Assembly: GCA_052326585.1 (NCBI GenBank)
Contig: JBKQLU010000044.1
Span: 9,299 to 73,298 of the forward strand
Origin: Desulfobaccales bacterium
GTDB lineage: Bacteria; Desulfobacterota; Desulfobaccia; Desulfobaccales; 0-14-0-80-60-11
Direction of reading: 5' to 3'
Length of the DNA stretch: 64,000 bases
The notes under the pieces are model-generated. The model was not told where the DNA came from, did no database searches, and saw only the letters and a list, made by a program, of their open reading frames with translations. Shown here in pieces: positions 1 through 64,000 of this stretch. Both the position numbers and the translations under genes were made by a program. Position 1 is the stretch's first letter. Each line of letters begins with the position of its first letter.

Positions 1-353
1 AGACCCTGGATTATCATGGAGCAGAGAAGGGTCGCGGTCAGGATGAAGACCTCCTTTTCTTCTTTGGGGATCTTCTTGGATCGGTCCAGCGGATGCACCA
101 CCAGAAAGAAGAGTAGATAAGAAAAGATTACCGCGGAGAGGACGCCAAGGGCTATGCCGGCTGCTAGAGGCAACTTAAAGGCACTGATGAAAAACCAGGC
201 GACCATCGCCGACAGCACCAGAAAGGCGCCATGGGCGAGGTTCAAGATGCCCGCGGTGCCGAATATGAGGGAAAAGCCGACGGCGCCCAGCGCATAAATA
301 GAGCTGATGATAAAGCCATTAATCAATATCTGGAAGGCAACCTGCATGGGCAT
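1..353 (-). CDS. Branched-chain amino acid ABC transporter permease (LivH family), N-terminal part only; gene continues past the window start
   Basis: My own reverse-complement translation from ATG at 353 (alternative 347) gives MPMQVAFQILINGFIISSIYALGAVGFSLIFGTAGILNLAHGAFLVLSAMVAWFF..., a typical LivH N-terminus. It lies directly downstream of the LivK-like binding protein on the same strand. Confidence 0.7.
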   Translation of the reverse strand, partial: MPMQVAFQILINGFIISSIYALGAVGFSLIFGTAGILNLAHGAFLVLSAMVAWFFISAFKLPLAAGIALGVLSAVIFSYLLFFLVVHPLDRSKKIPKEEKEVFILTATLLCSMIIQG

Positions 354-593
354 CTCTTCATTATGTGGGGTAGAGGTGGAGGCAATAACATTAAGAGTGT
401 CGCAAGTGGCTGAGGTGAAGATGCCCGGAACGGAGCGAAAGGTTCAGCGCCGCCATGATCTTTCGGGCCGATGGCTGGGCCAGAGATGATCACGGGCCCA
501 TGCAGACGACAGGCTTACGGTTGCGGGGTTGGGAGTTCGTCAAACCGTAAGCCTGTGGCCCAATCGAGACCAACCGGTCCAGATTTAGATGAA

Positions 594-1829
594 CTATTTT
601 TTCTGCACAAAACTGGGGATGATTAAGGAACCCGTGGCCGCCTCCTGGGGCCAGACCGTCACCAGTTGCCCCTTTTGCCATTGCAGCAGCACGCCCATCC
701 CCAGGCCCTTGCCGAATTTGATGCCGTGGGCAAAGGGGCTCTCCCGGTCATAGAACTCGATATTGCCGATGACGCCGGTATCATGGGTCTCCTCCAGAGC
801 CTTGATCAAGGCCTCGGTTTCGGTGGATTTGGCCTTCTCCATGGCTTCTTTCAAGACGTAGATGGCATCATAAGTGGTGTAACCGGCGTATGCCGGGCTG
901 ATGTTGAAGGCCTTCTCATAGGCCTTCACGAAGGGGATCGTTTTGGGGGTGATGGGGCTGGGCGAACCTTCGGCTTGCGTGATAATTCCCTCGGTGGCGC
1001 CGTTGGTCTTTTCCCAGAAATCCGTGGTGCTGGCCTGGGCGTCCACCCCGGCAATCAGCAGGGGGATCTGTTGTTCATGCCACTGCACCGTCGGCTTCAG
1101 TCCCACATGGGCCCAGCCGGTGATGAGGACATCGGGATGTTCTTTCTCGATGGTCGCGAAAATCGGGGTAAAATCGTTGGTGTCGGGGGAAAAGCGCATA
1201 TGGCCGACAACCTTTAGGCCGGAGGTGGGCAAACATTTTAGATACTCGTCGTCGAGAGGCTCGGTCCAGGCGGCATTTTCACTGGCCACAAAGGCCGTCT
1301 TATATCCCAGCTTTTTGACCAGGTCATCCTGGGCAAAGCTGCAGACCATTTGCGCCATCTCGATGGCGTTGTATTTCAGTTGAAAGACGTACTTGTTGGC
1401 ATTGTAGTCGTCATGCACCAATTGGGTTATTTTGGGGGAGGCGGCGCCGGTGGTAATATAAATGGTATGCAAGCGGGCGGACCAGGGCGCCAGGGATAAG
1501 GCTACCTCGCTGATCCAACTGCCCACCACTGCGACGGCATGATCGTTATAAACCGCCCTTTGGAAATCTTGAACCGCTTCCGCAGACTTAACCTGGTCAT
1601 CGTAGACAGTCAGCTTTATCGGCCGTCCATCGATGCCGCCTTTGGCATTAATCTCCTCGACCGCAAGCTGCGCCCCATTTACTATGGCCTTGCCGACCAG
1701 CGTGGCCGATTCAGCGATAATGGCGATGTTAATGGGCTCTGCGGCCGGCGCGGCTGGAACTGAACCGAGACAGGAGAAGAGAATGCCCAAGACCATAAAA
1801 ACCAGCGACTTTCTAGCCCAAGTCCTCAT
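594..1829 (-). CDS. ABC transporter substrate-binding protein, LivK / branched-chain amino acid binding (Peripla_BP_6) family
   Basis: 411-aa ORF with a signal peptide (MRTWARKSLVFMVLGILFSCLGSVPAAPAA) and family-typical blocks (GAQLAVEEINAKGGIDGRPIKLTVYDDQ). RBS AAAGGAGG lies upstream of the start. A LivH-like permease follows. Confidence 0.85.
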   Translation of the reverse strand: MRTWARKSLVFMVLGILFSCLGSVPAAPAAEPINIAIIAESATLVGKAIVNGAQLAVEEINAKGGIDGRPIKLTVYDDQVKSAEAVQDFQRAVYNDHAVAVVGSWISEVALSLAPWSARLHTIYITTGAASPKITQLVHDDYNANKYVFQLKYNAIEMAQMVCSFAQDDLVKKLGYKTAFVASENAAWTEPLDDEYLKCLPTSGLKVVGHMRFSPDTNDFTPIFATIEKEHPDVLITGWAHVGLKPTVQWHEQQIPLLIAGVDAQASTTDFWEKTNGATEGIITQAEGSPSPITPKTIPFVKAYEKAFNISPAYAGYTTYDAIYVLKEAMEKAKSTETEALIKALEETHDTGVIGNIEFYDRESPFAHGIKFGKGLGMGVLLQWQKGQLVTVWPQEAATGSLIIPSFVQKK

Positions 1830-2039
1830 ATAAGCCTCCTTTACCAGGACTGGTTAAGAGTAGATTTTAAAAAACCGCTCGACTAGTTCTCCCGGCGGAC
1901 TTGGAGCTTAATCCGGATTCCGCCCGCAGCGCCTGCACCTCCGATTACTTTCGGACAACTGGCAGCCGTGGTCAGAGGGTGCTTGGCCGTCGAACTGGCG
2001 ATGGGGGAACCGGGATAAGTATCGGGCAGCCTCAAATCC

Positions 2040-2137
2040 GGGGCGGTCCAGGCCTGGCAACTGGCTCATAGTTCATAATATGAACGCCGGTTCTTTATTT
2101 GATTAATAGACGAAGGGGTTTCTCCTTGTCAAGGAAA
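2040..2137 (-). promoter_or_regulatory. Promoter/operator module copy 1 (upstream of the Liv-type operon). Minus-strand TTGACA (2127-2132), 18 nt, TATTAA (2103-2108), then inverted repeat GTTCAT-N3-ATGAAC (2071-2085).
   Basis: Near-identical to 4331-4427. The hexamers and palindrome were read directly from the sequence. Confidence 0.6.
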
Positions 2138-2204
2138 TCTTTGCCGTTTTCCTAAAGGCGCGATAACCCAAATTCCCCGGCTGACACCGTTCCTGCCCCG
2201 CCCC

Positions 2205-2849
2205 TCAATAACCCAAATCCTCGCCCACCAGTTTGACGTGGAGGCGGTCTTCAAAGCGCTGGCCCTCAATGATCGTCCATATATTACACAGCCGCCCCGG
2301 ACTGCGGCAGTCCTGGCAGCGGCCGGTTTCGGCGCAGGGAGTTTCCCGGTTGAGGCGGATGGCATTGATAGGGGCCGCCAGGTCTTTGACCCGGGCCATG
2401 GCGCTATCCAGATCGGGAGCCACTTTGTTCAGACCCACCACCAGGATGACCTTATCCGGCCCGAAACACATGGCGGCCACCCGGTTGCCGGTGGCATCGA
2501 GATTGACCAGTTTGCCGTCCATGGTCAGGGCATTGCTGCTGGCAATCATGTAATCGGCCAGCAAGCCTCGCCGCAGCAGGGCGTGGGCCTCCGCCGGGCT
2601 GAGCCCGGGGATGAAAGGATTAATTATTTCTACCCCCTTCCTCAGGGCCAGCGCCTCCCAGAGCCCCATCTCCACCAGGGACATGGAGCCGCAGCGGCTC
2701 ACCGTGGCGCCCTCCGGAATCATGGCGACGACTTCTTCCCGGGCCTGGGCGGCGGTGGGGGCATAGCTGGCCGCCATCCTTCTTTTGGTCAGTTGCTTGA
2801 TCAGGTGTTCAGCCAGTTTTTCCCGGAACTTGATCTGATGGGCGTCCAT
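2205..2849 (-). CDS. LUD-domain protein (lactate utilization protein C/YkgG-like, DUF162 family)
   Basis: 214-aa ORF. Its overall pattern (…VSRCGSMSLVEMGLWEAL…IINPF…LLADYMIASSNALTMDGKLVNLDATGNRVAAMCFGPDKVILVVGLNKV) is what I recognise as the LUD/YkgG family. It sits 10 nt downstream of the MFS gene on the same strand. Confidence 0.65.
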   Translation of the reverse strand: MDAHQIKFREKLAEHLIKQLTKRRMAASYAPTAAQAREEVVAMIPEGATVSRCGSMSLVEMGLWEALALRKGVEIINPFIPGLSPAEAHALLRRGLLADYMIASSNALTMDGKLVNLDATGNRVAAMCFGPDKVILVVGLNKVAPDLDSAMARVKDLAAPINAIRLNRETPCAETGRCQDCRSPGRLCNIWTIIEGQRFEDRLHVKLVGEDLGY

Positions 2850-2858
2850 GGAATCTCC

Positions 2859-4067
2859 TCAGGAGGTGCTCTCCGTTTCAACTGCCACGCAGATTTCATC
2901 GCTCGCCAGGGCCAGACGCGAGCTACAGATGCCGGCCACTACCGAAATGACCCCCATGACGAAGAAGCCGGCCATAAACGTGCCGCTGATATCCACCAGT
3001 TTGCCGATAATGGGGGGCAGCGCCATAACCCCAAATGATCCCCAGGTATTGACGAATCCCATGGCCAGACCAGGGTTGACCGGGCAGCTATCCTTGGCCC
3101 CGTTGAAGATCCCGGCAAAAGGCAAGCCGGCCATCATGCCGGTAAAGATGATTGCCAAAAGAGCCATGAGCACCCAGGCCGACAGCCCGATCAGGATATA
3201 GCCCAGGCCCAGCCCGATGCCCGAGTAAATTAACAGCTTTTTCGAGGTAAGAAAACCATGATCCAGGATATAGCCCCCCAAGGGGCGGGAGAAGATTCCC
3301 AACAGCAGCACAACTGAGCCGATCATGCCGGCGGTGGTCGGCACCAGGTGCAGGCTCTTGATTAATAGCGTATTAACCCAGACGCCAGCCGAAATGATGG
3401 TGCCGAAACTGGCCAGTTGCGCCAGAGAAAGAATCCAGATATTGCGGCTGCCTATGACTTTGCCCCATTCAATTTTGGCTACCTTCCCGGTGATGGGGGT
3501 TTTGGGGGCGAAAAACAACCAAAAGACGAAGAAGACCGCGGCCAGGCCGCCGGTGATAAAGAAGACGCCGTGCCAGCCGGCGGCCTTCATCAGTTGCGGT
3601 ATGCCATAGATGACGAATCCGGCGCCCAAGAGGATCGAACCACCGTAAACCCCCTGGGCCCGCTGAATCTCCTTGCCGGCAAAAAAGGTGGGGACATAAC
3701 GCAAACCGCCGACGATGGCCGAACCGGTGCCGATGCCGACGATGAATTTCCACACCAGGATCTGGGTGTAACTATTGGAAAATCCGATAAAGATATTGCC
3801 TGCGGCAATAATCAGGATACCGATGCTGCAAATGTTCTTGGCCCCGAACTTGTCGGAAAGCGCCCCGCCGGGTATCTGTAAGGCCCCGTGGGCCAAAAAG
3901 ATGGCCGTAGTAAATAATCCGGCCATGGCATAGGTTATGTTTAAATCTTTGACCAGGGTCGGCACCAGGGGGCCGTGGTTGGTATAGTTGACCGCGAGAA
4001 TAAAACCCAGGAAAGAGATATAGGTTAAGGCCTTCCATCTCTGTGCCCAGAATAGTTCCATCTCCAT
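2859..4067 (-). CDS. MFS transporter
   Basis: 402-aa ORF, about 12 hydrophobic segments, with the MFS loop motif GALSDKFGAKN after TM2. Confidence 0.8.
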   Translation of the reverse strand: MEMELFWAQRWKALTYISFLGFILAVNYTNHGPLVPTLVKDLNITYAMAGLFTTAIFLAHGALQIPGGALSDKFGAKNICSIGILIIAAGNIFIGFSNSYTQILVWKFIVGIGTGSAIVGGLRYVPTFFAGKEIQRAQGVYGGSILLGAGFVIYGIPQLMKAAGWHGVFFITGGLAAVFFVFWLFFAPKTPITGKVAKIEWGKVIGSRNIWILSLAQLASFGTIISAGVWVNTLLIKSLHLVPTTAGMIGSVVLLLGIFSRPLGGYILDHGFLTSKKLLIYSGIGLGLGYILIGLSAWVLMALLAIIFTGMMAGLPFAGIFNGAKDSCPVNPGLAMGFVNTWGSFGVMALPPIIGKLVDISGTFMAGFFVMGVISVVAGICSSRLALASDEICVAVETESTS

Positions 4068-4330
4068 GGCTTTCCCCTTCTAATCCGAGATTATGCGGCT
4101 CACCTTGGCCACCACAGTCGAAAAATAGTTTGCTAACCTCCCCTGCCCGGTTCAATCCGGAATAGCATTACGCTTGGTTGGAGTTAGGCCGGGCTGAGGC
4201 GATCCCGGAAAAGAACCACCTTCGAACCTGAGAGGGAAACCGGAATAAATATTGGACAACAGAAATAGAGTGGAGACTTCCCGGGACGGTTTTCCGGACA
4301 GGGCTCCACCAAGACGGATTCCTCACATCT

Positions 4331-4427
4331 GGGGCGGTCCAGGCCTGGCAGCCGGTTTAGGTTCATATGATGAACGCCGCTTCTTTATTCGATTAATAGA
4401 CGAACGAGTTTGCCCTTGTCAAGGAAA
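4331..4427 (-). promoter_or_regulatory. Promoter/operator module copy 2 (upstream of the MFS-LUD operon). Same -35/-10 arrangement and inverted repeat GTTCAT-N3-ATGAAC (4361-4375).
   Basis: Aligns almost base for base with 2040-2137. Confidence 0.6.
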
Positions 4428-4500
4428 ACTTGGGTGAGATTTGCCGGTATTGGATCCAAGGGCGTCCCTGGTCTCCAGTTCAACCCGCTGGATAAACGGA

Positions 4501-4533
4501 AACAAAAAAGGCAGGGCCATGACTGCCCTTGCC
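4501..4533 (-). terminator. Rho-independent terminator (minus strand) of the type found after PEP-CTERM genes elsewhere in the window
   Basis: The minus strand reads GGCAAGGGCAGTCATGGCCCTGCCTTTTTTGTTTCC. This is nearly the same as the terminator at 43150-43185 (GGCAGGGTCAGCCATGGCCCTACCTTTTTTGTTTCC). Confidence 0.6.
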
Positions 4534-4537
4534 TTGA

Positions 4538-4636
4538 CTATTTGCCGAGATGGAAAATCTGCTTAAGCCTTCCTGCCCCCCATCCTACCAGACCCAGGAT
4601 GCAGGAACCGAAGAGAAGCAGAGAGGGGGGAGAGGA
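4538..4636 (-). pseudogene. Orphan PEP-CTERM sorting-signal fragment (C-terminal tail only)
   Basis: My minus-strand translation gives ...SSPPSLLLFGSCILGLVGWGAGRLKQIFHLGK*. It resembles the tail VPLPPSLLLLGSGLLGMAGFGWRRRKA of the gene at 54965-55600. There is no upstream gene body, start codon or signal peptide. Confidence 0.4.
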
Positions 4637-4760
4637 ACGGTACAGGCGTCTCGCACCAAGAACATGAGGCCGTTCTAGTCCTCGTCGGGAGATAAGTTAT
4701 ATAAATATCATTTTTATATGAATAAGTTACCCTATAATTAATAACTGCAGGAAAAATATC

Positions 4761-4788
4761 TTGACAGTAGAAATTGATGTGTTATAAG
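4761..4788 (+). promoter_or_regulatory. Putative sigma70 promoter for the grd-like operon (TTGACA, 16 nt, TATAAG)
   Basis: Hexamers read directly from the sequence in an AT-rich intergenic region. A leader of about 260 nt follows. Confidence 0.45.
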
Positions 4789-5049
4789 ATTTTTTTAAAT
4801 CATGCAGTGTGTTAACTTCTTACACTCTGCGTAATACACCCCATGAAAATGCAAAACAGATAACAGTGAGGTAGATGAGCCTAAGATTTTCACCTTAGAA
4901 GGCAGTTGAAAAATTAGCTAATGTAGGTCGCGTTTGGCCACAAAAGATGCTGAAATCTGGACCGATAAAGCTTGGCAAGGAAAGTCACGGAGATGTCGCT
5001 CTCGGAAGTGGTAATGGACCGTCAACCCTTACGCAAAGGAAGGAGAATT

Positions 5050-5235
5050 ATGGCAGCGAGGACAGGTGAGAAGGCCGGTGCAGATCCGAAGTTTCAAGAC
5101 ATGTTGCTGCAGGCCGGCTTTGAGTTGGGTTTTCTGGACCTGCAGGCCATCAAGTATTGGTGGGATTCGGATTTCGAGAGTGTTGCAGAAGTCTCGAAAC
5201 ACGGGGGTGCACAAGCATGGCACGCTTGGAATTAG
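5050..5235 (+). CDS. Small hypothetical protein (61 aa)
   Basis: Strong RBS (AAGGAAGGAGAATT-ATG). The sequence is MAARTGEKAGADPKFQDMLLQAGFELGFLDLQAIKYWWDSDFESVAEVSKHGGAQAWHAWN. It overlaps the grdE-like start by 19 nt. I recognise no family. Confidence 0.35.
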   Translation: MAARTGEKAGADPKFQDMLLQAGFELGFLDLQAIKYWWDSDFESVAEVSKHGGAQAWHAWN

Positions 5236-6488
5236 GTTCCTTTATTGTCCGGTCCGCCCGATTCGGAGACCGGACAGCTTATCGTGACGGCGTTCTCACC
5301 ATCGAGGATAAGGCGATACGAAGCCTGATCCTCCAGGACGGGCGAATCAAGGATGTTCAGCTCCACCTGGTATTCCCCGGGGATTCTGTCCGGGTAATCC
5401 GGGTATTGGATGCCATCGAACCGCTCTTTAAAGTGAGCGGTCCATCCTGTGCCTTCCCGGGATTCAATGGTCCGCCGCGCACCTGCGGCTCCGGCCGCAC
5501 CCACCGCCTCGAAGGTTTCACAGTAGTGGAGGTGGGGGACTTCCCTTTCCCGGCCAGCGGAGTTCATGCCTTTGAAGAAGGCATCATCGAGATGTCCGGA
5601 CCTGGTGCGGTTTATAGTGGCTGCTCCGATCGGGTCAACCTGTTGCTGGAATTTGTGCCGGGAGAGGCCTCCACTAATATGGAGTACGATGATGCCCTGC
5701 GTCGCGCCGCGCTGCGGGTGGCCGACTATTTGGCAGGGGCGACCCGGGAACTCACTCCTCCGCAAATGGAAATTTTCGGACTTGACCAAGAGACTGCGGG
5801 CCTGCCGCGGATTGTCTGGGTGCATCAGGTTCGGGCTCAGGGGCCGATGCTCCAGACCCATGTTTATGGCCACGAGTTCAGCGGCTGCCTGCCCACCATC
5901 CTGCATCCCAACGAAATGCTGGATGGAGCCGTCATTGGCTCAAATTACAAGATCGGCACCCGGACGCCTACTTTTCGGCATACCTGGCACCCCTCCCTCG
6001 TCGCCCTTTACCAGAGGCATGGCAAGGAGCTCAACTTCGGGGGGGTGATCATTTCCCGGGGCCACCATGAGACCGAATTTCTGAAGGAACGTTCGGCCCA
6101 GTTTGTAGCCAAGCTGGCAGGCATGCTCGGCGCGGACGGGGCTCTGTGCACCTACGAAGCGACCGGTAATACCCATATAGATTTCATGCTGACCGTCCAG
6201 GCCCTCGAAAAGACAGGGATTACCACCGGGATTGTCGTCCACGAGTACGGCGGGCCCGAAGGCAGGGACATTCCCCTGGTCGACTTCGTGCCCGAAGCCG
6301 TGGCCATGGCCAGCAGCGGGGGGATCGACCGGCGGCTGCAACTCCCACCCGTCGCCCGGGTGATTGGGGGAACCCACCTGGCGCACCGGGGCGAGCCAGC
6401 CCAGGGGGAACTCGATCTGCCGCTTCAGGAACTCTATGCCGCGACCATCGAGACCAACCAGCGCGGCGTTACGGCACAGGAGTATTGA
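5217..6488 (+). CDS. Glycine/sarcosine/betaine reductase complex component B, GrdE/GrdG/GrdI-like subunit
   Basis: From MARLELGSFIVRSARFG the protein is collinear with clostridial GrdE as I recall it. Shared blocks are VFPGDSVRVIRVLDAIEP..KV.GP, GRTH, EEGIIEMSGPGA, PTILHPNEMLDGAVIG and HGKELNFGGVII. I chose the start at 5217 rather than the ORF-track start at 5157. Confidence 0.8.
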   Translation: MARLELGSFIVRSARFGDRTAYRDGVLTIEDKAIRSLILQDGRIKDVQLHLVFPGDSVRVIRVLDAIEPLFKVSGPSCAFPGFNGPPRTCGSGRTHRLEGFTVVEVGDFPFPASGVHAFEEGIIEMSGPGAVYSGCSDRVNLLLEFVPGEASTNMEYDDALRRAALRVADYLAGATRELTPPQMEIFGLDQETAGLPRIVWVHQVRAQGPMLQTHVYGHEFSGCLPTILHPNEMLDGAVIGSNYKIGTRTPTFRHTWHPSLVALYQRHGKELNFGGVIISRGHHETEFLKERSAQFVAKLAGMLGADGALCTYEATGNTHIDFMLTVQALEKTGITTGIVVHEYGGPEGRDIPLVDFVPEAVAMASSGGIDRRLQLPPVARVIGGTHLAHRGEPAQGELDLPLQELYAATIETNQRGVTAQEY

Positions 6489-6490
6489 TC

Positions 6491-7798
6491 ATGCGCATTG
6501 TCCATTATCTGAATCAGTTTTTTGGCGGGATTGGCGGCGAAGACAAAGCGGACTTCCCTCCCCAAGCCAGGCCCGGAGCAATCGGTCCTGGCCAGGCCCT
6601 CCAGCACGCCCTGGGCGAGGAAGCCGAGATCGTGGGTACGGTGATCTGCGGAGACGGCCTCTTTGCTGACCACCTGGAGCAGACTGCTGCCGCGGTTCTC
6701 AAGCTGATCGCCGGATTTGCCCCCGACGTGGTTATTGCCGGGCCCGCCTTCAATTCCGGGCGCTACGGCCTGGCCTGCGGCCGGGTCTGCGCCGACGTGG
6801 TAAATCATCTCGGCAAGCCTACGGTCACCGGGATGTTCAAGGAAAATGCCGCGGTCGAACTCTATCGGAATTTACTAATCGTGCCGACCAGCGCCTCGGC
6901 CGTCGGCATGAAAGAAGCTCTTGCCGACATGGCTCGTCTGGCCTTGAAGCTTGGGCGCGGAGAACCCCTGGGCCCCGCGGCTGCCGAGGGCTATCTGCCT
7001 CGCGGCCAGCGGGTCAACGCGCTGGTGGCAGGATCCGCCTCCTCGAGGGCCCTCGATCTCCTCTTGGCCCGGGTAAATGGGCGTCCTTTCACCACCGAGG
7101 TCCCGCTGCCAAATTATGACAAAGTCCCCCCGCCTCCGCCGGTGCTCGATGCGGCGCGGCTGCGCCTGGCCGTGGTAACCGAGTCCGGGCTGGTCCCCAG
7201 CGGCAACCCTGACAAGCTGGAGTGGGTGCGCGCCTCAAAGTGGTTCAAGTATAGCATCGCAGGGAAGGATTCACTGAAGTCCGGTGAATACGAGGTGATC
7301 CACGGTGGCTATGATGCGGTGCACACTCTCGCCGATCCTAACCGGATGGTCCCGGTGGACGCCCTGCGGGAACTCGTCCGGCGCGGCGAGCTCGGTGAGC
7401 TTCTGGAATCATATTACGTGACCTGCGGGAATCACGGCATATTAAGCGAGATGGCCCAGCACGCCAGGGAGATCGCCGCGGACCTGCTGGCTCAGAAGGT
7501 GGGGGCGGCCTTGCTGGTTGCCACCTGAGGGTCGGGAACTCGTAGCGGTGCTACGATGGGAAAAGAGTTGGAAAGAGCGGGCCTGCCCACAGTGACGGTA
7601 ACCAGCTTGACCGCGGTGGCGCTCAAGGTTGGCGCCAACCGCGTCCTCCGGGGGACTCGTTTCAGTTGTCCCTGCGGCAACCCGGCCCTCTCTGAAAAAG
7701 ACGAGAAGGCCTGGAGGATCAAATTCGCCAGGTCAATCATAAAAGCTCTTCAGACTAAGGTTGACGGGCCTACCCTGTTCGAACCGGAGGCCATGTGA
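6491..7798 (+). CDS. Selenoprotein B of a glycine/sarcosine/betaine-type reductase (GrdB/GrdF/GrdH family). The in-frame UGA at 7526-7528 is read as selenocysteine.
   Basis: ORFs 6485-7528 and 7556-7798 are in the same frame, separated only by TGA plus 9 sense codons. The joined protein has the GrdB hallmarks VHYLNQFFGGIGGEDKAD, ICGD, AGPAFNSGRYGLACG, HGGYD and LLVAT-U-GSGTRSGATMGKELERAGLP...GNPAL. RBS AGGAG lies 7 nt before ATG 6491. Confidence 0.85.
7529..7556 (+). promoter_or_regulatory. Candidate bacterial SECIS hairpin downstream of the UGA codon
   Basis: TCGTAGC-GGT-GCTACGA (7540-7556) is a 7-bp stem with an apical loop beginning GG. The loop starts 18 nt after the UGA. Confidence 0.55.
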
Positions 7799-8052
7799 TG
7801 ATACAGGTAGCCGCCCCTGGCGGGAAGGCCTGCCAGTTAGCACTGAGAAGCGTGCGGCGAAGACAAGGCAGATACGGGCTTGTCGTGAAGGAAGGCGCCG
7901 TAGGCCCCGGCATGGCTCTTCAAAAAGAGCTGAATGGCAAGGCTGAAATTGGAGCTACCCTAATCTGTGGCGACAATTACTTTTTCCAAGATCCTGAAAA
8001 AGGAGGAGAAGAAGGGCTCAAACTCATTGAGCTTTATCAACCGGATATATAG
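7795..8052 (+). pseudogene. Decayed N-terminal fragment of a second grdB-like gene
   Basis: The ORF encodes ...KEGAVGPGMALQKELNGKAEIGATLICGDNYFFQDPEKGGEEGLKLIELYQPDI*, which matches GrdB residues around 25-80. The preceding GEDKAD block (7853-7870) is in another frame and is preceded by stops. The fragment stops where the PAFN..GRYG block should follow. Confidence 0.55.
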
Positions 8053-8066
8053 GGAAGACAGATGTT

Positions 8067-9479
8067 ATGGTTAATTCGACCCATATAATTGGCATGGTGA
8101 TCACGTTATTAATAATTGCCGGCTTTGGTTTTTATGCTGGAACCAGAATTAATGACGAAAAAGACTATGCGGGCAGCTCCCGTAAAGCAGGGACGACAGT
8201 TGTTGTTGGGACTATTCTGGGGACCCTGGTTAGCGGTAACTCTACTATTGGTGCTGCACAATTAGCGTTCTTATACGGTATGGACGGTTGGTGGTTTTCT
8301 CTGGGAGGAGGGATCGCTTGTTTGGTTTTGGCGATTTTTGTGCTCAAGCCCATCTATTCAAGCAAAATAACCACCCTACCCGAGTATCTGGTCAAGACTT
8401 ACGGTTATAAAATCGGACCCATTTCCAGTATTTGCAGTAGTTTTAGCATATTCTTTAATGTTGTGGCAAACGGTCTGGCAGCCGTAGCCCTGATAACTAC
8501 AGTAACTCATGTCAGTCCTACTTTTGCTGTGATTCTTACTCTGGTGGTATCGCTAGTCTATGTCATGGCTGGAGGAATTCAGGGGACTGGTATTGTCGGC
8601 GCGGTCAAAATGGCGCTACTTTTATTAGCAATGACGGTTGCAGGCGGGATTTCTCTTTACAAGTTCGGCGGAATCAGTGCTATGTATCACGCTTTTCCAA
8701 ACCCTTTCCCCTGGTTTTCCCTGTTTGGCCGCGGAGTTTCAAAGGACCTGGCGGCTGGATCGTCCCTGGTGCTTGGGGTCCTCTCTACCCAGATCTATAT
8801 TCAAGTTATTTCATCAGCCAAGACTATCGGCAAAGCCCGCACGGGCTTATTGCTCTCAGCATTTCTTAGTCCAGTGGTTGGTGTTGGCGGCGTCCTGGTG
8901 GGATTGTATATGAGGGCGCAGGTGGCAAGTTTCCCCGGCTTGGAATCGGCCTCAGCCAATGTTTTACCGACTTTCATTCTGCATTATATGCCACCCCTTT
9001 TCGGTGGCATAATCTTAGCCACCCTGTTTATTGCGACGATCGGAGGCATAGCTGGTATGAACCTCGGCATTTCGACTAATCTCACCCGTGACATCTACGT
9101 ACCGTATATTGCCAAGGGAGCCGATTATAAAAGGGATCTGTGGGTGCAACGCATGTTGGTACTTGGTCTTTGTGTTATCTGCGTAGTTTGCGTCAATAGC
9201 AGCCTGGGTAGCGTGATTCTGAGCTTCGGCTTCCTAGGACAGGGATTGAGGGCTTGTTGTGCCTTCTTTCCGCTCCTGGGAGCCATGTTCTTTAGACGCT
9301 TGGTTACCCCGGCGGCTGGCATAGCGGCGGTGATATTGGGACCAATAACTAATTTTTTATGGCACACCTTTGATCCGCAGGGTATGGATTCGCTCTATCC
9401 CGGACTTATGGCCAGTATGGTTGCTCTAATTGGAATCAGTGTGGCCACCCGCATGCTCGCCCACAAGAGTGAGGCGTGA
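8067..9479 (+). CDS. Sodium:solute symporter family (SSF) transporter
   Basis: 470-aa polytopic membrane ORF with an SSF-like N-terminal organisation. G+C is lower than in the flanking genes, by eye. Confidence 0.75.
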   Translation: MVNSTHIIGMVITLLIIAGFGFYAGTRINDEKDYAGSSRKAGTTVVVGTILGTLVSGNSTIGAAQLAFLYGMDGWWFSLGGGIACLVLAIFVLKPIYSSKITTLPEYLVKTYGYKIGPISSICSSFSIFFNVVANGLAAVALITTVTHVSPTFAVILTLVVSLVYVMAGGIQGTGIVGAVKMALLLLAMTVAGGISLYKFGGISAMYHAFPNPFPWFSLFGRGVSKDLAAGSSLVLGVLSTQIYIQVISSAKTIGKARTGLLLSAFLSPVVGVGGVLVGLYMRAQVASFPGLESASANVLPTFILHYMPPLFGGIILATLFIATIGGIAGMNLGISTNLTRDIYVPYIAKGADYKRDLWVQRMLVLGLCVICVVCVNSSLGSVILSFGFLGQGLRACCAFFPLLGAMFFRRLVTPAAGIAAVILGPITNFLWHTFDPQGMDSLYPGLMASMVALIGISVATRMLAHKSEA

Positions 9480-9625
9480 CCTGCCCCCCCAAAATGGATC
9501 AGTTTTTGAGGGGCGGGTCAACGAGACCATGAACGTTTTCAAGGGGTACAACACGGTAAATAAGGAAGAACTGAGGGCTTTGGTGGGGGAAATCCGGTAA
9601 GGATATTCACCTATATTCACCAGGA

Positions 9626-9668
9626 CAAAAAGAGGGGTTGGCTGAAAGAGCCAACCCCATGTTTTTTC
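9626..9668. terminator. Bidirectional Rho-independent terminator
   Basis: GGGGTTGGCT-gaaag-AGCCAACCCC is flanked by an A-run and a T-run. It lies between the symporter and tRNA-Asn. Confidence 0.7.
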
Positions 9669-9744
9669 TGGCTCCCCGGGACGGACTCGAACCGCCGACC
9701 AAGTGGTTAACAGCCACCCGCTCTACCAGCTGAGCTACCGGGGA
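9669..9744 (-). tRNA. tRNA-Asn (anticodon GUU)
   Basis: Hand-folded cloverleaf. Acceptor is UCCCCGG/CCGGGGA, anticodon loop CUGUUAA, T-loop GGUUCGAGUCC, with an encoded CCA. Confidence 0.9.
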
Positions 9745-9758
9745 GTGATGTTTGCTGC

Positions 9759-9832
9759 TGGCTGGGGGACCAGGATTCGAACCTGGATAGGCAGATCCAG
9801 AGTCTGCAGTCCTGCCGTTAGACGATCCCCCA
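9759..9832 (-). tRNA. tRNA-Gln (anticodon CUG)
   Basis: Hand-folded cloverleaf. Acceptor is UGGGGGA/UCCCCCA, anticodon stem GCAGA/UCUGC with loop CUCUGGA, T-arm CCAGG-UUCGAAU-CCUGG, with an encoded CCA. Confidence 0.9.
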
Positions 9833-9985
9833 GCGGATAAGCACCATTTTTTATATGAAGTTGGCGGGGCTTTGTCAAGAAGTCCATGCTGCCGCGGCGG
9901 ATGCGGCGCCATATCGGCCGGTATGCAGTCTGGCCTTTCTGGATCCAGGTTATTGCTTTAGCGGCAATCTTGGCCCCGGGGGCTA

Positions 9986-10405
9986 TCAGCGCACGATCAG
10001 GACACTGCACGGGGCGTGGCGGCTCACCTTTTCCGCGGTGGTGCCCAGCAGGGCCCAGACTCCGGAAAGGCCGCTGTGGCCCACCACGATCAGGTCAAAG
10101 CCGCCCTCCCGGGCCACCTCGAGGATGGTCTTGGCCGGGTGGCCTGGGCGCATCACGGTCTTCAGGTCTATGCCAGCCTCTTGCGCCCGGCTGCCCGCCG
10201 ATTTCAAGAGTTTGCCATACTGTCCATTGGCAAACTCCTTCTCTTCCTGCACTTCATCGATAGTACCGGCGAACCTGGGTAAGCGCTCCTGCACCGCCAA
10301 GGCGGCCAGCTCCGCCTGGTAAACTTTGGCTAAATTAACCGCCGCTTCCAGGGCTCTATTGGCCCCATCAGAGCCATCATAGGCCACCAAAACTTTCTTG
10401 TACAT
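9986..10405 (-). CDS. Universal stress protein (UspA family)
   Basis: 139 aa: MYKKVLVAYDGSDGANRALEAAVNLA...DLIVVGHSGLSGVWALLGTTAEKVSRHAPCSVLIVR, the classic Usp pattern. Confidence 0.85.
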   Translation of the reverse strand: MYKKVLVAYDGSDGANRALEAAVNLAKVYQAELAALAVQERLPRFAGTIDEVQEEKEFANGQYGKLLKSAGSRAQEAGIDLKTVMRPGHPAKTILEVAREGGFDLIVVGHSGLSGVWALLGTTAEKVSRHAPCSVLIVR

Positions 10406-10529
10406 CTTCCACCTCCAGTACCGCCAGCTTTAGGCGGGCGCCGCCGGCTATTAGCAGGGAAAATTCCTGACGCACTTCTCCTCGCCGCACCAAAACCATC
10501 ACTTATTGTGCCCCAACCGGAGAATTTTT

Positions 10530-11777
10530 TCAATCTTCGGGCATGTGCAGGAAATGTTCCGAGGTGCCCCGATACTGGGAAGAATCTTTTCCGGGGGAGC
10601 CCGCCTTACCGGGGTAGAACCAGATTTGCCCCACCAGGGTGGGAATCACCGCCGAGCCGATGACCGCCGCCACCAATAAGGAATACTGCGCCTGGGTTAT
10701 GTATCCATAGTTGAGGCCAAAGAGCGACGCGATGCTGCCAAAGGTCAGGCCGGTGCACATCATGCAGGTGGTGTAATTGACCTCCCGAGGCGCCATCCCA
10801 AATAATCGGCAGGTCGGCCAGACCCCGATAAACTTGGTGATCATCTTTGCCAAAAACAGGGCCAGCAAGACCCCGAACCCGGCTATCAAGGCAGGCAAAG
10901 ACACCAGGGTCCCGGCCTTGAGAAAGAAGAACGGCGTCAGCAAGGCAAAAACGATGGAGCGCAGGCGCAGCATGATCGCTTTATTGTGGACAAATAAGCC
11001 CGCCACCACTATGCCGAAAATATAAGCCGGCAGCACGGCCTCGCTGCGTGCTTTGACCGCCAGGGCGCCCAGGGCGCAAAGGACCAGAAAGATGAATTTT
11101 ATTTCCGGTTCGCTCACGCGGCCGCCCCACCAGGCGAAGACCCGGCGGCTCAAGGCGGGGAGGACAACCAGGACCAACGCCGTCACCACTACAAAGATCA
11201 CCAGCCAGTAGTCGTAGTTGGCGAAGATGAGGCCCAGGGCCAGCACCGTGCCCAGGTCGTTGACGAAGCAGGCGGCCAGGATGAGCTTACCCAAGTCCGT
11301 CTGGTTGAGCCCGGTCTCCACCATGACCGCATAGACCACCGCCATGGAGGTGGTGGACAGGGCGATGCCCGCAATCTGGGAGGCCTGGAGACTCCATCCG
11401 GCAACGTAATAGGCATAAGCCATGCATCCCAGAAATGGACCCAAGAAGGCGATGATGCCGATGGTCAGGGTAGGTTTTAACTGTTTGCGGAAGGTTGCCG
11501 GCTCGAGCTCGGCCCCGGCCAGGAAGGTGAGGACTACCGAACCAAAGCCGGCCAGGAAGTTGATCCAGGCATTGGGCTGAAAGAGGGCGACACCGAAATG
11601 GGCCCCGCAGTTGCCGGCCACAAAACCCAGGAAGATCTCCACCAGGGCCACGGAAATGCCAATGCGGATCGAGATCAGGCTGGCCAGGAAGGCCAACCCG
11701 ATCCAGGCCGTCGCACTGTACCACACTTGCTCCACGATATGCTCCTCCGGCGATCTTGAGGCGGGCGCTACATACAA
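10530..11777 (-). CDS. Cation:proton antiporter (Na+/H+ exchanger, CPA family)
   Basis: 415-aa polytopic ORF with Na_H_exchanger-like segments (ALVEIFLGFVAGN, FLAGAELE). The start codon is uncertain. Confidence 0.75.
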   Translation of the reverse strand: MYVAPASRSPEEHIVEQVWYSATAWIGLAFLASLISIRIGISVALVEIFLGFVAGNCGAHFGVALFQPNAWINFLAGFGSVVLTFLAGAELEPATFRKQLKPTLTIGIIAFLGPFLGCMAYAYYVAGWSLQASQIAGIALSTTSMAVVYAVMVETGLNQTDLGKLILAACFVNDLGTVLALGLIFANYDYWLVIFVVVTALVLVVLPALSRRVFAWWGGRVSEPEIKFIFLVLCALGALAVKARSEAVLPAYIFGIVVAGLFVHNKAIMLRLRSIVFALLTPFFFLKAGTLVSLPALIAGFGVLLALFLAKMITKFIGVWPTCRLFGMAPREVNYTTCMMCTGLTFGSIASLFGLNYGYITQAQYSLLVAAVIGSAVIPTLVGQIWFYPGKAGSPGKDSSQYRGTSEHFLHMPED

Positions 11778-12096
11778 AAAGCCCCTGATCGCCTAAGCTG
11801 ATCAGGAGCCATTAGTGTCATCACGGTTCGGGCAGATTATCCTTCGCCCCGGCGGACTCCATCGCCTAATCTGGGGATAATTTAACCCCGGTCCCCAGCC
11901 CGGTCAAGGAAAATGTACCATAATTCACAATCACCCCTCTTTTAGGGTTGACATCCTGGCCCTATTGAAGGAATAATCTATCCTGCGACGGCGATGAAGT
12001 CCGCCTGAACTGTTCGCGGTAGCCCGCGGGCTGATGACTTCTGCTCTCATTTAAGGGGCAGAAGTTTTTTTATGCTGCTCATGACCGGGAGAAGGT

Positions 12097-13866
12097 ATGG
12101 GAGTCTACCGGGAACTGAAGGAAGACCTGGAAGGGGAGCTGGGCCGGCTGGCCGCGCTGCCTGAAGTGCGGGGGGCGCTTCTCACGCAACTGCTGGACAA
12201 GTTGCGGCAAAACCGCTTCAATCTGGTGGTCCTGGGCGCCTTTAAACGGGGGAAAAGCACCCTGATCAACGCCTTGCTGGGTGAGGCCGTGCTGCCCACC
12301 TCCATCATTCCCCTAACTTCGGTGGTTACCATCCTGGGTTACGGCGAACACCTGGAGATCCGCGTCCTTTTTCAAAACGGCCAACGCACCGTCATCACCC
12401 GGGGGGAATTAGCGGCTTATATCACCGAGAAGGGCAATCCCAGGAACCATAAGGGGGTGCGGGAGGTGGAGATCACCTATCCCACAGATTATCTTCGGGA
12501 CGGGGTGCGCATCATCGACACCCCGGGGGTGGGCTCGGTCTATAGTCACAACACGGAAGTCGCTTATAATTATCTCCCCCGGGTGGACGCCGCCGTCTTC
12601 GTGACTGCCGTGGACCCGCCGCTGTCCGCCGCCGAAGAGGCTTTCTTGAAGGATATCCGGGAATATGCCCACAAGCTCTTCTTCGTTTTGAATAAGATCG
12701 ACTATGTGGCCGAGCCTGAGCGGCAGGAGGCCCTGGACTTTACCGCTGAGGTCCTGCGCGGCGCCCTGGCCGCCCCAAGGGTGCTGATCTTTCCCCTCTC
12801 CGCCAAGCTGGGCCTGGAAGGCAAGGCCGACGGCGGCTCTGCGGCCTTGACGGCCAGTCTCCTCCCCGAATTTGAGGATCACCTGCGAGGGTTTCTTTAT
12901 CAGCAAAAGGGCCGGGTATTGCTGATTTCTTGTATCAACAGGGCCCTGAAGGCCCTGAATGACTCCACCCTGGCCCTCACGGTGGAACGCCAGGCCAGCG
13001 CCATCCCTCTTAATGAGCTGGAGGAGAAGATTGCCCGCTTCAGCCAGGAATTGCAGGGACTGGAGAAGGAACGGGAGATGTCCCTCTTGCTCTTGGAGGG
13101 GAGAGTCAAAGGGCTGGTGGCGGAGTTGAGCCGCGACCTGGAAGCCTTTAAGCGGGAAACCGGCGTCCGGCTGCGCCGGGAAGTGGAAGCCGAGTTCCAG
13201 CGCCAGAGCCGCCTGGCCCTCGACCTGCGCCAGGAGATGGAAGGGTACCTGTTCGCCGCGCTGCGGGATATCTTCCTAGATTGGCGGGTCGGTGAGGTCG
13301 AGAAACTGGCGCGGTCGCTGGCCGACACCCAGCAGGAGTTCGCCGCCCGGATAAACGGCATCCTGGAGCGCCTGACCCAACTGACGGCGCGCATCTTTGA
13401 CTTTCCCCTGCCGGGTTTTGCGGCCGCGGAGACCCTCACGGAAAAGAGCCGCTTCGGATTCAAATTTAAAGATGAACCGGTGGGCCTGGAGATCCTGCAA
13501 ATGACCGTGGCTTCTTTGCTCCCCCGGGCCCTCACCAAGGGCCTGCTGCTCAAGAAGCTTCTGGAGAACGTCGCTGAATTGGTGGATAAGCATTGCGGCC
13601 GCCTGCGTTACGATTTCCAGCAGCGGCTCCAGGAGTTGACCCGAGATTTCCGGAAAGACTGGCTCTCCCGGATCGATGACACCACCCAAGGCATTCGGCA
13701 GGCGCTGGAGCGGGCCAGGGCCCAGAAGCGCAGCAGCACCCAGGCAGCGGCGCGGCGGGCCGGAGAAATGGAGCAAAGATTAACCGAAATCTCCCGCGGC
13801 GAGGGGGCGTTATTGGGATTGAAGACCCGGGTGGAAAAGTCCCTGCCTGGGTCAAGTAATATTTGA
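12097..13866 (+). CDS. Dynamin-family GTPase (bacterial dynamin-like protein)
   Basis: P-loop context NLVVLGAFKRGKSTLINALLG, G3 motif IIDTPGVGS, NKID motif, and a long coiled-coil-like C-terminal half. Confidence 0.75.
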   Translation: MGVYRELKEDLEGELGRLAALPEVRGALLTQLLDKLRQNRFNLVVLGAFKRGKSTLINALLGEAVLPTSIIPLTSVVTILGYGEHLEIRVLFQNGQRTVITRGELAAYITEKGNPRNHKGVREVEITYPTDYLRDGVRIIDTPGVGSVYSHNTEVAYNYLPRVDAAVFVTAVDPPLSAAEEAFLKDIREYAHKLFFVLNKIDYVAEPERQEALDFTAEVLRGALAAPRVLIFPLSAKLGLEGKADGGSAALTASLLPEFEDHLRGFLYQQKGRVLLISCINRALKALNDSTLALTVERQASAIPLNELEEKIARFSQELQGLEKEREMSLLLLEGRVKGLVAELSRDLEAFKRETGVRLRREVEAEFQRQSRLALDLRQEMEGYLFAALRDIFLDWRVGEVEKLARSLADTQQEFAARINGILERLTQLTARIFDFPLPGFAAAETLTEKSRFGFKFKDEPVGLEILQMTVASLLPRALTKGLLLKKLLENVAELVDKHCGRLRYDFQQRLQELTRDFRKDWLSRIDDTTQGIRQALERARAQKRSSTQAAARRAGEMEQRLTEISRGEGALLGLKTRVEKSLPGSSNI

Positions 13867-13961
13867 ACCGGGCGAAAGTTGGAAATTTACCCTTGATATT
13901 TGGCCGCCCGTTCTTATTTTCTGGGCAGGCCCCCTAACCATTCTTCCCCTGGAGGTGACCT

Positions 13962-14243
13962 ATGAAAGAGTATGCAGAAATCACGAAGCAGAAGAAGCTC
14001 CCCCAAGTCGGGCAGGTGGTGCGCAGCAAGAAGTACGGCACGGAATGGCGGGTCATGGAGAAGAAGGAGGTCTGGCAGAACATCGACCCCGACCCGCAAA
14101 CCGGGGAGACCCGCATGATCCCGGCGGTCTATCTCAATTTCTGGAGGGTCCAGGAAGGGGTCATGCCGGGTGTGGGCCGGATGATGGGGTTTTTGTACAC
14201 CCTTAACGACAACACCTTTGCGCTCAATTGGGACCTCCCCTGA
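13962..14243 (+). CDS. Hypothetical protein (93 aa)
   Basis: Good RBS (GGAGGTGACCT-ATG). No family recognised. Confidence 0.45.
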   Translation: MKEYAEITKQKKLPQVGQVVRSKKYGTEWRVMEKKEVWQNIDPDPQTGETRMIPAVYLNFWRVQEGVMPGVGRMMGFLYTLNDNTFALNWDLP

Positions 14244-14350
14244 GAGGGCGCCCCCCCTCCAGGCGAATCCTTACGGGGCCAATTTCCCAAATTTGGCCCC
14301 GTTTTTCATAATTTTTCATCTCTCTCATATTTTCCATAAATGGAGGGCAC

Positions 14351-14986
14351 ATGACCCGGATCATCCTGGTGCGCCATGGCCAGACCCCCTGGAACAAGGA
14401 TAAGATCTTTCGCGGCTCCCGGGACATTCCCCTGAACGACACCGGCCGGGAAGAAGCCCGGCTGGCGGGGGAATGGCTCAAGGGAGAGTCCATCCAGGCG
14501 GCCTACTGCTCCCCCCTGTCCCGGGCCCGGGACACCGGCGAGGCCATCGCCCGGCATCACGGCCTGCCGGTGGCAGATTTGCCGGGACTGAGCGATCTCT
14601 GCTATGGAGATTGGGAGGGCCTGCCCCTGACGGAGGTAAAGGTAAAATACGCCGACCTCTACCGCCGCTGGGAGACCGCCCCCCAGAGCGTGCGCTTCCC
14701 CCGGGGCGAAACCCTGGACGAGGTGAAGCAGCGGGCGCTGGCCGCGATGGCCGAGGTGCTGGCGCGCCATCCGGACCAGACCGTCCTGCTGGCAGCCCAC
14801 CGGGCGGTGAATAAGGTCCTGATCGCCGCCTTCATCGGCCTGGATAACTCGAACTTCTGGCGCATCGGCCAGGACACTACTGCCATCAACCGCTTCCATT
14901 GGACGGGCGGCGCCTGGCAGATCGTGTCACTCAACGGCACCTGCCACCTGCGCGGCCTGAGCCGCGGCGAGTACGTCGATTTTTAG
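14351..14986 (+). CDS. Histidine phosphatase family protein (phosphoglycerate mutase-like, GpmB/CobC type)
   Basis: N-terminal RHGQTPWN catalytic motif (MTRIILVRHGQTPWNKD), with later SPLSRA and AHRAV blocks. Confidence 0.85.
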   Translation: MTRIILVRHGQTPWNKDKIFRGSRDIPLNDTGREEARLAGEWLKGESIQAAYCSPLSRARDTGEAIARHHGLPVADLPGLSDLCYGDWEGLPLTEVKVKYADLYRRWETAPQSVRFPRGETLDEVKQRALAAMAEVLARHPDQTVLLAAHRAVNKVLIAAFIGLDNSNFWRIGQDTTAINRFHWTGGAWQIVSLNGTCHLRGLSRGEYVDF

Positions 14987-15008
14987 AGAAAAAGGGGGGA
15001 TTCCGGGG

Positions 15009-15530
15009 ATGGAAAAATATAAAGAGCGCAAATGGAGTGGAGAAAAAAGCAAGAAGTTCGGTCATGCCGGGCGGGTCAACGACCCCTACGAGCTGGCGGC
15101 TGGCCAGGAGGCGGCGGTGTGCCAGGAGTGCCACGGCGTCTACCAGGGCAAGCGCTGGTTCTTTGATGCGAAGCTTTACGACCAACTGTCAGGTCCCGCC
15201 AAGGTGCGGCAGGTGGTCTGTCCTACCTGCCGCAAGATCAAGGACCGTTACGTGGAAGGCTACCTCACCCTGAGCGGCGAGTTTTGGGTCCAGCACCGGG
15301 AAGAGATCGTCAAGCTGCTGGAAAAGGAAGCCGGCAAGGTGGGGCGGCGCAGCTTCGCTGACCGCATTATCCAGATGCTTCCGGAGGCGGACAGCAAGCT
15401 GGTAGTGGAGACCACCACCGAAAAGCTGGCCCAACACCTGGGCCGCACCATCTTCAAGGCCTACAAAGGCGATCTGAACTTCCGCTGGAGTGAGCCCAGC
15501 CGGTTCGTGCGGGTTTACTGGACCCGGTGA
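15009..15530 (+). CDS. Zinc-ribbon protein of unknown function (two CxxC pairs)
   Basis: 173-aa ORF with CQEC...CPTC. No confident family assignment. Confidence 0.5.
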   Translation: MEKYKERKWSGEKSKKFGHAGRVNDPYELAAGQEAAVCQECHGVYQGKRWFFDAKLYDQLSGPAKVRQVVCPTCRKIKDRYVEGYLTLSGEFWVQHREEIVKLLEKEAGKVGRRSFADRIIQMLPEADSKLVVETTTEKLAQHLGRTIFKAYKGDLNFRWSEPSRFVRVYWTR

Positions 15531-15557
15531 GGGAAGAGGCCGCTGGACTAATTGCCG

Positions 15558-17081
15558 CTACGAGCCTCCCTGGCCGTTTTTGATGCGCTGGATGAGGTTC
15601 GAGACCGATTCGGGTTCGGTGACCGGCAGGAGCCGGACCTCCCCGCCGTAAGCCTGGACGATCTCCCGCCCGGCCACCTGGGCCTCCGGATAATTGCTCC
15701 CCTTGGTAAGGACGTCCGGTTTGAGGCCGGCCAGGACTTCCGGCAGCCGGGGGCTTTCAAACAGGATGACGTAGTCCACCGCTTCCAGGGCCGCCAGGAT
15801 GCGCAAGCGTTGAGCGGCGCCGATGACCGGGCGGCCCTCCCCTTTTACCAGCCGCACCGAGGCGTCGCTGTCGAGGGCCACCACCAGGAGGTCTCCCAGG
15901 CGCCGGGAATCCTCCAGGAACTTGATGTGGCCGGCATGGAGCAGGTCGAAGCAGCCGTTGGTGAAGACCACCTTGCGGCCCTGGGCCTGGAGATGGGCCA
16001 CCTTGAGGCCCAATTCGGCCAACCCCAGGATCTTATCCTCCAGGCCGGCGGCCCGGCGTCCCAACTCCCGCTCCAACTCCGCCCGGAAGATGGGGGCGGT
16101 GCCCACCTTGCCCACCACCACGCCGGCGGCGACGTTGGCCACCGCGGCGGCCAGCGCCGGGTTGCCCCAGGAGGCCAGCCCCAGGGCTACGACCGCGGCC
16201 ACGGTGTCCCCGGCCCCGGAGACGTCGAAGACCTCCTGGGCCCGGGTGGGGATGTGCAGCTCCGGGCCTTGCCGGGGAAAGAGGAGCATGCCCTCGGCCC
16301 CCAGGGTAATCAGCAGATGGTCCAGGTCCAGGTCCTCCCGGAGTCCGGCTCCGCTGCGGACCAGGTCCTCCCAGCGGGACAGGGAGCGGCCGGCGGCCAG
16401 TTCCGCTTCCTGGCGGTTGGGGGTGATGACCGTGGCCCCGGCGTAACTGGAGAAATCCGGCCCCTTGGGGTCCACCACCACCGGCGTCCCCTGACTGCGC
16501 CCCCGCCTGATGACCTCCTGCAGCAATGGGGCGGTGAGGGCCCCCTTGGCGTAATCGGACAGGACGATGGCGGAGAGCCGGGGCAGGCGGTCCTGGAGAA
16601 AACCGGCGGCCGCCGCCAGGAAATCCGGGCCGGCCGGGCGGCGGGATTCCCGGTCGATGCGCACCACCTGCTGGGTGTTGCCCATGACCCGGGTCTTGCG
16701 GGAGGTGCGCCGCTCAGGGTCGGCGAAGAGGCCGGCGTCATCCACTCCCAGCCGCTCAAGCTCCCGGCGCAACAGGCTGCCGGGATGGTCGTCGCCCACC
16801 AGTCCCAGGACTTCCACCCGGGCCCCCAGGGCCACCAGGTTGTTGACCACGTTGCCGGCGCCACCCAGGGTGCGGGTTTCCCGCTCCACGTCCACCACCG
16901 CCACCGGCGCCTCCGGGGAGATGCGCGCCACCCGCCCCCAGAGGTACTCGTCCAGCATGAAATCCCCGGCCACCAGGACCCGCAGGCTGGAGAAGCCGGA
17001 GAGGTCCAGGCGCCGCAACTCCTCGCCCAAACCCGAATCTGCGCTACTGCCGCCTGACTGGCTCTGGAACACTGCCGGCAC
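15558..17081 (-). CDS. hldE: Bifunctional D-beta-D-heptose 7-phosphate kinase / D-beta-D-heptose 1-phosphate adenylyltransferase
   Basis: The N-terminal half is a PfkB-type kinase (VLVAGDFMLDEYLWGRV.RISPEAPV, GAGNV). The C-terminal half is a cytidylyltransferase (VVFTNGCFDLLHAGHIKFLE). Confidence 0.9.
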   Translation of the reverse strand: MPAVFQSQSGGSSADSGLGEELRRLDLSGFSSLRVLVAGDFMLDEYLWGRVARISPEAPVAVVDVERETRTLGGAGNVVNNLVALGARVEVLGLVGDDHPGSLLRRELERLGVDDAGLFADPERRTSRKTRVMGNTQQVVRIDRESRRPAGPDFLAAAAGFLQDRLPRLSAIVLSDYAKGALTAPLLQEVIRRGRSQGTPVVVDPKGPDFSSYAGATVITPNRQEAELAAGRSLSRWEDLVRSGAGLREDLDLDHLLITLGAEGMLLFPRQGPELHIPTRAQEVFDVSGAGDTVAAVVALGLASWGNPALAAAVANVAAGVVVGKVGTAPIFRAELERELGRRAAGLEDKILGLAELGLKVAHLQAQGRKVVFTNGCFDLLHAGHIKFLEDSRRLGDLLVVALDSDASVRLVKGEGRPVIGAAQRLRILAALEAVDYVILFESPRLPEVLAGLKPDVLTKGSNYPEAQVAGREIVQAYGGEVRLLPVTEPESVSNLIQRIKNGQGGS

Positions 17082-17228
17082 CGCTCCTCGCGTCGTAATC
17101 TGGGTCCAGGCAAGGCATAGGCTCAGGGGACATTCCCCAGCAAGGGTTGGGGAACGAGAAACCGAAGGCCCAAACCTGGCCGGACCCCAGTGCGGGTACT
17201 CTCCGGAAACGCCCCGGGAACGCCTGGG

Positions 17229-18563
17229 TTATTGGCCGTTCCCCGGCTGGCCGATGTAAAAGTACTTGAACCCCAGCTTGGCCATCTTATCGGCCTGATA
17301 AAGGTTACGGCCGTCGAAAATTACCGGGCTCTTCAGCAGGGATTTGATCCGGTCGAAGTCCGGCTCCCGGAACCGGGCCCATTCGGTACAGATGATGAGG
17401 GCATCGGCACCCTGCAGGGCCTCATAGCTGGAGGCCGCGAAACTGACGGCCGGCTGGTCCCCCAGGTATTGGCGGGTGGCCGCGATGGCCTCGGGATCGT
17501 GGGCCTGCAGGCGCGCCCCGGCCGCCGCCAGGCTGGCAATGAGGGCCAGGGCCGGGGCCTCCCGAATGTCGTCGGTCTGAGGTTTAAAGGAGAGGCCCCA
17601 CAGGGCAAAGACCTTCCCCTTGAGATCCCCATGGTAATAAGCCGCGATGCGCTCCGCAAAGATGCGGCGCTGCTCCTGGTTGACGGCCTCCGCGGCTTCC
17701 AGGATGCGGGGGGTGTAGCCCCGGGACCTGGCGGTGTGGATCAGGGCCTGCATGTCCTTGGGGAAACAGGAACCGCCATAGCCCAGTCCCGGGAACAGGA
17801 AGAGGGGCCCGATGCGGCGGTCGGAGCCGATGCCCTGGCGGATCATTTTGATATCGGCGCCGGTGCGGCTGCAGATGTTGGCCATTTCGTTGATAAAGGA
17901 AATCTTGGTGGCCAAAAAGGCGTTGGCGGCGTACTTGGTAAGTTCAGCGGAAACCACGTCCATGACGATGATGGGGGCGTTGGTGCGCACGAAGGGTGCA
18001 TAGAGCTCCCGCATCAACTCTCCCACCCGGACATCATCGCAGCCCACCACCACCCGGTCCGGCTTCATGAAGTCGTCCAAGGCGGTGCCTTCCTTGAGAA
18101 ATTCCGGGTTGGAGACTACGTCAAATTCCAGGACCTGGCCCCGGGCGGCCAGCTCCTCCCGGATGACCTGGCGCACCTGGACTGCGGTGCCCACCGGCAC
18201 CGTGGACTTCTCCACGATCACCTTGTAGCCGTTCATGTGGCGGCCGATTTCCCGGGCCACCTGGAGGACCATGGAAAGGTCGGCCGAGCCGTCCCGGTCC
18301 TGGGGCGTGCCCACCGCGATGAAGCAGAGCAGGCTCTGCTGCACCGCCGTGGCCAGGTCGGTGGTGAAGCTCAGGCGCTGGTCCTGGACATTGCGCTTGA
18401 CATAATCCTCCAGCCCCGGCTCGTAAATGGGGATGCGCCCCTGTTCCAGAGCCTCCACCTTGGCGACCGCCGCGTCCACCAAAATGACGTTATTACCCAT
18501 TTCGGCGAAGCAGGCCCCGGTCACCAGACCGACATAGCCTGCCCCGATGATGGCCAATTTCAT
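17229..18563 (-). CDS. ugd: UDP-glucose 6-dehydrogenase
   Basis: MKLAIIGAGYVGLVTGACFAEMG Rossmann start, catalytic GGSCFPKD block, 444 aa. Confidence 0.9.
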   Translation of the reverse strand: MKLAIIGAGYVGLVTGACFAEMGNNVILVDAAVAKVEALEQGRIPIYEPGLEDYVKRNVQDQRLSFTTDLATAVQQSLLCFIAVGTPQDRDGSADLSMVLQVAREIGRHMNGYKVIVEKSTVPVGTAVQVRQVIREELAARGQVLEFDVVSNPEFLKEGTALDDFMKPDRVVVGCDDVRVGELMRELYAPFVRTNAPIIVMDVVSAELTKYAANAFLATKISFINEMANICSRTGADIKMIRQGIGSDRRIGPLFLFPGLGYGGSCFPKDMQALIHTARSRGYTPRILEAAEAVNQEQRRIFAERIAAYYHGDLKGKVFALWGLSFKPQTDDIREAPALALIASLAAAGARLQAHDPEAIAATRQYLGDQPAVSFAASSYEALQGADALIICTEWARFREPDFDRIKSLLKSPVIFDGRNLYQADKMAKLGFKYFYIGQPGNGQ

Positions 18564-18834
18564 TTAAGGTTACCTCCCTGGGAATTCTCAGGCGGTCGTT
18601 GACTGGACCGTTATAGTCCGGAATCCCAGCAGTCGTTCCCGGGCCTTGGGCCCACCCCTAAATTATGAGAAGACCGGTGGGCCGGGCCTGCCGCCCGTCA
18701 CGCAGTCCGCACCGGCGCACCCCGGTGCCCTAATTCTTCACCCGCTTTTCCGGGCGGATACCGCTCAAAGTTTTTAAATTTATCAGTTTGCCTAAAAAAA
18801 GCTATCGGCCCATACCCCGGCCGCAGACCTCTCA

Positions 18835-21123
18835 TTAGAAGAAATCGGGGGCCTCCTCTTTGGACTTGGCTCCCGAGAAGTGCACCGGGGAGTGATTCAT
18901 CTTCTCTCCCAGGCCGGGAATGAATACGATGGCCGACACCCGCTTGTCGTCCGGGCGGTCGGTAAAGGAGAGGGCCACCCCCCAACACTGGCGCTGAATA
19001 ATCAGCCCGTAATTGTTCTCCAATTGTTTATTGGTCTGAAAGGTATGCCCATAGGTGAGCCAAGTCTTTACTGATTGCATCAGATTCAGATAGGTTTGGA
19101 CGTTTATCTGTTTGGCGAAGTCTTCGAGGAAAACATAGTTCACACTTAAGAAGTTCTGCCGGTTGGCGTCCAGGAGGGTCAGTTTGGCATTGGCTTGCTC
19201 GAAACCCTCCTGGTAGGGGGAGACGGCCAGGTCCAGGCCCAGGGTGACCTGCCGGCTGGGATAAACCTCCGTCTGCCCCAGAAAGTCGGAAAAGAGATGG
19301 TGGCGCTCGGGGGTGCCGTCGAGGCCCATGAAATCCCGGTTAAAAAAGCCGCTCTGGCTCAGGCGGAACCAGACCAGGTCTTTGACATTGGCCTGTCCAT
19401 CCTTGGTGAGGCCGTGCCACAGGATGGTGTTGGAGAGGCCGTAGGTCAAGGCATTGACGCCACCGATGGGGTCGTCCCCATCCCGTACCGGCAGGTTGCG
19501 GTTGGTGTGGGTCGTCCAGCCCACGTCGTTGAGGTCGAAGTCCGGGTAGCGCTGCGGGTTATAGTTGCCGATATTGTAGTAGGTCACTTCCGGCCGGATA
19601 ATGTGCCGGAAGTAAGTGCTGGCCCCATCATCCCGGCCGTAATCCCGGTCCCAGGCGCTGGACAGGCCCACCCGGGAATCGAATATCTGCCGGTTCAGGT
19701 ACCCATCCGATGGGCCACCCAGGACACTTTGGTCGACGCGGTAAACGGTCTCCCGGAATCCGGCCTCGGAACTGAAGGCCACTGCCGGCACCGGCTGCCC
19801 CTGGAGCGAGAACTGCGGATGGAGATCCAGGCGGTCGCCGTTCAGGCCCTGGTGCTGCAAAAAATAGTCATAGCTGCCATTCATCCCGAAATATAACGGC
19901 AAATCGGGCACCAAGGGCAAATTGGCCACCGGCAGGGGCAGGGAAGTCAGGTTCATCCCGGGGAGCTGGTGCCAGACGGCCGGGTCGGCCGGGTTAAGCC
20001 TTTCAAAATAGGTGCCGTAGGCGGTAAAGTTGGCCCAGGAGAAATTGCGGCTCAGTTGGAAGGTGGAGACCCGGGTGCTAACCTCCTGCTCCTCGAGATT
20101 CCGGCCGAAAGTGTCCAGCAGGTCCCGGGAATAGCGGTTCAGGCCCATGTAGCCGAAGTTGAAGTCACTGAGGTAGTTGACGTCGCTCACCCGGTCCACC
20201 GTGGTGCGCAGCCCCCAATCGTCGGGCAGCGGTTGGTTTACCATCCCCGATATCCAATAGCGGTGGTCGGTGGGCTCGTTGGGTTTGCCGTCATCTATAT
20301 AGAAAAAGCGGACATTGGCGGCCGCATCATCGTGCCCCTGGCGGCGGAACTCGCCCCCCTGCATGTAGCCCCGGTTGGAAAGAAAGGTCTGATACAGAGT
20401 GGCGTCAGTGTTGTTGTTGATGGCCCAATAAAAGGGGAGTTGCACCACGGTGCCGCCGGCCTTGTGCTCCCCGAAGAACGGCAGCAGAAAGCCGCTCTGG
20501 CGCTCATTCATCACCGGCAGCACCGCAAAAGGCATATAGAGGACCGGCACCCCCCCCAGGTTGAACTTGGCGTCCTTGCCGGTGGCGTAACCTTCCACCT
20601 TCACCGACAACTGGTGAACCGAAAAGCTCCATACCGGACGGTCGGCGTCGCAGGTCGTCACCGTGGCATCTTCAGCCACATAGGTATTGTCCCCGGTGCG
20701 GCGGATGAGTTTGCCAACCACCCGGAAATGGTTCTTCATCAAGAAGAGGCGGCCGTCCTGCAACTCGCCGCCGCGGGTGGCCAGGTTGAAGCGGCCCTTC
20801 GTGCCGGTGAAGACGTCTTCCTCCATAATAATGACCACGTTGCCGGTGAGGGTCGCTACCTTGGTGGCTTCATCCACCTGCGCCTGGTCCGCGGTGATGC
20901 GCCGGTCGGCCTGGCTGATCTCCACCCGCCCCCGGGCGACATAGAGGTGGTTGGCGGCATCATAGGTGAGGGTCTCGGCCTTGATCCGCCAGGGCCCCCC
21001 CTGGAAGCGCTCGGACTTGAACAGGTCCATTTCTGCGGCCAGGGCCAGCCCGGCCCAAAGCAAGATGGGGAGAACCCCGCAGATTTTGACCCAGCGCTTC
21101 GCCATACCCATCCCTTGTCTCAC
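18835..21123 (-). CDS. lptD: LPS-assembly outer membrane protein LptD (OstA family)
   Basis: 762 aa with a signal peptide, an OstA-like N-terminal domain (ADQAQVDEATKVATLTGNVVI) and a large beta-barrel C-terminal region. Confidence 0.85.
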   Translation of the reverse strand: MRQGMGMAKRWVKICGVLPILLWAGLALAAEMDLFKSERFQGGPWRIKAETLTYDAANHLYVARGRVEISQADRRITADQAQVDEATKVATLTGNVVIIMEEDVFTGTKGRFNLATRGGELQDGRLFLMKNHFRVVGKLIRRTGDNTYVAEDATVTTCDADRPVWSFSVHQLSVKVEGYATGKDAKFNLGGVPVLYMPFAVLPVMNERQSGFLLPFFGEHKAGGTVVQLPFYWAINNNTDATLYQTFLSNRGYMQGGEFRRQGHDDAAANVRFFYIDDGKPNEPTDHRYWISGMVNQPLPDDWGLRTTVDRVSDVNYLSDFNFGYMGLNRYSRDLLDTFGRNLEEQEVSTRVSTFQLSRNFSWANFTAYGTYFERLNPADPAVWHQLPGMNLTSLPLPVANLPLVPDLPLYFGMNGSYDYFLQHQGLNGDRLDLHPQFSLQGQPVPAVAFSSEAGFRETVYRVDQSVLGGPSDGYLNRQIFDSRVGLSSAWDRDYGRDDGASTYFRHIIRPEVTYYNIGNYNPQRYPDFDLNDVGWTTHTNRNLPVRDGDDPIGGVNALTYGLSNTILWHGLTKDGQANVKDLVWFRLSQSGFFNRDFMGLDGTPERHHLFSDFLGQTEVYPSRQVTLGLDLAVSPYQEGFEQANAKLTLLDANRQNFLSVNYVFLEDFAKQINVQTYLNLMQSVKTWLTYGHTFQTNKQLENNYGLIIQRQCWGVALSFTDRPDDKRVSAIVFIPGLGEKMNHSPVHFSGAKSKEEAPDFF

Positions 21124-21432
21124 CCGCCCCCCGGAATCGGTGCATCATACCATGCCCCCCGGCATCTTTCAACAACCGCAGGCCAGAGGGTGAGCGGCCG
21201 GGATTGGCGGGCTGGCCGGTTAATTTGTGACCTTTTTGGGGGCGCCGCCCCAGGATTTTTTTCTTGCCGGGTGCTTCTCAGACACCTCCACCCCGCCGGC
21301 GGCGGCCGGTCCAGCCGCGAATTTTTCCGGGCCCTGGCGTCGGCGGGCCAGACGACAAAGGAACAGGAAACCGCCGCCCCGCTCCCCCTTGCGCCCCGGG
21401 CGAACCTGGCATATTATACTCAGTGGCCCTGC

Positions 21433-21511
21433 GCCCCCGTAGCTCAGTAATGGACAGAGCAAAGGATTCCTAATCCTTGTGTCGCTGGTTCGAGTCCAGT
21501 CGGGGGCGCCA
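21433..21511 (+). tRNA. tRNA-Arg (anticodon CCU)
   Basis: Hand-folded. Acceptor is GCCCCCG/CGGGGGC, anticodon stem AAGGA/UCCUU with loop UUCCUAA, T-arm GCUGG-UUCGAGU-CCAGU, discriminator G plus CCA. The D-loop is 11 nt, slightly long. Confidence 0.85.
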
Positions 21512-22278
21512 TTATTGGTGAGTGTATGACAGATTTGGTCAATCCTGTTTTCCGGCAAGGATAACCCAGGGATAACCAGGGTGCGGAAATTACTCCAGTT
21601 GGCACGGAAATAACCTGTGGGGTGTCTGGCCCTGGCAGAGGGGGAAGCACGAGCTCCTGGTCCTTGGTGAGGGAATGCCGAGAGACCCAAATGAGCATTG
21701 AGGCCCCCCATAGTAAAGGCTCTCCTCTCTATCGCGCCGTGTAGGGCATCCTGGGGAGCCGTGGTGGGGGGATCGGGGTCGCCTCCCACTCTTTGCCTGT
21801 CCCTGGCCAGCGGCGGCCCCGCTGGCCTGAAGAATTTTCGGCCCGGGAAGGCAAACCCGGACCCGGGACTCCTACCCCCCCTGTGCTTGAATGGGCGCCA
21901 TGGACAATATTCTCAAATTCTATCGAGGGAGAAATGGCAGCCCCCCCTGCGAAGGGCCGGCCCAAATATTTTTTGATGAAAAATTCTCGCCGGTCGATTA
22001 GGAACCTGTAACCATAGGAACACCCCCGGGGTGCGGCAGAGAAGGGGCGAGGGTGTGGTCAGAGATCAATATACGATGTGCATATCAGAACCCTACAAGC
22101 TTGGTGGTGAACTGCGGATATATAGCAGTGATCTGCAATTTTACATTACCTTCCCACTTAGCGTCGAAGGCGCAACCCGCGGAGAAGGACCATTTTCGGT
22201 GGCGAGATATTCGCTCCCCGCCAGGAAACCCAACAGGGCGGTTGATTTAATGAGATTGCCGCATATTTTAGTCTAGCC

Positions 22279-23730
22279 TTAGAATTCTGCGTGCAGCCGC
22301 AGGCCAAAGACCGATACCGGACCACGATCCTGGTTGTAAGCCGGGTTGATAATCAACTGGTAGTCCGCGGTGATGTTCAGTGTGCCGTTGCCTGTTCCTG
22401 CATGTACCAATGTTAGCGGCGAGGCGAATTTGAGCACGGCGATATTGTAATACGTTTCGAATACTAGTTCAGGTGAGGCATGCGTCAATTCGCCGTCGCC
22501 GATAATCCCGCCGAGACCACCGGCTCCGAAATATTGCCTGGCCGGGTTCGAAATTTGGTTGACTGCAAATGCCAACCCAACGTTATCATCGGGGCGGCAC
22601 CAGTGAGATCCTTTCAACGACAACCCACCCGAAACAGAGACGTTTACGTCGGTGAAGTCGACCTCCTCCACGCCGCCCTGGCACCAGCCTCCCCGGAGGA
22701 ACATACCAAGATCGGGAACAAGTTGCTGTTCGAGATTAAACCCAATACCGTATTTGGTGCGAAATCTGCGCACCGCTTCGACATCGGGCGTCAGGCCGGT
22801 TTCGCCACCCCAAGCTAGCGCATCGTTATAAGAGGCAAGATTGCCACCAGTCAGGAAATACAGGACCTTGAACTTGCCGGGCTGATCCCATAGTGTATGC
22901 CTCTCTTCTAATTCCGCACAGAACTGCCCTTGCGAGAAACCCCTGGTGCTGAGATGTATGCTGTTCGGGGTGCTCGACATGTCGAACAGACCGACCCTGG
23001 CGGTCCACCAATCCTGTTGCCATTCGGCCGCGGCTCCGTAGGTGAAGCCCCAGGCGTCCGCCGCATAGTCGAAGGCACCCAGGTCGACGATCGTCCAGTT
23101 GAGGAAGTCGCCGCGAGGATCGTGGGCATATTTGTTGGTATCGAAGATGTCGACCACGGAGAACTTACCAATGGTCATCACCAGATGGTTGGCGGTCTGG
23201 GTGCCACCCAAGACATTCGCATCAGGGTCAACTTTTTCAGTCTCGCCGCTCAAATTGATCGTCTGACGGAAGAAGGCCCGGTCCAATCTGAAGTACGGAG
23301 TGGTTCTGCCGAGCTTGTAGGCTTCGCCGCTGGGGTATCCCGCCACCCCGAAAGTGTCGCTTAGACCGAAGCCCTGGTCCATAGTTGGATTGGCCCAGAG
23401 TTCGGCGCCCTGCCACGGGCGTAACCCGAGATAGGCCGTTATATCAGTAGTCTCCCTGCCATTGGCTTTAGGATAAAGGCTATGCGGCCCTACTTTAAAA
23501 TAGGGGGAATAGAATGCCGGCTGCAATTCCCAGGTGACCGTGGACTGACCGTGTATGGCCCAGATCTCCGGCACCACTTGCTCGGCTTCTTTAGAAGTGA
23601 CTGGTGTGCCTTGGGGTGATGGCGTCGGGCTAGTCATTTGAGCATGGCATAACCACGGACAGAGAAGGCTGGCGGCCGCTACAACGCCTATCAAGAACAT
23701 TGCCGCTCTTCTGCAATGTATGAAACTCAT
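22279..23730 (-). CDS. Outer-membrane porin, OprB (carbohydrate-selective porin) family
   Basis: 483 aa with a signal peptide and a C-terminal ...GLRLHAEF. Blocks such as GDFLNWTIVDLGAFDYAADAWGFTYGAAAEWQQDWWTARVGLFDMS resemble OprB-family porins. Confidence 0.6.
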   Translation of the reverse strand: MSFIHCRRAAMFLIGVVAAASLLCPWLCHAQMTSPTPSPQGTPVTSKEAEQVVPEIWAIHGQSTVTWELQPAFYSPYFKVGPHSLYPKANGRETTDITAYLGLRPWQGAELWANPTMDQGFGLSDTFGVAGYPSGEAYKLGRTTPYFRLDRAFFRQTINLSGETEKVDPDANVLGGTQTANHLVMTIGKFSVVDIFDTNKYAHDPRGDFLNWTIVDLGAFDYAADAWGFTYGAAAEWQQDWWTARVGLFDMSSTPNSIHLSTRGFSQGQFCAELEERHTLWDQPGKFKVLYFLTGGNLASYNDALAWGGETGLTPDVEAVRRFRTKYGIGFNLEQQLVPDLGMFLRGGWCQGGVEEVDFTDVNVSVSGGLSLKGSHWCRPDDNVGLAFAVNQISNPARQYFGAGGLGGIIGDGELTHASPELVFETYYNIAVLKFASPLTLVHAGTGNGTLNITADYQLIINPAYNQDRGPVSVFGLRLHAEF

Positions 23731-23831
23731 GTTTCCCCCCTTTTAGATGGACGGCCAAAAAAAGGCCACGGAAACCCTGTAAATTCACTTCAAGCGATTT
23801 TGGTCCTATTTTTATCTCATCGGAGCTGCTA

Positions 23832-23859
23832 TTGACATCGACAAAAGCCTGGTTATAAT
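23832..23859 (+). promoter_or_regulatory. Near-consensus sigma70 promoter (TTGACA, 16 nt, TATAAT) for the His-rich peptide gene
   Basis: Hexamers read directly from the sequence, 36 nt upstream of the ATG. Confidence 0.65.
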
Positions 23860-23894
23860 ATATTGAAAATATAGTAAAAAGGAGGTGATACCGT

Positions 23895-24056
23895 ATGTGC
23901 TGTAACAACAAAGATAAACATGAGCACGAACACGCCCATGGGGTCGAGACCCATGCCCACGACGGCCACGAGCATAGGCATGAGGCCATCGTCCATAGCC
24001 ATGAGCATACCCACGACGAGGGCCATCACAGCCACGAGCATAAGTGCTGCCAATAA
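23895..24056 (+). CDS. 53-aa histidine/cysteine-rich metal-binding peptide (Hpn-like)
   Basis: My own translation gives MCCNNKDKHEHEHAHGVETHAHDGHEHRHEAIVHSHEHTHDEGHHSHEHKCCQ*. It has 21 His and a CC pair at each end. Strong RBS (AAAAGGAGGTGATACCGT-ATG), a consensus promoter upstream and a terminator immediately downstream. It is below the 60-aa cut-off of the ORF track. Confidence 0.7.
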   Translation: MCCNNKDKHEHEHAHGVETHAHDGHEHRHEAIVHSHEHTHDEGHHSHEHKCCQ

Positions 24057-24057
24057 C

Positions 24058-24146
24058 GGAAAGCCACGGGTCCGCGGAAAATTAGGCCACGAAGGCTTTA
24101 TCTGGTCTGAAGACCGGAGGAGCGTTCGTGGCTTTCCCTTTTTTCT
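24058..24146 (+). terminator. Long two-tier hairpin plus U-tract terminator. It belongs to the GCCAYGAAGG...CRTGGCTTT element family.
   Basis: The outer stem GGAAAGCCACG/CGTGGCTTTCC encloses GGCCACGAAGG and an inner GGTC-tgaa-GACC hairpin, followed by CTTTTTTC. Confidence 0.65.
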
Positions 24147-24155
24147 TTCCATTCC

Positions 24156-24413
24156 CTATCCGCTAAGTCGAACCAAAGGGTGAATAGGCCGCAAATACTT
24201 TTGGTCAGTTTGCGCCACCAAGATTTTGATATCCGCATAACCCTTGGTGAACAGGTGATGCCAGGCATCGTTCACCTCGAAGAATCCTTGACTTGAGCCC
24301 ACCAGTTCCACTCGATCGGCCGGGAAGCCCATTTCCTTACAGCAGCTTGCCAGATCAAAATTCTCCGGCAACTCTGCGCCACCCACCAGATAGACGATCA
24401 GCCCGCTCCTCAT
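24156..24413 (-). CDS. Small conserved hypothetical protein, paralog 1 (85 aa), last gene of the cbi operon
   Basis: RBS GGAGGTGAT-ATG at 24413. The sequence is MRSGLIVYLVGGAELPENFD...FFEVNDAWHHLF...ILVAQTDQKYLRPIHPLVRLSG*. It is collinear with the protein at 28274-28588. I moved the start relative to the ORF track. Confidence 0.6.
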   Translation of the reverse strand: MRSGLIVYLVGGAELPENFDLASCCKEMGFPADRVELVGSSQGFFEVNDAWHHLFTKGYADIKILVAQTDQKYLRPIHPLVRLSG

Positions 24414-24523
24414 ATCACCTCCTATAAGTTCTGCAGAGTTTGGGTCAGATGATAAATATTGACGATCTCTTGCTGCTCTCTCAACCCCTGCATGATGACC
24501 TGATTCATGCAAAATTTTTTATC

Positions 24524-25309
24524 TTATCGGCCCTGATTCCAGTCAGGTATCACCTCCAGGGCATTGATGATGTGCTCTTGGAAAATTTTAATTACTCCCG
24601 GGTAATGCAGCAGGCCGGTGGGATCCAGGGTGACGGTCAGGCCGGCCTCTTGCAGAGCGGTTTGCCAGGAATTTTCCGGCCCGGCCAGATCTATCTTGAA
24701 ATGACGCCCCGCCACCATCATGAGGGGCAGCAACCGTATCCGCTTCAGGCCGGATTTGACCACCCGGGCGATGACCTCTTGCCGGGAAGGGGGGCCTTCC
24801 AGGACGCCGATGTGGACCTGGTGGCCGAACCGCCCGGATAACAGGTATTGCAGTGCCAGGTACGTGGCCCAACTGGGGTGATCGCTGCCATGTCCCACCA
24901 AGATGATGGCCTCCTCGCTCCCTAGGGCGTCCAGTTTAGGGGCCAGCGCTTCCAGAAAAGCACCATAATCCTCTGGAGCCCACAAGAGTGGTAGCCCCAT
25001 GGCCGTCCGTATCCCGCAGGCATGCACCTCTTCCACCAGGCGATAAAATTCGTGCCCGGCCATGAGATGCAAGGCCTGCACCACCGCCCATTCAAAACCC
25101 CGGGCCTGCAATTCCTCCAGTAGTTCTCCCGGACCTTTCCACTTCCGCCCCCGGCGCTGTTGGTCAAAGTCCCGCACCATACGGGAAGAGAAGGCCCAAT
25201 GAACTTCATGTGCAGGGAAGGCTGTCCGGATGTGTGTATCCAGGTAAGTATAAGACTGCCGGGCTGAGGTGGTGGTGCCGAAGGCTACCAGAACTATGGG
25301 GACTTTCAT
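24524..25309 (-). CDS. cbiK: Sirohydrochlorin cobaltochelatase (anaerobic cobalt chelatase CbiK)
   Basis: 261 aa: MKVPIVLVAFGTT..., later ILVGHGSDHP and LLPLMMVAGRHF blocks typical of CbiK. Confidence 0.8.
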   Translation of the reverse strand: MKVPIVLVAFGTTTSARQSYTYLDTHIRTAFPAHEVHWAFSSRMVRDFDQQRRGRKWKGPGELLEELQARGFEWAVVQALHLMAGHEFYRLVEEVHACGIRTAMGLPLLWAPEDYGAFLEALAPKLDALGSEEAIILVGHGSDHPSWATYLALQYLLSGRFGHQVHIGVLEGPPSRQEVIARVVKSGLKRIRLLPLMMVAGRHFKIDLAGPENSWQTALQEAGLTVTLDPTGLLHYPGVIKIFQEHIINALEVIPDWNQGR

Positions 25310-25384
25310 GATTTCATCTCTATGATCATTTTATTCCCGGCCTTCGGGCATCACATCTTTTATTAACATTCTAATTTCAAACAC

Positions 25385-26260
25385 CTAACCATTGTTGTCC
25401 AGATTCCGTTTCGTCTTGCCTGGGCCATTTATAAAGCAGACTTCTTCCAGCACATGCCTTGCCTGTCCGATGGTGAGCGGAAGGCGTTCCGCTTCCAGAC
25501 AGCCTTGCTTCCTGAGTATTTCAATCAAATGGGCAACCCTGGGCAGCCGCAGGCCGATCTTTCGGATAATATCCTTCTGGGCGAACACCTCCGCCGTGCT
25601 ACCCGAAAGGATGATTTCTCCTGCATTCATCAGATAAACCCGATCCGCCAACAGTGGGATGATATCTGCATCGTGGGAAGAGAATATCAGCGTGATGCCC
25701 ATTTCCTTGTTGATTTTGTTGAGCAGCCCCACGAGACTGCTTGCGCCTTGGGGATCAAGCGCGGCAGTTGGCTCATCCAATACGAGTACGTCGGGCTTCA
25801 TGGCAAGAACGCTGGCCAGAGCGACTCTTTTCTTCTCCCCCTGGCTCAGATTGAGCGGGCTCTTCTCGCTGTAGCCACATATGCCCACGGCCTCGAGAGC
25901 CCAATTGACCGCATGGTCCAGCTCCTTTCCGGTGACCTGCATATTCATTAGCCCATAGGCCACTTCCTGGCGCACGCTTGCATTGAAAAGCTGGTCATCC
26001 GGATCCTGGAAAACCATCCCGACCTTGGCGCGTATCCGATATAAGTTCTTTTTTTCAACCAACAGTCCGTCAACATAAACCCTGCCGGAGGAGGCCAGTA
26101 AAAGGCCATTAAAGGTGTTAAACAGCGTAGATTTTCCTGCACCGTTCGGTCCAATCACCGCAATCCGTTCGCCTCTTTCGATTTTCAGGCTCACTTGACG
26201 GAGTGCTACGAATCCGCCCGCATATGTGTAGCAAACCTCCTGGACATCGATAAGGCTCAT
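25385..26260 (-). CDS. cbiO: Cobalt ECF/ABC transporter ATP-binding protein CbiO
   Basis: Walker A GPNGAGKST, signature LSQGEKKRV, Walker B VLVLDEP. Operon position is after cbiQ. Confidence 0.85.
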   Translation of the reverse strand: MSLIDVQEVCYTYAGGFVALRQVSLKIERGERIAVIGPNGAGKSTLFNTFNGLLLASSGRVYVDGLLVEKKNLYRIRAKVGMVFQDPDDQLFNASVRQEVAYGLMNMQVTGKELDHAVNWALEAVGICGYSEKSPLNLSQGEKKRVALASVLAMKPDVLVLDEPTAALDPQGASSLVGLLNKINKEMGITLIFSSHDADIIPLLADRVYLMNAGEIILSGSTAEVFAQKDIIRKIGLRLPRVAHLIEILRKQGCLEAERLPLTIGQARHVLEEVCFINGPGKTKRNLDNNG

Positions 26261-26274
26261 TGCTGTTTCCTCTC

Positions 26275-27054
26275 CTAAACCAAATAGTTCATTGTCAGAA
26301 CCAAGAGCGGAAAGGCAGTCAAAAGCAGGCCCAGGCGCAAATCCGGGGAGGGAACCGGCCCCGTAAAATAGGCCGGAACCATAATCTCCTCACTGTAGCC
26401 CCGCGAGACCATGGCATGGTATATTTTTGTGCTGCGGTCCAGGGATTTTGTCAGGACATGTATGGCGATGTTTCCGACATTACGGATCCGCTCCATCCAA
26501 GAGAGCCTGCGAAATGTCCTGCACATCTGGGCATGGCGCATATTGCGAGCCACTTCAGCCATGATGAAAACATAGCGGAACATCATGTCTGCAATATCTA
26601 CTATGATGCCCGGAAGCTTGAAGATGCGCAAAGTCTCCAGGATCTCCACCATGGGCGTGCTGCATGAAAGCACGCAGGCCATCGTCACCGCCGCCATAAT
26701 CCGCAGCATAATCAATATGCCGCGCCAGATACCCTCGGAATAGATCACCAAAGGAAAAGGCTTCGTGAGCAAGGTCGCCAGCGGATGGCTGCCATTGGTA
26801 AAGAGCAGGGTAAGGAAAACCAGCCAGGCGACTCCGAAGGGGATGAACAAACGTAGAGCCAGGAGGCGCCAGGGTAGACGCAACGTAGAGAATATGGCAA
26901 TGGCAGCCACCCATAAGGCGGCTGCCAAATACCAGTGTCTTACAACCGCGGCAACAATAATGGCAACCAGGAAAAACACGGTCTTCACACGCCCGTCTAG
27001 GCGCCGCAATGGCGTGTCCAGAATACCGACCGATTTGAAAAAATCTAGATCCAT
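26275..27054 (-). CDS. cbiQ: Cobalt ECF transporter transmembrane component CbiQ
   Basis: 259-aa membrane ORF between cbiN and cbiO. N-terminal LD.R.K pattern (RRLDGRVKTVFF). Confidence 0.8.
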   Translation of the reverse strand: MDLDFFKSVGILDTPLRRLDGRVKTVFFLVAIIVAAVVRHWYLAAALWVAAIAIFSTLRLPWRLLALRLFIPFGVAWLVFLTLLFTNGSHPLATLLTKPFPLVIYSEGIWRGILIMLRIMAAVTMACVLSCSTPMVEILETLRIFKLPGIIVDIADMMFRYVFIMAEVARNMRHAQMCRTFRRLSWMERIRNVGNIAIHVLTKSLDRSTKIYHAMVSRGYSEEIMVPAYFTGPVPSPDLRLGLLLTAFPLLVLTMNYLV

Positions 27055-27059
27055 CGTTA

Positions 27060-27425
27060 TTACATACCTTTGTCCTGCGGTGTTTCCTCTTTCCCGGCAT
27101 TTTTACCGAAGAGCACGGTCCACTGGTGCCCCACAATTATTCCTACGAAGAAATTGGCGATGGAAAAAGCTCCGACCTCGGCGTCCCCCGGAAGCTCAAC
27201 GAACGGATGAGATTTGCTGCCGGCGATCTCGGATGCCATGGCATTGACTTTATCGTCGGTGCCGTTGCCTTCCATCTTGTGACTGGCCATGTACTTGCCG
27301 GATATGAATATGCCTGTCAGGAAAATGAACATCACCAGTAGCATCACTTTAGAGAAGCTGTCAAACCAGTCAACGGCAGGTTTCTGGGTCTTCATCGTTT
27401 CAGCGGGCATACTAGCTCCTTTCAA
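27060..27425 (-). CDS. cbiN: Cobalt transport protein CbiN
   Basis: Small two-TM protein with GTDDK...EI...ELPGDAEVGAFS between the TMs. It overlaps the cbiM stop. The start is uncertain. Confidence 0.65.
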   Translation of the reverse strand: MKGASMPAETMKTQKPAVDWFDSFSKVMLLVMFIFLTGIFISGKYMASHKMEGNGTDDKVNAMASEIAGSKSHPFVELPGDAEVGAFSIANFFVGIIVGHQWTVLFGKNAGKEETPQDKGM

Positions 27426-28095
27426 TTATTGCTTTTTCGCTCTCCATCAAGACGCCGGGGATCAGATCCGGGCGCCTGGCGACCATCACCTGAACCACCA
27501 CCGCGGTGAATATCGCCTCCACAATTGCCAAAGGAAGCTGTGTAGGGCCGTAGCCCATAAAGAATATCAGCCACTGCTTAATTAGCGGCACATTCCCGTG
27601 AAGGCTGATGGCAAGCTGCAAAGCACTGACCAGATAAGTGGCAAGGTCACCGAAGAATCCAGCCAAACCCGCCGCCAGCCAAATCGGGGAACCAAACATC
27701 CTGAAGAGTTTCCAGATAAAGAAGCCGATAAACGTACCCGCAATTCCCATCGAAACGGTATTGGCGCCGATCGTCGTTATCCCGCCATGTCCAAGAAATA
27801 TCGCCTGGAAAAATAGGACGATGGCGGAAATAACAACTGTGGCGAAGGGGCCTACGATAATCGCAGCCAGCGGAGTACCGCAGGGATGAGAGCACGATCC
27901 GGTCACGGGTACTGGCAGGTGCATTGCCGAAATCACGAACACGGCTACTCCCACCATGGCGAGAAACGGCTTATAATACAAATTTTCCTTAACCCTTTTT
28001 TTGATTTCCATGACACCGGGCACAATCATTGCTGCTGTGGCGGCATACCAAACGGCACACGCCTGCGCAGTTAAGATGCCATCTTCAATATGCAT
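27412..28095 (-). CDS. cbiM: Cobalt/nickel ECF transporter substrate-capture component CbiM
   Basis: Begins MHIEDGIL (the metal-ligating MHIxEG N-terminus of CbiM/NikM). 227 aa, polytopic. RBS AAAGGAGGAGCAAA-ATG. Confidence 0.85.
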   Translation of the reverse strand: MHIEDGILTAQACAVWYAATAAMIVPGVMEIKKRVKENLYYKPFLAMVGVAVFVISAMHLPVPVTGSCSHPCGTPLAAIIVGPFATVVISAIVLFFQAIFLGHGGITTIGANTVSMGIAGTFIGFFIWKLFRMFGSPIWLAAGLAGFFGDLATYLVSALQLAISLHGNVPLIKQWLIFFMGYGPTQLPLAIVEAIFTAVVVQVMVARRPDLIPGVLMESEKAIIERS

Positions 28096-28273
28096 TTTGC
28101 TCCTCCTTTTCCATCCTCATTTTTAGCAGGAATTTCCACGCCCGCTAGTACAAGAGGAAGGTTTTGTAAAACTTAGTTATGACCATTTTGCCGGCATGAC
28201 TGTCCTTGCGCAAGTTGCCCCAATCTGGACTGCCATGCTCCACTAGCACCACCGCAAAAGAGAGCTTTTTTGC

Positions 28274-28588
28274 TCAATGCAGCACCCTTCCATGCAAGCA
28301 AGCGCCTGATGGGTCTTCCGCCACCCGAGCCACGCCCGTAAGGCGCACCGATGGACAAATGAGGCGCAGATGGTCGTGCTCCGGCGTGGTTACCAAAAGG
28401 TGGATCGATTCGCATCCCAGCCTCAACAGGAAATGCCAGGCATCATCCAATTCCAGGACTCCAGGCTGTGAGACCACAACTTCCATGGGGCCTGTAGGTA
28501 GGCTGAGCCCCTGATACCGGGTCCCGGCTTTCAGGCCATCCGGCGGTTCCCCGCCCAGTAAAAAAATTATTACTCCTTGTGTCATCAT
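28274..28588 (-). CDS. Small conserved hypothetical protein, paralog 2 (104 aa), first gene after the cobalamin riboswitch
   Basis: RBS GGAGGGC-ATGATG at 28588. The sequence is MMTQGVIIFLLGGEPPDG...VLELDDAWHFLL...HLLVTTPEHDHLRLICPSVRLTG..., collinear with 24156-24413. The ORF-track N-terminal extension would run through the riboswitch terminator, so I moved the start. Confidence 0.6.
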   Translation of the reverse strand: MMTQGVIIFLLGGEPPDGLKAGTRYQGLSLPTGPMEVVVSQPGVLELDDAWHFLLRLGCESIHLLVTTPEHDHLRLICPSVRLTGVARVAEDPSGACLHGRVLH

Positions 28589-28647
28589 GCCCTCCACGAT
28601 AGTGAGATAAGGGAGCCCGAGGCACTCCGAGGCATGATCCACCCGGA

Positions 28648-28946
28648 CAAAAAAAAACCTTGGGCCCGTGTGGACCCAAGGATTGCACCCAGTTTGCTTG
28701 ATCCCTGGCTGGCTGAGGAGATTTGCCATCTCTCCGCAGCCACTGCCCTCCCAATGCCTCGTTGGGGCAACAGTTCAGCTTACAGGCAGGTCTTCTGATT
28801 CCCGGATCTTTCTATTCCCTGCGCCTTCCCGTCCTCTTAAGAAAGGATAGTGGCTCTGTGCAGGTTTCGTCCCCGGTTACAGCGGCGGGACCACGCCGGT
28901 TTTACACCGGCTTCCCTTTTAAGCCCCGAAGGGCGCCTGTATGCTC
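28648..28946 (-). promoter_or_regulatory. Cobalamin (AdoCbl) riboswitch with terminator expression platform
   Basis: The minus strand reads ...AAAAGGGAAGCCGGTGTAAAACCGGCGTGGTCCCGCCGCTGTAACCGGGGACGAAA...GAGCCACTATCC...GGACGGGAAGGCGC...AATCAGAAGACCTGCCTG (B12 box). It is followed by CCTTGGGTCCACACGGGCCCAAGG plus T9 (28648-28681). Confidence 0.85.
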
Positions 28947-28957
28947 AATTTTATTGC

Positions 28958-28985
28958 ATCATAGATAAATTTTCCCCTTTGTCAA
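28958..28985 (-). promoter_or_regulatory. Sigma70 promoter of the riboswitch-cbi operon (TTGACA, 16 nt, TATGAT on the minus strand)
   Basis: Hexamers read directly from the sequence, immediately upstream of the riboswitch. Confidence 0.6.
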
Positions 28986-29231
28986 GAAGAAAAAGTGGAT
29001 GGGACACTTCTTCGCGGTCGTCTCGAATCGGGAGGTCGACACTGGTCCATCATATTTGTTTTGGCTAAATTGTTCATAAAGTTTGCCATGAGCGAAAATT
29101 ATTTGCGCAGAAGTAGAAGTTCCAGATATGGAATGGATAGGGGAAGGTTAAGGATCTTGATAAGTTCCCAGTCATAGCTGTTATCTGGCTAAAAGCCTCT
29201 TCCTCCATTTGTTAAATAACTGCCGCTCCGC

Positions 29232-31463
29232 TCAAAAGTGGGCGGTCAGCGCGAGACGGAAAGTGCGCGGCTCTGCTGCATGATACGTGAAGTCGTTGAC
29301 GCCTTGGGCCGGCTCCCCCGGCAGCCGGTTGGCGTAATAGTAGGTGATATCGGGGGCTTTCGTATTGAGAAGGTTAAAGATATCTCCTTCGATCTCCCAG
29401 GTCGGGTTGATTTTGTAAATGAGGTTAAAGTAGAGCAGAGTGGTATTGCGGGACCATTCGCTGCCGTCCTGGACGAGAGGGCGGGGGCCGAAATAGCGCA
29501 ACCGCAGGGTGGAGGTAAAACCGTAGATATCGTGCACCGTGACTCCCGAGTTGATAATCATGCCCGCGGCCTCGGGGACGTAACCTCCTCCGACGGGGTG
29601 TCCGCGGTAAAATGCCTGGGATTGGGCAAAATCGGCATCGATCGTCAGCCACTTCGTCGGTGTGTAATAGTTCGCCCACTCTACGCCATAGCGGCGACTG
29701 GGGCCAGTCGCTTCGGTCGTTCCCGTATCTCCGTCGAACACCAGTTCGGAATCGAGGTCGAGCACCCAACACGTCACCGTGCTTTGCAGGTTCGGGATGG
29801 CAAGCGTGCGCACGCCGACCTCGCCTCCTTGCGAGCGCGGCAGCGGCTTGGCCCTGCTCAGCTGGAGGCCGGTGGTCGGATCGAGGGTGGTGTTCGCGCC
29901 GCGCGCGTCGTTGGAGTGGAAGCCTTGGCCGGCGTTGAGATAGAACTCCGTCTGGTCCCAGGGGCCGAAGATCGCGGAAAGTTTCGGCTCCGGGACCGTG
30001 GCCAAGACAGTGCCGCTATTGTTGGAAAGGTAGGTTTCGTTACGCATCATGTAGAAGTCCTGGCGATAGCCCGCAACGGTGCGAAACCACGGAAGCCATT
30101 GTATCTTGTTCTCGAAGTAGGGCGCGGCGCTGGGTTCCTCAACATTGTCGACCCGGACGACGCTGATCACCTCGCGGTTCATGGTGTGAAAAAGACCGTC
30201 GTGGATTATGTCGTCGCGAATGTCGAGCCCGAGGGTGTTTTGCATGGGAAAGTTGCCCCAATTGCCGAACCAGGTGCGGGTGGCTTTGAGTCCCTGCACC
30301 CAGCGGGTGTCCCTTTGCTCGAACTGGTCCCCATGGACAGGATCATTCAAGAAAAAGGTGAAATCATTCCAGAGACCCATATTGTAATAATAAGCATATG
30401 CCATGATTTTAGTCGCGGAGTTATTACCGGTCTGGTGCCATTCACCCTCCAGGGTATAGCGGTCCGTAAAACCTCCGTCCGTCGGGGAGAGGTTTCCGAA
30501 ACGCGAGACGAGCCCTTCCGCCACGGCGCGCTCAGGTATCTGGTTGGTCGCAGTCCACGTGGGGGCGTTATAGCCCATGGCGGTCACGCTAAAGCCCTCG
30601 CTCTTGGTCCCTTGGCTATAGGTCATTACTCCATTGTACTTCATATAATTTTCGGGGGTTACCCATGGCCCGTCGGTGTGCACTGTTTCCAGGGCAAAGA
30701 GGAGGTTGCCCGGCCCGAGCTTCACCGAGTCGGCCAGCAACCCCCGCTCGTAGTTCCAGCTTCCGTATTCGACTTTGGCAATCCCGGTGGGAAGCGTCTT
30801 AAAGTAGTCAATGAATACAGAGCCCGCGGAGCCGAAGTCGCCCACGTTTGCGAAGTAGGGTCCTTTCTGGTAGTCAATTTTCTGGATCAATTCAGGGATG
30901 AGAAAGTTGAGATCCGTGTACCCTTGTCCATGGGCGTTCGTGGGCAGGTTGATGGGAACCCCGTTGACAAAGACGGCTATGTCGGTGCCGTGGTCGAGGT
31001 TAAAGCCCCGCAGGAAGTACTGGTTGGCCTTGCCGTCAGCGCTATGCTGGGTGACGATGAGTCCGGGCACGGTCTCGAGGACCTCTCCGGGCCGCGAGAT
31101 GGGGAGCTGTTGTATTTCTTTGGAGCCAACCGTGCCCTGCGATGAGCTATCAGCAATGCCGAGCATACTGGTGCTGCGCTCCTCCACCAATATCTCGGGC
31201 AATTGCTCTGTGCCTTTTGGGAGCTGGCCAATTTCATAGGTAAAAGCCCCTGCGGCCGGCGCCCCGCCGGAGGTGCCCGCACCGGACGTTTGGGCTGGGT
31301 TCTTGGGGACCTGGCCCGCCTTAGCGGGAGAGGTCACCGCAGGGACAGTTTGCTCCGACACGTCCCCGGCGCTGGGGGTTCCAGCTTCCTCCGCAGCCCA
31401 GGCACAGGCACTCAGGGCTATCCAAACCATGCAAGTACAAATAAGAGATGCTGCCCTTGCCAT
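29232..31463 (-). CDS. TonB-dependent outer-membrane receptor
   Basis: 743 aa with a signal peptide, a plug region (GEVLETVPGLIVTQHSADGKANQYFLRGFNLDHGTD), a long beta-barrel and a terminal ...RLALTAHF. Confidence 0.85.
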   Translation of the reverse strand: MARAASLICTCMVWIALSACAWAAEEAGTPSAGDVSEQTVPAVTSPAKAGQVPKNPAQTSGAGTSGGAPAAGAFTYEIGQLPKGTEQLPEILVEERSTSMLGIADSSSQGTVGSKEIQQLPISRPGEVLETVPGLIVTQHSADGKANQYFLRGFNLDHGTDIAVFVNGVPINLPTNAHGQGYTDLNFLIPELIQKIDYQKGPYFANVGDFGSAGSVFIDYFKTLPTGIAKVEYGSWNYERGLLADSVKLGPGNLLFALETVHTDGPWVTPENYMKYNGVMTYSQGTKSEGFSVTAMGYNAPTWTATNQIPERAVAEGLVSRFGNLSPTDGGFTDRYTLEGEWHQTGNNSATKIMAYAYYYNMGLWNDFTFFLNDPVHGDQFEQRDTRWVQGLKATRTWFGNWGNFPMQNTLGLDIRDDIIHDGLFHTMNREVISVVRVDNVEEPSAAPYFENKIQWLPWFRTVAGYRQDFYMMRNETYLSNNSGTVLATVPEPKLSAIFGPWDQTEFYLNAGQGFHSNDARGANTTLDPTTGLQLSRAKPLPRSQGGEVGVRTLAIPNLQSTVTCWVLDLDSELVFDGDTGTTEATGPSRRYGVEWANYYTPTKWLTIDADFAQSQAFYRGHPVGGGYVPEAAGMIINSGVTVHDIYGFTSTLRLRYFGPRPLVQDGSEWSRNTTLLYFNLIYKINPTWEIEGDIFNLLNTKAPDITYYYANRLPGEPAQGVNDFTYHAAEPRTFRLALTAHF

Positions 31464-31645
31464 AAATTCCTCCTTTCAGGTCCTTGGAACTCCAGCCACC
31501 CCAGGAAAAGAAAAGCCACGAAAATCAGGCGGCGTTCTGCCGCGGACCTTCGTGGCCACTCAAAACCTGTCTACGATCTTTTCTATTCGGGCAGACTTCC
31601 TGCCCCCCCGACAATTTTTAGTTTACTTAAGCGTCTTTAAGAAGT
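31450..31645 (-). repeat. Tandem repeat unit 1 (proximal). It carries the receptor leader with hairpin plus U-tract, the RBS, the ATG and the first 4-5 codons.
   Basis: Period 196 nt. GCTGCCCTTGCCATAAATTCCTCC recurs at 31450 and 31646. Homology runs to about 31610 in this unit and about 31808 in the other. Confidence 0.85.
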
Positions 31646-31808
31646 GCTGCCCTTGCCATAAATTCCTCCTTCCGGCTCCTGGAACTCAGGCCACCACAGG
31701 AAAAAAAAGCCACGAAAATCAGGCGGCGTTCTGCCGCTGGACCTTCGTGGCCACTGAAAACCTGTTGGCTATCTCTTCTTTGCGGGCGGACTTCGTGCCC
31801 CCCGATAA
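31646..31808 (-). repeat. Tandem repeat unit 2 (distal). It duplicates the leader, RBS and start codon, giving a 10-codon ORF MARAALLKDA*.
   Basis: Aligned by eye with unit 1. It begins at the predicted transcription start. Confidence 0.85.
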
Positions 31809-31817
31809 GTTGCCGGT

Positions 31818-31846
31818 TATATAGCGCCTTACTGAAATGTTGTCAA
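31818..31846 (-). promoter_or_regulatory. Sigma70 promoter of the TonB-dependent receptor (TTGACA, 17 nt, TATATA on the minus strand)
   Basis: Hexamers read directly from the sequence. Confidence 0.55.
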
Positions 31847-31917
31847 GCAATAATTCAGCGGGAAGGGAACCAAGCAATGCATCATTTACACCGGATGGGC
31901 TGGGAAAGCGATTCTGG

Positions 31918-31947
31918 TTGACTTCCGATGCAGGAGAGGGCTATAAT
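31918..31947 (+). promoter_or_regulatory. Sigma70 promoter of exbB-exbD-tonB (TTGACT, 18 nt, TATAAT)
   Basis: Hexamers read directly from the sequence. It is divergent from the receptor promoter. Confidence 0.55.
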
Positions 31948-32012
31948 TTTTGCCATTCAGGGAGATTGAACTCCCTGAAGATCGAACTAACCAGCGCAAT
32001 AAAGTAAATCCA

Positions 32013-32065
32013 AGCCATGAAGGCTCAATGGTCCGGAAGGACCGCAGCCGCATGGCTTTTTTTTT
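32013..32065 (+). terminator. Leader hairpin plus U9 (attenuator-like) immediately upstream of the exbB RBS
   Basis: AGCCATGAAGGCTCAATGGTCCGGAAGGACCGCAGCCGCATGGCT plus TTTTTTTTT, then AGGGAGG and ATG at 32077. Confidence 0.55.
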
Positions 32066-32076
32066 AGGGAGGATAC

Positions 32077-32772
32077 ATGGACATAACCAAGGCCCTGCTC
32101 AATTTGGCCCAGGGCGGGAGCGCGTGGGTGCTGTGGCTGCTCCTGGGATTGAGCGTCGCCTCAGTGGCGATCATCATCGACAAGGCCCTGACCTTTTACC
32201 GCTGCCGCTTTGACCCGGACCGCTTTGTGGCCGAGATCGAACCTGCTTTCAAGCAAGGCGACTGGCCCCAGGCCGTTTCCCGCTGCCAGGCTGAATCCGG
32301 TTTGGAAGGCCGGGTGCTATTGGCGGGCCTCAACGAGATTCCTTGGGGCAAAAGTGCGGTCCAGGACATCATGGAAGGCGAGCGGCTCAGGATGGTCCTC
32401 TTCCTGGAGCGGCGCTTGAGCTTCCTGGGCACCCTGGGAGCCAACGCCCCCTTCATCGGCCTATTCGGCACCGTCCTGGGCATCATCCATGCCTTCAAGG
32501 ACCTGTCCCTCACCGAGGGGGGCGGCGGCCCGGCAGTGATGGCCGGCATCGCCGAGGCACTGGTAGCCACTGCGGTGGGTCTCCTGGTGGCCATCCCCGC
32601 GGTGATGATGTACAACTTCTTTCATCGCCGCCTGCACGTGGTCCAGGAGCGTTCCCGGTTTCTCGAGCAGTTGCTCCTGGCCCATCTGGACCGTGACGCC
32701 GGGACCGGGGAGATTGCCCTCCCGGATACCGAACAGTCCAAACCTGCCGGCCAGGCCGGGAAGCTGGCATGA
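32077..32772 (+). CDS. exbB: MotA/TolQ/ExbB proton-channel protein
   Basis: 231 aa with conserved LGTLGANAPFIGLFGTVLGII and GIAEALVATAVGL blocks. Confidence 0.85.
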   Translation: MDITKALLNLAQGGSAWVLWLLLGLSVASVAIIIDKALTFYRCRFDPDRFVAEIEPAFKQGDWPQAVSRCQAESGLEGRVLLAGLNEIPWGKSAVQDIMEGERLRMVLFLERRLSFLGTLGANAPFIGLFGTVLGIIHAFKDLSLTEGGGGPAVMAGIAEALVATAVGLLVAIPAVMMYNFFHRRLHVVQERSRFLEQLLLAHLDRDAGTGEIALPDTEQSKPAGQAGKLA

Positions 32773-33164
32773 AAGGCAACATCCACGGGCCCATTACCGA
32801 GATCAACATGACCCCTTTCGTGGACATCGTGCTGGTCATCCTGATCATCTTTATGTTGACGGCCACGGTGATGATGCCCCGCACCTTTGCCATCGCCTTG
32901 CCCAAGGCCAGCCAGGCCGATAAGCTGGAGAGCATCCCCATTATCATCAGCATAGACCGGGAGGGGCATATAGCCGTGAATGGGATCAAACTGGCCCAGG
33001 ACAGCGACTTCGACAAGGTCTTCGAGGCTCAAAAACAGGGCAAGGAGCCCCAGGCGATCATCGCGGCGGACACCGATACCCATCATGGCCGGCTGATTGA
33101 AGTGATCGACCGCCTCCGGGGCCTGAAGGTGCAGCGCATCGGCATCGAAGTTGATCAAAAGTAG
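32769..33164 (+). CDS. exbD: Biopolymer transport protein ExbD/TolR
   Basis: 131 aa: ...INMTPFVDIVLVILIIFM... The start overlaps the exbB stop. Confidence 0.85.
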   Translation: MKGNIHGPITEINMTPFVDIVLVILIIFMLTATVMMPRTFAIALPKASQADKLESIPIIISIDREGHIAVNGIKLAQDSDFDKVFEAQKQGKEPQAIIAADTDTHHGRLIEVIDRLRGLKVQRIGIEVDQK

Positions 33165-33167
33165 CGC

Positions 33168-34007
33168 ATGGGAGAACGCTTTCAGTGTTGGGGTGATGTC
33201 TGGCAAGACCGGGGCGCCTGGTTTTGGGCAGTGCTGGCTTCTCTGCTGGCGCATGGCCTGTTCGTAGCGGTCGTGGTGGCAGTCTTTCAGGGAGGACCAT
33301 CAAGGCCGCGAATTGTGGTGCCGGTGGAAGCCGTTACCCTGGTGCCCTTCAACCCGGGACCAGCCGGAGGTGGCGGAGGCCGGCCCGCCCCGGTGGCCAA
33401 GCCCGAGGCCGCCGCGCTCAAGCCGGCGCCCCCGAAACCCCAGGCCAAACTCTTCAAGCCTCCCAAGATCAAGCGGGTTCCGCCGCCACCGTTGGAACCC
33501 AGCGCCGCGCCGGTAATCCCTATACCGGCGCCGCCAGCCGCGAGCACCAGAGCTAAATCTGCGCAAACCGCAATCACTAGCAGCAGGGCCATTGGCCCAG
33601 GGGTCCCGGGCGGCCTCCCGGGTACGGGCGAAGGGGGCCAGGGCGGAGGACTGGGAACCGGGACCGGCGGTGGTATTGGCCAAGGTGAGGGGCCTGGCTC
33701 AGGGGCCGGTTCGGCGCTCCAAGGCTATCTCAAAGAGGTTCGCCGGCTGTTGGAAGAGCAGAAGGAGTATCCTCTCATGGCCCGTCGCCGCCAGCTCCAA
33801 GGAGTAGTGGTGCTGGAGTTTACCATCGCCGCCGGCGGCGAGATCGAATCCTATGGGGTCAGCCGCTCCTCGGGGCAAGACCTGCTGGATGAGGCCGCCA
33901 AAGAAACCATTCGCAGAGTCGGCCACTTTCCCCCATTTCCCGCCAACCTGAACCGTCGGAAGTTGTCCATCGCAGTCCCCCTGGCGTTCCACTTACGTAC
34001 TGATTAG
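33168..34007 (+). CDS. tonB: TonB family energy-transducer protein
   Basis: N-terminal TM segment, a Pro-rich spacer (KPEAAALKPAPPKPQAKLFKPPKIKRVPPPP), and a TonB_C-like end (YPLMARRRQLQGVVVLEFTI...). Confidence 0.85.
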   Translation: MGERFQCWGDVWQDRGAWFWAVLASLLAHGLFVAVVVAVFQGGPSRPRIVVPVEAVTLVPFNPGPAGGGGGRPAPVAKPEAAALKPAPPKPQAKLFKPPKIKRVPPPPLEPSAAPVIPIPAPPAASTRAKSAQTAITSSRAIGPGVPGGLPGTGEGGQGGGLGTGTGGGIGQGEGPGSGAGSALQGYLKEVRRLLEEQKEYPLMARRRQLQGVVVLEFTIAAGGEIESYGVSRSSGQDLLDEAAKETIRRVGHFPPFPANLNRRKLSIAVPLAFHLRTD

Positions 34008-34092
34008 ACACAGACCCTCGGAGAAAAGGTCGCTCAGGTGGAAATGTAGGTAAAAGAATCGGAGGCTTAGATGGAAGCCCGATAAGCGATAT

Positions 34093-34145
34093 CTTGCCAG
34101 AATCGGCACCTATCAGTGGGGTGGAAAAATTGCAGATATAATATC
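34093..34145 (+). repeat. CTTGCCAG box, copy A
   Basis: CTTGCCAGAATCGGCACCTATCAGTGGGGTGGAAAAATTGCAGATATAATATC is very similar to copy B at 43202. Confidence 0.75.
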
Positions 34146-34209
34146 AATATCAAGTCCTGGGAGGGTTAGCCGCGGTGGGCTCTGATGAACCTAAAGCGCA
34201 TTCCACAAA

Positions 34210-34392
34210 CTACTTTTTGTCATTGGGGAGACCCAAAGGGAAATTTATCATACCTTCTCCGGCAAACGACCCCCCTTGGACGACACGACAATCTGCTTGA
34301 TTAACTGGTTGTGAGAGGGGTACCCCCGCACAGCCAGAAAAAAACAATGCCAGCACACCGGCAAAAATAAATTTCGCCAAGAGCAATTTCAT
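34210..34392 (-). CDS. Small putative lipoprotein (60 aa)
   Basis: MKLLLAKFIFAGVLALFFSGCAG contains a lipobox (FFSGC). I chose the start at 34392. Confidence 0.5.
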   Translation of the reverse strand: MKLLLAKFIFAGVLALFFSGCAGVPLSQPVNQADCRVVQGGSFAGEGMINFPLGLPNDKK

Positions 34393-34518
34393 TTGCCAAC
34401 TTCCTATCAATTCAGTTAGTAAGGCGCAACTTATGCCACCGCAGTTTAAAAATGGGTCCTTTTTTCCTTAGGTTAACTCCGCAAAGCTCGTAGCAGGTAT
34501 CTGTTTACGCATAGCAAC

Positions 34519-35325
34519 TCATGCGTTCCGGATTACCAAGTGGTGCTCGGGGGCTGGAAAATGTGCCTCGCCGAAGGTCTCGCGGATGGCGCGATTCGTG
34601 TCGAAGTAAACCTGCCAGTAATGGTCGTTATGGACAAAGGGGCGCACGGCAAGGACCGGCCCCGCCGCATTGAACTCCAATATTTCCACATCCGGGGCCG
34701 GATCGGTCAAGACATTGGTAATCTGGGCCAGCCTTTCTTTCAGGAGCCGAATGGCTTCGTTGTGGTCCACCACATGGTTCAGCTGGGCCGTGAGGTCAAC
34801 GCGGCGATAGGGGTTGGCAGTGAAATTCTGGATGTTTCCGGAAAAGATCTTGCTGTTTCCCACATAGGTACGGATGTTGTCCAGGGTGTCAATGCTCGTG
34901 ACAAATAGGCCGATTTCATGCACCGTCCCTAAAACCTCGCCCGCCTGGATAAAATCTCCGGCTTTAAAAGGCTTCAAAAAGACCAGGAAAGCGCCGGCCG
35001 CCAGGTTCGTCAGCATCCCGCCCCACATGGCGCCCACGGCCAGACCGACCCCGGCCAGGAGACCGGCGATGGTGGTGGTCTGGACCCCGAAATAGCCAAA
35101 GATGGCGACAATCAGGATGACCTTTAACAAAATGTTAACGGCGGAATCGATGTACTTGATGAGGGTCGTGTCGACTTCTTTAGCGGCCAGTGTCCGCGTC
35201 AACAGGCTGATGGTGAACCGGATCACCAGGGAACCGACAATCCAGACGGCCAGGGCCCCCAGCACCGTGAGACCGATGGCTACTCCGTGCGTAACGAGAT
35301 TTTGCAACAGCGCGTTATATTCCAT
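34519..35325 (-). CDS. Small-conductance mechanosensitive channel (MscS family)
   Basis: 268 aa with three N-terminal TM segments and the MscS core (GLAVGAMWGGMLTNLAAGAFLVFLKPFKAGDFI...GTV.EIGLF.T). Confidence 0.85.
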   Translation of the reverse strand: MEYNALLQNLVTHGVAIGLTVLGALAVWIVGSLVIRFTISLLTRTLAAKEVDTTLIKYIDSAVNILLKVILIVAIFGYFGVQTTTIAGLLAGVGLAVGAMWGGMLTNLAAGAFLVFLKPFKAGDFIQAGEVLGTVHEIGLFVTSIDTLDNIRTYVGNSKIFSGNIQNFTANPYRRVDLTAQLNHVVDHNEAIRLLKERLAQITNVLTDPAPDVEILEFNAAGPVLAVRPFVHNDHYWQVYFDTNRAIRETFGEAHFPAPEHHLVIRNA

Positions 35326-35835
35326 GACTTCCTCTCCTTCTCCTAAACCTTCTTAGTGATTGCGGAATTGGTCAGCCCCGCCTTGCCTGTGGACTTGCCG
35401 CGTTATGGTGATATGCTTCTCTTAAAGAATTTTTCTAACTGATGGGCTAATTAATGCTAAGAACTCCTCTCTGAGTGTCAATCGTTTGTCTTCAGAATGC
35501 TTTCCCGAAAATGATTTTTCCTGGGCTATTGAAAGGTGAATTAAAAGCATCACTAGCTTGCTAGTATCGCCAATTATCGTCTGGGTGGGGAAAAATCCGG
35601 ATATGATCTGAAGATAGGAAGTTTTTAGATTCCTGATAAGTCCCGACTTATAGCAGATCGCGACACCTTTCCTTGCTATGTTTCTTGTCACCCTCAAACC
35701 TGGGGCGCGCCTGTGGCTTCAGCCTTCCCCCTAGCTCACCGGTACCGTGCGATTCGGGCTATAAGACCCGAGACTCACGAATAATCGCCCGCAAGTGTGT
35801 ATGTGTCCCAATATTCTAAAAAATTACTTATGCAT

Positions 35836-35881
35836 TAAAATTTGTGCTATCATACCTTTCACGAAACAATTTGCTAAAAAA
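35836..35881 (+). promoter_or_regulatory. Extended -10 promoter (TGcTATCAT) plus conserved initial transcribed segment, copy 1
   Basis: AAATTTGTGCTATCATACCTTTCACGAAACAATTTGCTAAAAAA resembles 50023-50070. Confidence 0.4.
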
Positions 35882-36175
35882 CTTTCCGTGGGAAGAGTAG
35901 TTGCCAAAGGCATTTTTGCAGGGACCCAATAAGCTTCCCACATAATCTTACGTAGTGGTAAAAAATAGAGGACCGCATTTGGTTGCCAAATGAAAAGTAA
36001 TCATCACCCTGGATTTCATGATTGCTATCTGATTAGTGTCGGGTCGCAAGCCATAGGCCAAGGAAAACCAGTGGGAATCCTCGTATAAGTTTATCCCAGC
36101 TCTACGATCGTACCAAGCTAATGCTTACGGGTTTCTAATCCGATATTGTCAATATAAATAGGCGGCAATAGAACA

Positions 36176-36883
36176 ATGGAAACCAAAGAAAGCTGGTATC
36201 TAAAGCGAATCGACAGCTTAAGGGTGCTCACCCCCAACGACCTCAATTTTCTAATGGAAGGGGCCGGGAGGAAGATTTTTAATAAAGGTGAAATCATTTT
36301 TATGCCAGGTGACGAAGGTAACACGGTATTTTTAATAACGGAGGGAAGAATAAAATTGTATAATCTTTCTCCTTCAGGCAAGGAGTCGATTCTATTCATA
36401 TTTTTTCCTGGCGAATTAATAGGACTTTCTGAAATCTTCGGAAAAAACGTACGTGTAAGCTTTGCAGAGGCTATAGAACAGGTAACGCTTCTTGTTATCC
36501 ATAGCAGTAAATTCATTCAGGTTCTTGATAAAAACAGTCTATTTACTCGTTCAATTGCAGAGACGCTAGGAAAGAGGCTAATGGCTATGGGTAAAAGATT
36601 TGAATCTGTGAGTAGTGAAAACTTGACTTGCCGTGTCGTACAGCTCTTATTTAATTTATCAGATATGTATGGCGTTGAAATAAACCAGGAAATATTGCTT
36701 GAAAAAAAAATCATACATCAGGATATTGCGAATATGGTTGGGGCTGCTAGGCAGAGTGTTACCGAGGTGTTAAATAGCCTTATCCGAAAAGGAGTGATTA
36801 AATATGATAGTAGAAAACGTATAATTATTACAGATAAGGCGAAGATGATGAATATTATATATTACAGCGATGTCCATGCTTAG
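36176..36883 (+). CDS. Crp/Fnr family transcriptional regulator
   Basis: A cNMP-binding-like domain (GEIIFMPGDEGNTVFLITEGRIKLY) plus a C-terminal HTH (IHQDIANMVGAARQSVTEVLNSLIRKGVI). There is no N-terminal Cys cluster. G+C is low. Confidence 0.85.
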   Translation: METKESWYLKRIDSLRVLTPNDLNFLMEGAGRKIFNKGEIIFMPGDEGNTVFLITEGRIKLYNLSPSGKESILFIFFPGELIGLSEIFGKNVRVSFAEAIEQVTLLVIHSSKFIQVLDKNSLFTRSIAETLGKRLMAMGKRFESVSSENLTCRVVQLLFNLSDMYGVEINQEILLEKKIIHQDIANMVGAARQSVTEVLNSLIRKGVIKYDSRKRIIITDKAKMMNIIYYSDVHA

Positions 36884-37365
36884 GAGTATTGTCAAAGGAA
36901 TATAGATTCAAAGCGACTATTAAGGTTTAGATGATTTCAGAAGAACTGCCAGCCGCACCATCTGCTCATACTTTCTCCGGGAAAAAATCAATTCAGCGCA
37001 ATTTTGATGAGGAAATTGCTTTTTTGTCCAAAAAATTAATATTTTGTCGTATTGCTGACATATTTTTCTCTTCCTTCCCCTATAGAATTCTATGAGGATA
37101 GATAAGTGGACGAGGATCATGGACTTGAATGTTACAGCCAATCTGGTCCGTGCAGAGATCATTCTCATTGGCATTTTCTCAAGCTAATTATTAACCATTT
37201 TCTCAGCCGCTGAGACCAATAGAAGCACTAGCATCGATATTTCAGATCGGAGAAGCCTCACGCGGGTAGATTTTTGAGAGTCTCGGCTATCAGAGTTCCC
37301 CAGACAGTCATCTCGATTGACGAGATGGGTGAATCTCTTAGCAAAATCTAAGCAAGGAGAGGCAG

Positions 37366-38496
37366 ATGAAGACACAGAAATTAACAAGAAAGTTCGGGCT
37401 CATGATCATGTTATTCATGGTGGGAATAATGCTTGGCACCATAGTGACAGCCAACGCTGCTGAACAAGTAAAGATCGTAGTAGGGTGGCAACCCTACGAC
37501 ACCATTTCCTATCAGGTAGCCATTATTCAGGAATTAAAGCTCTGGAAAAAATACATGCCCGAAGGAGTTGAGATCGAGTTTGAACCTGCGCTGCAGGGTG
37601 CCATTATTTCGAATAATCTGATCGCTGGGAAACAACAAATAGGCTACATGAGCATTCTCCCCGGCATTATGGCTGCAACCAAGCCTGAGCAGGCCAACAT
37701 TCGCCTGGTGGCGAGCACTGGACATGATGACGGTCAGCGTTGCTCGATCATCATGGCCAGAAAAGATGCACCGCAGTTCGCGTCCCCCGAGGAAGCGGTA
37801 CAATGGCTGAACGGCAAAACGATAGCCTCTCCGAAAGGAAGCTGCGCCGATCAATTCATCCGCCTGTTAATGGCTAAGAAGGGTATCAAACCCAAGGAAT
37901 ATCTAAACCAATCACTTGAAGTGATAGCAACCAACTTCCGCGCCAACAAGCTTGACGCCGCGGCGTTATGGGAGCCTACGGTTTCCAGAATCGGTGACAT
38001 AGTCGGTGAAGGTTATGCGAGAATCGTAGCAACCGGGAAGGTAATCAATAACATCGATTCTGGTGCCTTGGTTATGCGCGGGGACTTCATTGATAAATAC
38101 CCGCAGTTGGCAGAAGATTACCTCAAGGCGGAACTCGAGGCACAGACCTACATGCTGGATCCGAAAAACTGGAGTGATGTAATCGAGATGCTTTCTAAAT
38201 ACGCCACCGGCATTTCAAAGCGAATCCTCTGGTATTCCCTCTATGGTAAAATTCCCGCGGACGTGGGTGGAACAGAGGTAAGAGCCTGGCGGACTTTTAT
38301 TTGGACTGATGAACTTCGGGAGAACATTGAAAGCATATATGCCTTCTTGGCCAAAGAAAAAGTCATCAGGTTTGATAAGCCTCTTCCCGGAACTATTGAC
38401 GACACCCTGGCCCAGAAAGTGCTCAGCGAAGCCAAACTCAAAGCTCCGCTGGGCAAGATTATCGGCCAACCAGCCGACCAGGATCCCTTCAAATAA
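37366..38496 (+). CDS. ABC transporter substrate-binding protein, NitT/TauT (NMT1/SsuA-like) family
   Basis: 376 aa with a signal/TM anchor. The family call rests mostly on the NitT/TauT-type permease and ATPase genes that follow. Confidence 0.65.
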   Translation: MKTQKLTRKFGLMIMLFMVGIMLGTIVTANAAEQVKIVVGWQPYDTISYQVAIIQELKLWKKYMPEGVEIEFEPALQGAIISNNLIAGKQQIGYMSILPGIMAATKPEQANIRLVASTGHDDGQRCSIIMARKDAPQFASPEEAVQWLNGKTIASPKGSCADQFIRLLMAKKGIKPKEYLNQSLEVIATNFRANKLDAAALWEPTVSRIGDIVGEGYARIVATGKVINNIDSGALVMRGDFIDKYPQLAEDYLKAELEAQTYMLDPKNWSDVIEMLSKYATGISKRILWYSLYGKIPADVGGTEVRAWRTFIWTDELRENIESIYAFLAKEKVIRFDKPLPGTIDDTLAQKVLSEAKLKAPLGKIIGQPADQDPFK

Positions 38497-38517
38497 GTTG
38501 ATGGAAGGAAGCCCAGG

Positions 38518-39405
38518 ATGACCATGCCATTGGAGCCCGAACCCAGCAAGCAAGAATTCGTCCACAAAGGCGAAATCTCCTCCGCGGGGCTCCTCTATTA
38601 CCGTTTCCGTCTATGGCTCAAGAGCCCCAGCCCTTATCTCGCCTTCATGGGCCTGGCAGGTTTTCTCCTCTTGTGGTGGCTGACCACAGAGGTGCTAAAG
38701 CTACCGAGGTTCGAGAAACTGCCAGGCCCGGTAATAGTTGCTCAAGAGTGGTTTTCCAAGGACCCATCCTACGGAATATCGATCTATACGCCTGAGTATT
38801 ATTGGAACATCTGGATGAGCGTCCGCCGTATCCTTGAGGCCTTTTGCCTGGCTACAATCCTTGGCGTGCCCCTTGGACTCTTTATGGGATGGAAGAAGAC
38901 TTTCAAGGATTACACCTTCCCTATTCTGGAGACCTTGCGGCCGATTCCGATGCTCGCCTGGGTACCCTTGGCTATTCTCATGTGGACTGGGCGGGAGGAG
39001 GCGATCATCTACCTTACCTTTCTTGGCTCCTTCTTTGCGACAACCCTCAACACGCTCCTTGGGGTCGAATCGATCGATGAGGTCTACTTCAGGGCGGCTC
39101 GCTGCCTAGGCTCAAAACCGCGCCACATCTTTTTCTACGTTCTCGTCCCCGGGGCACTCCCCTACATTTTTACCGGCCTCCAGATCAGCATGGGCCTATG
39201 CTGGTTTTCCCTCGTGGCTGGCGAGATGTTAGCTGGAGAGTATGGACTGGGCTACCTGATCTGGAACTCCTTCACCCTCGTCCAGTACCCGGTAATTGTC
39301 ATGGCCATGGTGACCCTCGGATTTATAGGCTGGTGGACCAGCGCCATGGTCAGGTTTGTTGGAACTGTCTTGATGAAGTGGAAGGTCAGGGGTGCCGCCT
39401 CATGA
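38518..39405 (+). CDS. ABC transporter permease 1 (BPD_transp_1, NitT/TauT type)
   Basis: 295-aa membrane ORF with LRPIPMLAWVPLAI and an EAA-loop region (RAARCLGSKPRHIFFYVLVPGALPYIF). Confidence 0.8.
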   Translation: MTMPLEPEPSKQEFVHKGEISSAGLLYYRFRLWLKSPSPYLAFMGLAGFLLLWWLTTEVLKLPRFEKLPGPVIVAQEWFSKDPSYGISIYTPEYYWNIWMSVRRILEAFCLATILGVPLGLFMGWKKTFKDYTFPILETLRPIPMLAWVPLAILMWTGREEAIIYLTFLGSFFATTLNTLLGVESIDEVYFRAARCLGSKPRHIFFYVLVPGALPYIFTGLQISMGLCWFSLVAGEMLAGEYGLGYLIWNSFTLVQYPVIVMAMVTLGFIGWWTSAMVRFVGTVLMKWKVRGAAS

Positions 39406-39439
39406 CAGTGAGCCCATTGGCCAACGGAGCCGAAATCTG

Positions 39440-40297
39440 ATGTCGCAGGATATGGCGCAATCTCCTGATTCTCCCGTCACCCAGGGCAGGATCAGCATCC
39501 GGAACGTAACCAAGGTTTATGATCCCGACGGGGCAAATTTCGTTGCCCTGGAAAACTGCTCGTTGGAGATCGAGAGAGGGGAGTTCTGTGTTCTCGTGGG
39601 CCCTTCCGGGTGCGGCAAAACCACGCTTCTCAATGCGATTGCAGGGTTTTCCGGAATCACGTCGGGCGAAATATGGTTGGATGATGAGTTACTCTGTTCC
39701 GAAAAACAAACGGCTGAACCAGGAGCAGACCGCATCGTGGTGTTTCAGCAGGGTGCCCTATTCCCCTGGCTCAATATTTTGAGCAACGTCACCTACGGCC
39801 CTTTGGTACAAGGCAAGATGTCGAAGACCGAGGCCCGGCGGGCAGCAGAGAACCTTTTAAGCCAAATGGGTCTTCAGGAGTTCTTAAAAAATTACCCCAA
39901 CGAAATATCTGGAGGCATGAGAAGGCGGGTAGAGATTGCCAGGGCACTCATGAACAATCCGAAGGTGCTGCTCATGGACGAGCCGTACCGGGCCATGGAT
40001 GCGTTGACTAAAACCGTAATGCATCAAAACCTTCTCAACATCTACGATACAATGGGCAAGACCATTTTCTTTATTACTCATGACCTGGAAGAGGCAATTT
40101 TCTTAGGCAGCAAAGTTTACGTTATGACCACAAGGCCGGGCAAGATAAAGAAGGTAGTCGACGTGGACATCCCGCGACCTCGGGACTTCCATGTGCTGTC
40201 GATGGATCATTACCTCGCCCTTAAAAGAGAGGTCCTAGTAACTGTACATGAAGAGGCCAAGAAGGCCTTCGAGGCGGGAGAGCGCGAACTTGCTTAG
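39440..40297 (+). CDS. ABC transporter ATP-binding protein 1
   Basis: Walker A GPSGCGKTT, signature ISGGMRRRV, Walker B LLMDEP. I chose the start at ATG 39440 (RBS GGAG) rather than the ORF-track start at 39392. Confidence 0.8.
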   Translation: MSQDMAQSPDSPVTQGRISIRNVTKVYDPDGANFVALENCSLEIERGEFCVLVGPSGCGKTTLLNAIAGFSGITSGEIWLDDELLCSEKQTAEPGADRIVVFQQGALFPWLNILSNVTYGPLVQGKMSKTEARRAAENLLSQMGLQEFLKNYPNEISGGMRRRVEIARALMNNPKVLLMDEPYRAMDALTKTVMHQNLLNIYDTMGKTIFFITHDLEEAIFLGSKVYVMTTRPGKIKKVVDVDIPRPRDFHVLSMDHYLALKREVLVTVHEEAKKAFEAGERELA

Positions 40298-40324
40298 CAC
40301 GGCAGGTGAATAGAGGCAGAGCCA

Positions 40325-41140
40325 ATGGTAACAAAGGGACCAAGGATTATTTTCGGCATCAACCTTACCAAATTACGCAAAGCGGTCTTTAGTAAGACAA
40401 ATTACCGCGGCATCGTTGCGGTAATTGCCAGCATCATCTTCTGGGAAATTTGCGCCGATCTAAAAGTGCCCGTAATCGGTATGATCCCGGCACCGAGCAT
40501 TGTCTTCAAGTCCTTTCGGAACTTGGTTTTCGAAACCTATTATTGGCGATCGTGGTTGGTGAGCTTCGAGCGTGTCTTCCTGGGCTTTATTATTGCCCAG
40601 ATCATCGGTATACCGCTCGGCCTCCTCATGGGCATGAGCCGCATATTCCGGGGACTCACTTTTCCAATAATTGAGGTTTTAAGGCCGATTCCCCCTCTAG
40701 CATGGGTCCCGATAGCTGTCATTTTCTGGCCGACGGCAGAATTGAGCATGATTTTCGTGACCTTCCTTGGAGCTTTTTTTACTATGGTTCTAAACATCCT
40801 CGGAGGGGTAATGAGTATTGACAGCCGTTATATTTGGGCAGCAGAGTCTTTGGGGTCGAGTAAGAGATACATCTTCAGGCGGATCATTTTGCCTGCAACT
40901 CTGCCGAGCATCTTTGTGGGTAGTACGGTTGGGATGGGAATAACCTGGGCAGTCGTGGTTGCGGCAGAAATGATCGCAAGCCAATCGGGCCTTGGCTACC
41001 TGACATGGAAATCCTATGTTGCTGGCGATTATCCCGTCATCGTTATCGGCATGATTAGCATGGGTATCGCCGGATACTTCTCGAGTTCACTGATTCGCTT
41101 CCTCGGCGCGCGGCTAATGCCCTGGCTGAAAATAATATAG
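40325..41140 (+). CDS. ABC transporter permease 2 (paralog of permease 1)
   Basis: 271 aa: LRPIPPLAWVPIAV, AAESLGSSKRYIFRRIILPATLPSIF. Collinear with 38518-39405. Confidence 0.8.
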   Translation: MVTKGPRIIFGINLTKLRKAVFSKTNYRGIVAVIASIIFWEICADLKVPVIGMIPAPSIVFKSFRNLVFETYYWRSWLVSFERVFLGFIIAQIIGIPLGLLMGMSRIFRGLTFPIIEVLRPIPPLAWVPIAVIFWPTAELSMIFVTFLGAFFTMVLNILGGVMSIDSRYIWAAESLGSSKRYIFRRIILPATLPSIFVGSTVGMGITWAVVVAAEMIASQSGLGYLTWKSYVAGDYPVIVIGMISMGIAGYFSSSLIRFLGARLMPWLKII

Positions 41141-41222
41141 CCTAAACTCCTGGAAGTGCGGAGCAGGCATGATACGAAATGCACGAGCAGGGGGAAACTT
41201 TGCGGGGCACTGAGGAGCACCC

Positions 41223-42071
41223 ATGTCTGGGCAGATGGAGATAAACTCGATCACTAAGTCTTTTGGGGTTGGCCCCCTGATGCAAATAGTGATCAAAGAT
41301 TGTTCCTTCGCCCTCGAGCCTGGCAAGCTGACTGTGCTTATTGGCCCTTCCGGCTGTGGCAAGACCACCATTATCAATCTGCTGGCCGGCTATGACCAGG
41401 TTGACTCTGGAACAATCACCATCGATGGCGAAGACATTAGAGGGCCCGGTCGGGACCGGCTGGTGGTCTTTCAGGAAACCGCGCTCTTTCCGTGGATGAC
41501 TACACTCGAGAATGTCGCCTTTGGTCCACTGGCGAGAGGTGAGAAGAGCAAGCGGGAAATCGAAACCGAAGCTATCGGCGTCCTGCGGACGGTTGGCCTC
41601 GGCGAGTTTTTGGACAGGTACCCCATCCAACTTTCTGGCGGTATGCAGCGGCGCGCCGAGATTGCCAGAGCTTTCATAAACCGCCCGAAAGTTATGATGA
41701 TGGATGAGCCCTTCAGGGGGCTGGACGCTATGACCCGAGAGATGATGCAAGAGTACTACCTCCGCCTTTTTGAGAAGCACCGATTTACTAACCTCTTCGT
41801 TACTACCGAGTTGGAAGAAGCCATCTTCTTGGCTGACCGGCTTATCCTTCTATCCAATAGGCCAGCCCGGACCAGAAGCATCATAGACATCGATCTGGCA
41901 AGACCCCGCGAATTCACGATGCTCACCTCGAAAGCATATCAGCGTTATAAGCAAGAGGCCCTTGAGATTTTGTATGATGAGGCAATGAAGGCTTTTGAAA
42001 GCGGCAACAAGGTCGCCGTAGCCGACTTCCTTGAGGCATATTCCACATCAAAGAACTCATTCAAAAAATGA
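41223..42071 (+). CDS. ABC transporter ATP-binding protein 2 (paralog of ATPase 1)
   Basis: Walker A GPSGCGKTT, signature LSGGMQRRA, Walker B MMMDEP. Confidence 0.8.
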   Translation: MSGQMEINSITKSFGVGPLMQIVIKDCSFALEPGKLTVLIGPSGCGKTTIINLLAGYDQVDSGTITIDGEDIRGPGRDRLVVFQETALFPWMTTLENVAFGPLARGEKSKREIETEAIGVLRTVGLGEFLDRYPIQLSGGMQRRAEIARAFINRPKVMMMDEPFRGLDAMTREMMQEYYLRLFEKHRFTNLFVTTELEEAIFLADRLILLSNRPARTRSIIDIDLARPREFTMLTSKAYQRYKQEALEILYDEAMKAFESGNKVAVADFLEAYSTSKNSFKK

Positions 42072-42159
42072 CAGCCGCGGGAATTAGATTTGGCTTACGA
42101 GATATGAACCCCTAGGTTCGATTATGAATGGCTGATCAGAATAAAACAGGAGGTATGAC

Positions 42160-43026
42160 ATGAACGCTAAGAAAAAAGTCACCATCCCAGACTTGATGGA
42201 GAAGAAGCAGAGAAAAGAGCCAATAACCATGATGGCGATCTATGATTACCCTAACGCAGTTATTGCCGAACGGACCGGAATCGACATTGTTTGTGTCAGT
42301 GACTCTGGAGGCATGGCCGTTTTTGGGAAAGAAAACACTACTTCGGTGACCTTTGAAGAATGCATGATCATGATGCAGACTGTCTCCCGTGGCTGCAAAA
42401 CTGGCCTGAAGATGCTGGATATGCCATATATGAGCTTTCACACCTCTCCAGAGAGAGCAATTGAGAACGCAGCTCGCTTTGTGGCAGAGGGGGGTGCAGA
42501 GGTGATGAAGTGCGAAGGTACGGCGGCTCACGCAAAAAACATCGAAGCCATCGTCAAAGCAGGAATCCCGGTGATGGGTCACGTGGGTGTAACGCCCATG
42601 AGGATTACTCAATTAGGCGGATTCAAAGCGCAAGGAAAAACTGCCGAGCGAGCCAAAGAACTGATTGACGACGCCATGGCCATGTATCAAGCAGGCTGCT
42701 TTTCTATTCTTTGCGAAGTGACCACTTCAGAAGTCTGTGAATATCTTGCCAAGACGTTACCGATTCCGGTAATAAGCCTCGGCGCCGGTTGGAAGGCCGA
42801 TGGAGTTCACATCATTACCTGTGATCTCTTTAAGCTTTATGATCGGCATACACCGCGCCACTCTAAAGTCTACGTAGAGCTTCTGCCGATAATGGAAAAA
42901 GTCTTTAAAAGTTACATCGAAGATGTAACAACGCGCAGTTATCCAGGGCCAGAACACACTATTTTTATGTCACCTGCAGAACGAGATCGATTCCAAAAAT
43001 TGGTAAACTGGAGCGCTGATTCATAG
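42160..43026 (+). CDS. PanB-like enzyme (3-methyl-2-oxobutanoate hydroxymethyltransferase family, ICL/PEP-mutase superfamily)
   Basis: 288 aa, collinear with PanB. Shared blocks are DLMEKKQRKEPITMMAIYDY, CVSDSGGM, LDMPYMSF, GIPVMGHVGVTPM, GGFKAQGK and PVISLGAG. Several canonical blocks are altered (KLEGG becomes KCEGT). Confidence 0.7.
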   Translation: MNAKKKVTIPDLMEKKQRKEPITMMAIYDYPNAVIAERTGIDIVCVSDSGGMAVFGKENTTSVTFEECMIMMQTVSRGCKTGLKMLDMPYMSFHTSPERAIENAARFVAEGGAEVMKCEGTAAHAKNIEAIVKAGIPVMGHVGVTPMRITQLGGFKAQGKTAERAKELIDDAMAMYQAGCFSILCEVTTSEVCEYLAKTLPIPVISLGAGWKADGVHIITCDLFKLYDRHTPRHSKVYVELLPIMEKVFKSYIEDVTTRSYPGPEHTIFMSPAERDRFQKLVNWSADS

Positions 43027-43042
43027 AAGCACCGTAAGCGCT

Positions 43043-43150
43043 GTCCCTATACCCAGTGCCATCTGGCTCTTTGGGTCCGGTCTCCTTGGAGGGTTGGTTT
43101 GGACGGGAGATTCAACAGGGGATATTCCATCTCGTCTCTGTAGATTATAG
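43043..43150 (+). pseudogene. Orphan PEP-CTERM tail fragment
   Basis: My own translation gives VPIPSAIWLFGSGLLGGLVWTGDSTGDIPSRLCRL*. The motif and TM part are intact, the basic cluster is disrupted, and there is no gene body. It starts 17 nt after the panB-like stop. Confidence 0.5.
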
Positions 43151-43179
43151 GCAGGGTCAGCCATGGCCCTACCTTTTTT
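43150..43179 (+). terminator. Rho-independent terminator (PEP-CTERM family type)
   Basis: GGCAGGGTCAGCCATGGCCCTACC plus TTTTTT. Confidence 0.6.
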
Positions 43180-43201
43180 GTTTCCAATTTGTAGCGAGTT
43201 A

Positions 43202-43255
43202 CTTGCCAGGATCGGCACCTATCGTGGGGCGGGAAAAATTGCGGATATGATCTGG
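43202..43255 (+). repeat. CTTGCCAG box, copy B
   Basis: CTTGCCAGGATCGGCACCTATCGTGGGGCGGGAAAAATTGCGGATATGATCTGG. Confidence 0.75.
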
Positions 43256-43354
43256 ATAATGAAATCCTTTCAAATCCTCGTGGAGAGCGCATTAATAGCA
43301 GTTAGCGATATCCTTCAAAGGTAGAGGTTAGGGAAATCACTGTATAATCTTAAA

Positions 43355-43480
43355 CTATCAATCATCCTTGCCAGTTAGCCTACCAAGCCTGTGGCAGATA
43401 TTTTATAATGAGCATAATTTTTTTTAACAATTCCTCAAAAGGGCTTGACATGACGGATTTAATTATTAACCTTCTTATAT
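43355..43480 (+). repeat. Conserved upstream region of the riboswitch loci, copy 1. It begins CCTTGCCAGTTAGC..AAGCCTGTGGCAGAT and contains TTGACR -35-like elements.
   Basis: Aligns with 54664-54787. The exact promoter hexamers are uncertain. Confidence 0.6.
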
Positions 43481-43577
43481 CCCTGAAAAAGCCAAACCCG
43501 TCGCGAGGCGGGGACGGAAAGCCACGGGTCTCAGAAAGATAGCCGGGTTGCCTGGAAAAGGGGAGTCCGGTTTTTTT
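43481..43577 (+). promoter_or_regulatory. c-di-GMP-I (GEMM-I) riboswitch, copy 1, with overlapping terminator
   Basis: GCCAAACCCGTC-GCGA-GGCGGGGACGGAAAGCCACGGGTCTC...AGCCGGGTTGCC. The 3' arm CCGGGTT can instead pair with AGTCCGG, which is followed by T7. Confidence 0.8.
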
Positions 43578-43726
43578 ATGGGCTGGGGCGGGAGTCAGGC
43601 GCGCTAGAAGGTGCAGCCGCATAATATCGGCTTAAGCTTCCTCACAGTGAGGCATCCAGGGTTTAAGGGGCAGGTATGCTCAAATTATTGGAAAAATTAC
43701 TATGCCCGGCTTGGAGGTGACTCAAA

Positions 43727-44449
43727 ATGAAAAAGATGGTTTTCTGTATTGGGTTCCTCGCCGCTGCACTGGCGTTGAAACTGGCCTTTGTCTCACCGGC
43801 GCATGCGTCCAACTTGGTCTACAACGGCGACTTTGACAATATCGGCAACGTGTGGGTAAACAATACCGGGCTCGGGTCGGACGATTTGCATTACTCCAGC
43901 GCCACTAACATCCCGGGTTGGACAAATGTTCCGGGCTTTGCCAACGAGTTCTGGTTTAATGGGTCCTCGAACAGCTACTCCCTCACAGCAAGTCCTGGAA
44001 ACGGCAGCGTATATGGCGTAGACCTCACCGGACAAGCTAACAGCAAGCCCTACGGCGGTATCGAGCAGGCCATTTCGACGACACCTGGCGTTACGTACGT
44101 GCTGACCTTCGACCTTGGCGCCTCGACAGAATGGAATGGCACGGGGTTCGCCGCCGCCGCCCTCACCGCAAGCGCTACAGGCAGTATCCTGGATGCCTCG
44201 CAACTGTCCACGCTGGTTCCGACCGCCCTCAATCAATGGCAATCGGAGTCGCTAACATTCACGGCGGACAGCAGCGCGACCACAATCGAGTTCTTAGCCG
44301 ACTCGGACTACACCTCCGAGTACACCGGGCTGGACAATGTCAGTGTTAGTCCGCAGGGAGCAGTCGTTCCCGAACCCTGCACCATGCTCCTTTTAGGCTC
44401 TGGTCTGGCTGGGCTTGCAGCACTCAGAAAGAAATTCAAGAACGCTTAA
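43727..44449 (+). CDS. Secreted PEP-CTERM protein with a DUF642 / choice-of-anchor-C-like domain
   Basis: Signal peptide (MKKMVFCIGFLAAALALKLAFVSPAHA), SNLVYNGDFDN...GW start typical of DUF642, and C-terminal VPEPCTMLLLGSGLAGLAALRKKFK. Confidence 0.8.
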   Translation: MKKMVFCIGFLAAALALKLAFVSPAHASNLVYNGDFDNIGNVWVNNTGLGSDDLHYSSATNIPGWTNVPGFANEFWFNGSSNSYSLTASPGNGSVYGVDLTGQANSKPYGGIEQAISTTPGVTYVLTFDLGASTEWNGTGFAAAALTASATGSILDASQLSTLVPTALNQWQSESLTFTADSSATTIEFLADSDYTSEYTGLDNVSVSPQGAVVPEPCTMLLLGSGLAGLAALRKKFKNA

Positions 44450-44477
44450 CAGCATGTGCATAGAGTGATGTCTACGG

Positions 44478-44508
44478 GGCAGGGTCAGTTTAAGCGGCTC
44501 TGCCTTTT
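44478..44508 (+). terminator. Terminator after the first PEP-CTERM gene
   Basis: GGCAGGGTCAGTTTAAGCGGCTCTGCC plus TTTTAT. The U-tract is weaker. Confidence 0.45.
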
Positions 44509-44513
44509 ATGCT

Positions 44514-45002
44514 TTGGTGGGTTATATAGCATCAGATGTGATCTCGGTCATCGCACTAATTTCAATTAACAGCAACTTCACCGAGGTGAATACCTTTACG
44601 ATCAACGGCACCGCCTCCCAATATGTGGTCTTCAACATCCCCGACACCGGTGGACATGGATTCAACGGCAGTATCGTCCTCACAGGCGGGATCACCGCCG
44701 ACCACGTCCTGTTCAACTTTGACGCCGGCAACTACACAACCCTGTCCGGCGGGCAAACCTTGACGATCAGCACTAACGGCAATACAATCACAGGAATATT
44801 TCTGGACCCCAACGGGAATATCAGTATTGACAACTCGGTGATCGATGGGCGCGTCATTGGAGGAGATACCCAAGACTTCCAATTTGTCTCGGGCGCAGAA
44901 TTGTTCGCTCCTCCATCTACAGTTCCTCTGCCGTCCGCGGGGTTACTGTTCGGCAGTGGACTCCTGAGCCTGGTGGGACTTGGCTGGAGAAGGAAGAAAT
45001 AG
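44514..45002 (+). pseudogene. 5'-truncated PEP-CTERM protein (C-terminal part of a choice-of-anchor-A-like beta-helical domain)
   Basis: The ORF opens only 9 nt after the preceding terminator, uses TTG, and has no signal peptide. The body (VVFNIPDTGGHGFNGSIVLTGGITADHVLFNF...GIFLDPNGNISIDNSVIDGRVIGG) and tail (VPLPSAGLLFGSGLLSLVGLGWRRKK) are intact. Confidence 0.5.
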
Positions 45003-45036
45003 CTACTAAGCATATTTAATTCAACGGCTATGCCAG

Positions 45037-45066
45037 GGCGGGGCCATTGATGGCCCTGCCTTTTTT
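45037..45066 (+). terminator. Rho-independent terminator (PEP-CTERM family type)
   Basis: GGGCGGGGCCATTGATGGCCCTGCC plus TTTTTT. Confidence 0.65.
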
Positions 45067-45098
45067 GTTGCCGACTTAAAAATAAAAAAAGTTGATAG

Positions 45099-45150
45099 CT
45101 TGCCAGGAGTTGCGATTATCAATTGAGTGGGTAAAAATGTAGATATGGCT
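45099..45150 (+). repeat. CTTGCCAG box, copy C (more diverged)
   Basis: CTTGCCAGGAGTTGCGATTATCAATTGAGTGGGTAAAAATGTAGATATGGCT. Confidence 0.6.
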
Positions 45151-45285
45151 TAGATATATGGAGAGTTATTCGGCGGCGGTATCTCCAGTCAAGGCGAGGC
45201 CCCGATGCTCGGTTATTTTTAGATGATTAGATGTCCACTTTGGGTAGCAACCGTGTATATTTAAGAAATATAAGGAGATCGTCAC

Positions 45286-46173
45286 ATGATCCAACCGCGT
45301 AAGGGTGGGAAAAAGCAGAATTTCTCATCTTCCTGGTTGGCCAATGTCGTTAAAGAATTCTGCGCCACCTCTCCCGAAAACACCCTGAACCATGGTACCG
45401 GTGAACGGGCCTGGGAGGAGCCGCTGGTCGGCTTCTCTAATGGGGCCGACCCCCTCTATCTCCGCATCAAAGAGGATATCGGCCCGTTTTACCTCACTCC
45501 CATTGAGATCTTCCGGCAAGCCTTTCCTCAGGCCCAAACTCGTCCCGAAGACCTCACCGTGGTCTGCTGGATTTTGCCGCAAACTGCGGCCACCAAGGCG
45601 GACAATCAGCAAGAGAACACTTACCCGGCGGAGCGCTGGATCAGGACGCGGCATTTCGGCGAGATGTTCAATACAATACTACGCCGGCACGTGGTGGCGA
45701 CCCTGCAAAACGCCGGATTTGGCGCGATATCGCCGGTGGATGCGCCTTTCTGGTCGCGAGAAGTATCGCCGCGTTACGGCCTCGCCTCCCGCTGGTCCAT
45801 GCGGCATGCCGCACATATTTCCGGCCTGGGAACTTTTGGGCTCTGCGATGGACTTATCACTCCCCGGGGCAAGGCCGTGCGCGTCGGCTCGGTGGTGGCC
45901 AGGATTCCTATCCCGCCAACGGTCAGGCCATATACGGATCATCATGAATATTGTCTCCATTTTTCCCAAAACACTTGCAGGAAATGCATGAAGCGCTGTC
46001 CTGCCGGGGCGATTACGGAAGCCGGCCACGACAAAGACAAATGCCGGGATCATCTCCTTGAGGTGGGGGCGCACTATGGCAGGAAGGGCTTTCACTTTGA
46101 ACGCTATGGTTGTGGCCTCTGCCAAACCGGGGTGCCTTGTGAGTCCCGCATCCCGGTGAGAGAACGGGCTTAG
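45286..46173 (+). CDS. QueG-like / reductive-dehalogenase-related 4Fe-4S protein
   Basis: The C-terminal part carries two ferredoxin-type motifs (CRKCMKRCPAGAI ... CGLCQTGVPCE). The N-terminal domain resembles the DUF1730/QueG fold region. Confidence 0.55.
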   Translation: MIQPRKGGKKQNFSSSWLANVVKEFCATSPENTLNHGTGERAWEEPLVGFSNGADPLYLRIKEDIGPFYLTPIEIFRQAFPQAQTRPEDLTVVCWILPQTAATKADNQQENTYPAERWIRTRHFGEMFNTILRRHVVATLQNAGFGAISPVDAPFWSREVSPRYGLASRWSMRHAAHISGLGTFGLCDGLITPRGKAVRVGSVVARIPIPPTVRPYTDHHEYCLHFSQNTCRKCMKRCPAGAITEAGHDKDKCRDHLLEVGAHYGRKGFHFERYGCGLCQTGVPCESRIPVRERA

Positions 46174-46376
46174 TCTGGGAGCTGGCCGACGGCGAAAGGA
46201 TGGTGTCATGATTTTGGGATCAGTATAGCTATCTTCGGCGTCAGGCTTGAGATAGAAGTCGTACGGGAATCTGGTGGGCTTTTGGCCCGGTCTGGCTATT
46301 GGTCTTGGCTGGTTTCTTGAACACTTCAGGAGCTGTCTTCCTTGTTGATTCCTTATGCAGATAAGATTGCAGCTCC

Positions 46377-46405
46377 TTGACATCTAATGGATAGTGATTA
46401 TTAAT
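46377..46405 (+). promoter_or_regulatory. Sigma70 promoter of the Fur-family gene (TTGACA, 17 nt, ATTAAT)
   Basis: Hexamers read directly from the sequence. It overlaps the ORF-track start codon at 46394, which is therefore unlikely to be used. Confidence 0.55.
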
Positions 46406-46432
46406 ACAAAAAAAGTATCCGGAAGGATTTTT

Positions 46433-49082
<2,650 letters not shown>

Positions 49083-49254
49083 TCGTGGCATAAACGTCTT
49101 CGAGGGCTTCTGAAGCGTATTCTAAACTGCAAATCGGATGATCAGAAAGCGATAACCCCCACGAGCTGACGGATGTTTTCAACGATCAACGGAGGCTATA
49201 GCAACATATGAAGATGGTGTTTCAATATAGTCCCTCGCTGGCTCGCCCCTGTAA

Positions 49255-49431
49255 ATGCTGGCGGGCCAGGAGGGGCTTACCCTGTTAAAAATAGATTACT
49301 ATTATGTTGGCAAATGGGAGGTGAACGTCTCATCCGCGCCCCTATCATCCGTGCCCCGACCGGGTAGCGCGACGCTTCTATTTAGCGGCCTCCTGGGCCT
49401 GGCTGGTTGGAGGAGGTTCAGGAAGAGTTAA
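49255..49431 (+). pseudogene. Orphan PEP-CTERM tail fragment (58-codon ORF)
   Basis: My own translation gives MLAGQEGLTLLKIDYYYVGKWEVNVSSAPLSSVPRPGSATLLFSGLLGLAGWRRFRKS*. There is no signal peptide or domain body. Confidence 0.5.
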
Positions 49432-49460
49432 TCAGCCATTCCATTTCACGGACAAACCAA

Positions 49461-49490
49461 GGCAGTGTCAGTCATGGCTCTGCCTTTTTT
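49461..49490 (+). terminator. Rho-independent terminator (PEP-CTERM family type)
   Basis: GGCAGTGTCAGTCATGGCTCTGCC plus TTTTTT. Confidence 0.6.
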
Positions 49491-49515
49491 ATGGCCGCGT
49501 AAAAATGGTAAGTAA

Positions 49516-49550
49516 CTTGCCAGGATCAGCAATTATCAGTGGGAGGAAAC
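49516..49550 (+). repeat. CTTGCCAG box, copy D (3' part diverged)
   Basis: CTTGCCAGGATCAGCAATTATCAGTGGGAGGAAAC. Confidence 0.6.
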
Positions 49551-50008
49551 GACGGGGTTTGAGCCGTTCTTCCTTCCTTACACGAGCAGCCCAAGCAGCT
49601 ATGGAGCAGGAAAGCCGCAATTCCGCAACATAAGCTATGGCATAGACCCGAATAGCAACGAACCTATGGCGGCCTTTAAGCATCCCCAACTGGAATTGTA
49701 TTGTCTCCTGGGGGTAATTCTCGAATAGGTCAGACCCATTATCATCGGACATTGCCTTAGGCCAGCGCTAAGTCTCCCTTATGGCAAGTTAGTCGCTACT
49801 CTCGAATACCACACGCCACGTAGAGATCATTTGGCTGATAACCAGCCACCAGGCCCGGAGGTGGTAGGCCCATGTAGCCCCGGCTTTTCCTCTGGCTCAC
49901 CATGACCGGGCGGTGCCGGTCCGGGGTCCTTAAGCTCCAGGTGAGGTATCCAGAGACTGAGGAGTAGATATGCCAAAATTTTTGAAAAAATTATTCCCGG
50001 CTGGTCGG

Positions 50009-50070
50009 TTGACAAATTCCTTGAAATTTGTGCTATTATGCCTTCCACGAGGCAATTTGGCTACAAAAGC
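50009..50070 (+). promoter_or_regulatory. Promoter (TTGACA ... extended -10 TGcTATTAT) plus conserved initial transcribed segment, copy 2
   Basis: GAAATTTGTGCTATTATGCCTTCCACGAGGCAATTTGGCTACAAAAGC resembles 35836-35881. The ATG at 50038 lies inside the -10 region. Confidence 0.45.
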
Positions 50071-50148
50071 GGAAGCTTGCTGAAGTTAACCTCGGTGAAA
50101 AGGGTCTTTAAGATCACTTTTCGACGGTGGCGGTCAGAAGAGCAAATT

Positions 50149-51543
50149 ATGGTCCAGCGCTGTTTGATCGTTGCTGATGACCTGACCGGCGGGGCGGACA
50201 CAGGGGTCCAATTCTCCCAAAGAGGTCCCCGAACATTTTTTCTAATATCTGCAAACCTCACCAATCTCGATTTCCCCAAATACAGCCACAGTGACATCCT
50301 GGTCGTCAACACCGGTTCAAGAGGCCTGCGGCCCGGGAAGGCCTTCTCGGCTGTGGCGTCCGTCATGAGCACTTACGACAAGGCACTCTTCCCCATCATC
50401 TACAAGAAGATAGATTCGACCCTCAGAGGAAACATCGGGTATGAAATCGACGCCATACTGGAGAAAACGGGAATTCCAATGGCCTTCGTTGCTCCATCCC
50501 TGCCCGAGCAGAACCGGACCCTGGTCGGGGGCATCATGATGGTCGCCGGAAAGCCCGTCGCCTTGACGGAAATGGCCTGTGATGCTGTTTCTCCTGTCAG
50601 GGAGTCCCATATTTGCACGCTGATCCAGCGGCAATCCCGCCATCGCGTGGCCTTGATCGAACTCACCCAGGTGGCATCGGGTTGCAGACAGCTTAAGCAA
50701 GCCGTGCTGAAAGAAAAGAAAAAGGGGGCTCAGATCATCATCTTCGATGCAACCAGGCGCGCTGACCTGGCCCATGTTGCTGAAGTGGCCTTCAATTTGG
50801 ACAGGGTTCCCTTGCTCGTCGGTTCTGCCGGGCTGGGCGAGGAAGTGGCAAAGCAGATATGCTCGTCAGCCCAGGGCGGCTTCTTGCCATCTTGTGCGCC
50901 GGCAAAAGGGCCTTTCAGCCATTTTTTCATCATCAGCGGCAGCGCCTCCAGCGTCACTCACCAGCAACTGGAAGAGCTCGAAAAGAGCCTGGGGATCAGG
51001 TCCTTCGAGTTGGATCGATCCATTCTTTTGAGTGATAACTACAAAAGAGAAGAATACCAGAAGGACCTCTGCGGCCAGATAGCAGAGACACTCAGGCAAG
51101 GCCACGCTATCCTCAAGGTCTATTGCGGCGGGATTTCTGCAAGCGGTCCCCTTCGTCCTCCCATTCACGTCCGCATTACCCGTTTGTTGGGTTCCATTGC
51201 GTCGGCGGTGCTCCAACAATTTGCGGAAACCCTCAACGTGGATGGGCTGGCAGTGGTTTTGACCGGTGGCGAAACCGCGCTAAGCGTCCTGAATTCCCTT
51301 GGGGTCAAAGGGGTTGAAATCGATCGTGAACTAATAGGCGGGGTCGTGATAAGCAGAGTGCAGGATGGGATGATGGCAGGCCTTGCCGTGATTACCAAAG
51401 CCGGGGCCTTTGGAGCGAAGGACACACTGGAAAAAATCATAGAGATTGTCGGGACCGGACCTCACCGAGGGAATGCTTCGGGAGAAATGAGTAGTGAGGG
51501 GGTCTCCCGCACAATCGTAACGCCAGGGAGGATCGTTCTATGA
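50149..51543 (+). CDS. Four-carbon acid sugar kinase family protein (DUF1537; OtnK/DtnK-like)
   Basis: MVQRCLIVADDLTGGADTGVQF..., YKKIDSTLRGNIG, and the C-terminal nucleotide-binding half (LTGGETA). I chose the start at 50149. Confidence 0.8.
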   Translation: MVQRCLIVADDLTGGADTGVQFSQRGPRTFFLISANLTNLDFPKYSHSDILVVNTGSRGLRPGKAFSAVASVMSTYDKALFPIIYKKIDSTLRGNIGYEIDAILEKTGIPMAFVAPSLPEQNRTLVGGIMMVAGKPVALTEMACDAVSPVRESHICTLIQRQSRHRVALIELTQVASGCRQLKQAVLKEKKKGAQIIIFDATRRADLAHVAEVAFNLDRVPLLVGSAGLGEEVAKQICSSAQGGFLPSCAPAKGPFSHFFIISGSASSVTHQQLEELEKSLGIRSFELDRSILLSDNYKREEYQKDLCGQIAETLRQGHAILKVYCGGISASGPLRPPIHVRITRLLGSIASAVLQQFAETLNVDGLAVVLTGGETALSVLNSLGVKGVEIDRELIGGVVISRVQDGMMAGLAVITKAGAFGAKDTLEKIIEIVGTGPHRGNASGEMSSEGVSRTIVTPGRIVL

Positions 51544-52814
51544 CGCACCAGCACATCTTACTTCCGTACGGGAAAAAAACGGTCAAAGTGGCCATCCCCT
51601 CGGATAATCTGCTGGGAGTCTATTCCCCAAAGGACATTCCGGCCGTTGCGGACGTGAAGGGTGAAATCGTGCGGGCGCTGGCCCAGCCGATCCAATCCGA
51701 TTCATTGCGGGAGCTCGTCGCGGGGAAGAGAAAGGTGGTGATCGTAGCTGATGACAATACCCGATGCACGCCCGCGGATATCATCACGCCCCTTCTCCTG
51801 GACGAGTTCAATGCAGCAGGCGTCCCAGACGCCAATATTTCGATCGTCATCGCTCTCGGAACCCATCGGTTCATGACCGCGGAGGAGATTGTCCAAAAGT
51901 TCGGCAAGGAGGCCGTAAGCCGGGTGGCCATTAAGAATCACCCCTTTAGAGACCCCGGGGCCCATGTCGACGTTGGCACAACCGAAAACGGAGGAAGAAT
52001 CCAGGTCAATCGGGAAGTCTTTGAAGCTGACTTCAAAATTGGCATTGGCAGCATCGTACCGCATCATATCTGTGGCTTTTCAGGCGGAGCCAAAATCATC
52101 CAGCCAGGGGTCTCCGGCGAATCAACCACTGCCTATACGCACCTGCTCTCCGTCCGCGCCCCGCGTTCCTATCTGGGCATTCTGGACAATCCCGTGCGCA
52201 CGGAGATGGACGCTATTGCCCGCAGAGTAGGTCTCCACACCATACTGAACACGGTTCTGAACCGCCATGGACAGGTGGTCGGGGCCTTTTTCGGCGATGT
52301 GGAAGCAGCCTTTCGCGCCGGCGTCAAGCAGGCCTTGGCAATCTACGCGGTTGAGCTTCCTCAAGAAGCCGACGTGGTTCTTGCCAGCTCTTATCCTTGC
52401 GACCTCGATTTCTGGCAGGCGCACAAGACCCAGTATCCATCGGACCTGGCGGTCAAAGCGGGGGGCATCGTCATCATTCTCACCCCCTGTCAGGAAGGCA
52501 TCTCTCAGATTCACCGCGACATCCTCGATATCACCTGTCATTCCTCGACTCGGCTCCGAGACCTGGTTGCCTCCGGGCAGCTTGGCGATGAAGTGGCGGC
52601 GGCACTGGCAATCGCCTGGGCTCAGGTGAAAGAGCGCGAAGAGGTATTTTTCGTCTCGGATGGCATCTCAGCCTTGGAAGCGGGCAAACTGGGATTCACA
52701 CCCTTTGCGGACGTCCAATTGGCAGTCGATGAAGCACTGAAACGTATGGGGCCTGATGCCAAGGTGGCGGTCCTGACACATGCGCCGGATATGTTGCCAG
52801 TAATCAGACCCTAA
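51540..52814 (+). CDS. LarA-family (nickel-pincer cofactor dependent) 2-hydroxyacid racemase/epimerase homolog
   Basis: 424 aa: VVIVADDNTRCTP, ALGTHR, IVPHHICGFSGGAKIIQPG (with the Lys of GGxK present). The ATGA overlap with the kinase stop indicates translational coupling. Confidence 0.8.
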   Translation: MTHQHILLPYGKKTVKVAIPSDNLLGVYSPKDIPAVADVKGEIVRALAQPIQSDSLRELVAGKRKVVIVADDNTRCTPADIITPLLLDEFNAAGVPDANISIVIALGTHRFMTAEEIVQKFGKEAVSRVAIKNHPFRDPGAHVDVGTTENGGRIQVNREVFEADFKIGIGSIVPHHICGFSGGAKIIQPGVSGESTTAYTHLLSVRAPRSYLGILDNPVRTEMDAIARRVGLHTILNTVLNRHGQVVGAFFGDVEAAFRAGVKQALAIYAVELPQEADVVLASSYPCDLDFWQAHKTQYPSDLAVKAGGIVIILTPCQEGISQIHRDILDITCHSSTRLRDLVASGQLGDEVAAALAIAWAQVKEREEVFFVSDGISALEAGKLGFTPFADVQLAVDEALKRMGPDAKVAVLTHAPDMLPVIRP

Positions 52815-52905
52815 ACGGGGGTGCTGAAGCACTCTGTAGAACTGCACAACTCATGGCTGTTCAGACAAGACCTGCAGCGAATAAACACTAAAGGGAGGTC
52901 GTAAA

Positions 52906-54225
52906 ATGGCGACTACAACATTTTCCGAAGAAAAATTAATCCGCCGGGTACAGTGGAAAATAGTGCCTTATGTTATGGTTCTTTATATCATTTGCATTCT
53001 GGACCGTGTGAATGTAGGATTTGCGGCTTTGCAGATGAACAAGGCACTTGGCATTGCTGCCACTGTGTTTGGTTTGAGCGCAGGTATTTTTTTCATCGGC
53101 TATTTCCTTTTCGAGGTTCCAAGTAATGTCATTCTGCACAAGGTTGGCGCCAAGAAATGGATCTCAAGAATTCTATTGAGCTGGGGCGTAGTTGCAATCC
53201 TCACAGGTTTCGTTAACTCAGCACTCCAGCTCATCATTCTCAGATTTCTGCTTGGATTTGCTGAAGCCGGGTTTTATCCCGGTATCATTCTTTATTTGAC
53301 ATTTTGGTTTCCGTCCAAGCACCTGGGTAAAACAGTGTCCTATCTGGTTGTCGGCATGGCTTTGGGCAACATTATTGCAGGACCAATTTCCGGCTGGATC
53401 ATGGATCATGTGCACTGGCTTGGTATCGACGGCTGGCGCTGGCTGTTCATAATCGAAGGCATACCCGCCATACTGTTTGGCATTGTTAATATTTTTGTCA
53501 TGGTTGATCGGCCGGAACAGGCCAAATTTATGACCGAAGAAGAAAAAAGCTGGCTGGTGACTCAACTGAAACGAGAGCATGAAGCAAAAAAGGATAGACT
53601 GCAAATCTCCAAATGGGCTGTATTCGGACATGGTCGTATTTGGCATCTAGCGTTCTGTTATGTTTGTTATTGCATGGCACTGTATGGACTGGGATTTTGG
53701 ATGCCTCAAATTCTTAAGTCACTTTCCAAGCTCCTGACTAATACGCAGATTGGGCTCATTTCCACAGTACCTTACATTTGTGCTGTTATTGTTATGTTGT
53801 TGGTAGCAAGACACTCTGACAAGACGTTGGAACGACGCTATCACGTCGCCGCTTCACTTGCACTGCCATTCTTCGGTTACATCGGCCTTAATATGACGGG
53901 CAACCTCTGGTTATCCCTGTTTTTTATTTGTCTAATCGCGATAGGAGTCTATTCATTCGTAGGAACTTTCTGGACATTGCCTGCTCTCTTCTTAACAGAA
54001 GCATCGGCGGCAGTGGGCATAGGCATCATCAATTCCACCGGTAATCTAGGCGGCTTTATCGGACCCTATGCTGTGGGCTTTATCAAGGACCTTACCGGCG
54101 GTTCGACCGCAGGCGGAATGTATTTCCTGGCAATTTTTGCCATACTTGGTGCTGTCGCAGTGTTACTCATACCGGCAAAAGAAGCTGACACCAGATCTCT
54201 AATAGCTGCAGCCAAGGGTGACTGA
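52906..54225 (+). CDS. MFS transporter, anion:cation symporter (ACS; tartrate/galactonate/phthalate-type) subfamily
   Basis: 439 aa, 12 TM. DRVNVGFAALQM after TM1 is typical of the ACS subfamily. G+C is lower, by eye. Confidence 0.75.
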   Translation: MATTTFSEEKLIRRVQWKIVPYVMVLYIICILDRVNVGFAALQMNKALGIAATVFGLSAGIFFIGYFLFEVPSNVILHKVGAKKWISRILLSWGVVAILTGFVNSALQLIILRFLLGFAEAGFYPGIILYLTFWFPSKHLGKTVSYLVVGMALGNIIAGPISGWIMDHVHWLGIDGWRWLFIIEGIPAILFGIVNIFVMVDRPEQAKFMTEEEKSWLVTQLKREHEAKKDRLQISKWAVFGHGRIWHLAFCYVCYCMALYGLGFWMPQILKSLSKLLTNTQIGLISTVPYICAVIVMLLVARHSDKTLERRYHVAASLALPFFGYIGLNMTGNLWLSLFFICLIAIGVYSFVGTFWTLPALFLTEASAAVGIGIINSTGNLGGFIGPYAVGFIKDLTGGSTAGGMYFLAIFAILGAVAVLLIPAKEADTRSLIAAAKGD

Positions 54226-54249
54226 GCCACTGCCTGGGCAGCATTTGGC

Positions 54250-54566
54250 GAGCACCAGGAAAGCACCCCACCCAGGGTTGATAAACGAAATGGCCTGACC
54301 GCGATCTGGCGGCGGGCGGCCCGGGTCCGCGAGGTCAACAGCCTCACCTGGGAAGAGGTAGATTTCCAGCGCCGGCAGGTGCGCCTCTGGACCCGTAAGA
54401 AACGGGGCGGACCTAAGACTCCGCGCTTGGTCCCATGAATGACCGGACCTTCCAGGCTCTAAAGCCGGCTCAATGGCGCCGGCAGCCTGGTTCGCCTTAC
54501 GTCTTCCCATGCCGCCGCGGACTATCCCAGCAGCACTTCTCGCAGCATATAATCGAGGCCGGCTAA
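54250..54566 (+). pseudogene. Tyrosine recombinase (phage-integrase family) fragment, frameshifted and 3'-truncated
   Basis: Frame A gives ...LTAIWRRAARVREVNSLTWEEVDFQRRQVRLWTRKKRGGPKTPRLVP*. The frame then shifts near 54436 to MNDRTFQALKPAQWRRQPGSPYVFPCRRGLSQQHF...*. The catalytic H-x-x-R...Y half is absent. Confidence 0.6.
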
Positions 54567-54663
54567 GAGACTTACGCCAAGGCTCCCCGAGTTTCATGGC
54601 ATCTGAGACGAAAAATATGGGGCCTGGAGGAGGATTAAATTTTAACACCATAATATCTTCAAT

Positions 54664-54787
54664 CTTCCATGATCCTTGCCAGTTAGCTTAGCAAGCCTGT
54701 GGCAGATCTTTTATGATGAGCCTAATTTTTTGTTAAAATTTCATTCAAGAGGTTGACGGATTTAAACCTCATGCATATTGTAAATAT
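54664..54787 (+). repeat. Conserved upstream region of the riboswitch loci, copy 2
   Basis: CCTTGCCAGTTAGCTTAGCAAGCCTGTGGCAGATCTTTTATGATGAGC...TTGACG, 17 nt, TATTGT. Aligns with 43355-43480. Confidence 0.6.
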
Positions 54788-54885
54788 ACCGCAAGGCCAA
54801 ACCTGCCGCGAGGTAGGGGCGGAAAGCCACGGGTCTCCGATTAAAGAGATAGCCGGGTTGCCGGGAGGCAATCCGGTTTTTTTTT
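54788..54885 (+). promoter_or_regulatory. c-di-GMP-I (GEMM-I) riboswitch, copy 2, with overlapping terminator
   Basis: GGCCAAACCTGCC-GCGA-GGTAGGGGCGGAAAGCCACGGGTCTC...AGCCGGGTTGCC. CCGGGTTGCC (54853-62) can instead pair with GGCAATCCGG (54867-76), followed by T9. Confidence 0.8.
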
Positions 54886-54964
54886 GTTTGGGAAGAATAA
54901 GAGCAATGGCTAAAGGGATTTAACTTCAGACAGACGGATCCGGACAACAAGAAAAGGAGGGGAT

Positions 54965-55600
54965 ATGCGGAAAAAAGCTTACCTGTTCTGTGTGTTAGCG
55001 GCGCTGCTAGTGGCGTTGCCGGTGGCGGCCCAGGCGGATATTGCCATCAATTATCCGGGAACCCCGGCCAACTTCTATTGGGATGGCATAACTGATATCG
55101 GCTGGAACTACACCCCGGCAACCACCATTACCGTAACCGAGATTCTAAGTACATTTCAAACCGCCAGTCCCACTAACAATGACACGACCCTCACCGTCGG
55201 GATTTATAACCAGGTGGCCGGCACCCTGCTTGAATCAGTCTCCTTTAACCCCTCCTTGGCTGGCGGAGCTCTCTTTACCACCCCGCTGACGCTGACGGGA
55301 GGAACCCAATACTTTATCGATTATTCTGGGTGGGCCCTGAATAATGAGACCGGGGTGAATTCCGAAGGAATACCTGGTGACGATGGTACTGTACCACCGC
55401 CAGGCGCAACATTACTTGCAGGTTATTTCGACAACAATGCCGCGGATCCCATTGCGTCAAGTACCTGGCCCGAGGCGGCGATCCTGGATATCGTCACCGA
55501 GACTGTCGTTCCGGTGGTCCCCTTGCCGCCTTCGCTGCTGTTGCTGGGCTCGGGCCTGCTGGGAATGGCCGGCTTCGGCTGGAGGAGGAGGAAAGCTTGA
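54965..55600 (+). CDS. Secreted PEP-CTERM protein (unknown N-terminal domain)
   Basis: Signal peptide MRKKAYLFCVLAALLVALPVAAQA, C-terminal VPLPPSLLLLGSGLLGMAGFGWRRRKA, RBS AAAGGAGGGGAT-ATG. Confidence 0.8.
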   Translation: MRKKAYLFCVLAALLVALPVAAQADIAINYPGTPANFYWDGITDIGWNYTPATTITVTEILSTFQTASPTNNDTTLTVGIYNQVAGTLLESVSFNPSLAGGALFTTPLTLTGGTQYFIDYSGWALNNETGVNSEGIPGDDGTVPPPGATLLAGYFDNNAADPIASSTWPEAAILDIVTETVVPVVPLPPSLLLLGSGLLGMAGFGWRRRKA

Positions 55601-55763
55601 GAGGAGGCAGTTCGGTTTGCAAGTAAGCTAACTGGAACTTGTCCCTGTTTCGGCGTCAGGATAGGCAACCTGATAGAATAGAGGGATACCTGGCGGGATT
55701 AATGCGTATAAAATTCATGAACTAAATTAAGGGTCCGCCCTTAAGCCAAGTTTCCCTCTTTGA

Positions 55764-55801
55764 CTGGCCGAGAACTCCCACTCCCGGCCAGTTTTATTTT
55801 T
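55764..55801 (+). terminator. Rho-independent terminator
   Basis: CTGGCCG-agaactcccactc-CGGCCAG plus TTTTATTTTT. Confidence 0.55.
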
Positions 55802-56024
55802 GCCCAAATTCAACTTTACCAGTTCGTCTTCCTTAGTGCTGCGGCTGCCAATCACCATGCGCAGAATTGCGGAGAAATTTGTGGAGAGAAGTATCAGGTT
55901 GCCTTGACCGTGAACGGCATTGTGGTGCCCAGGTGGTTGAGCCTCCTTGGCTTTCTGTTCACCGGCGGCCCGGCCATGATGATATGGCGGGAAAATCGGC
56001 ACAAGTAGCAGGGCGCTACTAATC

Positions 56025-56414
56025 ATGAGACGGCTTCTCTTTATCTTAGTCATATCAATAATAATGCTGGCGGCCCTGGGCTGCCTTTTCGAAAAAGCCC
56101 TTACCCATTTCAATCTATTCCCTAAGATGGCCAATGAAAACTATTTCTCAACCGGATTGGGGTTTCTATGTGCCATTATCGGAGTGGTAGGCGCCTGGAT
56201 CGCCACCCGGGCGCATCCTGAACAGATAGAAAATCTAGCTCTTTCTCTTCCTATTATGACGCTTGGGCTTATAGAAATCGGGGCGATGTCAGCCGTTGTC
56301 GCGGGAATATGCTTAACCCCGATAAATTGGCTGGTAGGAGTGGGGCTAATTATTGGCTTTGGATTTTTTGTATATCTATTCGGGAAAATGATTAAGATTA
56401 AGATATCCAGGTAA
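56025..56414 (+). CDS. Hypothetical integral membrane protein (129 aa)
   Basis: Four hydrophobic segments. No family recognised. G+C is lower. Confidence 0.45.
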   Translation: MRRLLFILVISIIMLAALGCLFEKALTHFNLFPKMANENYFSTGLGFLCAIIGVVGAWIATRAHPEQIENLALSLPIMTLGLIEIGAMSAVVAGICLTPINWLVGVGLIIGFGFFVYLFGKMIKIKISR

Positions 56415-56470
56415 GCTGCCCTGGAAAAATCGGCTTTAAAATAAGGTTAGCCCTCTGGGGTGGAAACGCC

Positions 56471-57466
56471 ATGAGTATGCATTCGAGATTTGCCCAAAAG
56501 ATCGAGGAATATCACGAGACCTGGACCATGGTGCCCGCCGTGGACATGCACCTTCATCTGGTAAATTTTCTTCAGGACGGCGAAGGGATGAATCACCTCC
56601 TGGAGGCTATGAACCAGGGCAATATCCTTAAGGCCGTGGTTTTTGGCCTTCCCGTGAAGAAAAAGTGGGATTCCATCGAACCGCTCAAGCCCTCATACTA
56701 CCTGGATGATAATTCCCGGTGCTATTACTGGGTGGGAACCGATGAGATCGTAGCCCATGAGTATACCCGGCTGGCGCCGGAGGACCGGAACCGCATTGCC
56801 CCCTGTTTATGCGGCTTCAACCCCACCGACATGACCTGCAGCGATTATATCGAGTACATGTTCGAAAAATATCCTTTTTGGAAGGGGATTGGCGAAATAC
56901 TCTGCCGGCATGATGATCTGACCAACCTGACCCTGGATGAAACCGCCAGGGTCAATCATGCCGCGCTCACCAAGGTCTTTGAGTTCGGGGCCAGGAAAAA
57001 GATTCCGGTGTGCGTGCACCATAACAGCACCTCCGTGGGCCCGCACCCGCAATATGAATATCTCCATGAACTGCGGGATGTTCTGGACCGGCATCCGGAT
57101 ACCACGGTGGTGTGGCCCCATTGCGGCGGTTCCCGGCGGGTCTATCACCCGGAATATTATCGCATGGTGAGTGGCTTGTTAAATGAGTACCCGCAACTTT
57201 ATGTGGATTTTTCCTGGGTCGTATATGAGGACCTCATCTGCCAACCGCGCCGCGGTGAACGGGAACCGCTGATTCCCCGGCAGGAGTGGCTTGAAGAAGT
57301 GGTCCTCCCATATCAAGGGCGGATAATGCTCGGCAGCGACCTGTGCGGCAAATTCGACCAGGCGGGGAGGACCATGGCCCGTTATAACGGCCTCTTGGAG
57401 GCCCTGCCGGTGGAGGCCAGGGAAAAGCTGGCTCGCCTCAATGCCGAAGCATTGTGGTTTGGCTAA
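56471..57466 (+). CDS. Amidohydrolase-2 family (TIM-barrel metal-dependent hydrolase/decarboxylase)
   Basis: 331 aa with an early D.H.H metal motif (AVDMHLHLV) and later HCGG and GSD blocks. Confidence 0.65.
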   Translation: MSMHSRFAQKIEEYHETWTMVPAVDMHLHLVNFLQDGEGMNHLLEAMNQGNILKAVVFGLPVKKKWDSIEPLKPSYYLDDNSRCYYWVGTDEIVAHEYTRLAPEDRNRIAPCLCGFNPTDMTCSDYIEYMFEKYPFWKGIGEILCRHDDLTNLTLDETARVNHAALTKVFEFGARKKIPVCVHHNSTSVGPHPQYEYLHELRDVLDRHPDTTVVWPHCGGSRRVYHPEYYRMVSGLLNEYPQLYVDFSWVVYEDLICQPRRGEREPLIPRQEWLEEVVLPYQGRIMLGSDLCGKFDQAGRTMARYNGLLEALPVEAREKLARLNAEALWFG

Positions 57467-57569
57467 AAGCTTCCAGTAATCGCCGCCGCGGCGCGGTTTC
57501 CATCCGAGCCTAAGCCCCTCCTGGCCCGCCAGGGTTTAAAGGGGCAGGCCAGCGAGGGCTTCGGAGCTC

Positions 57570-57800
57570 TCAGCCGGCCTGCACGCCTTTGGCGATGCGG
57601 TCGCCGATCTCCTTATCGATCTTGCGCCAGTATTCGAAGGCCCGCTGCAGCACGGGAGCGGAGACGCCTTTCTTCAGGTGTCCGACGACGTTGGACGCCA
57701 GCCGGTCGCGCTGGGCCGCGATCTTCTCTGCCAGGACCAGATCTGGAGTCTCAGGCGCTCCAAAAGAACTTTTGCTTGATTCGATCCCGCAAATTTGACA
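57570..57800 (-). pseudogene. C-terminal fragment of a monofunctional catalase (catalase-related domain)
   Basis: The minus-strand frame, open without any ATG, reads ...PETPDLVLAEKIAAQRDRLASNVVGHLKKGVSAPVLQRAFEYWRKIDKEIGDRIAKGVQAG*. This matches the pattern RL..N..GHL......Q.R....F.K.D...G.R.A.G at the end of catalases, as I recall it. Confidence 0.5.
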
Positions 57801-57921
57801 TCATATGGCAGGATTACCCGGCGAAATTTTTCGCCATTTTAGGTCATTCGCCAATTTTTTTCAGGCCCCTCAGCCTGAATGGATAAATCGGCCCCGGGGT
57901 AAACCAGCTCCGGAGGAATCC

Positions 57922-59895
57922 ATGCTCATCATCGGGGTTGATACTGGCGGCACCTTCACCGACTTCATCTGGAAGGACGGCAGCCAGTGGGGCGAATACA
58001 AGACCCTGTCCACCCCTGCCAATCCCGCCGAAGCAGTCCTGGCCGGCATTCGCCATATTGCCGGGGACCGCGATTTCGAAATCGTGCACGGTTCTACGGT
58101 AGCCACCAATTCGATCCTGGAAAAGAAGGGGGCAAAAACGGCCCTGATCACCAACTCCGGGTTTGAGGACGTGATCGAAATCGCCCGCCAAAACCGGCAG
58201 GTTCTCTACGACTTTTCCTATCGTAAAAATCCTCCCCTGGTTCCCCGCTCCCTCCGTTTCGGGCTGAAGTGCCGCGTCGATTCGGCCGGCAACATCCTCG
58301 AAGCACTCGATCCCGGTCAGGTCCGGGCTCTCCTGGCGCCATTGCAAACCGCCCAGGTCGAATCGATTGCCGTTTCCCTGCTCTTCTCTTTCAAGAACCC
58401 GGAACATGAGTGCACGGTGCGCCAGGAAATCCTGGAACTCGGCATCCCCATCTCCCTCTCCCATGAGACCCTGGCGGAGTTCCGCGAGTACGAGCGCACC
58501 TCGACGACGGTTATCAACGCCTACGTCTCTCCCAAGATGGGACGCTACATCACTTTTCTGAAAAACCATCTGGGCAGCCGCCGTTTCCGCATCATGCAAT
58601 CCAACGGCGGCAGTATTTCCGCGGCTACCGCCATGTCCGAATCGGTCCGCACGATTCTCTCGGGGCCCGCGGGTGGCGCGGTCGGCGCCTTCGAAATCGG
58701 CAAGACCGCGGGATTCGACCGGTTGATCACCTTCGACATGGGGGGCACCTCGACCGATGTCGCCCTGATCGACGGTAAACTGCCGCTCACCATGGAATCG
58801 AACCTCGGCGGCTACCCGGTGAAGGTGCCCATGATCGACATTCACACCGTCGGCGCCGGGGGCGGCTCCATCGCCGCCATCGATGCCGGCGGCGCCCTGA
58901 AAGTCGGCCCGGAAAGTGCCGGCGCCGATCCTGGCCCGATCTGCTATGGGAGAGGCTCCGAGATTACAGTCACCGACGCCAACCTGTTTCTCGGCCGCCT
59001 GGTTCCCGACCATTTTCTCGGCGGCGCCATGAGCCTGAAAACCGCCGGACTCGAAGCTCATTTTCGGCAGATGGCGGACCTGCTGGGTTTGCGGCCGACC
59101 GAACTTGCCGAAGGGGTCCTGGCGGTGGCCAATACCACCATGGAGAGGGCCATCAAGGTTATTTCCGTGGAGCGCGGCTTCGATCCCAGGGAATTCACCC
59201 TCTTTTCCTTTGGCGGCGCCGGCGGCATGCACGCCGCCTATCTGGCCCGCGGCCTGGACATCCCGCGCGTCCTGATTCCTCGCAACGCCGGCATCCTGTC
59301 GGCCTGCGGCATGCTGATGTCGGACGTCATCAAGGACTATTCCCAGACCGTTATGCTGCCGGAAGAGGAAGTCTCCCCGGAGGTTTTGGCAAGGCTTTTC
59401 GCCCCGCTGGAAGAGCGGGGCACCGAGGAATTGCTGGCCGAGGGGGTTGCCGCGGCCCGGATCCGGCTTGAACCATATCTGGATATGCGTTACCGCGGCC
59501 AGTCGTTCGAGGTCCTCGTGCCCCTGGACCTCGATTTTCGAGAGACTTTTCATGGTCTGCACGAAAGACTCTACGGCTACTGCAACCGGGACAAGGCCGT
59601 TGAGGTCGTCAACCTGCGCCTGCGGGCGGTGGGCGCCCAGGAGAAGCCGAACTTTCCCCGCCTCCCGCCGGCCGGCCGGGAAATTCCAGAAGACGCCCTG
59701 CTGGGGGAAAATCGGGTCTATTTCGATCGTGACCCCCTCACGGCGAAGGTCATAGCCCGGGACCGGCTGGGCTACGGGAACCTCTTCAGAGGGCCCGCCA
59801 TCGTGGTCGAATACTCCTCGACCATTGTCGTACCCCCTTTTGCCACGGCTGCGGTCGATGTCTTTGGTAACATCATTCTCACCCTGGACGCCTGA
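57922..59895 (+). CDS. hyuA: Hydantoinase/oxoprolinase family, A (beta) subunit
   Basis: MLIIGVDTGGTFTDF start, HGSTVATNSILEKKGAKTALITN.GF.DV, TFDMGGTSTDV. RBS GGAGGAATCC-ATG at 57922. Confidence 0.85.
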   Translation: MLIIGVDTGGTFTDFIWKDGSQWGEYKTLSTPANPAEAVLAGIRHIAGDRDFEIVHGSTVATNSILEKKGAKTALITNSGFEDVIEIARQNRQVLYDFSYRKNPPLVPRSLRFGLKCRVDSAGNILEALDPGQVRALLAPLQTAQVESIAVSLLFSFKNPEHECTVRQEILELGIPISLSHETLAEFREYERTSTTVINAYVSPKMGRYITFLKNHLGSRRFRIMQSNGGSISAATAMSESVRTILSGPAGGAVGAFEIGKTAGFDRLITFDMGGTSTDVALIDGKLPLTMESNLGGYPVKVPMIDIHTVGAGGGSIAAIDAGGALKVGPESAGADPGPICYGRGSEITVTDANLFLGRLVPDHFLGGAMSLKTAGLEAHFRQMADLLGLRPTELAEGVLAVANTTMERAIKVISVERGFDPREFTLFSFGGAGGMHAAYLARGLDIPRVLIPRNAGILSACGMLMSDVIKDYSQTVMLPEEEVSPEVLARLFAPLEERGTEELLAEGVAAARIRLEPYLDMRYRGQSFEVLVPLDLDFRETFHGLHERLYGYCNRDKAVEVVNLRLRAVGAQEKPNFPRLPPAGREIPEDALLGENRVYFDRDPLTAKVIARDRLGYGNLFRGPAIVVEYSSTIVVPPFATAAVDVFGNIILTLDA

Positions 59896-59906
59896 AGGAT
59901 GCCGCC

Positions 59907-61484
59907 ATGACGGTTAATCCCATCCTGATGCAGGTCTTCAAGAACCGCTTCGCGTCGATAAGCGAGGAGATGGGAGTCACCCTGAACCGGACTGCCTTCT
60001 CGCCCAATATCAAGGAGCGCCGGGATTTCTCCTGCGCCATTTTCGATGCCGGCGGCGAAATGATCGCCCAGGCCGCGCATATTCCCGTCCATCTGGGCTC
60101 CATGCCCCTTTCAGTGCGCGCCGCCATCGACGGCTGCCGATTCGAGGCCGGGGATATGGTGATGCTTAACAACCCTTTTCAGGGCGGGACCCATCTCCCC
60201 GATATCACCATCGTCGCGCCGGTCTTCTGCGATGGCCCGCAACCGGCCTACTACGTGGCCAATCGGGCGCATCACGCCGATGTCGGCGGCATGACCTCGG
60301 GTTCCATGCCCCTTTCGACCTCGATCTTTCAGGAAGGGATTATCATTTCGCCCCTGAAGATCGTCGAGCACGGCGCCGTAGACCGTAAGATCATGGATTT
60401 CCTAAAGACCAACGTACGCACCCCCCTGGAACGGGAGGGGGATTTCGCCGCCCAGATAATGGCCAATCTGACCGGTATCCAGCGGACCATGGAGCTTCTG
60501 AAAAAATACGGCCTGGATCGGGTCAATTTCTATGCCGAGAGTCTCAAGGACTATGCCGAACGGGTCATGCGCGCCACCATCGAAGCGATCCCGGACGGGC
60601 ACTACCGGTTCACCGACGTCTTGGACGGCGACGGCATCGGCACTGAACAGATTGCCATTCGCCTCGAGATGCGGGTGGCCGGGGACCTGGTCAGGCTCGA
60701 TTTCAGCGAGAGCGACCCCCAGGTGGCCGGGAGCGTCAACGCGGTGCGGGCCATTACGCTCTCGGCGGTCCTGTATGTCTTTCGCTCACTGATCCGCGAG
60801 GATGTGCCGACCAACGCCGGCATCCTCAGGCCCATGGAGATCATCACCAAGCCCGGGACCATCGTGGACGCCAAGTTTCCGGCTGCCGTCGCCGGCGGTA
60901 ATGTCGAGACCTCCCAGCGCATCGTTGACGTCCTGCTCGGGGCGCTCTCGGCGGCGCTGCCGGGCATCGCTCCCGCGGCCAGCCAGGGGACTATGAACAA
61001 CCTGACCATCGGCGGGATCGACCCGCGCACCGGCAATCCTTTTGCCTATTACGAAACCCTGGGTGGCGGCGTTGGCGCCACGGCAGGCAACCACGGCGAG
61101 TCGGCCATGCACTCCCACATGACCAGCACCCTGAACACGCCCATCGAAGCCCTCGAATTCGCCTATCCCTTGCAGGTGACTGAATATTCGGTCCGGAAAG
61201 GTTCGGGGGGCAAAGGCCGTTTCAATGGCGGAGATGGCCTGGTCAGGGAAATCAGGTTGCTCTGCGATGCCGAAGTGACCGTGCTCTCCGAGCGGCGTGC
61301 CAACGCCCCTTATGGACTCGCCGGGGGCGATCCGGGCCAGCCCGGGAAGAATACCCTGGTCCAAAAGGGGCAGACGCGCATCATGCCGGGGAAGTTCTCG
61401 GTGCGTCTGCAGGCGGGCGACCTGGTGCGCATCGAAACTCCCGGGGGCGGAGGATACGGCCAGCCGCGGCCCCCGGCCGAATGA
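59907..61484 (+). CDS. hyuB: Hydantoinase B/oxoprolinase family, B (alpha) subunit
   Basis: NPILMQVFKNRFASISEEMGVTLNRTAFSPNIKERRDFSCAIFDAGGEMIAQA, NDPF-like NNPFQGGTHLPD. Confidence 0.85.
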   Translation: MTVNPILMQVFKNRFASISEEMGVTLNRTAFSPNIKERRDFSCAIFDAGGEMIAQAAHIPVHLGSMPLSVRAAIDGCRFEAGDMVMLNNPFQGGTHLPDITIVAPVFCDGPQPAYYVANRAHHADVGGMTSGSMPLSTSIFQEGIIISPLKIVEHGAVDRKIMDFLKTNVRTPLEREGDFAAQIMANLTGIQRTMELLKKYGLDRVNFYAESLKDYAERVMRATIEAIPDGHYRFTDVLDGDGIGTEQIAIRLEMRVAGDLVRLDFSESDPQVAGSVNAVRAITLSAVLYVFRSLIREDVPTNAGILRPMEIITKPGTIVDAKFPAAVAGGNVETSQRIVDVLLGALSAALPGIAPAASQGTMNNLTIGGIDPRTGNPFAYYETLGGGVGATAGNHGESAMHSHMTSTLNTPIEALEFAYPLQVTEYSVRKGSGGKGRFNGGDGLVREIRLLCDAEVTVLSERRANAPYGLAGGDPGQPGKNTLVQKGQTRIMPGKFSVRLQAGDLVRIETPGGGGYGQPRPPAE

Positions 61485-61632
61485 GGGGTGGATGGAAGGG
61501 CGGTCCGGCACGATCCACGGCAGCTCACCAAGGAGGACTGTTAGGCAGATTTTTTGTTGATGGAGCTAATGAATGAGAGTAAGAAAGATCTAGCACCTGG
61601 CGGGCGGCGTCAATCTCATCAACTTATACGGG

Positions 61633-62913
61633 GTGGCCATTATGATGGAACAACCGGTTCGAGAAGGTAAGCTGGCATGGATCTCGGAATTGAGTCCTCC
61701 CGAACGAAGCACCCTGGTCGCTACTTTCGGCGGTTGGGGGCTCGATGGGATGGACGTGATGGTCTACAGCTTCGTGATTCCCAGCCTGATTGCGGCCTGG
61801 CACATCAGCACCGGGGACGCCGGCTGGCTGGCTACCGCGGCGCTGCTAACCTCTGCGCTCGGCGGCTGGCTGGCCGGGTTGTTGGCAGACCGCTTCGGCC
61901 GCGCCAGAATTTTGCAGCTCACCATCTTATGGTTCGCGGTGTTCACCTTCTTAAGCGGCTTTACCAACTCATTCTGGGGCCTGCTCATGACGCGTGGCCT
62001 GCAAGGTCTCGGATTCGGCGGCGAATGGGCGGTCGGCTCGGTGCTGATGGGGGAAGCGATCCGCGCCAAACACCGCGGCAAGGCGGTTGGCGTCGTGCAG
62101 GGCGGATGGGCTGTCGGCTGGGCCATCGCGGCAATCTTTTCGGTCATCCTCTTTTCCTGGCTGCCGAAAGAATACGCCTGGCGCGCCATGTTCTGGATCG
62201 GGATTCTGCCGGCCTTGCTGGTCTTCTACATCAGGCGTAACGTGCCCGAGCCTGAGGTCTTCGCCAAGACCCGGGCAAAGGTTGCGGCTGAAGGCAATGC
62301 CCCGCATTTCCTGGATATTTTTGCTCCCGCGGTGCTGAAGACCACGATTCTGACCTCGATTCTCGGCGTGGGCGTCCAGGGGGGATACTACGCGGTCACC
62401 ACCTGGCTGCCAACTTATCTCAAGACCGTGCGTCACTTGTCCGTCCTGAACACGGGTTGGTACATGATCGTCATCATTGTCGGGTCGTTCTGCGGATACA
62501 TGATCAGTGCCTATCTGGCTGACGGTATCGGCCGCAAGAAGGCTCTGATCTTGTTCGCCGCCTGTTGCGCCCTGAGCGTCGTGGCTTATACCTATCTTCC
62601 CCTGGCCAACGGGCCGGTGATGCTGCTCCTGGGGTTCCCGCTGGGGTTCTTCGTCTCAGGCTCGTTCAGCCCGGTAGGTTCATTCTTCACCGAATTGTTC
62701 CCGAGCCATTTGCGCGGCTCCGGCCAGGGTTTTTCCTACAACATCGGGCGTGCCCTCGGCGCCCTGTTCCCGACCATGGTCGGCTATCTCAGCGCCATGT
62801 TGACCCTGGGAAAGGCGATTGCGCTGTTTGCGGTTGCCGCTTACGCCATCATGATTGTGGCCGTGCTGCTGCTGCCCGAAACCAGAGGCAAGGAGCTGCG
62901 GGTTTATGATTGA
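61633..62913 (+). CDS. MFS transporter
   Basis: 426 aa, 12 TM, loop motif LADRFGRARIL. The start is GTG 61633 or ATG 61642. Confidence 0.8.
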   Translation: MAIMMEQPVREGKLAWISELSPPERSTLVATFGGWGLDGMDVMVYSFVIPSLIAAWHISTGDAGWLATAALLTSALGGWLAGLLADRFGRARILQLTILWFAVFTFLSGFTNSFWGLLMTRGLQGLGFGGEWAVGSVLMGEAIRAKHRGKAVGVVQGGWAVGWAIAAIFSVILFSWLPKEYAWRAMFWIGILPALLVFYIRRNVPEPEVFAKTRAKVAAEGNAPHFLDIFAPAVLKTTILTSILGVGVQGGYYAVTTWLPTYLKTVRHLSVLNTGWYMIVIIVGSFCGYMISAYLADGIGRKKALILFAACCALSVVAYTYLPLANGPVMLLLGFPLGFFVSGSFSPVGSFFTELFPSHLRGSGQGFSYNIGRALGALFPTMVGYLSAMLTLGKAIALFAVAAYAIMIVAVLLLPETRGKELRVYD

Positions 62914-62925
62914 CGCGGCAGCTAA

Positions 62926-63792
62926 GTGATCGTACCAGGCCCACATCCTGACCCGGGGACGCCGAAGCAGACCGCGCCGGCGCATTCCTGCGATACCCAT
63001 GCGCACATCTTCGGTCCTGCCAATCTCTATCCCATGGTTGCCGGCCGCAGCTACACACCACCGGAGGCCGGCATACCCGCCTATGCGCGCCTGCTGAGCG
63101 CTCTGGGCCTGGAGCGGGCGGTCATCGTACAACCGAGCATCTATGGCAGCGACAATCGCCGCACCTATGACGCAGTCCGGCAATCAGGCGGGAAATGGCG
63201 CGGAGTTGCCGTGGTCCACCCTGAGGTAACGAGAGATGAATTACAGGCGCTCCACGAGGCGGGTTTCCGCGGCGTAAGGATCAACCTGCTTTTCAAGGCA
63301 GGCCTGATGATGGAGGTGCTGGAGCAGATGGCGCGGCGGATTGCGCCTTGGGGCTGGCACTTGCAATTGCTGGTGGATGGCCGCGACCTGGTGGACCTGG
63401 CGCCGCGCCTCCAGCAGTTGCCGGTGGTCTCGGTCATCGACCACCTGGGCCACCTGCCGGCGGCCTTGACCGTCAAGCACCCGGCCTTTGCGGCACTGCT
63501 GTCGCTGGTGCGGGAGGGCAGATGCTGGGTCAAGTTGTCGGGCGCCTATCGCATCTCCAGCAAGCCCTATCCTTACGACGACGTCGTCCCGCTGGCGCAA
63601 GCCCTGGTGGCGGCTGGCCCGGAGCACATGGTTTGGGGCAGCGACTGGCCGCACCCGTCTTTTGTGGGCGAGATGCCGGTGGATGCCGGCCTGCTCGATC
63701 TGCTGACGGAGTGGGTGCCGGATCCGCGCCTCCGGCACCGGGTCCTGGTCGAGAACCCGGCGAAATTGTATGATTTTCCGGCAGGCGACTAG
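62926..63792 (+). CDS. Amidohydrolase-2 family, LigI-like (2-pyrone-4,6-dicarboxylate lactonase type)
   Basis: CDTHAHIFGP, ...VIDHLGH..., WGSDWPHP, the hallmark blocks of this subfamily. Confidence 0.75.
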   Translation: MIVPGPHPDPGTPKQTAPAHSCDTHAHIFGPANLYPMVAGRSYTPPEAGIPAYARLLSALGLERAVIVQPSIYGSDNRRTYDAVRQSGGKWRGVAVVHPEVTRDELQALHEAGFRGVRINLLFKAGLMMEVLEQMARRIAPWGWHLQLLVDGRDLVDLAPRLQQLPVVSVIDHLGHLPAALTVKHPAFAALLSLVREGRCWVKLSGAYRISSKPYPYDDVVPLAQALVAAGPEHMVWGSDWPHPSFVGEMPVDAGLLDLLTEWVPDPRLRHRVLVENPAKLYDFPAGD

Positions 63793-63827
63793 CGCCCGGC
63801 GGGAAGCCGGCGGCGGCGGAGGCATTG

Positions 63828-64000
63828 ATGGCCACAGTTGAAACTCTCTTTTCTGGGTTCCCGGCTAAGAGCAGCCGCGGTTTTCTTGGCTGGAGCGCGG
63901 TTTATCTGGTAGTTACCAACCAGGGCAGGAAAATTCTCTTCGATACTGCCGGCTACAACGAGCGCGCCACCCTGGTCGCGGCGCTCACCCAGCGGCAGAT
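63828..64000 (+). CDS. Probable MBL-fold metallo-hydrolase, N-terminal part; continues past the window end
   Basis: RBS GGAGGCATTG-ATG. The sequence is MATVETLFSGFPAKSSRGFLGWSAVYLVVTNQGRKILFDTAGYNERATLVAAL... The family call is tentative because the HxHxDH motif would lie beyond the window. Confidence 0.4.
   Translation, partial: MATVETLFSGFPAKSSRGFLGWSAVYLVVTNQGRKILFDTAGYNERATLVAALTQRQ

Follow-up and report, generated by a model that had tools for sequence, protein, structure and literature searches.

Two homologous leader regions in the window (the whole 64-kb stretch of DNA analysed here) each precede a gene for a secreted protein with a PEP-CTERM tail, which raises the questions of whether both leaders are c-di-GMP riboswitches, in which direction they would switch, and whether the link between this riboswitch and these proteins is peculiar to the locus. 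The homology proposed in an earlier, sequence-only reading was borne out by blastn, which aligned 43364-43577 with 54672-54883 at 75.6 % identity over 225 nt (E 7e-37), while sequence comparison revealed no third copy of the leader in the 64-kb window. Using cmscan with the Rfam covariance models and their gathering thresholds, full-length matches to clan CL00126 (GEMM-I) were obtained at 43482..43556 (copy 1; 73.8 bits, E 1.3e-15) and 54787..54866 (copy 2; 69.9 bits, E 1.7e-14), both, as all features described below, on the + strand. At each site a second, lower-scoring CL00126 match also reached at least its own gathering score and was masked by clan competition. Both elements are thus class I c-di-GMP (GEMM-I) aptamers, as the sequence-only reading had claimed, and the strings it quoted are present at exactly the coordinates it gave. 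It had also named RF01051 as the model to match; the GEMM-I clan was matched above the gathering score, but the best family is RF03167.

Hairpin 1 of both copies comprises a 2-bp helix, an AAA internal loop, a 6-bp stem and a GNRA tetraloop, with an AAA linker leading to hairpin 2, a layout previously described for GEMM elements (PMC1950547). It reads CC-AAA-CCCGUC-GCGA-GGCGGG-GAC-GG-AAA in copy 1, which has a GCGA tetraloop without a tetraloop receptor, and copy 2 shares this layout with compensatory changes. The ligand-contact residues named for GEMM-I (PMC4744006; PMC5888326) are present in both copies on the basis of the cmscan alignment, with G20 before the 2-bp helix, A47 after it and C92 between P2 and P1. 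The interhelical C44-G83 pair (Vc2 numbering) is likewise kept, with GAC/GGC contributing the C and AUAGCC the G. Binding of c-di-GMP by both copies is predicted from these retained contacts. The two-hairpin fold, the elements of hairpin 1 and its linker, the ligand contacts, the interhelical C-G pair and the 5'-UTR location are common to the window copies and the type RF01051 aptamer, Vc2 of Vibrio cholerae. The window copies differ in their scaffold, which is of the receptor-less 'type 2' described in PMC1950547, where P2 is short and the loop is GYRA (here GCGA), and also in a very short P1 of 3-4 bp and a G21-C46 pair flipped to C-G. Pairing in P1a is kept in copy 2 relative to copy 1 through changes of C-G to U-A, U.G to C-G and G-C to G.U, and compensatory changes in P1a also occur across homologues of the leader (alignment pairs 160-173, 161-172, 162-171 and 163-170).

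Each aptamer overlaps an intrinsic terminator. The terminator of copy 2 (54851..54885), found by a terminator scan, has a perfect 12-bp stem (AGCCGGGUUGCC/GGCAAUCCGGUU, 54851-54878) with a GGGA loop and a T9 run at 54877-54885 (fold -23.3 kcal/mol, z -6.2), while in that of copy 1 (43541..43577) a stem with one G.G mismatch and two G.U pairs (43541-43572) is followed by a T7 run at 43571-43577 (fold -16.7 kcal/mol, z -2.74). In both, the 5' arm of the terminator is the P2/P1 3' strand of the aptamer (AGCCGGGUUGCC), making the two structures mutually exclusive, and in the minimum free energy structure of the full leader the terminator wins and replaces P2. The same platform is found in 44 of ~105 related aptamers, and the terminator arms covary across related loci (CCGAGCUGCC/GGUGGUUCGG in L028, CCGGGUUACC/GGUAAUCCGG in L040 and CCGGGCUGCC/GGCAGCCCGG in L068). 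The alternative pairing of the aptamer 3' arm, with T9 in copy 2 and T7 in copy 1, had been proposed from the sequence and was recovered here, and the overlap leads to the same reading of both copies, namely that they are probably transcriptional ON switches. Transcription would most likely start a few bases 5' of the aptamer. At low c-di-GMP, the P2/P1 3' strand would pair with the downstream GGCAAUCCGGUU in copy 2 or GGGGAGUCCGGUU in copy 1, forming the terminator and ending transcription at the U-run; with c-di-GMP bound, the strand would be held by the aptamer, no terminator would form, and RNA polymerase would read into the gene. A terminator competing with P2 was described in 2007 for 78/322 GEMM instances (PMC1950547). 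The window copies follow the identical logic of these ON switches (Weinberg et al. 2007), which are common in Geobacter and other delta-proteobacteria, with the terminator 5' arm overlapping the 3' side of P2; they differ only in their targets and in an upstream box, not in mechanism.

Gene 1, behind copy 1 (43727..44449), encodes a 240-aa secreted DUF642/choice-of-anchor C protein on the basis of profile matches (PF04862, 37.6 bits), with a PEP-CTERM tail (VVPEPCTMLLLGSGLAGLAALRKKFKNA) recognised by PF07589 (25.1 bits; cut-off 20.7) and TIGR02595 (20.0 bits; cut-off 16). Homologues with 35 % identity occur behind the same leader in contigs L130 and L131. Gene 2, behind copy 2 (54965..55600), encodes a 211-aa secreted protein with a PEP-CTERM tail (VVPLPPSLLLLGSGLLGMAGFGWRRRKA; PF07589, 21.7 bits against the cut-off of 20.7), in which the motif is VPLP rather than PEP, as well as weak DUF4082, floc_PepA and VPLPA-CTERM matches. 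No blastp similarity was found between the two proteins, and their mature parts are unrelated. Their N-termini, inspected by eye, read as Sec signal peptides (MKKMVFCIGFLAAALALKLAFVSPAHA/SN in gene 1 and MRKKAYLFCVLAALLVALPVAAQA/DI in gene 2), in keeping with the earlier proposal that both leaders precede signal-peptide PEP-CTERM proteins. A further reading frame behind copy 1, absent from that proposal, ORF 3 (44514..45002; 162 aa), ends in a PEP-CTERM-like tail (TVPLPSAGLLFGSGLLSLVGLGWRRKK) and corresponds to the C-terminal part of choice-of-anchor A, matching only positions 151-246 of the 255 of TIGR04215 (E 4.8e-5, below cut-off). Gene calls on contigs L001-L006 include it; it has no clear signal peptide and may thus be a truncated gene. 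Between gene 1 and ORF 3 lies a moderate terminator-like hairpin followed by UUUUAU (44477..44511; fold of 44450-44520 -24.2 kcal/mol, z -2.15), and the unit ends at a strong intrinsic terminator with a 12-bp stem and T-run (45035..45072; -29.5 kcal/mol, z -4.73). The gene 2 unit ends at a terminator-like hairpin followed by UUUUAUUUU (55762..55800; fold of 55700-55800 -27.9 kcal/mol, z -3.6). Each leader thus appears to front a short operon of PEP-CTERM, i.e. exosortase-substrate, surface proteins. As stated previously, no exosortase or EPS gene was found among the window ORFs scanned.

The duplicated unit extends beyond the riboswitch. Its best-conserved part is a 58-nt upstream box, at 43366..43423 in copy 1 (CCTTGCCAGTTAGCCTACCAAGCCTGTGGCAGATATTTTATAATGAGCATAATTTTTT) and, by alignment to copy 1 and recurrence elsewhere, at 54674..54731 in copy 2; over 60 nt the two copies of the box are 91.7 % identical, as compared with 75.6 % for the module as a whole. 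Relative to the predicted transcription start, the box spans about -60 to -115. Metagenome contigs L130-L136 carry it too, and in locus L099, which a search by the aptamer pattern alone had brought up, its core occurs ~100 nt 5' of a GEMM-I aptamer. Between box and aptamer, a promoter scan predicts a sigma-70 promoter in copy 2 (54753..54781; TTGACG-17-TATTGT, 9/12 matches), at a position conserved across loci and with a predicted start near 54788, the 5' edge of P1. The aligned site in copy 1 (43450..43478; ATGACG-17-TCTTAT) is a weak match preceded by a 5-nt TGACA/TGACG duplication (TTGACA at 43445-43450), and the start predicted from it may clip P1. In many unrelated GEMM-I loci a TTGAC -35 element lies 44-50 nt 5' of CCAAACC, and the promoter scan detected no promoter-like site on the + strand between terminator and start codon. 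Copy 1 appears weaker throughout than copy 2: its promoter match is poor, its P1 has a U.U mismatch and its terminator the G.G mismatch. What is new in this analysis is a cassette of upstream box, sigma-70 promoter, aptamer and terminator. Further copies of it were found in a Desulfobaccales MAG and metagenome contigs, where most stand in front of PEP-CTERM genes. With a probability of roughly 80 %, the two leaders are such cassettes, in which the overlapping terminator makes the GEMM-I aptamer an ON switch before a PEP-CTERM operon. Considerably more tentative is the idea that the box is the operator of a transcription factor, which would make the cassette a portable two-input device (factor AND c-di-GMP) marking a PEP-CTERM regulon in a Desulfobaccales-related lineage.

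The family assignment bears on another reading, in which the aptamers sense a different ligand, either 3',3'-cGAMP, as in GEMM-Ib, or the ligand of the c-di-GMP-I-GGC class, with a possible contribution of the C21-G46 flip. The c-di-GMP-I-GGC model RF03167 (gathering score 59) is top-scoring for both copies and for 20/22 flipped-pair aptamers at other loci, and G20 and A47 are the immediate neighbours of the flipped pair. We know of no validated ligand for this variant family. However, both copies have A, with no positive match-line score, at the variant-defining position of RF03167, the G conserved at position 37 of the model; the receptor-less scaffold is common to the window copies and the model, but the RF03167 top match does not indicate a different ligand. 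That position we take to be the A47 equivalent and the middle letter of 'GGC', as in the variant class reportedly described by Weinberg et al. 2017 (PNAS). Furthermore, L151, which combines the same receptor-less scaffold with a fully canonical GGGCAAACC...GACGCAAAGCC core, is nevertheless assigned to RF03167 (68.1 bits), so that it is the scaffold, rather than the binding site, that decides the assignment, and the window copies were not filed as c-di-GMP-I-GGC variants. Flipped-pair aptamers of Gammaproteobacteria, on the other hand, go to RF01051 (L087, 64.0 bits; L106, 51.4 bits). The flip itself, a change of GCC.../...CGG from G21-C46 to C21-G46, had been read as a compensatory swap and is scored by cmscan as a compensated pair; it occurs in ~110 aptamers among species-representative genomes and in ~140-148 natural aptamer copies, and is ordinary covariation. 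Position 20 reportedly has a role in discriminating c-di-GMP from 3',3'-cGAMP (Kellenberger 2015; Nelson 2015). Both copies retain the G noted there previously, which sets them apart from GEMM-Ib with its A at this position, and the cGAMP-type A is found in only 4 of ~148 flipped-pair copies. A ligand other than c-di-GMP is therefore considered improbable. As canonical-site aptamers on the receptor-less scaffold also fall to RF03167, annotators should be warned that this label alone should not be taken to mean altered ligand specificity.

The conservation of the box suggests two further readings. It could belong to a longer RNA leader and act as an anti-aptamer on the P2 5' strand (GCCUGUGGC with GCCACGGGU), a second RNA-level input: RNAalifold, run on seven cassettes, proposes helices between box and P2 (9 and 6 bp) in all sequences, and both window copies have an ATAAT-like element ~25 nt 5' of the box. 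Almost all of the proposed pairs are invariant, however, and thus lend no covariation support, and the energy of the box-aptamer duplex is no better than that of shuffled boxes (z -0.2 to -1.9). A well-placed sigma-70 promoter separates box and aptamer in 7/7 sequences and in many unrelated loci, and neither L099 nor L130-L136 conserve the 5' ATAAT, making this reading very improbable indeed. Alternatively, a box-binding factor acting at the promoter might be the main determinant of expression, with leaky terminators and riboswitches that are minor or decaying, especially in copy 1. Conservation is higher in the box than in the aptamer, the box is kept across species, and P1, terminator and promoter are all weakened in copy 1, but neither aptamer has lost a ligand contact and both exceed the threshold by a wide margin, copy 2 has its perfect 12-bp terminator and T9 run, and aptamer and terminator are kept together in 6/6 intact cassette homologues. 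We thus consider a minor or decaying role of the riboswitches unlikely, and favour the cassette with a c-di-GMP ON switch.

Neither the class of switch nor its targets are peculiar to this locus. PEP-CTERM is the commonest Pfam family among the first genes 3' of this aptamer type (11/78), and occurs in ~15/78 aptamer-proximal ORFs as opposed to 16/~1500 (about 1 %) of the other ORFs, an odds ratio of ~22. Class I c-di-GMP riboswitches lie directly 5' of PEP-CTERM genes in at least three phyla. The link is thus real, general and common, but little documented. The claim that it was undescribed did not hold, as four c-di-GMP riboswitches were listed beside PEP-CTERM or VPLPA-CTERM genes of Methylophaga nitratireducenticrescens GP59 (PeerJ 2025, PMC12530212); the sequence-only reading had the biology right and overstated its novelty, and the window switches are an ordinary use of a known switch. 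GP59 shares the riboswitch class, the target class and the occurrence of several copies within one genome region. It is a gammaproteobacterium in which these genes lie beside EPS genes, unlike those in the window, and the paper provides a table entry and transcript levels only, without analysing switch polarity or generality. The PrsR/PrsK and sigma-54 control of Haft et al. 2006 (PMC1569441) likewise concerns PEP-CTERM operons of one or two genes behind long non-coding regions (~700 nt here) with an upstream DNA motif conserved within a lineage. However, the window regions have neither the TTTACA-ended motif nor a -24 GG/-12 GC promoter (the box contains TGGCAG-N5-TTAT without the -12 GC), and their predicted control is by a sigma-70-type promoter and riboswitch. 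Outside the PrsR/sigma-54 scheme, most of the long regions lying upstream of PEP-CTERM genes are without assigned function (PMC1569441). PEP-CTERM proteins are abundant in environmental bacteria, and their regulation and function are poorly understood. The position of the riboswitch before these genes suggests a simple, testable logic for this family, in which the signal of the sessile, biofilm state would act on transcription elongation to allow exosortase-sorted surface or matrix proteins to be made.

Comparison of the whole window against Rfam with cmscan, using the curated thresholds and with lower-scoring clan members masked by clan competition, identified two full-length matches to the GEMM-I clan (CL00126), at 43482-43556 (copy 1; 73.8 bits, E 1.3e-15) and 54787-54866 (copy 2; 69.9 bits, E 1.7e-14). 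A second member of CL00126 also exceeds its own threshold at both sites and is masked by clan competition. The sequence-only reading had proposed GEMM-I aptamers within two homologous leaders; the aptamer strings it picked out occur exactly where it placed them, and the leaders share 75.6 % identity over 225 nt (blastn, E 7e-37), a level of homology well past chance expectation. No third copy of the leader was detected in the window with blastn, and no further RNA families were found in the copy 1 leader. A 17-nt stretch identical to part of copy 1, at 24056-24072, was considered as a third aptamer, but has no Rfam match even at an E value of 5 and forms part of the terminator hairpin that follows a small His-rich open reading frame (ORF).

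The top-scoring model for both copies is that of the c-di-GMP-I-GGC variant (RF03167) and not that of c-di-GMP-I (RF01051), such that the earlier assignment to RF01051 stands at the level of the clan but not at that of the best family. At position 37, immediately 3' of the 2-bp helix and in the place of A47 in the Vc2 aptamer of Vibrio cholerae, the RF03167 model has a conserved G, while in the cmscan alignment both window copies have an A at this position, which receives no positive score. With regard to the ligand-contact residues named in the literature (PMC4744006; PMC5888326), the same alignment places G20 before the 2-bp helix, C92 between helices P2 and P1, and the two residues of the interhelical pair (C and G) in both copies, and the ligand-discriminating G is thus retained, as had been claimed. 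The sole departure from the canonical core is C21-G46 in place of G21-C46, a change treated as a compensated pair in the cmscan scoring, in agreement with the compensatory swap proposed earlier. A pattern scan of species-representative genomes returned at least 119 stretches with this flipped core, approximately 110 of which are real aptamers and, among the matches listed, mostly belong to the Thermodesulfobacteriota and Campylobacterota. Position 20 is a G in approximately 140 of 148 flipped-pair copies and an A in only four. Judged on these alignments, the flip of pair 21-46 is ordinary covariation.

RF03167 is likewise the best model for 20 of 22 flipped-pair aptamers in 18 loci, the remaining two, both from Gammaproteobacteria, being assigned to RF01051. 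It also takes an aptamer that shares the receptor-less scaffold with its short P2 and has a fully canonical core, GGGCAAACC...GACGCAAAGCC (comparison contig L151, 607-682; 68.1 bits). On the basis of the flipped-core scan, the 20/22 assignments and this canonical aptamer, the RF03167 label tracks the scaffold rather than the binding site. Membership of the GGC variant, to which the top score would point, was therefore rejected, given that the defining position is A and not G and that a canonical aptamer takes the same model. Since the canonical contacts are kept and the label follows the scaffold, the window aptamers are classed, by their sequence features, as receptor-less class I c-di-GMP aptamers with a GYRA tetraloop, a type which has been described previously (PMC1950547). 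A scan of viral contigs for true GGC-type comparison sequences (GCAAACC...GGRCGCGAAGCC) gave only chance matches in coding DNA. As RF03167 out-scores c-di-GMP-I on receptor-less GEMM-I aptamers with the canonical A47 (L151 and the 18 loci), the RF03167 annotations in Thermodesulfobacteriota likely include many ordinary c-di-GMP-I aptamers.

The strand AGCCGGGUUGCC of copy 2, made up of C92 and the 3' sides of P2 and P1 that flank it, pairs with GGCAAUCCGGUU to form a perfect 12-bp terminator stem followed by T9 (-23.3 kcal/mol; z -6.2). In the copy 1 stem, formed by the corresponding strand and GGGGAGUCCGGUU, there are two G.U pairs and a single G.G mismatch, and T7 follows (-16.7 kcal/mol; z -2.7). 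The terminator replaces P2 in the minimum-energy fold of both full leaders, from which it is predicted that a ligand-stabilised aptamer should block termination and that both copies should act as ON switches. The same terminator platform is found in 44 of approximately 105 related aptamers, and its arms covary in five of the comparison loci (L028, L040, L068, L088 and L124). The competition between terminator and aptamer envisaged in the sequence-only reading is thus supported by the shared strand, the minimum-energy folds and the covarying arms elsewhere. Terminators overlapping P2 were recorded in 78 of 322 GEMM instances when this design was described in 2007 (PMC1950547). Tandem GEMM-I aptamers also occur within single leaders, with three in a Desulfobulbaceae MAG (L111) and four in a Desulfosudis oleivorans MAG (L122), where a single 163-aa secreted protein is encoded behind them, while a Desulfobaccales MAG (L099) carries two tandem aptamer-terminator units before a 63-codon ORF.

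Predicted sigma-70-type promoters adjoin both aptamers. A promoter scan identified TTGACG-17-TATTGT in copy 2 (54753-54781), with which a weaker ATGACG-17-TCTTAT in copy 1 (43450-43478) is aligned. A TTGAC element is located 44-50 nt 5' of CCAAACC in many unrelated loci, and this recurrent spacing likely places the predicted start at the 5' edge of P1. A promoter scan of the stretch from terminator to start codon found no promoter-like site in either window copy. The stretch directly 3' of the copy 1 terminator (43580-43640; GGAGTCAGGCGCG..GAA.GTGC.GCCG.ATAAT.TCGG) is conserved in the metagenome contig L134, where the coding sequence downstream looks different from that in the window, and includes a TATAAT-like hexamer without a recognisable -35 element.

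The best-conserved part of the module, above the aptamers themselves, is a 58-nt box situated approximately 100 nt 5' of the aptamers (43366-43423 in copy 1 and 54674-54731 in copy 2; 91.7 % identity between copies). Its core, CCTGTGGCAGAnnTTTTATRATGAGC, lies at an equal distance from a GEMM-I aptamer in L099 (2354-2411, minus strand), which was retrieved by the aptamer pattern alone, and an exact-pattern scan of JGI metagenomes recovered it in seven more contigs (L130-L136), six of which carry TTGACA, an aptamer and a terminator downstream of it. These recurrences mostly precede PEP-CTERM genes, which come next in L130, L131 (the same as L133 and L135) and L136, with two of the encoded proteins showing 35 % identity to the product of the gene behind copy 1. 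A role for the box as an RNA anti-aptamer was proposed by RNAalifold, but the duplex energies are no better than those of shuffles, and box and aptamer are separated by a conserved promoter. Read against the motif description of Haft et al. (2006), TGGCAG-N5-TTAT, considered as a sigma-54 promoter, is without the -12 GC, and the ATGAGC considered as the start of a leader peptide begins a frame of 45 codons in copy 1 and meets a stop after six codons in copy 2. All three readings were rejected on these grounds. No inverted repeats were found in the box at a seed of 6, and the TGCCA...TGGCA dyad of the window boxes is not kept in L099. The guess that is left is that the box, at approximately -60 to -115, may be a transcription-factor binding site.

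As claimed in the sequence-only reading, PEP-CTERM genes follow both leaders. The gene behind copy 1 (43727-44449) encodes a DUF642/choice-of-anchor C protein whose PEP-CTERM tail is canonical, while the product of the gene behind copy 2 (54965-55600) has a VPLP-type tail above the Pfam PEP-CTERM cut-off and a mature part unrelated to that of the former. No solved-structure relatives of either protein were found by sequence, and exact matches to the proteins were confined to metagenome contigs. Each unit ends in its own terminator. The only other PEP-CTERM-tailed ORF in the window (44514-45002, plus strand) lies behind the first gene, from which it is separated by a moderate terminator-like hairpin (44477-44505); it has a PEP-CTERM-like tail, matches the choice-of-anchor A domain over its C-terminal third alone and lacks a clear signal peptide. 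The gene may be truncated. Among the window ORFs scanned there was neither an exosortase nor an EPS gene, as previously noted. The approximately 10 kb between the loci encode perR-katG, a threonate-kinase-like gene, a LarA-like racemase and an MFS transporter, none of which is related to the riboswitches; the perR-like Fur-family regulator is directly 5' of, and slightly overlaps, the catalase-peroxidase gene katG (46394-49082, plus strand).

Other riboswitches are also present in the window. A divergent fluoride pair (11796-11875, minus strand, 34.7 bits; 11981-12050, plus strand, 40.7 bits) precedes a Na+/H+ exchanger family gene (10530-11777) and a dynamin-family GTPase (12097-13866), respectively, the latter an unusual gene for this riboswitch. 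A cobalamin riboswitch (28768-28955, minus strand; 114.5 bits) lies 5' of cobalt uptake and chelatase genes (cbiM, 27412-28095; cbiQ, 26275-27054; ABC ATPase, 25385-26260; cbiK, 24524-25309), with a TonB-dependent receptor gene directly past it (29232-31463). Adjoining the cobalt genes is the 53-codon His-rich ORF (23896-24057, plus strand), flanked by Cys pairs (MCCNNKDKHEHEHAHG...HSHEHKCCQ); its promoter (TTGACA/TATAAT) is close to consensus and its terminator hairpin is long. It may encode a small metal-binding protein, and the 17-nt identity of this region with copy 1 appears to be a coincidence.

PEP-CTERM is the commonest Pfam family (E up to 0.01) among 78 first genes behind flipped-pair aptamers, with eleven members. 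Approximately 15 aptamer-proximal ORFs are positive for the tail motif, compared to 16 of approximately 1500 other ORFs in the same loci, an odds ratio of approximately 22 (Fisher p ~1e-12) with crude denominators. The positive loci occur in the Thermodesulfobacteriota (Desulfatiglandales, Desulfobaccales, Desulfocapsa, Desulfobacula and Desulfolunaceae), the Gammaproteobacteria (Glaciecola and Oleiphilaceae) and Candidatus Vecturithrix. PEP-CTERM genes are mostly found in single-gene operons behind long non-coding regions, part of which was explained by a PrsR site and sigma-54 promoter, with the rest left open (Haft et al. 2006, PMC1569441). The link to riboswitches, for which the sequence-only reading gave no earlier description, has been recorded in Methylophaga GP59, where four c-di-GMP riboswitches are listed next to genes for PEP-CTERM or VPLPA-CTERM proteins, with transcript levels (2025, PMC12530212); no systematic treatment of the link was found in the literature. 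The finding is real and the first reading of the locus was essentially correct: the riboswitch class and its mechanism are both of the textbook kind, and the targets fit the known "environment, membranes, motility" theme. To this are added a clarified Rfam label, the pair flip as ordinary covariation, and an association with PEP-CTERM genes which is widespread and strongly enriched, together with a conserved upstream box that accompanies the riboswitch.
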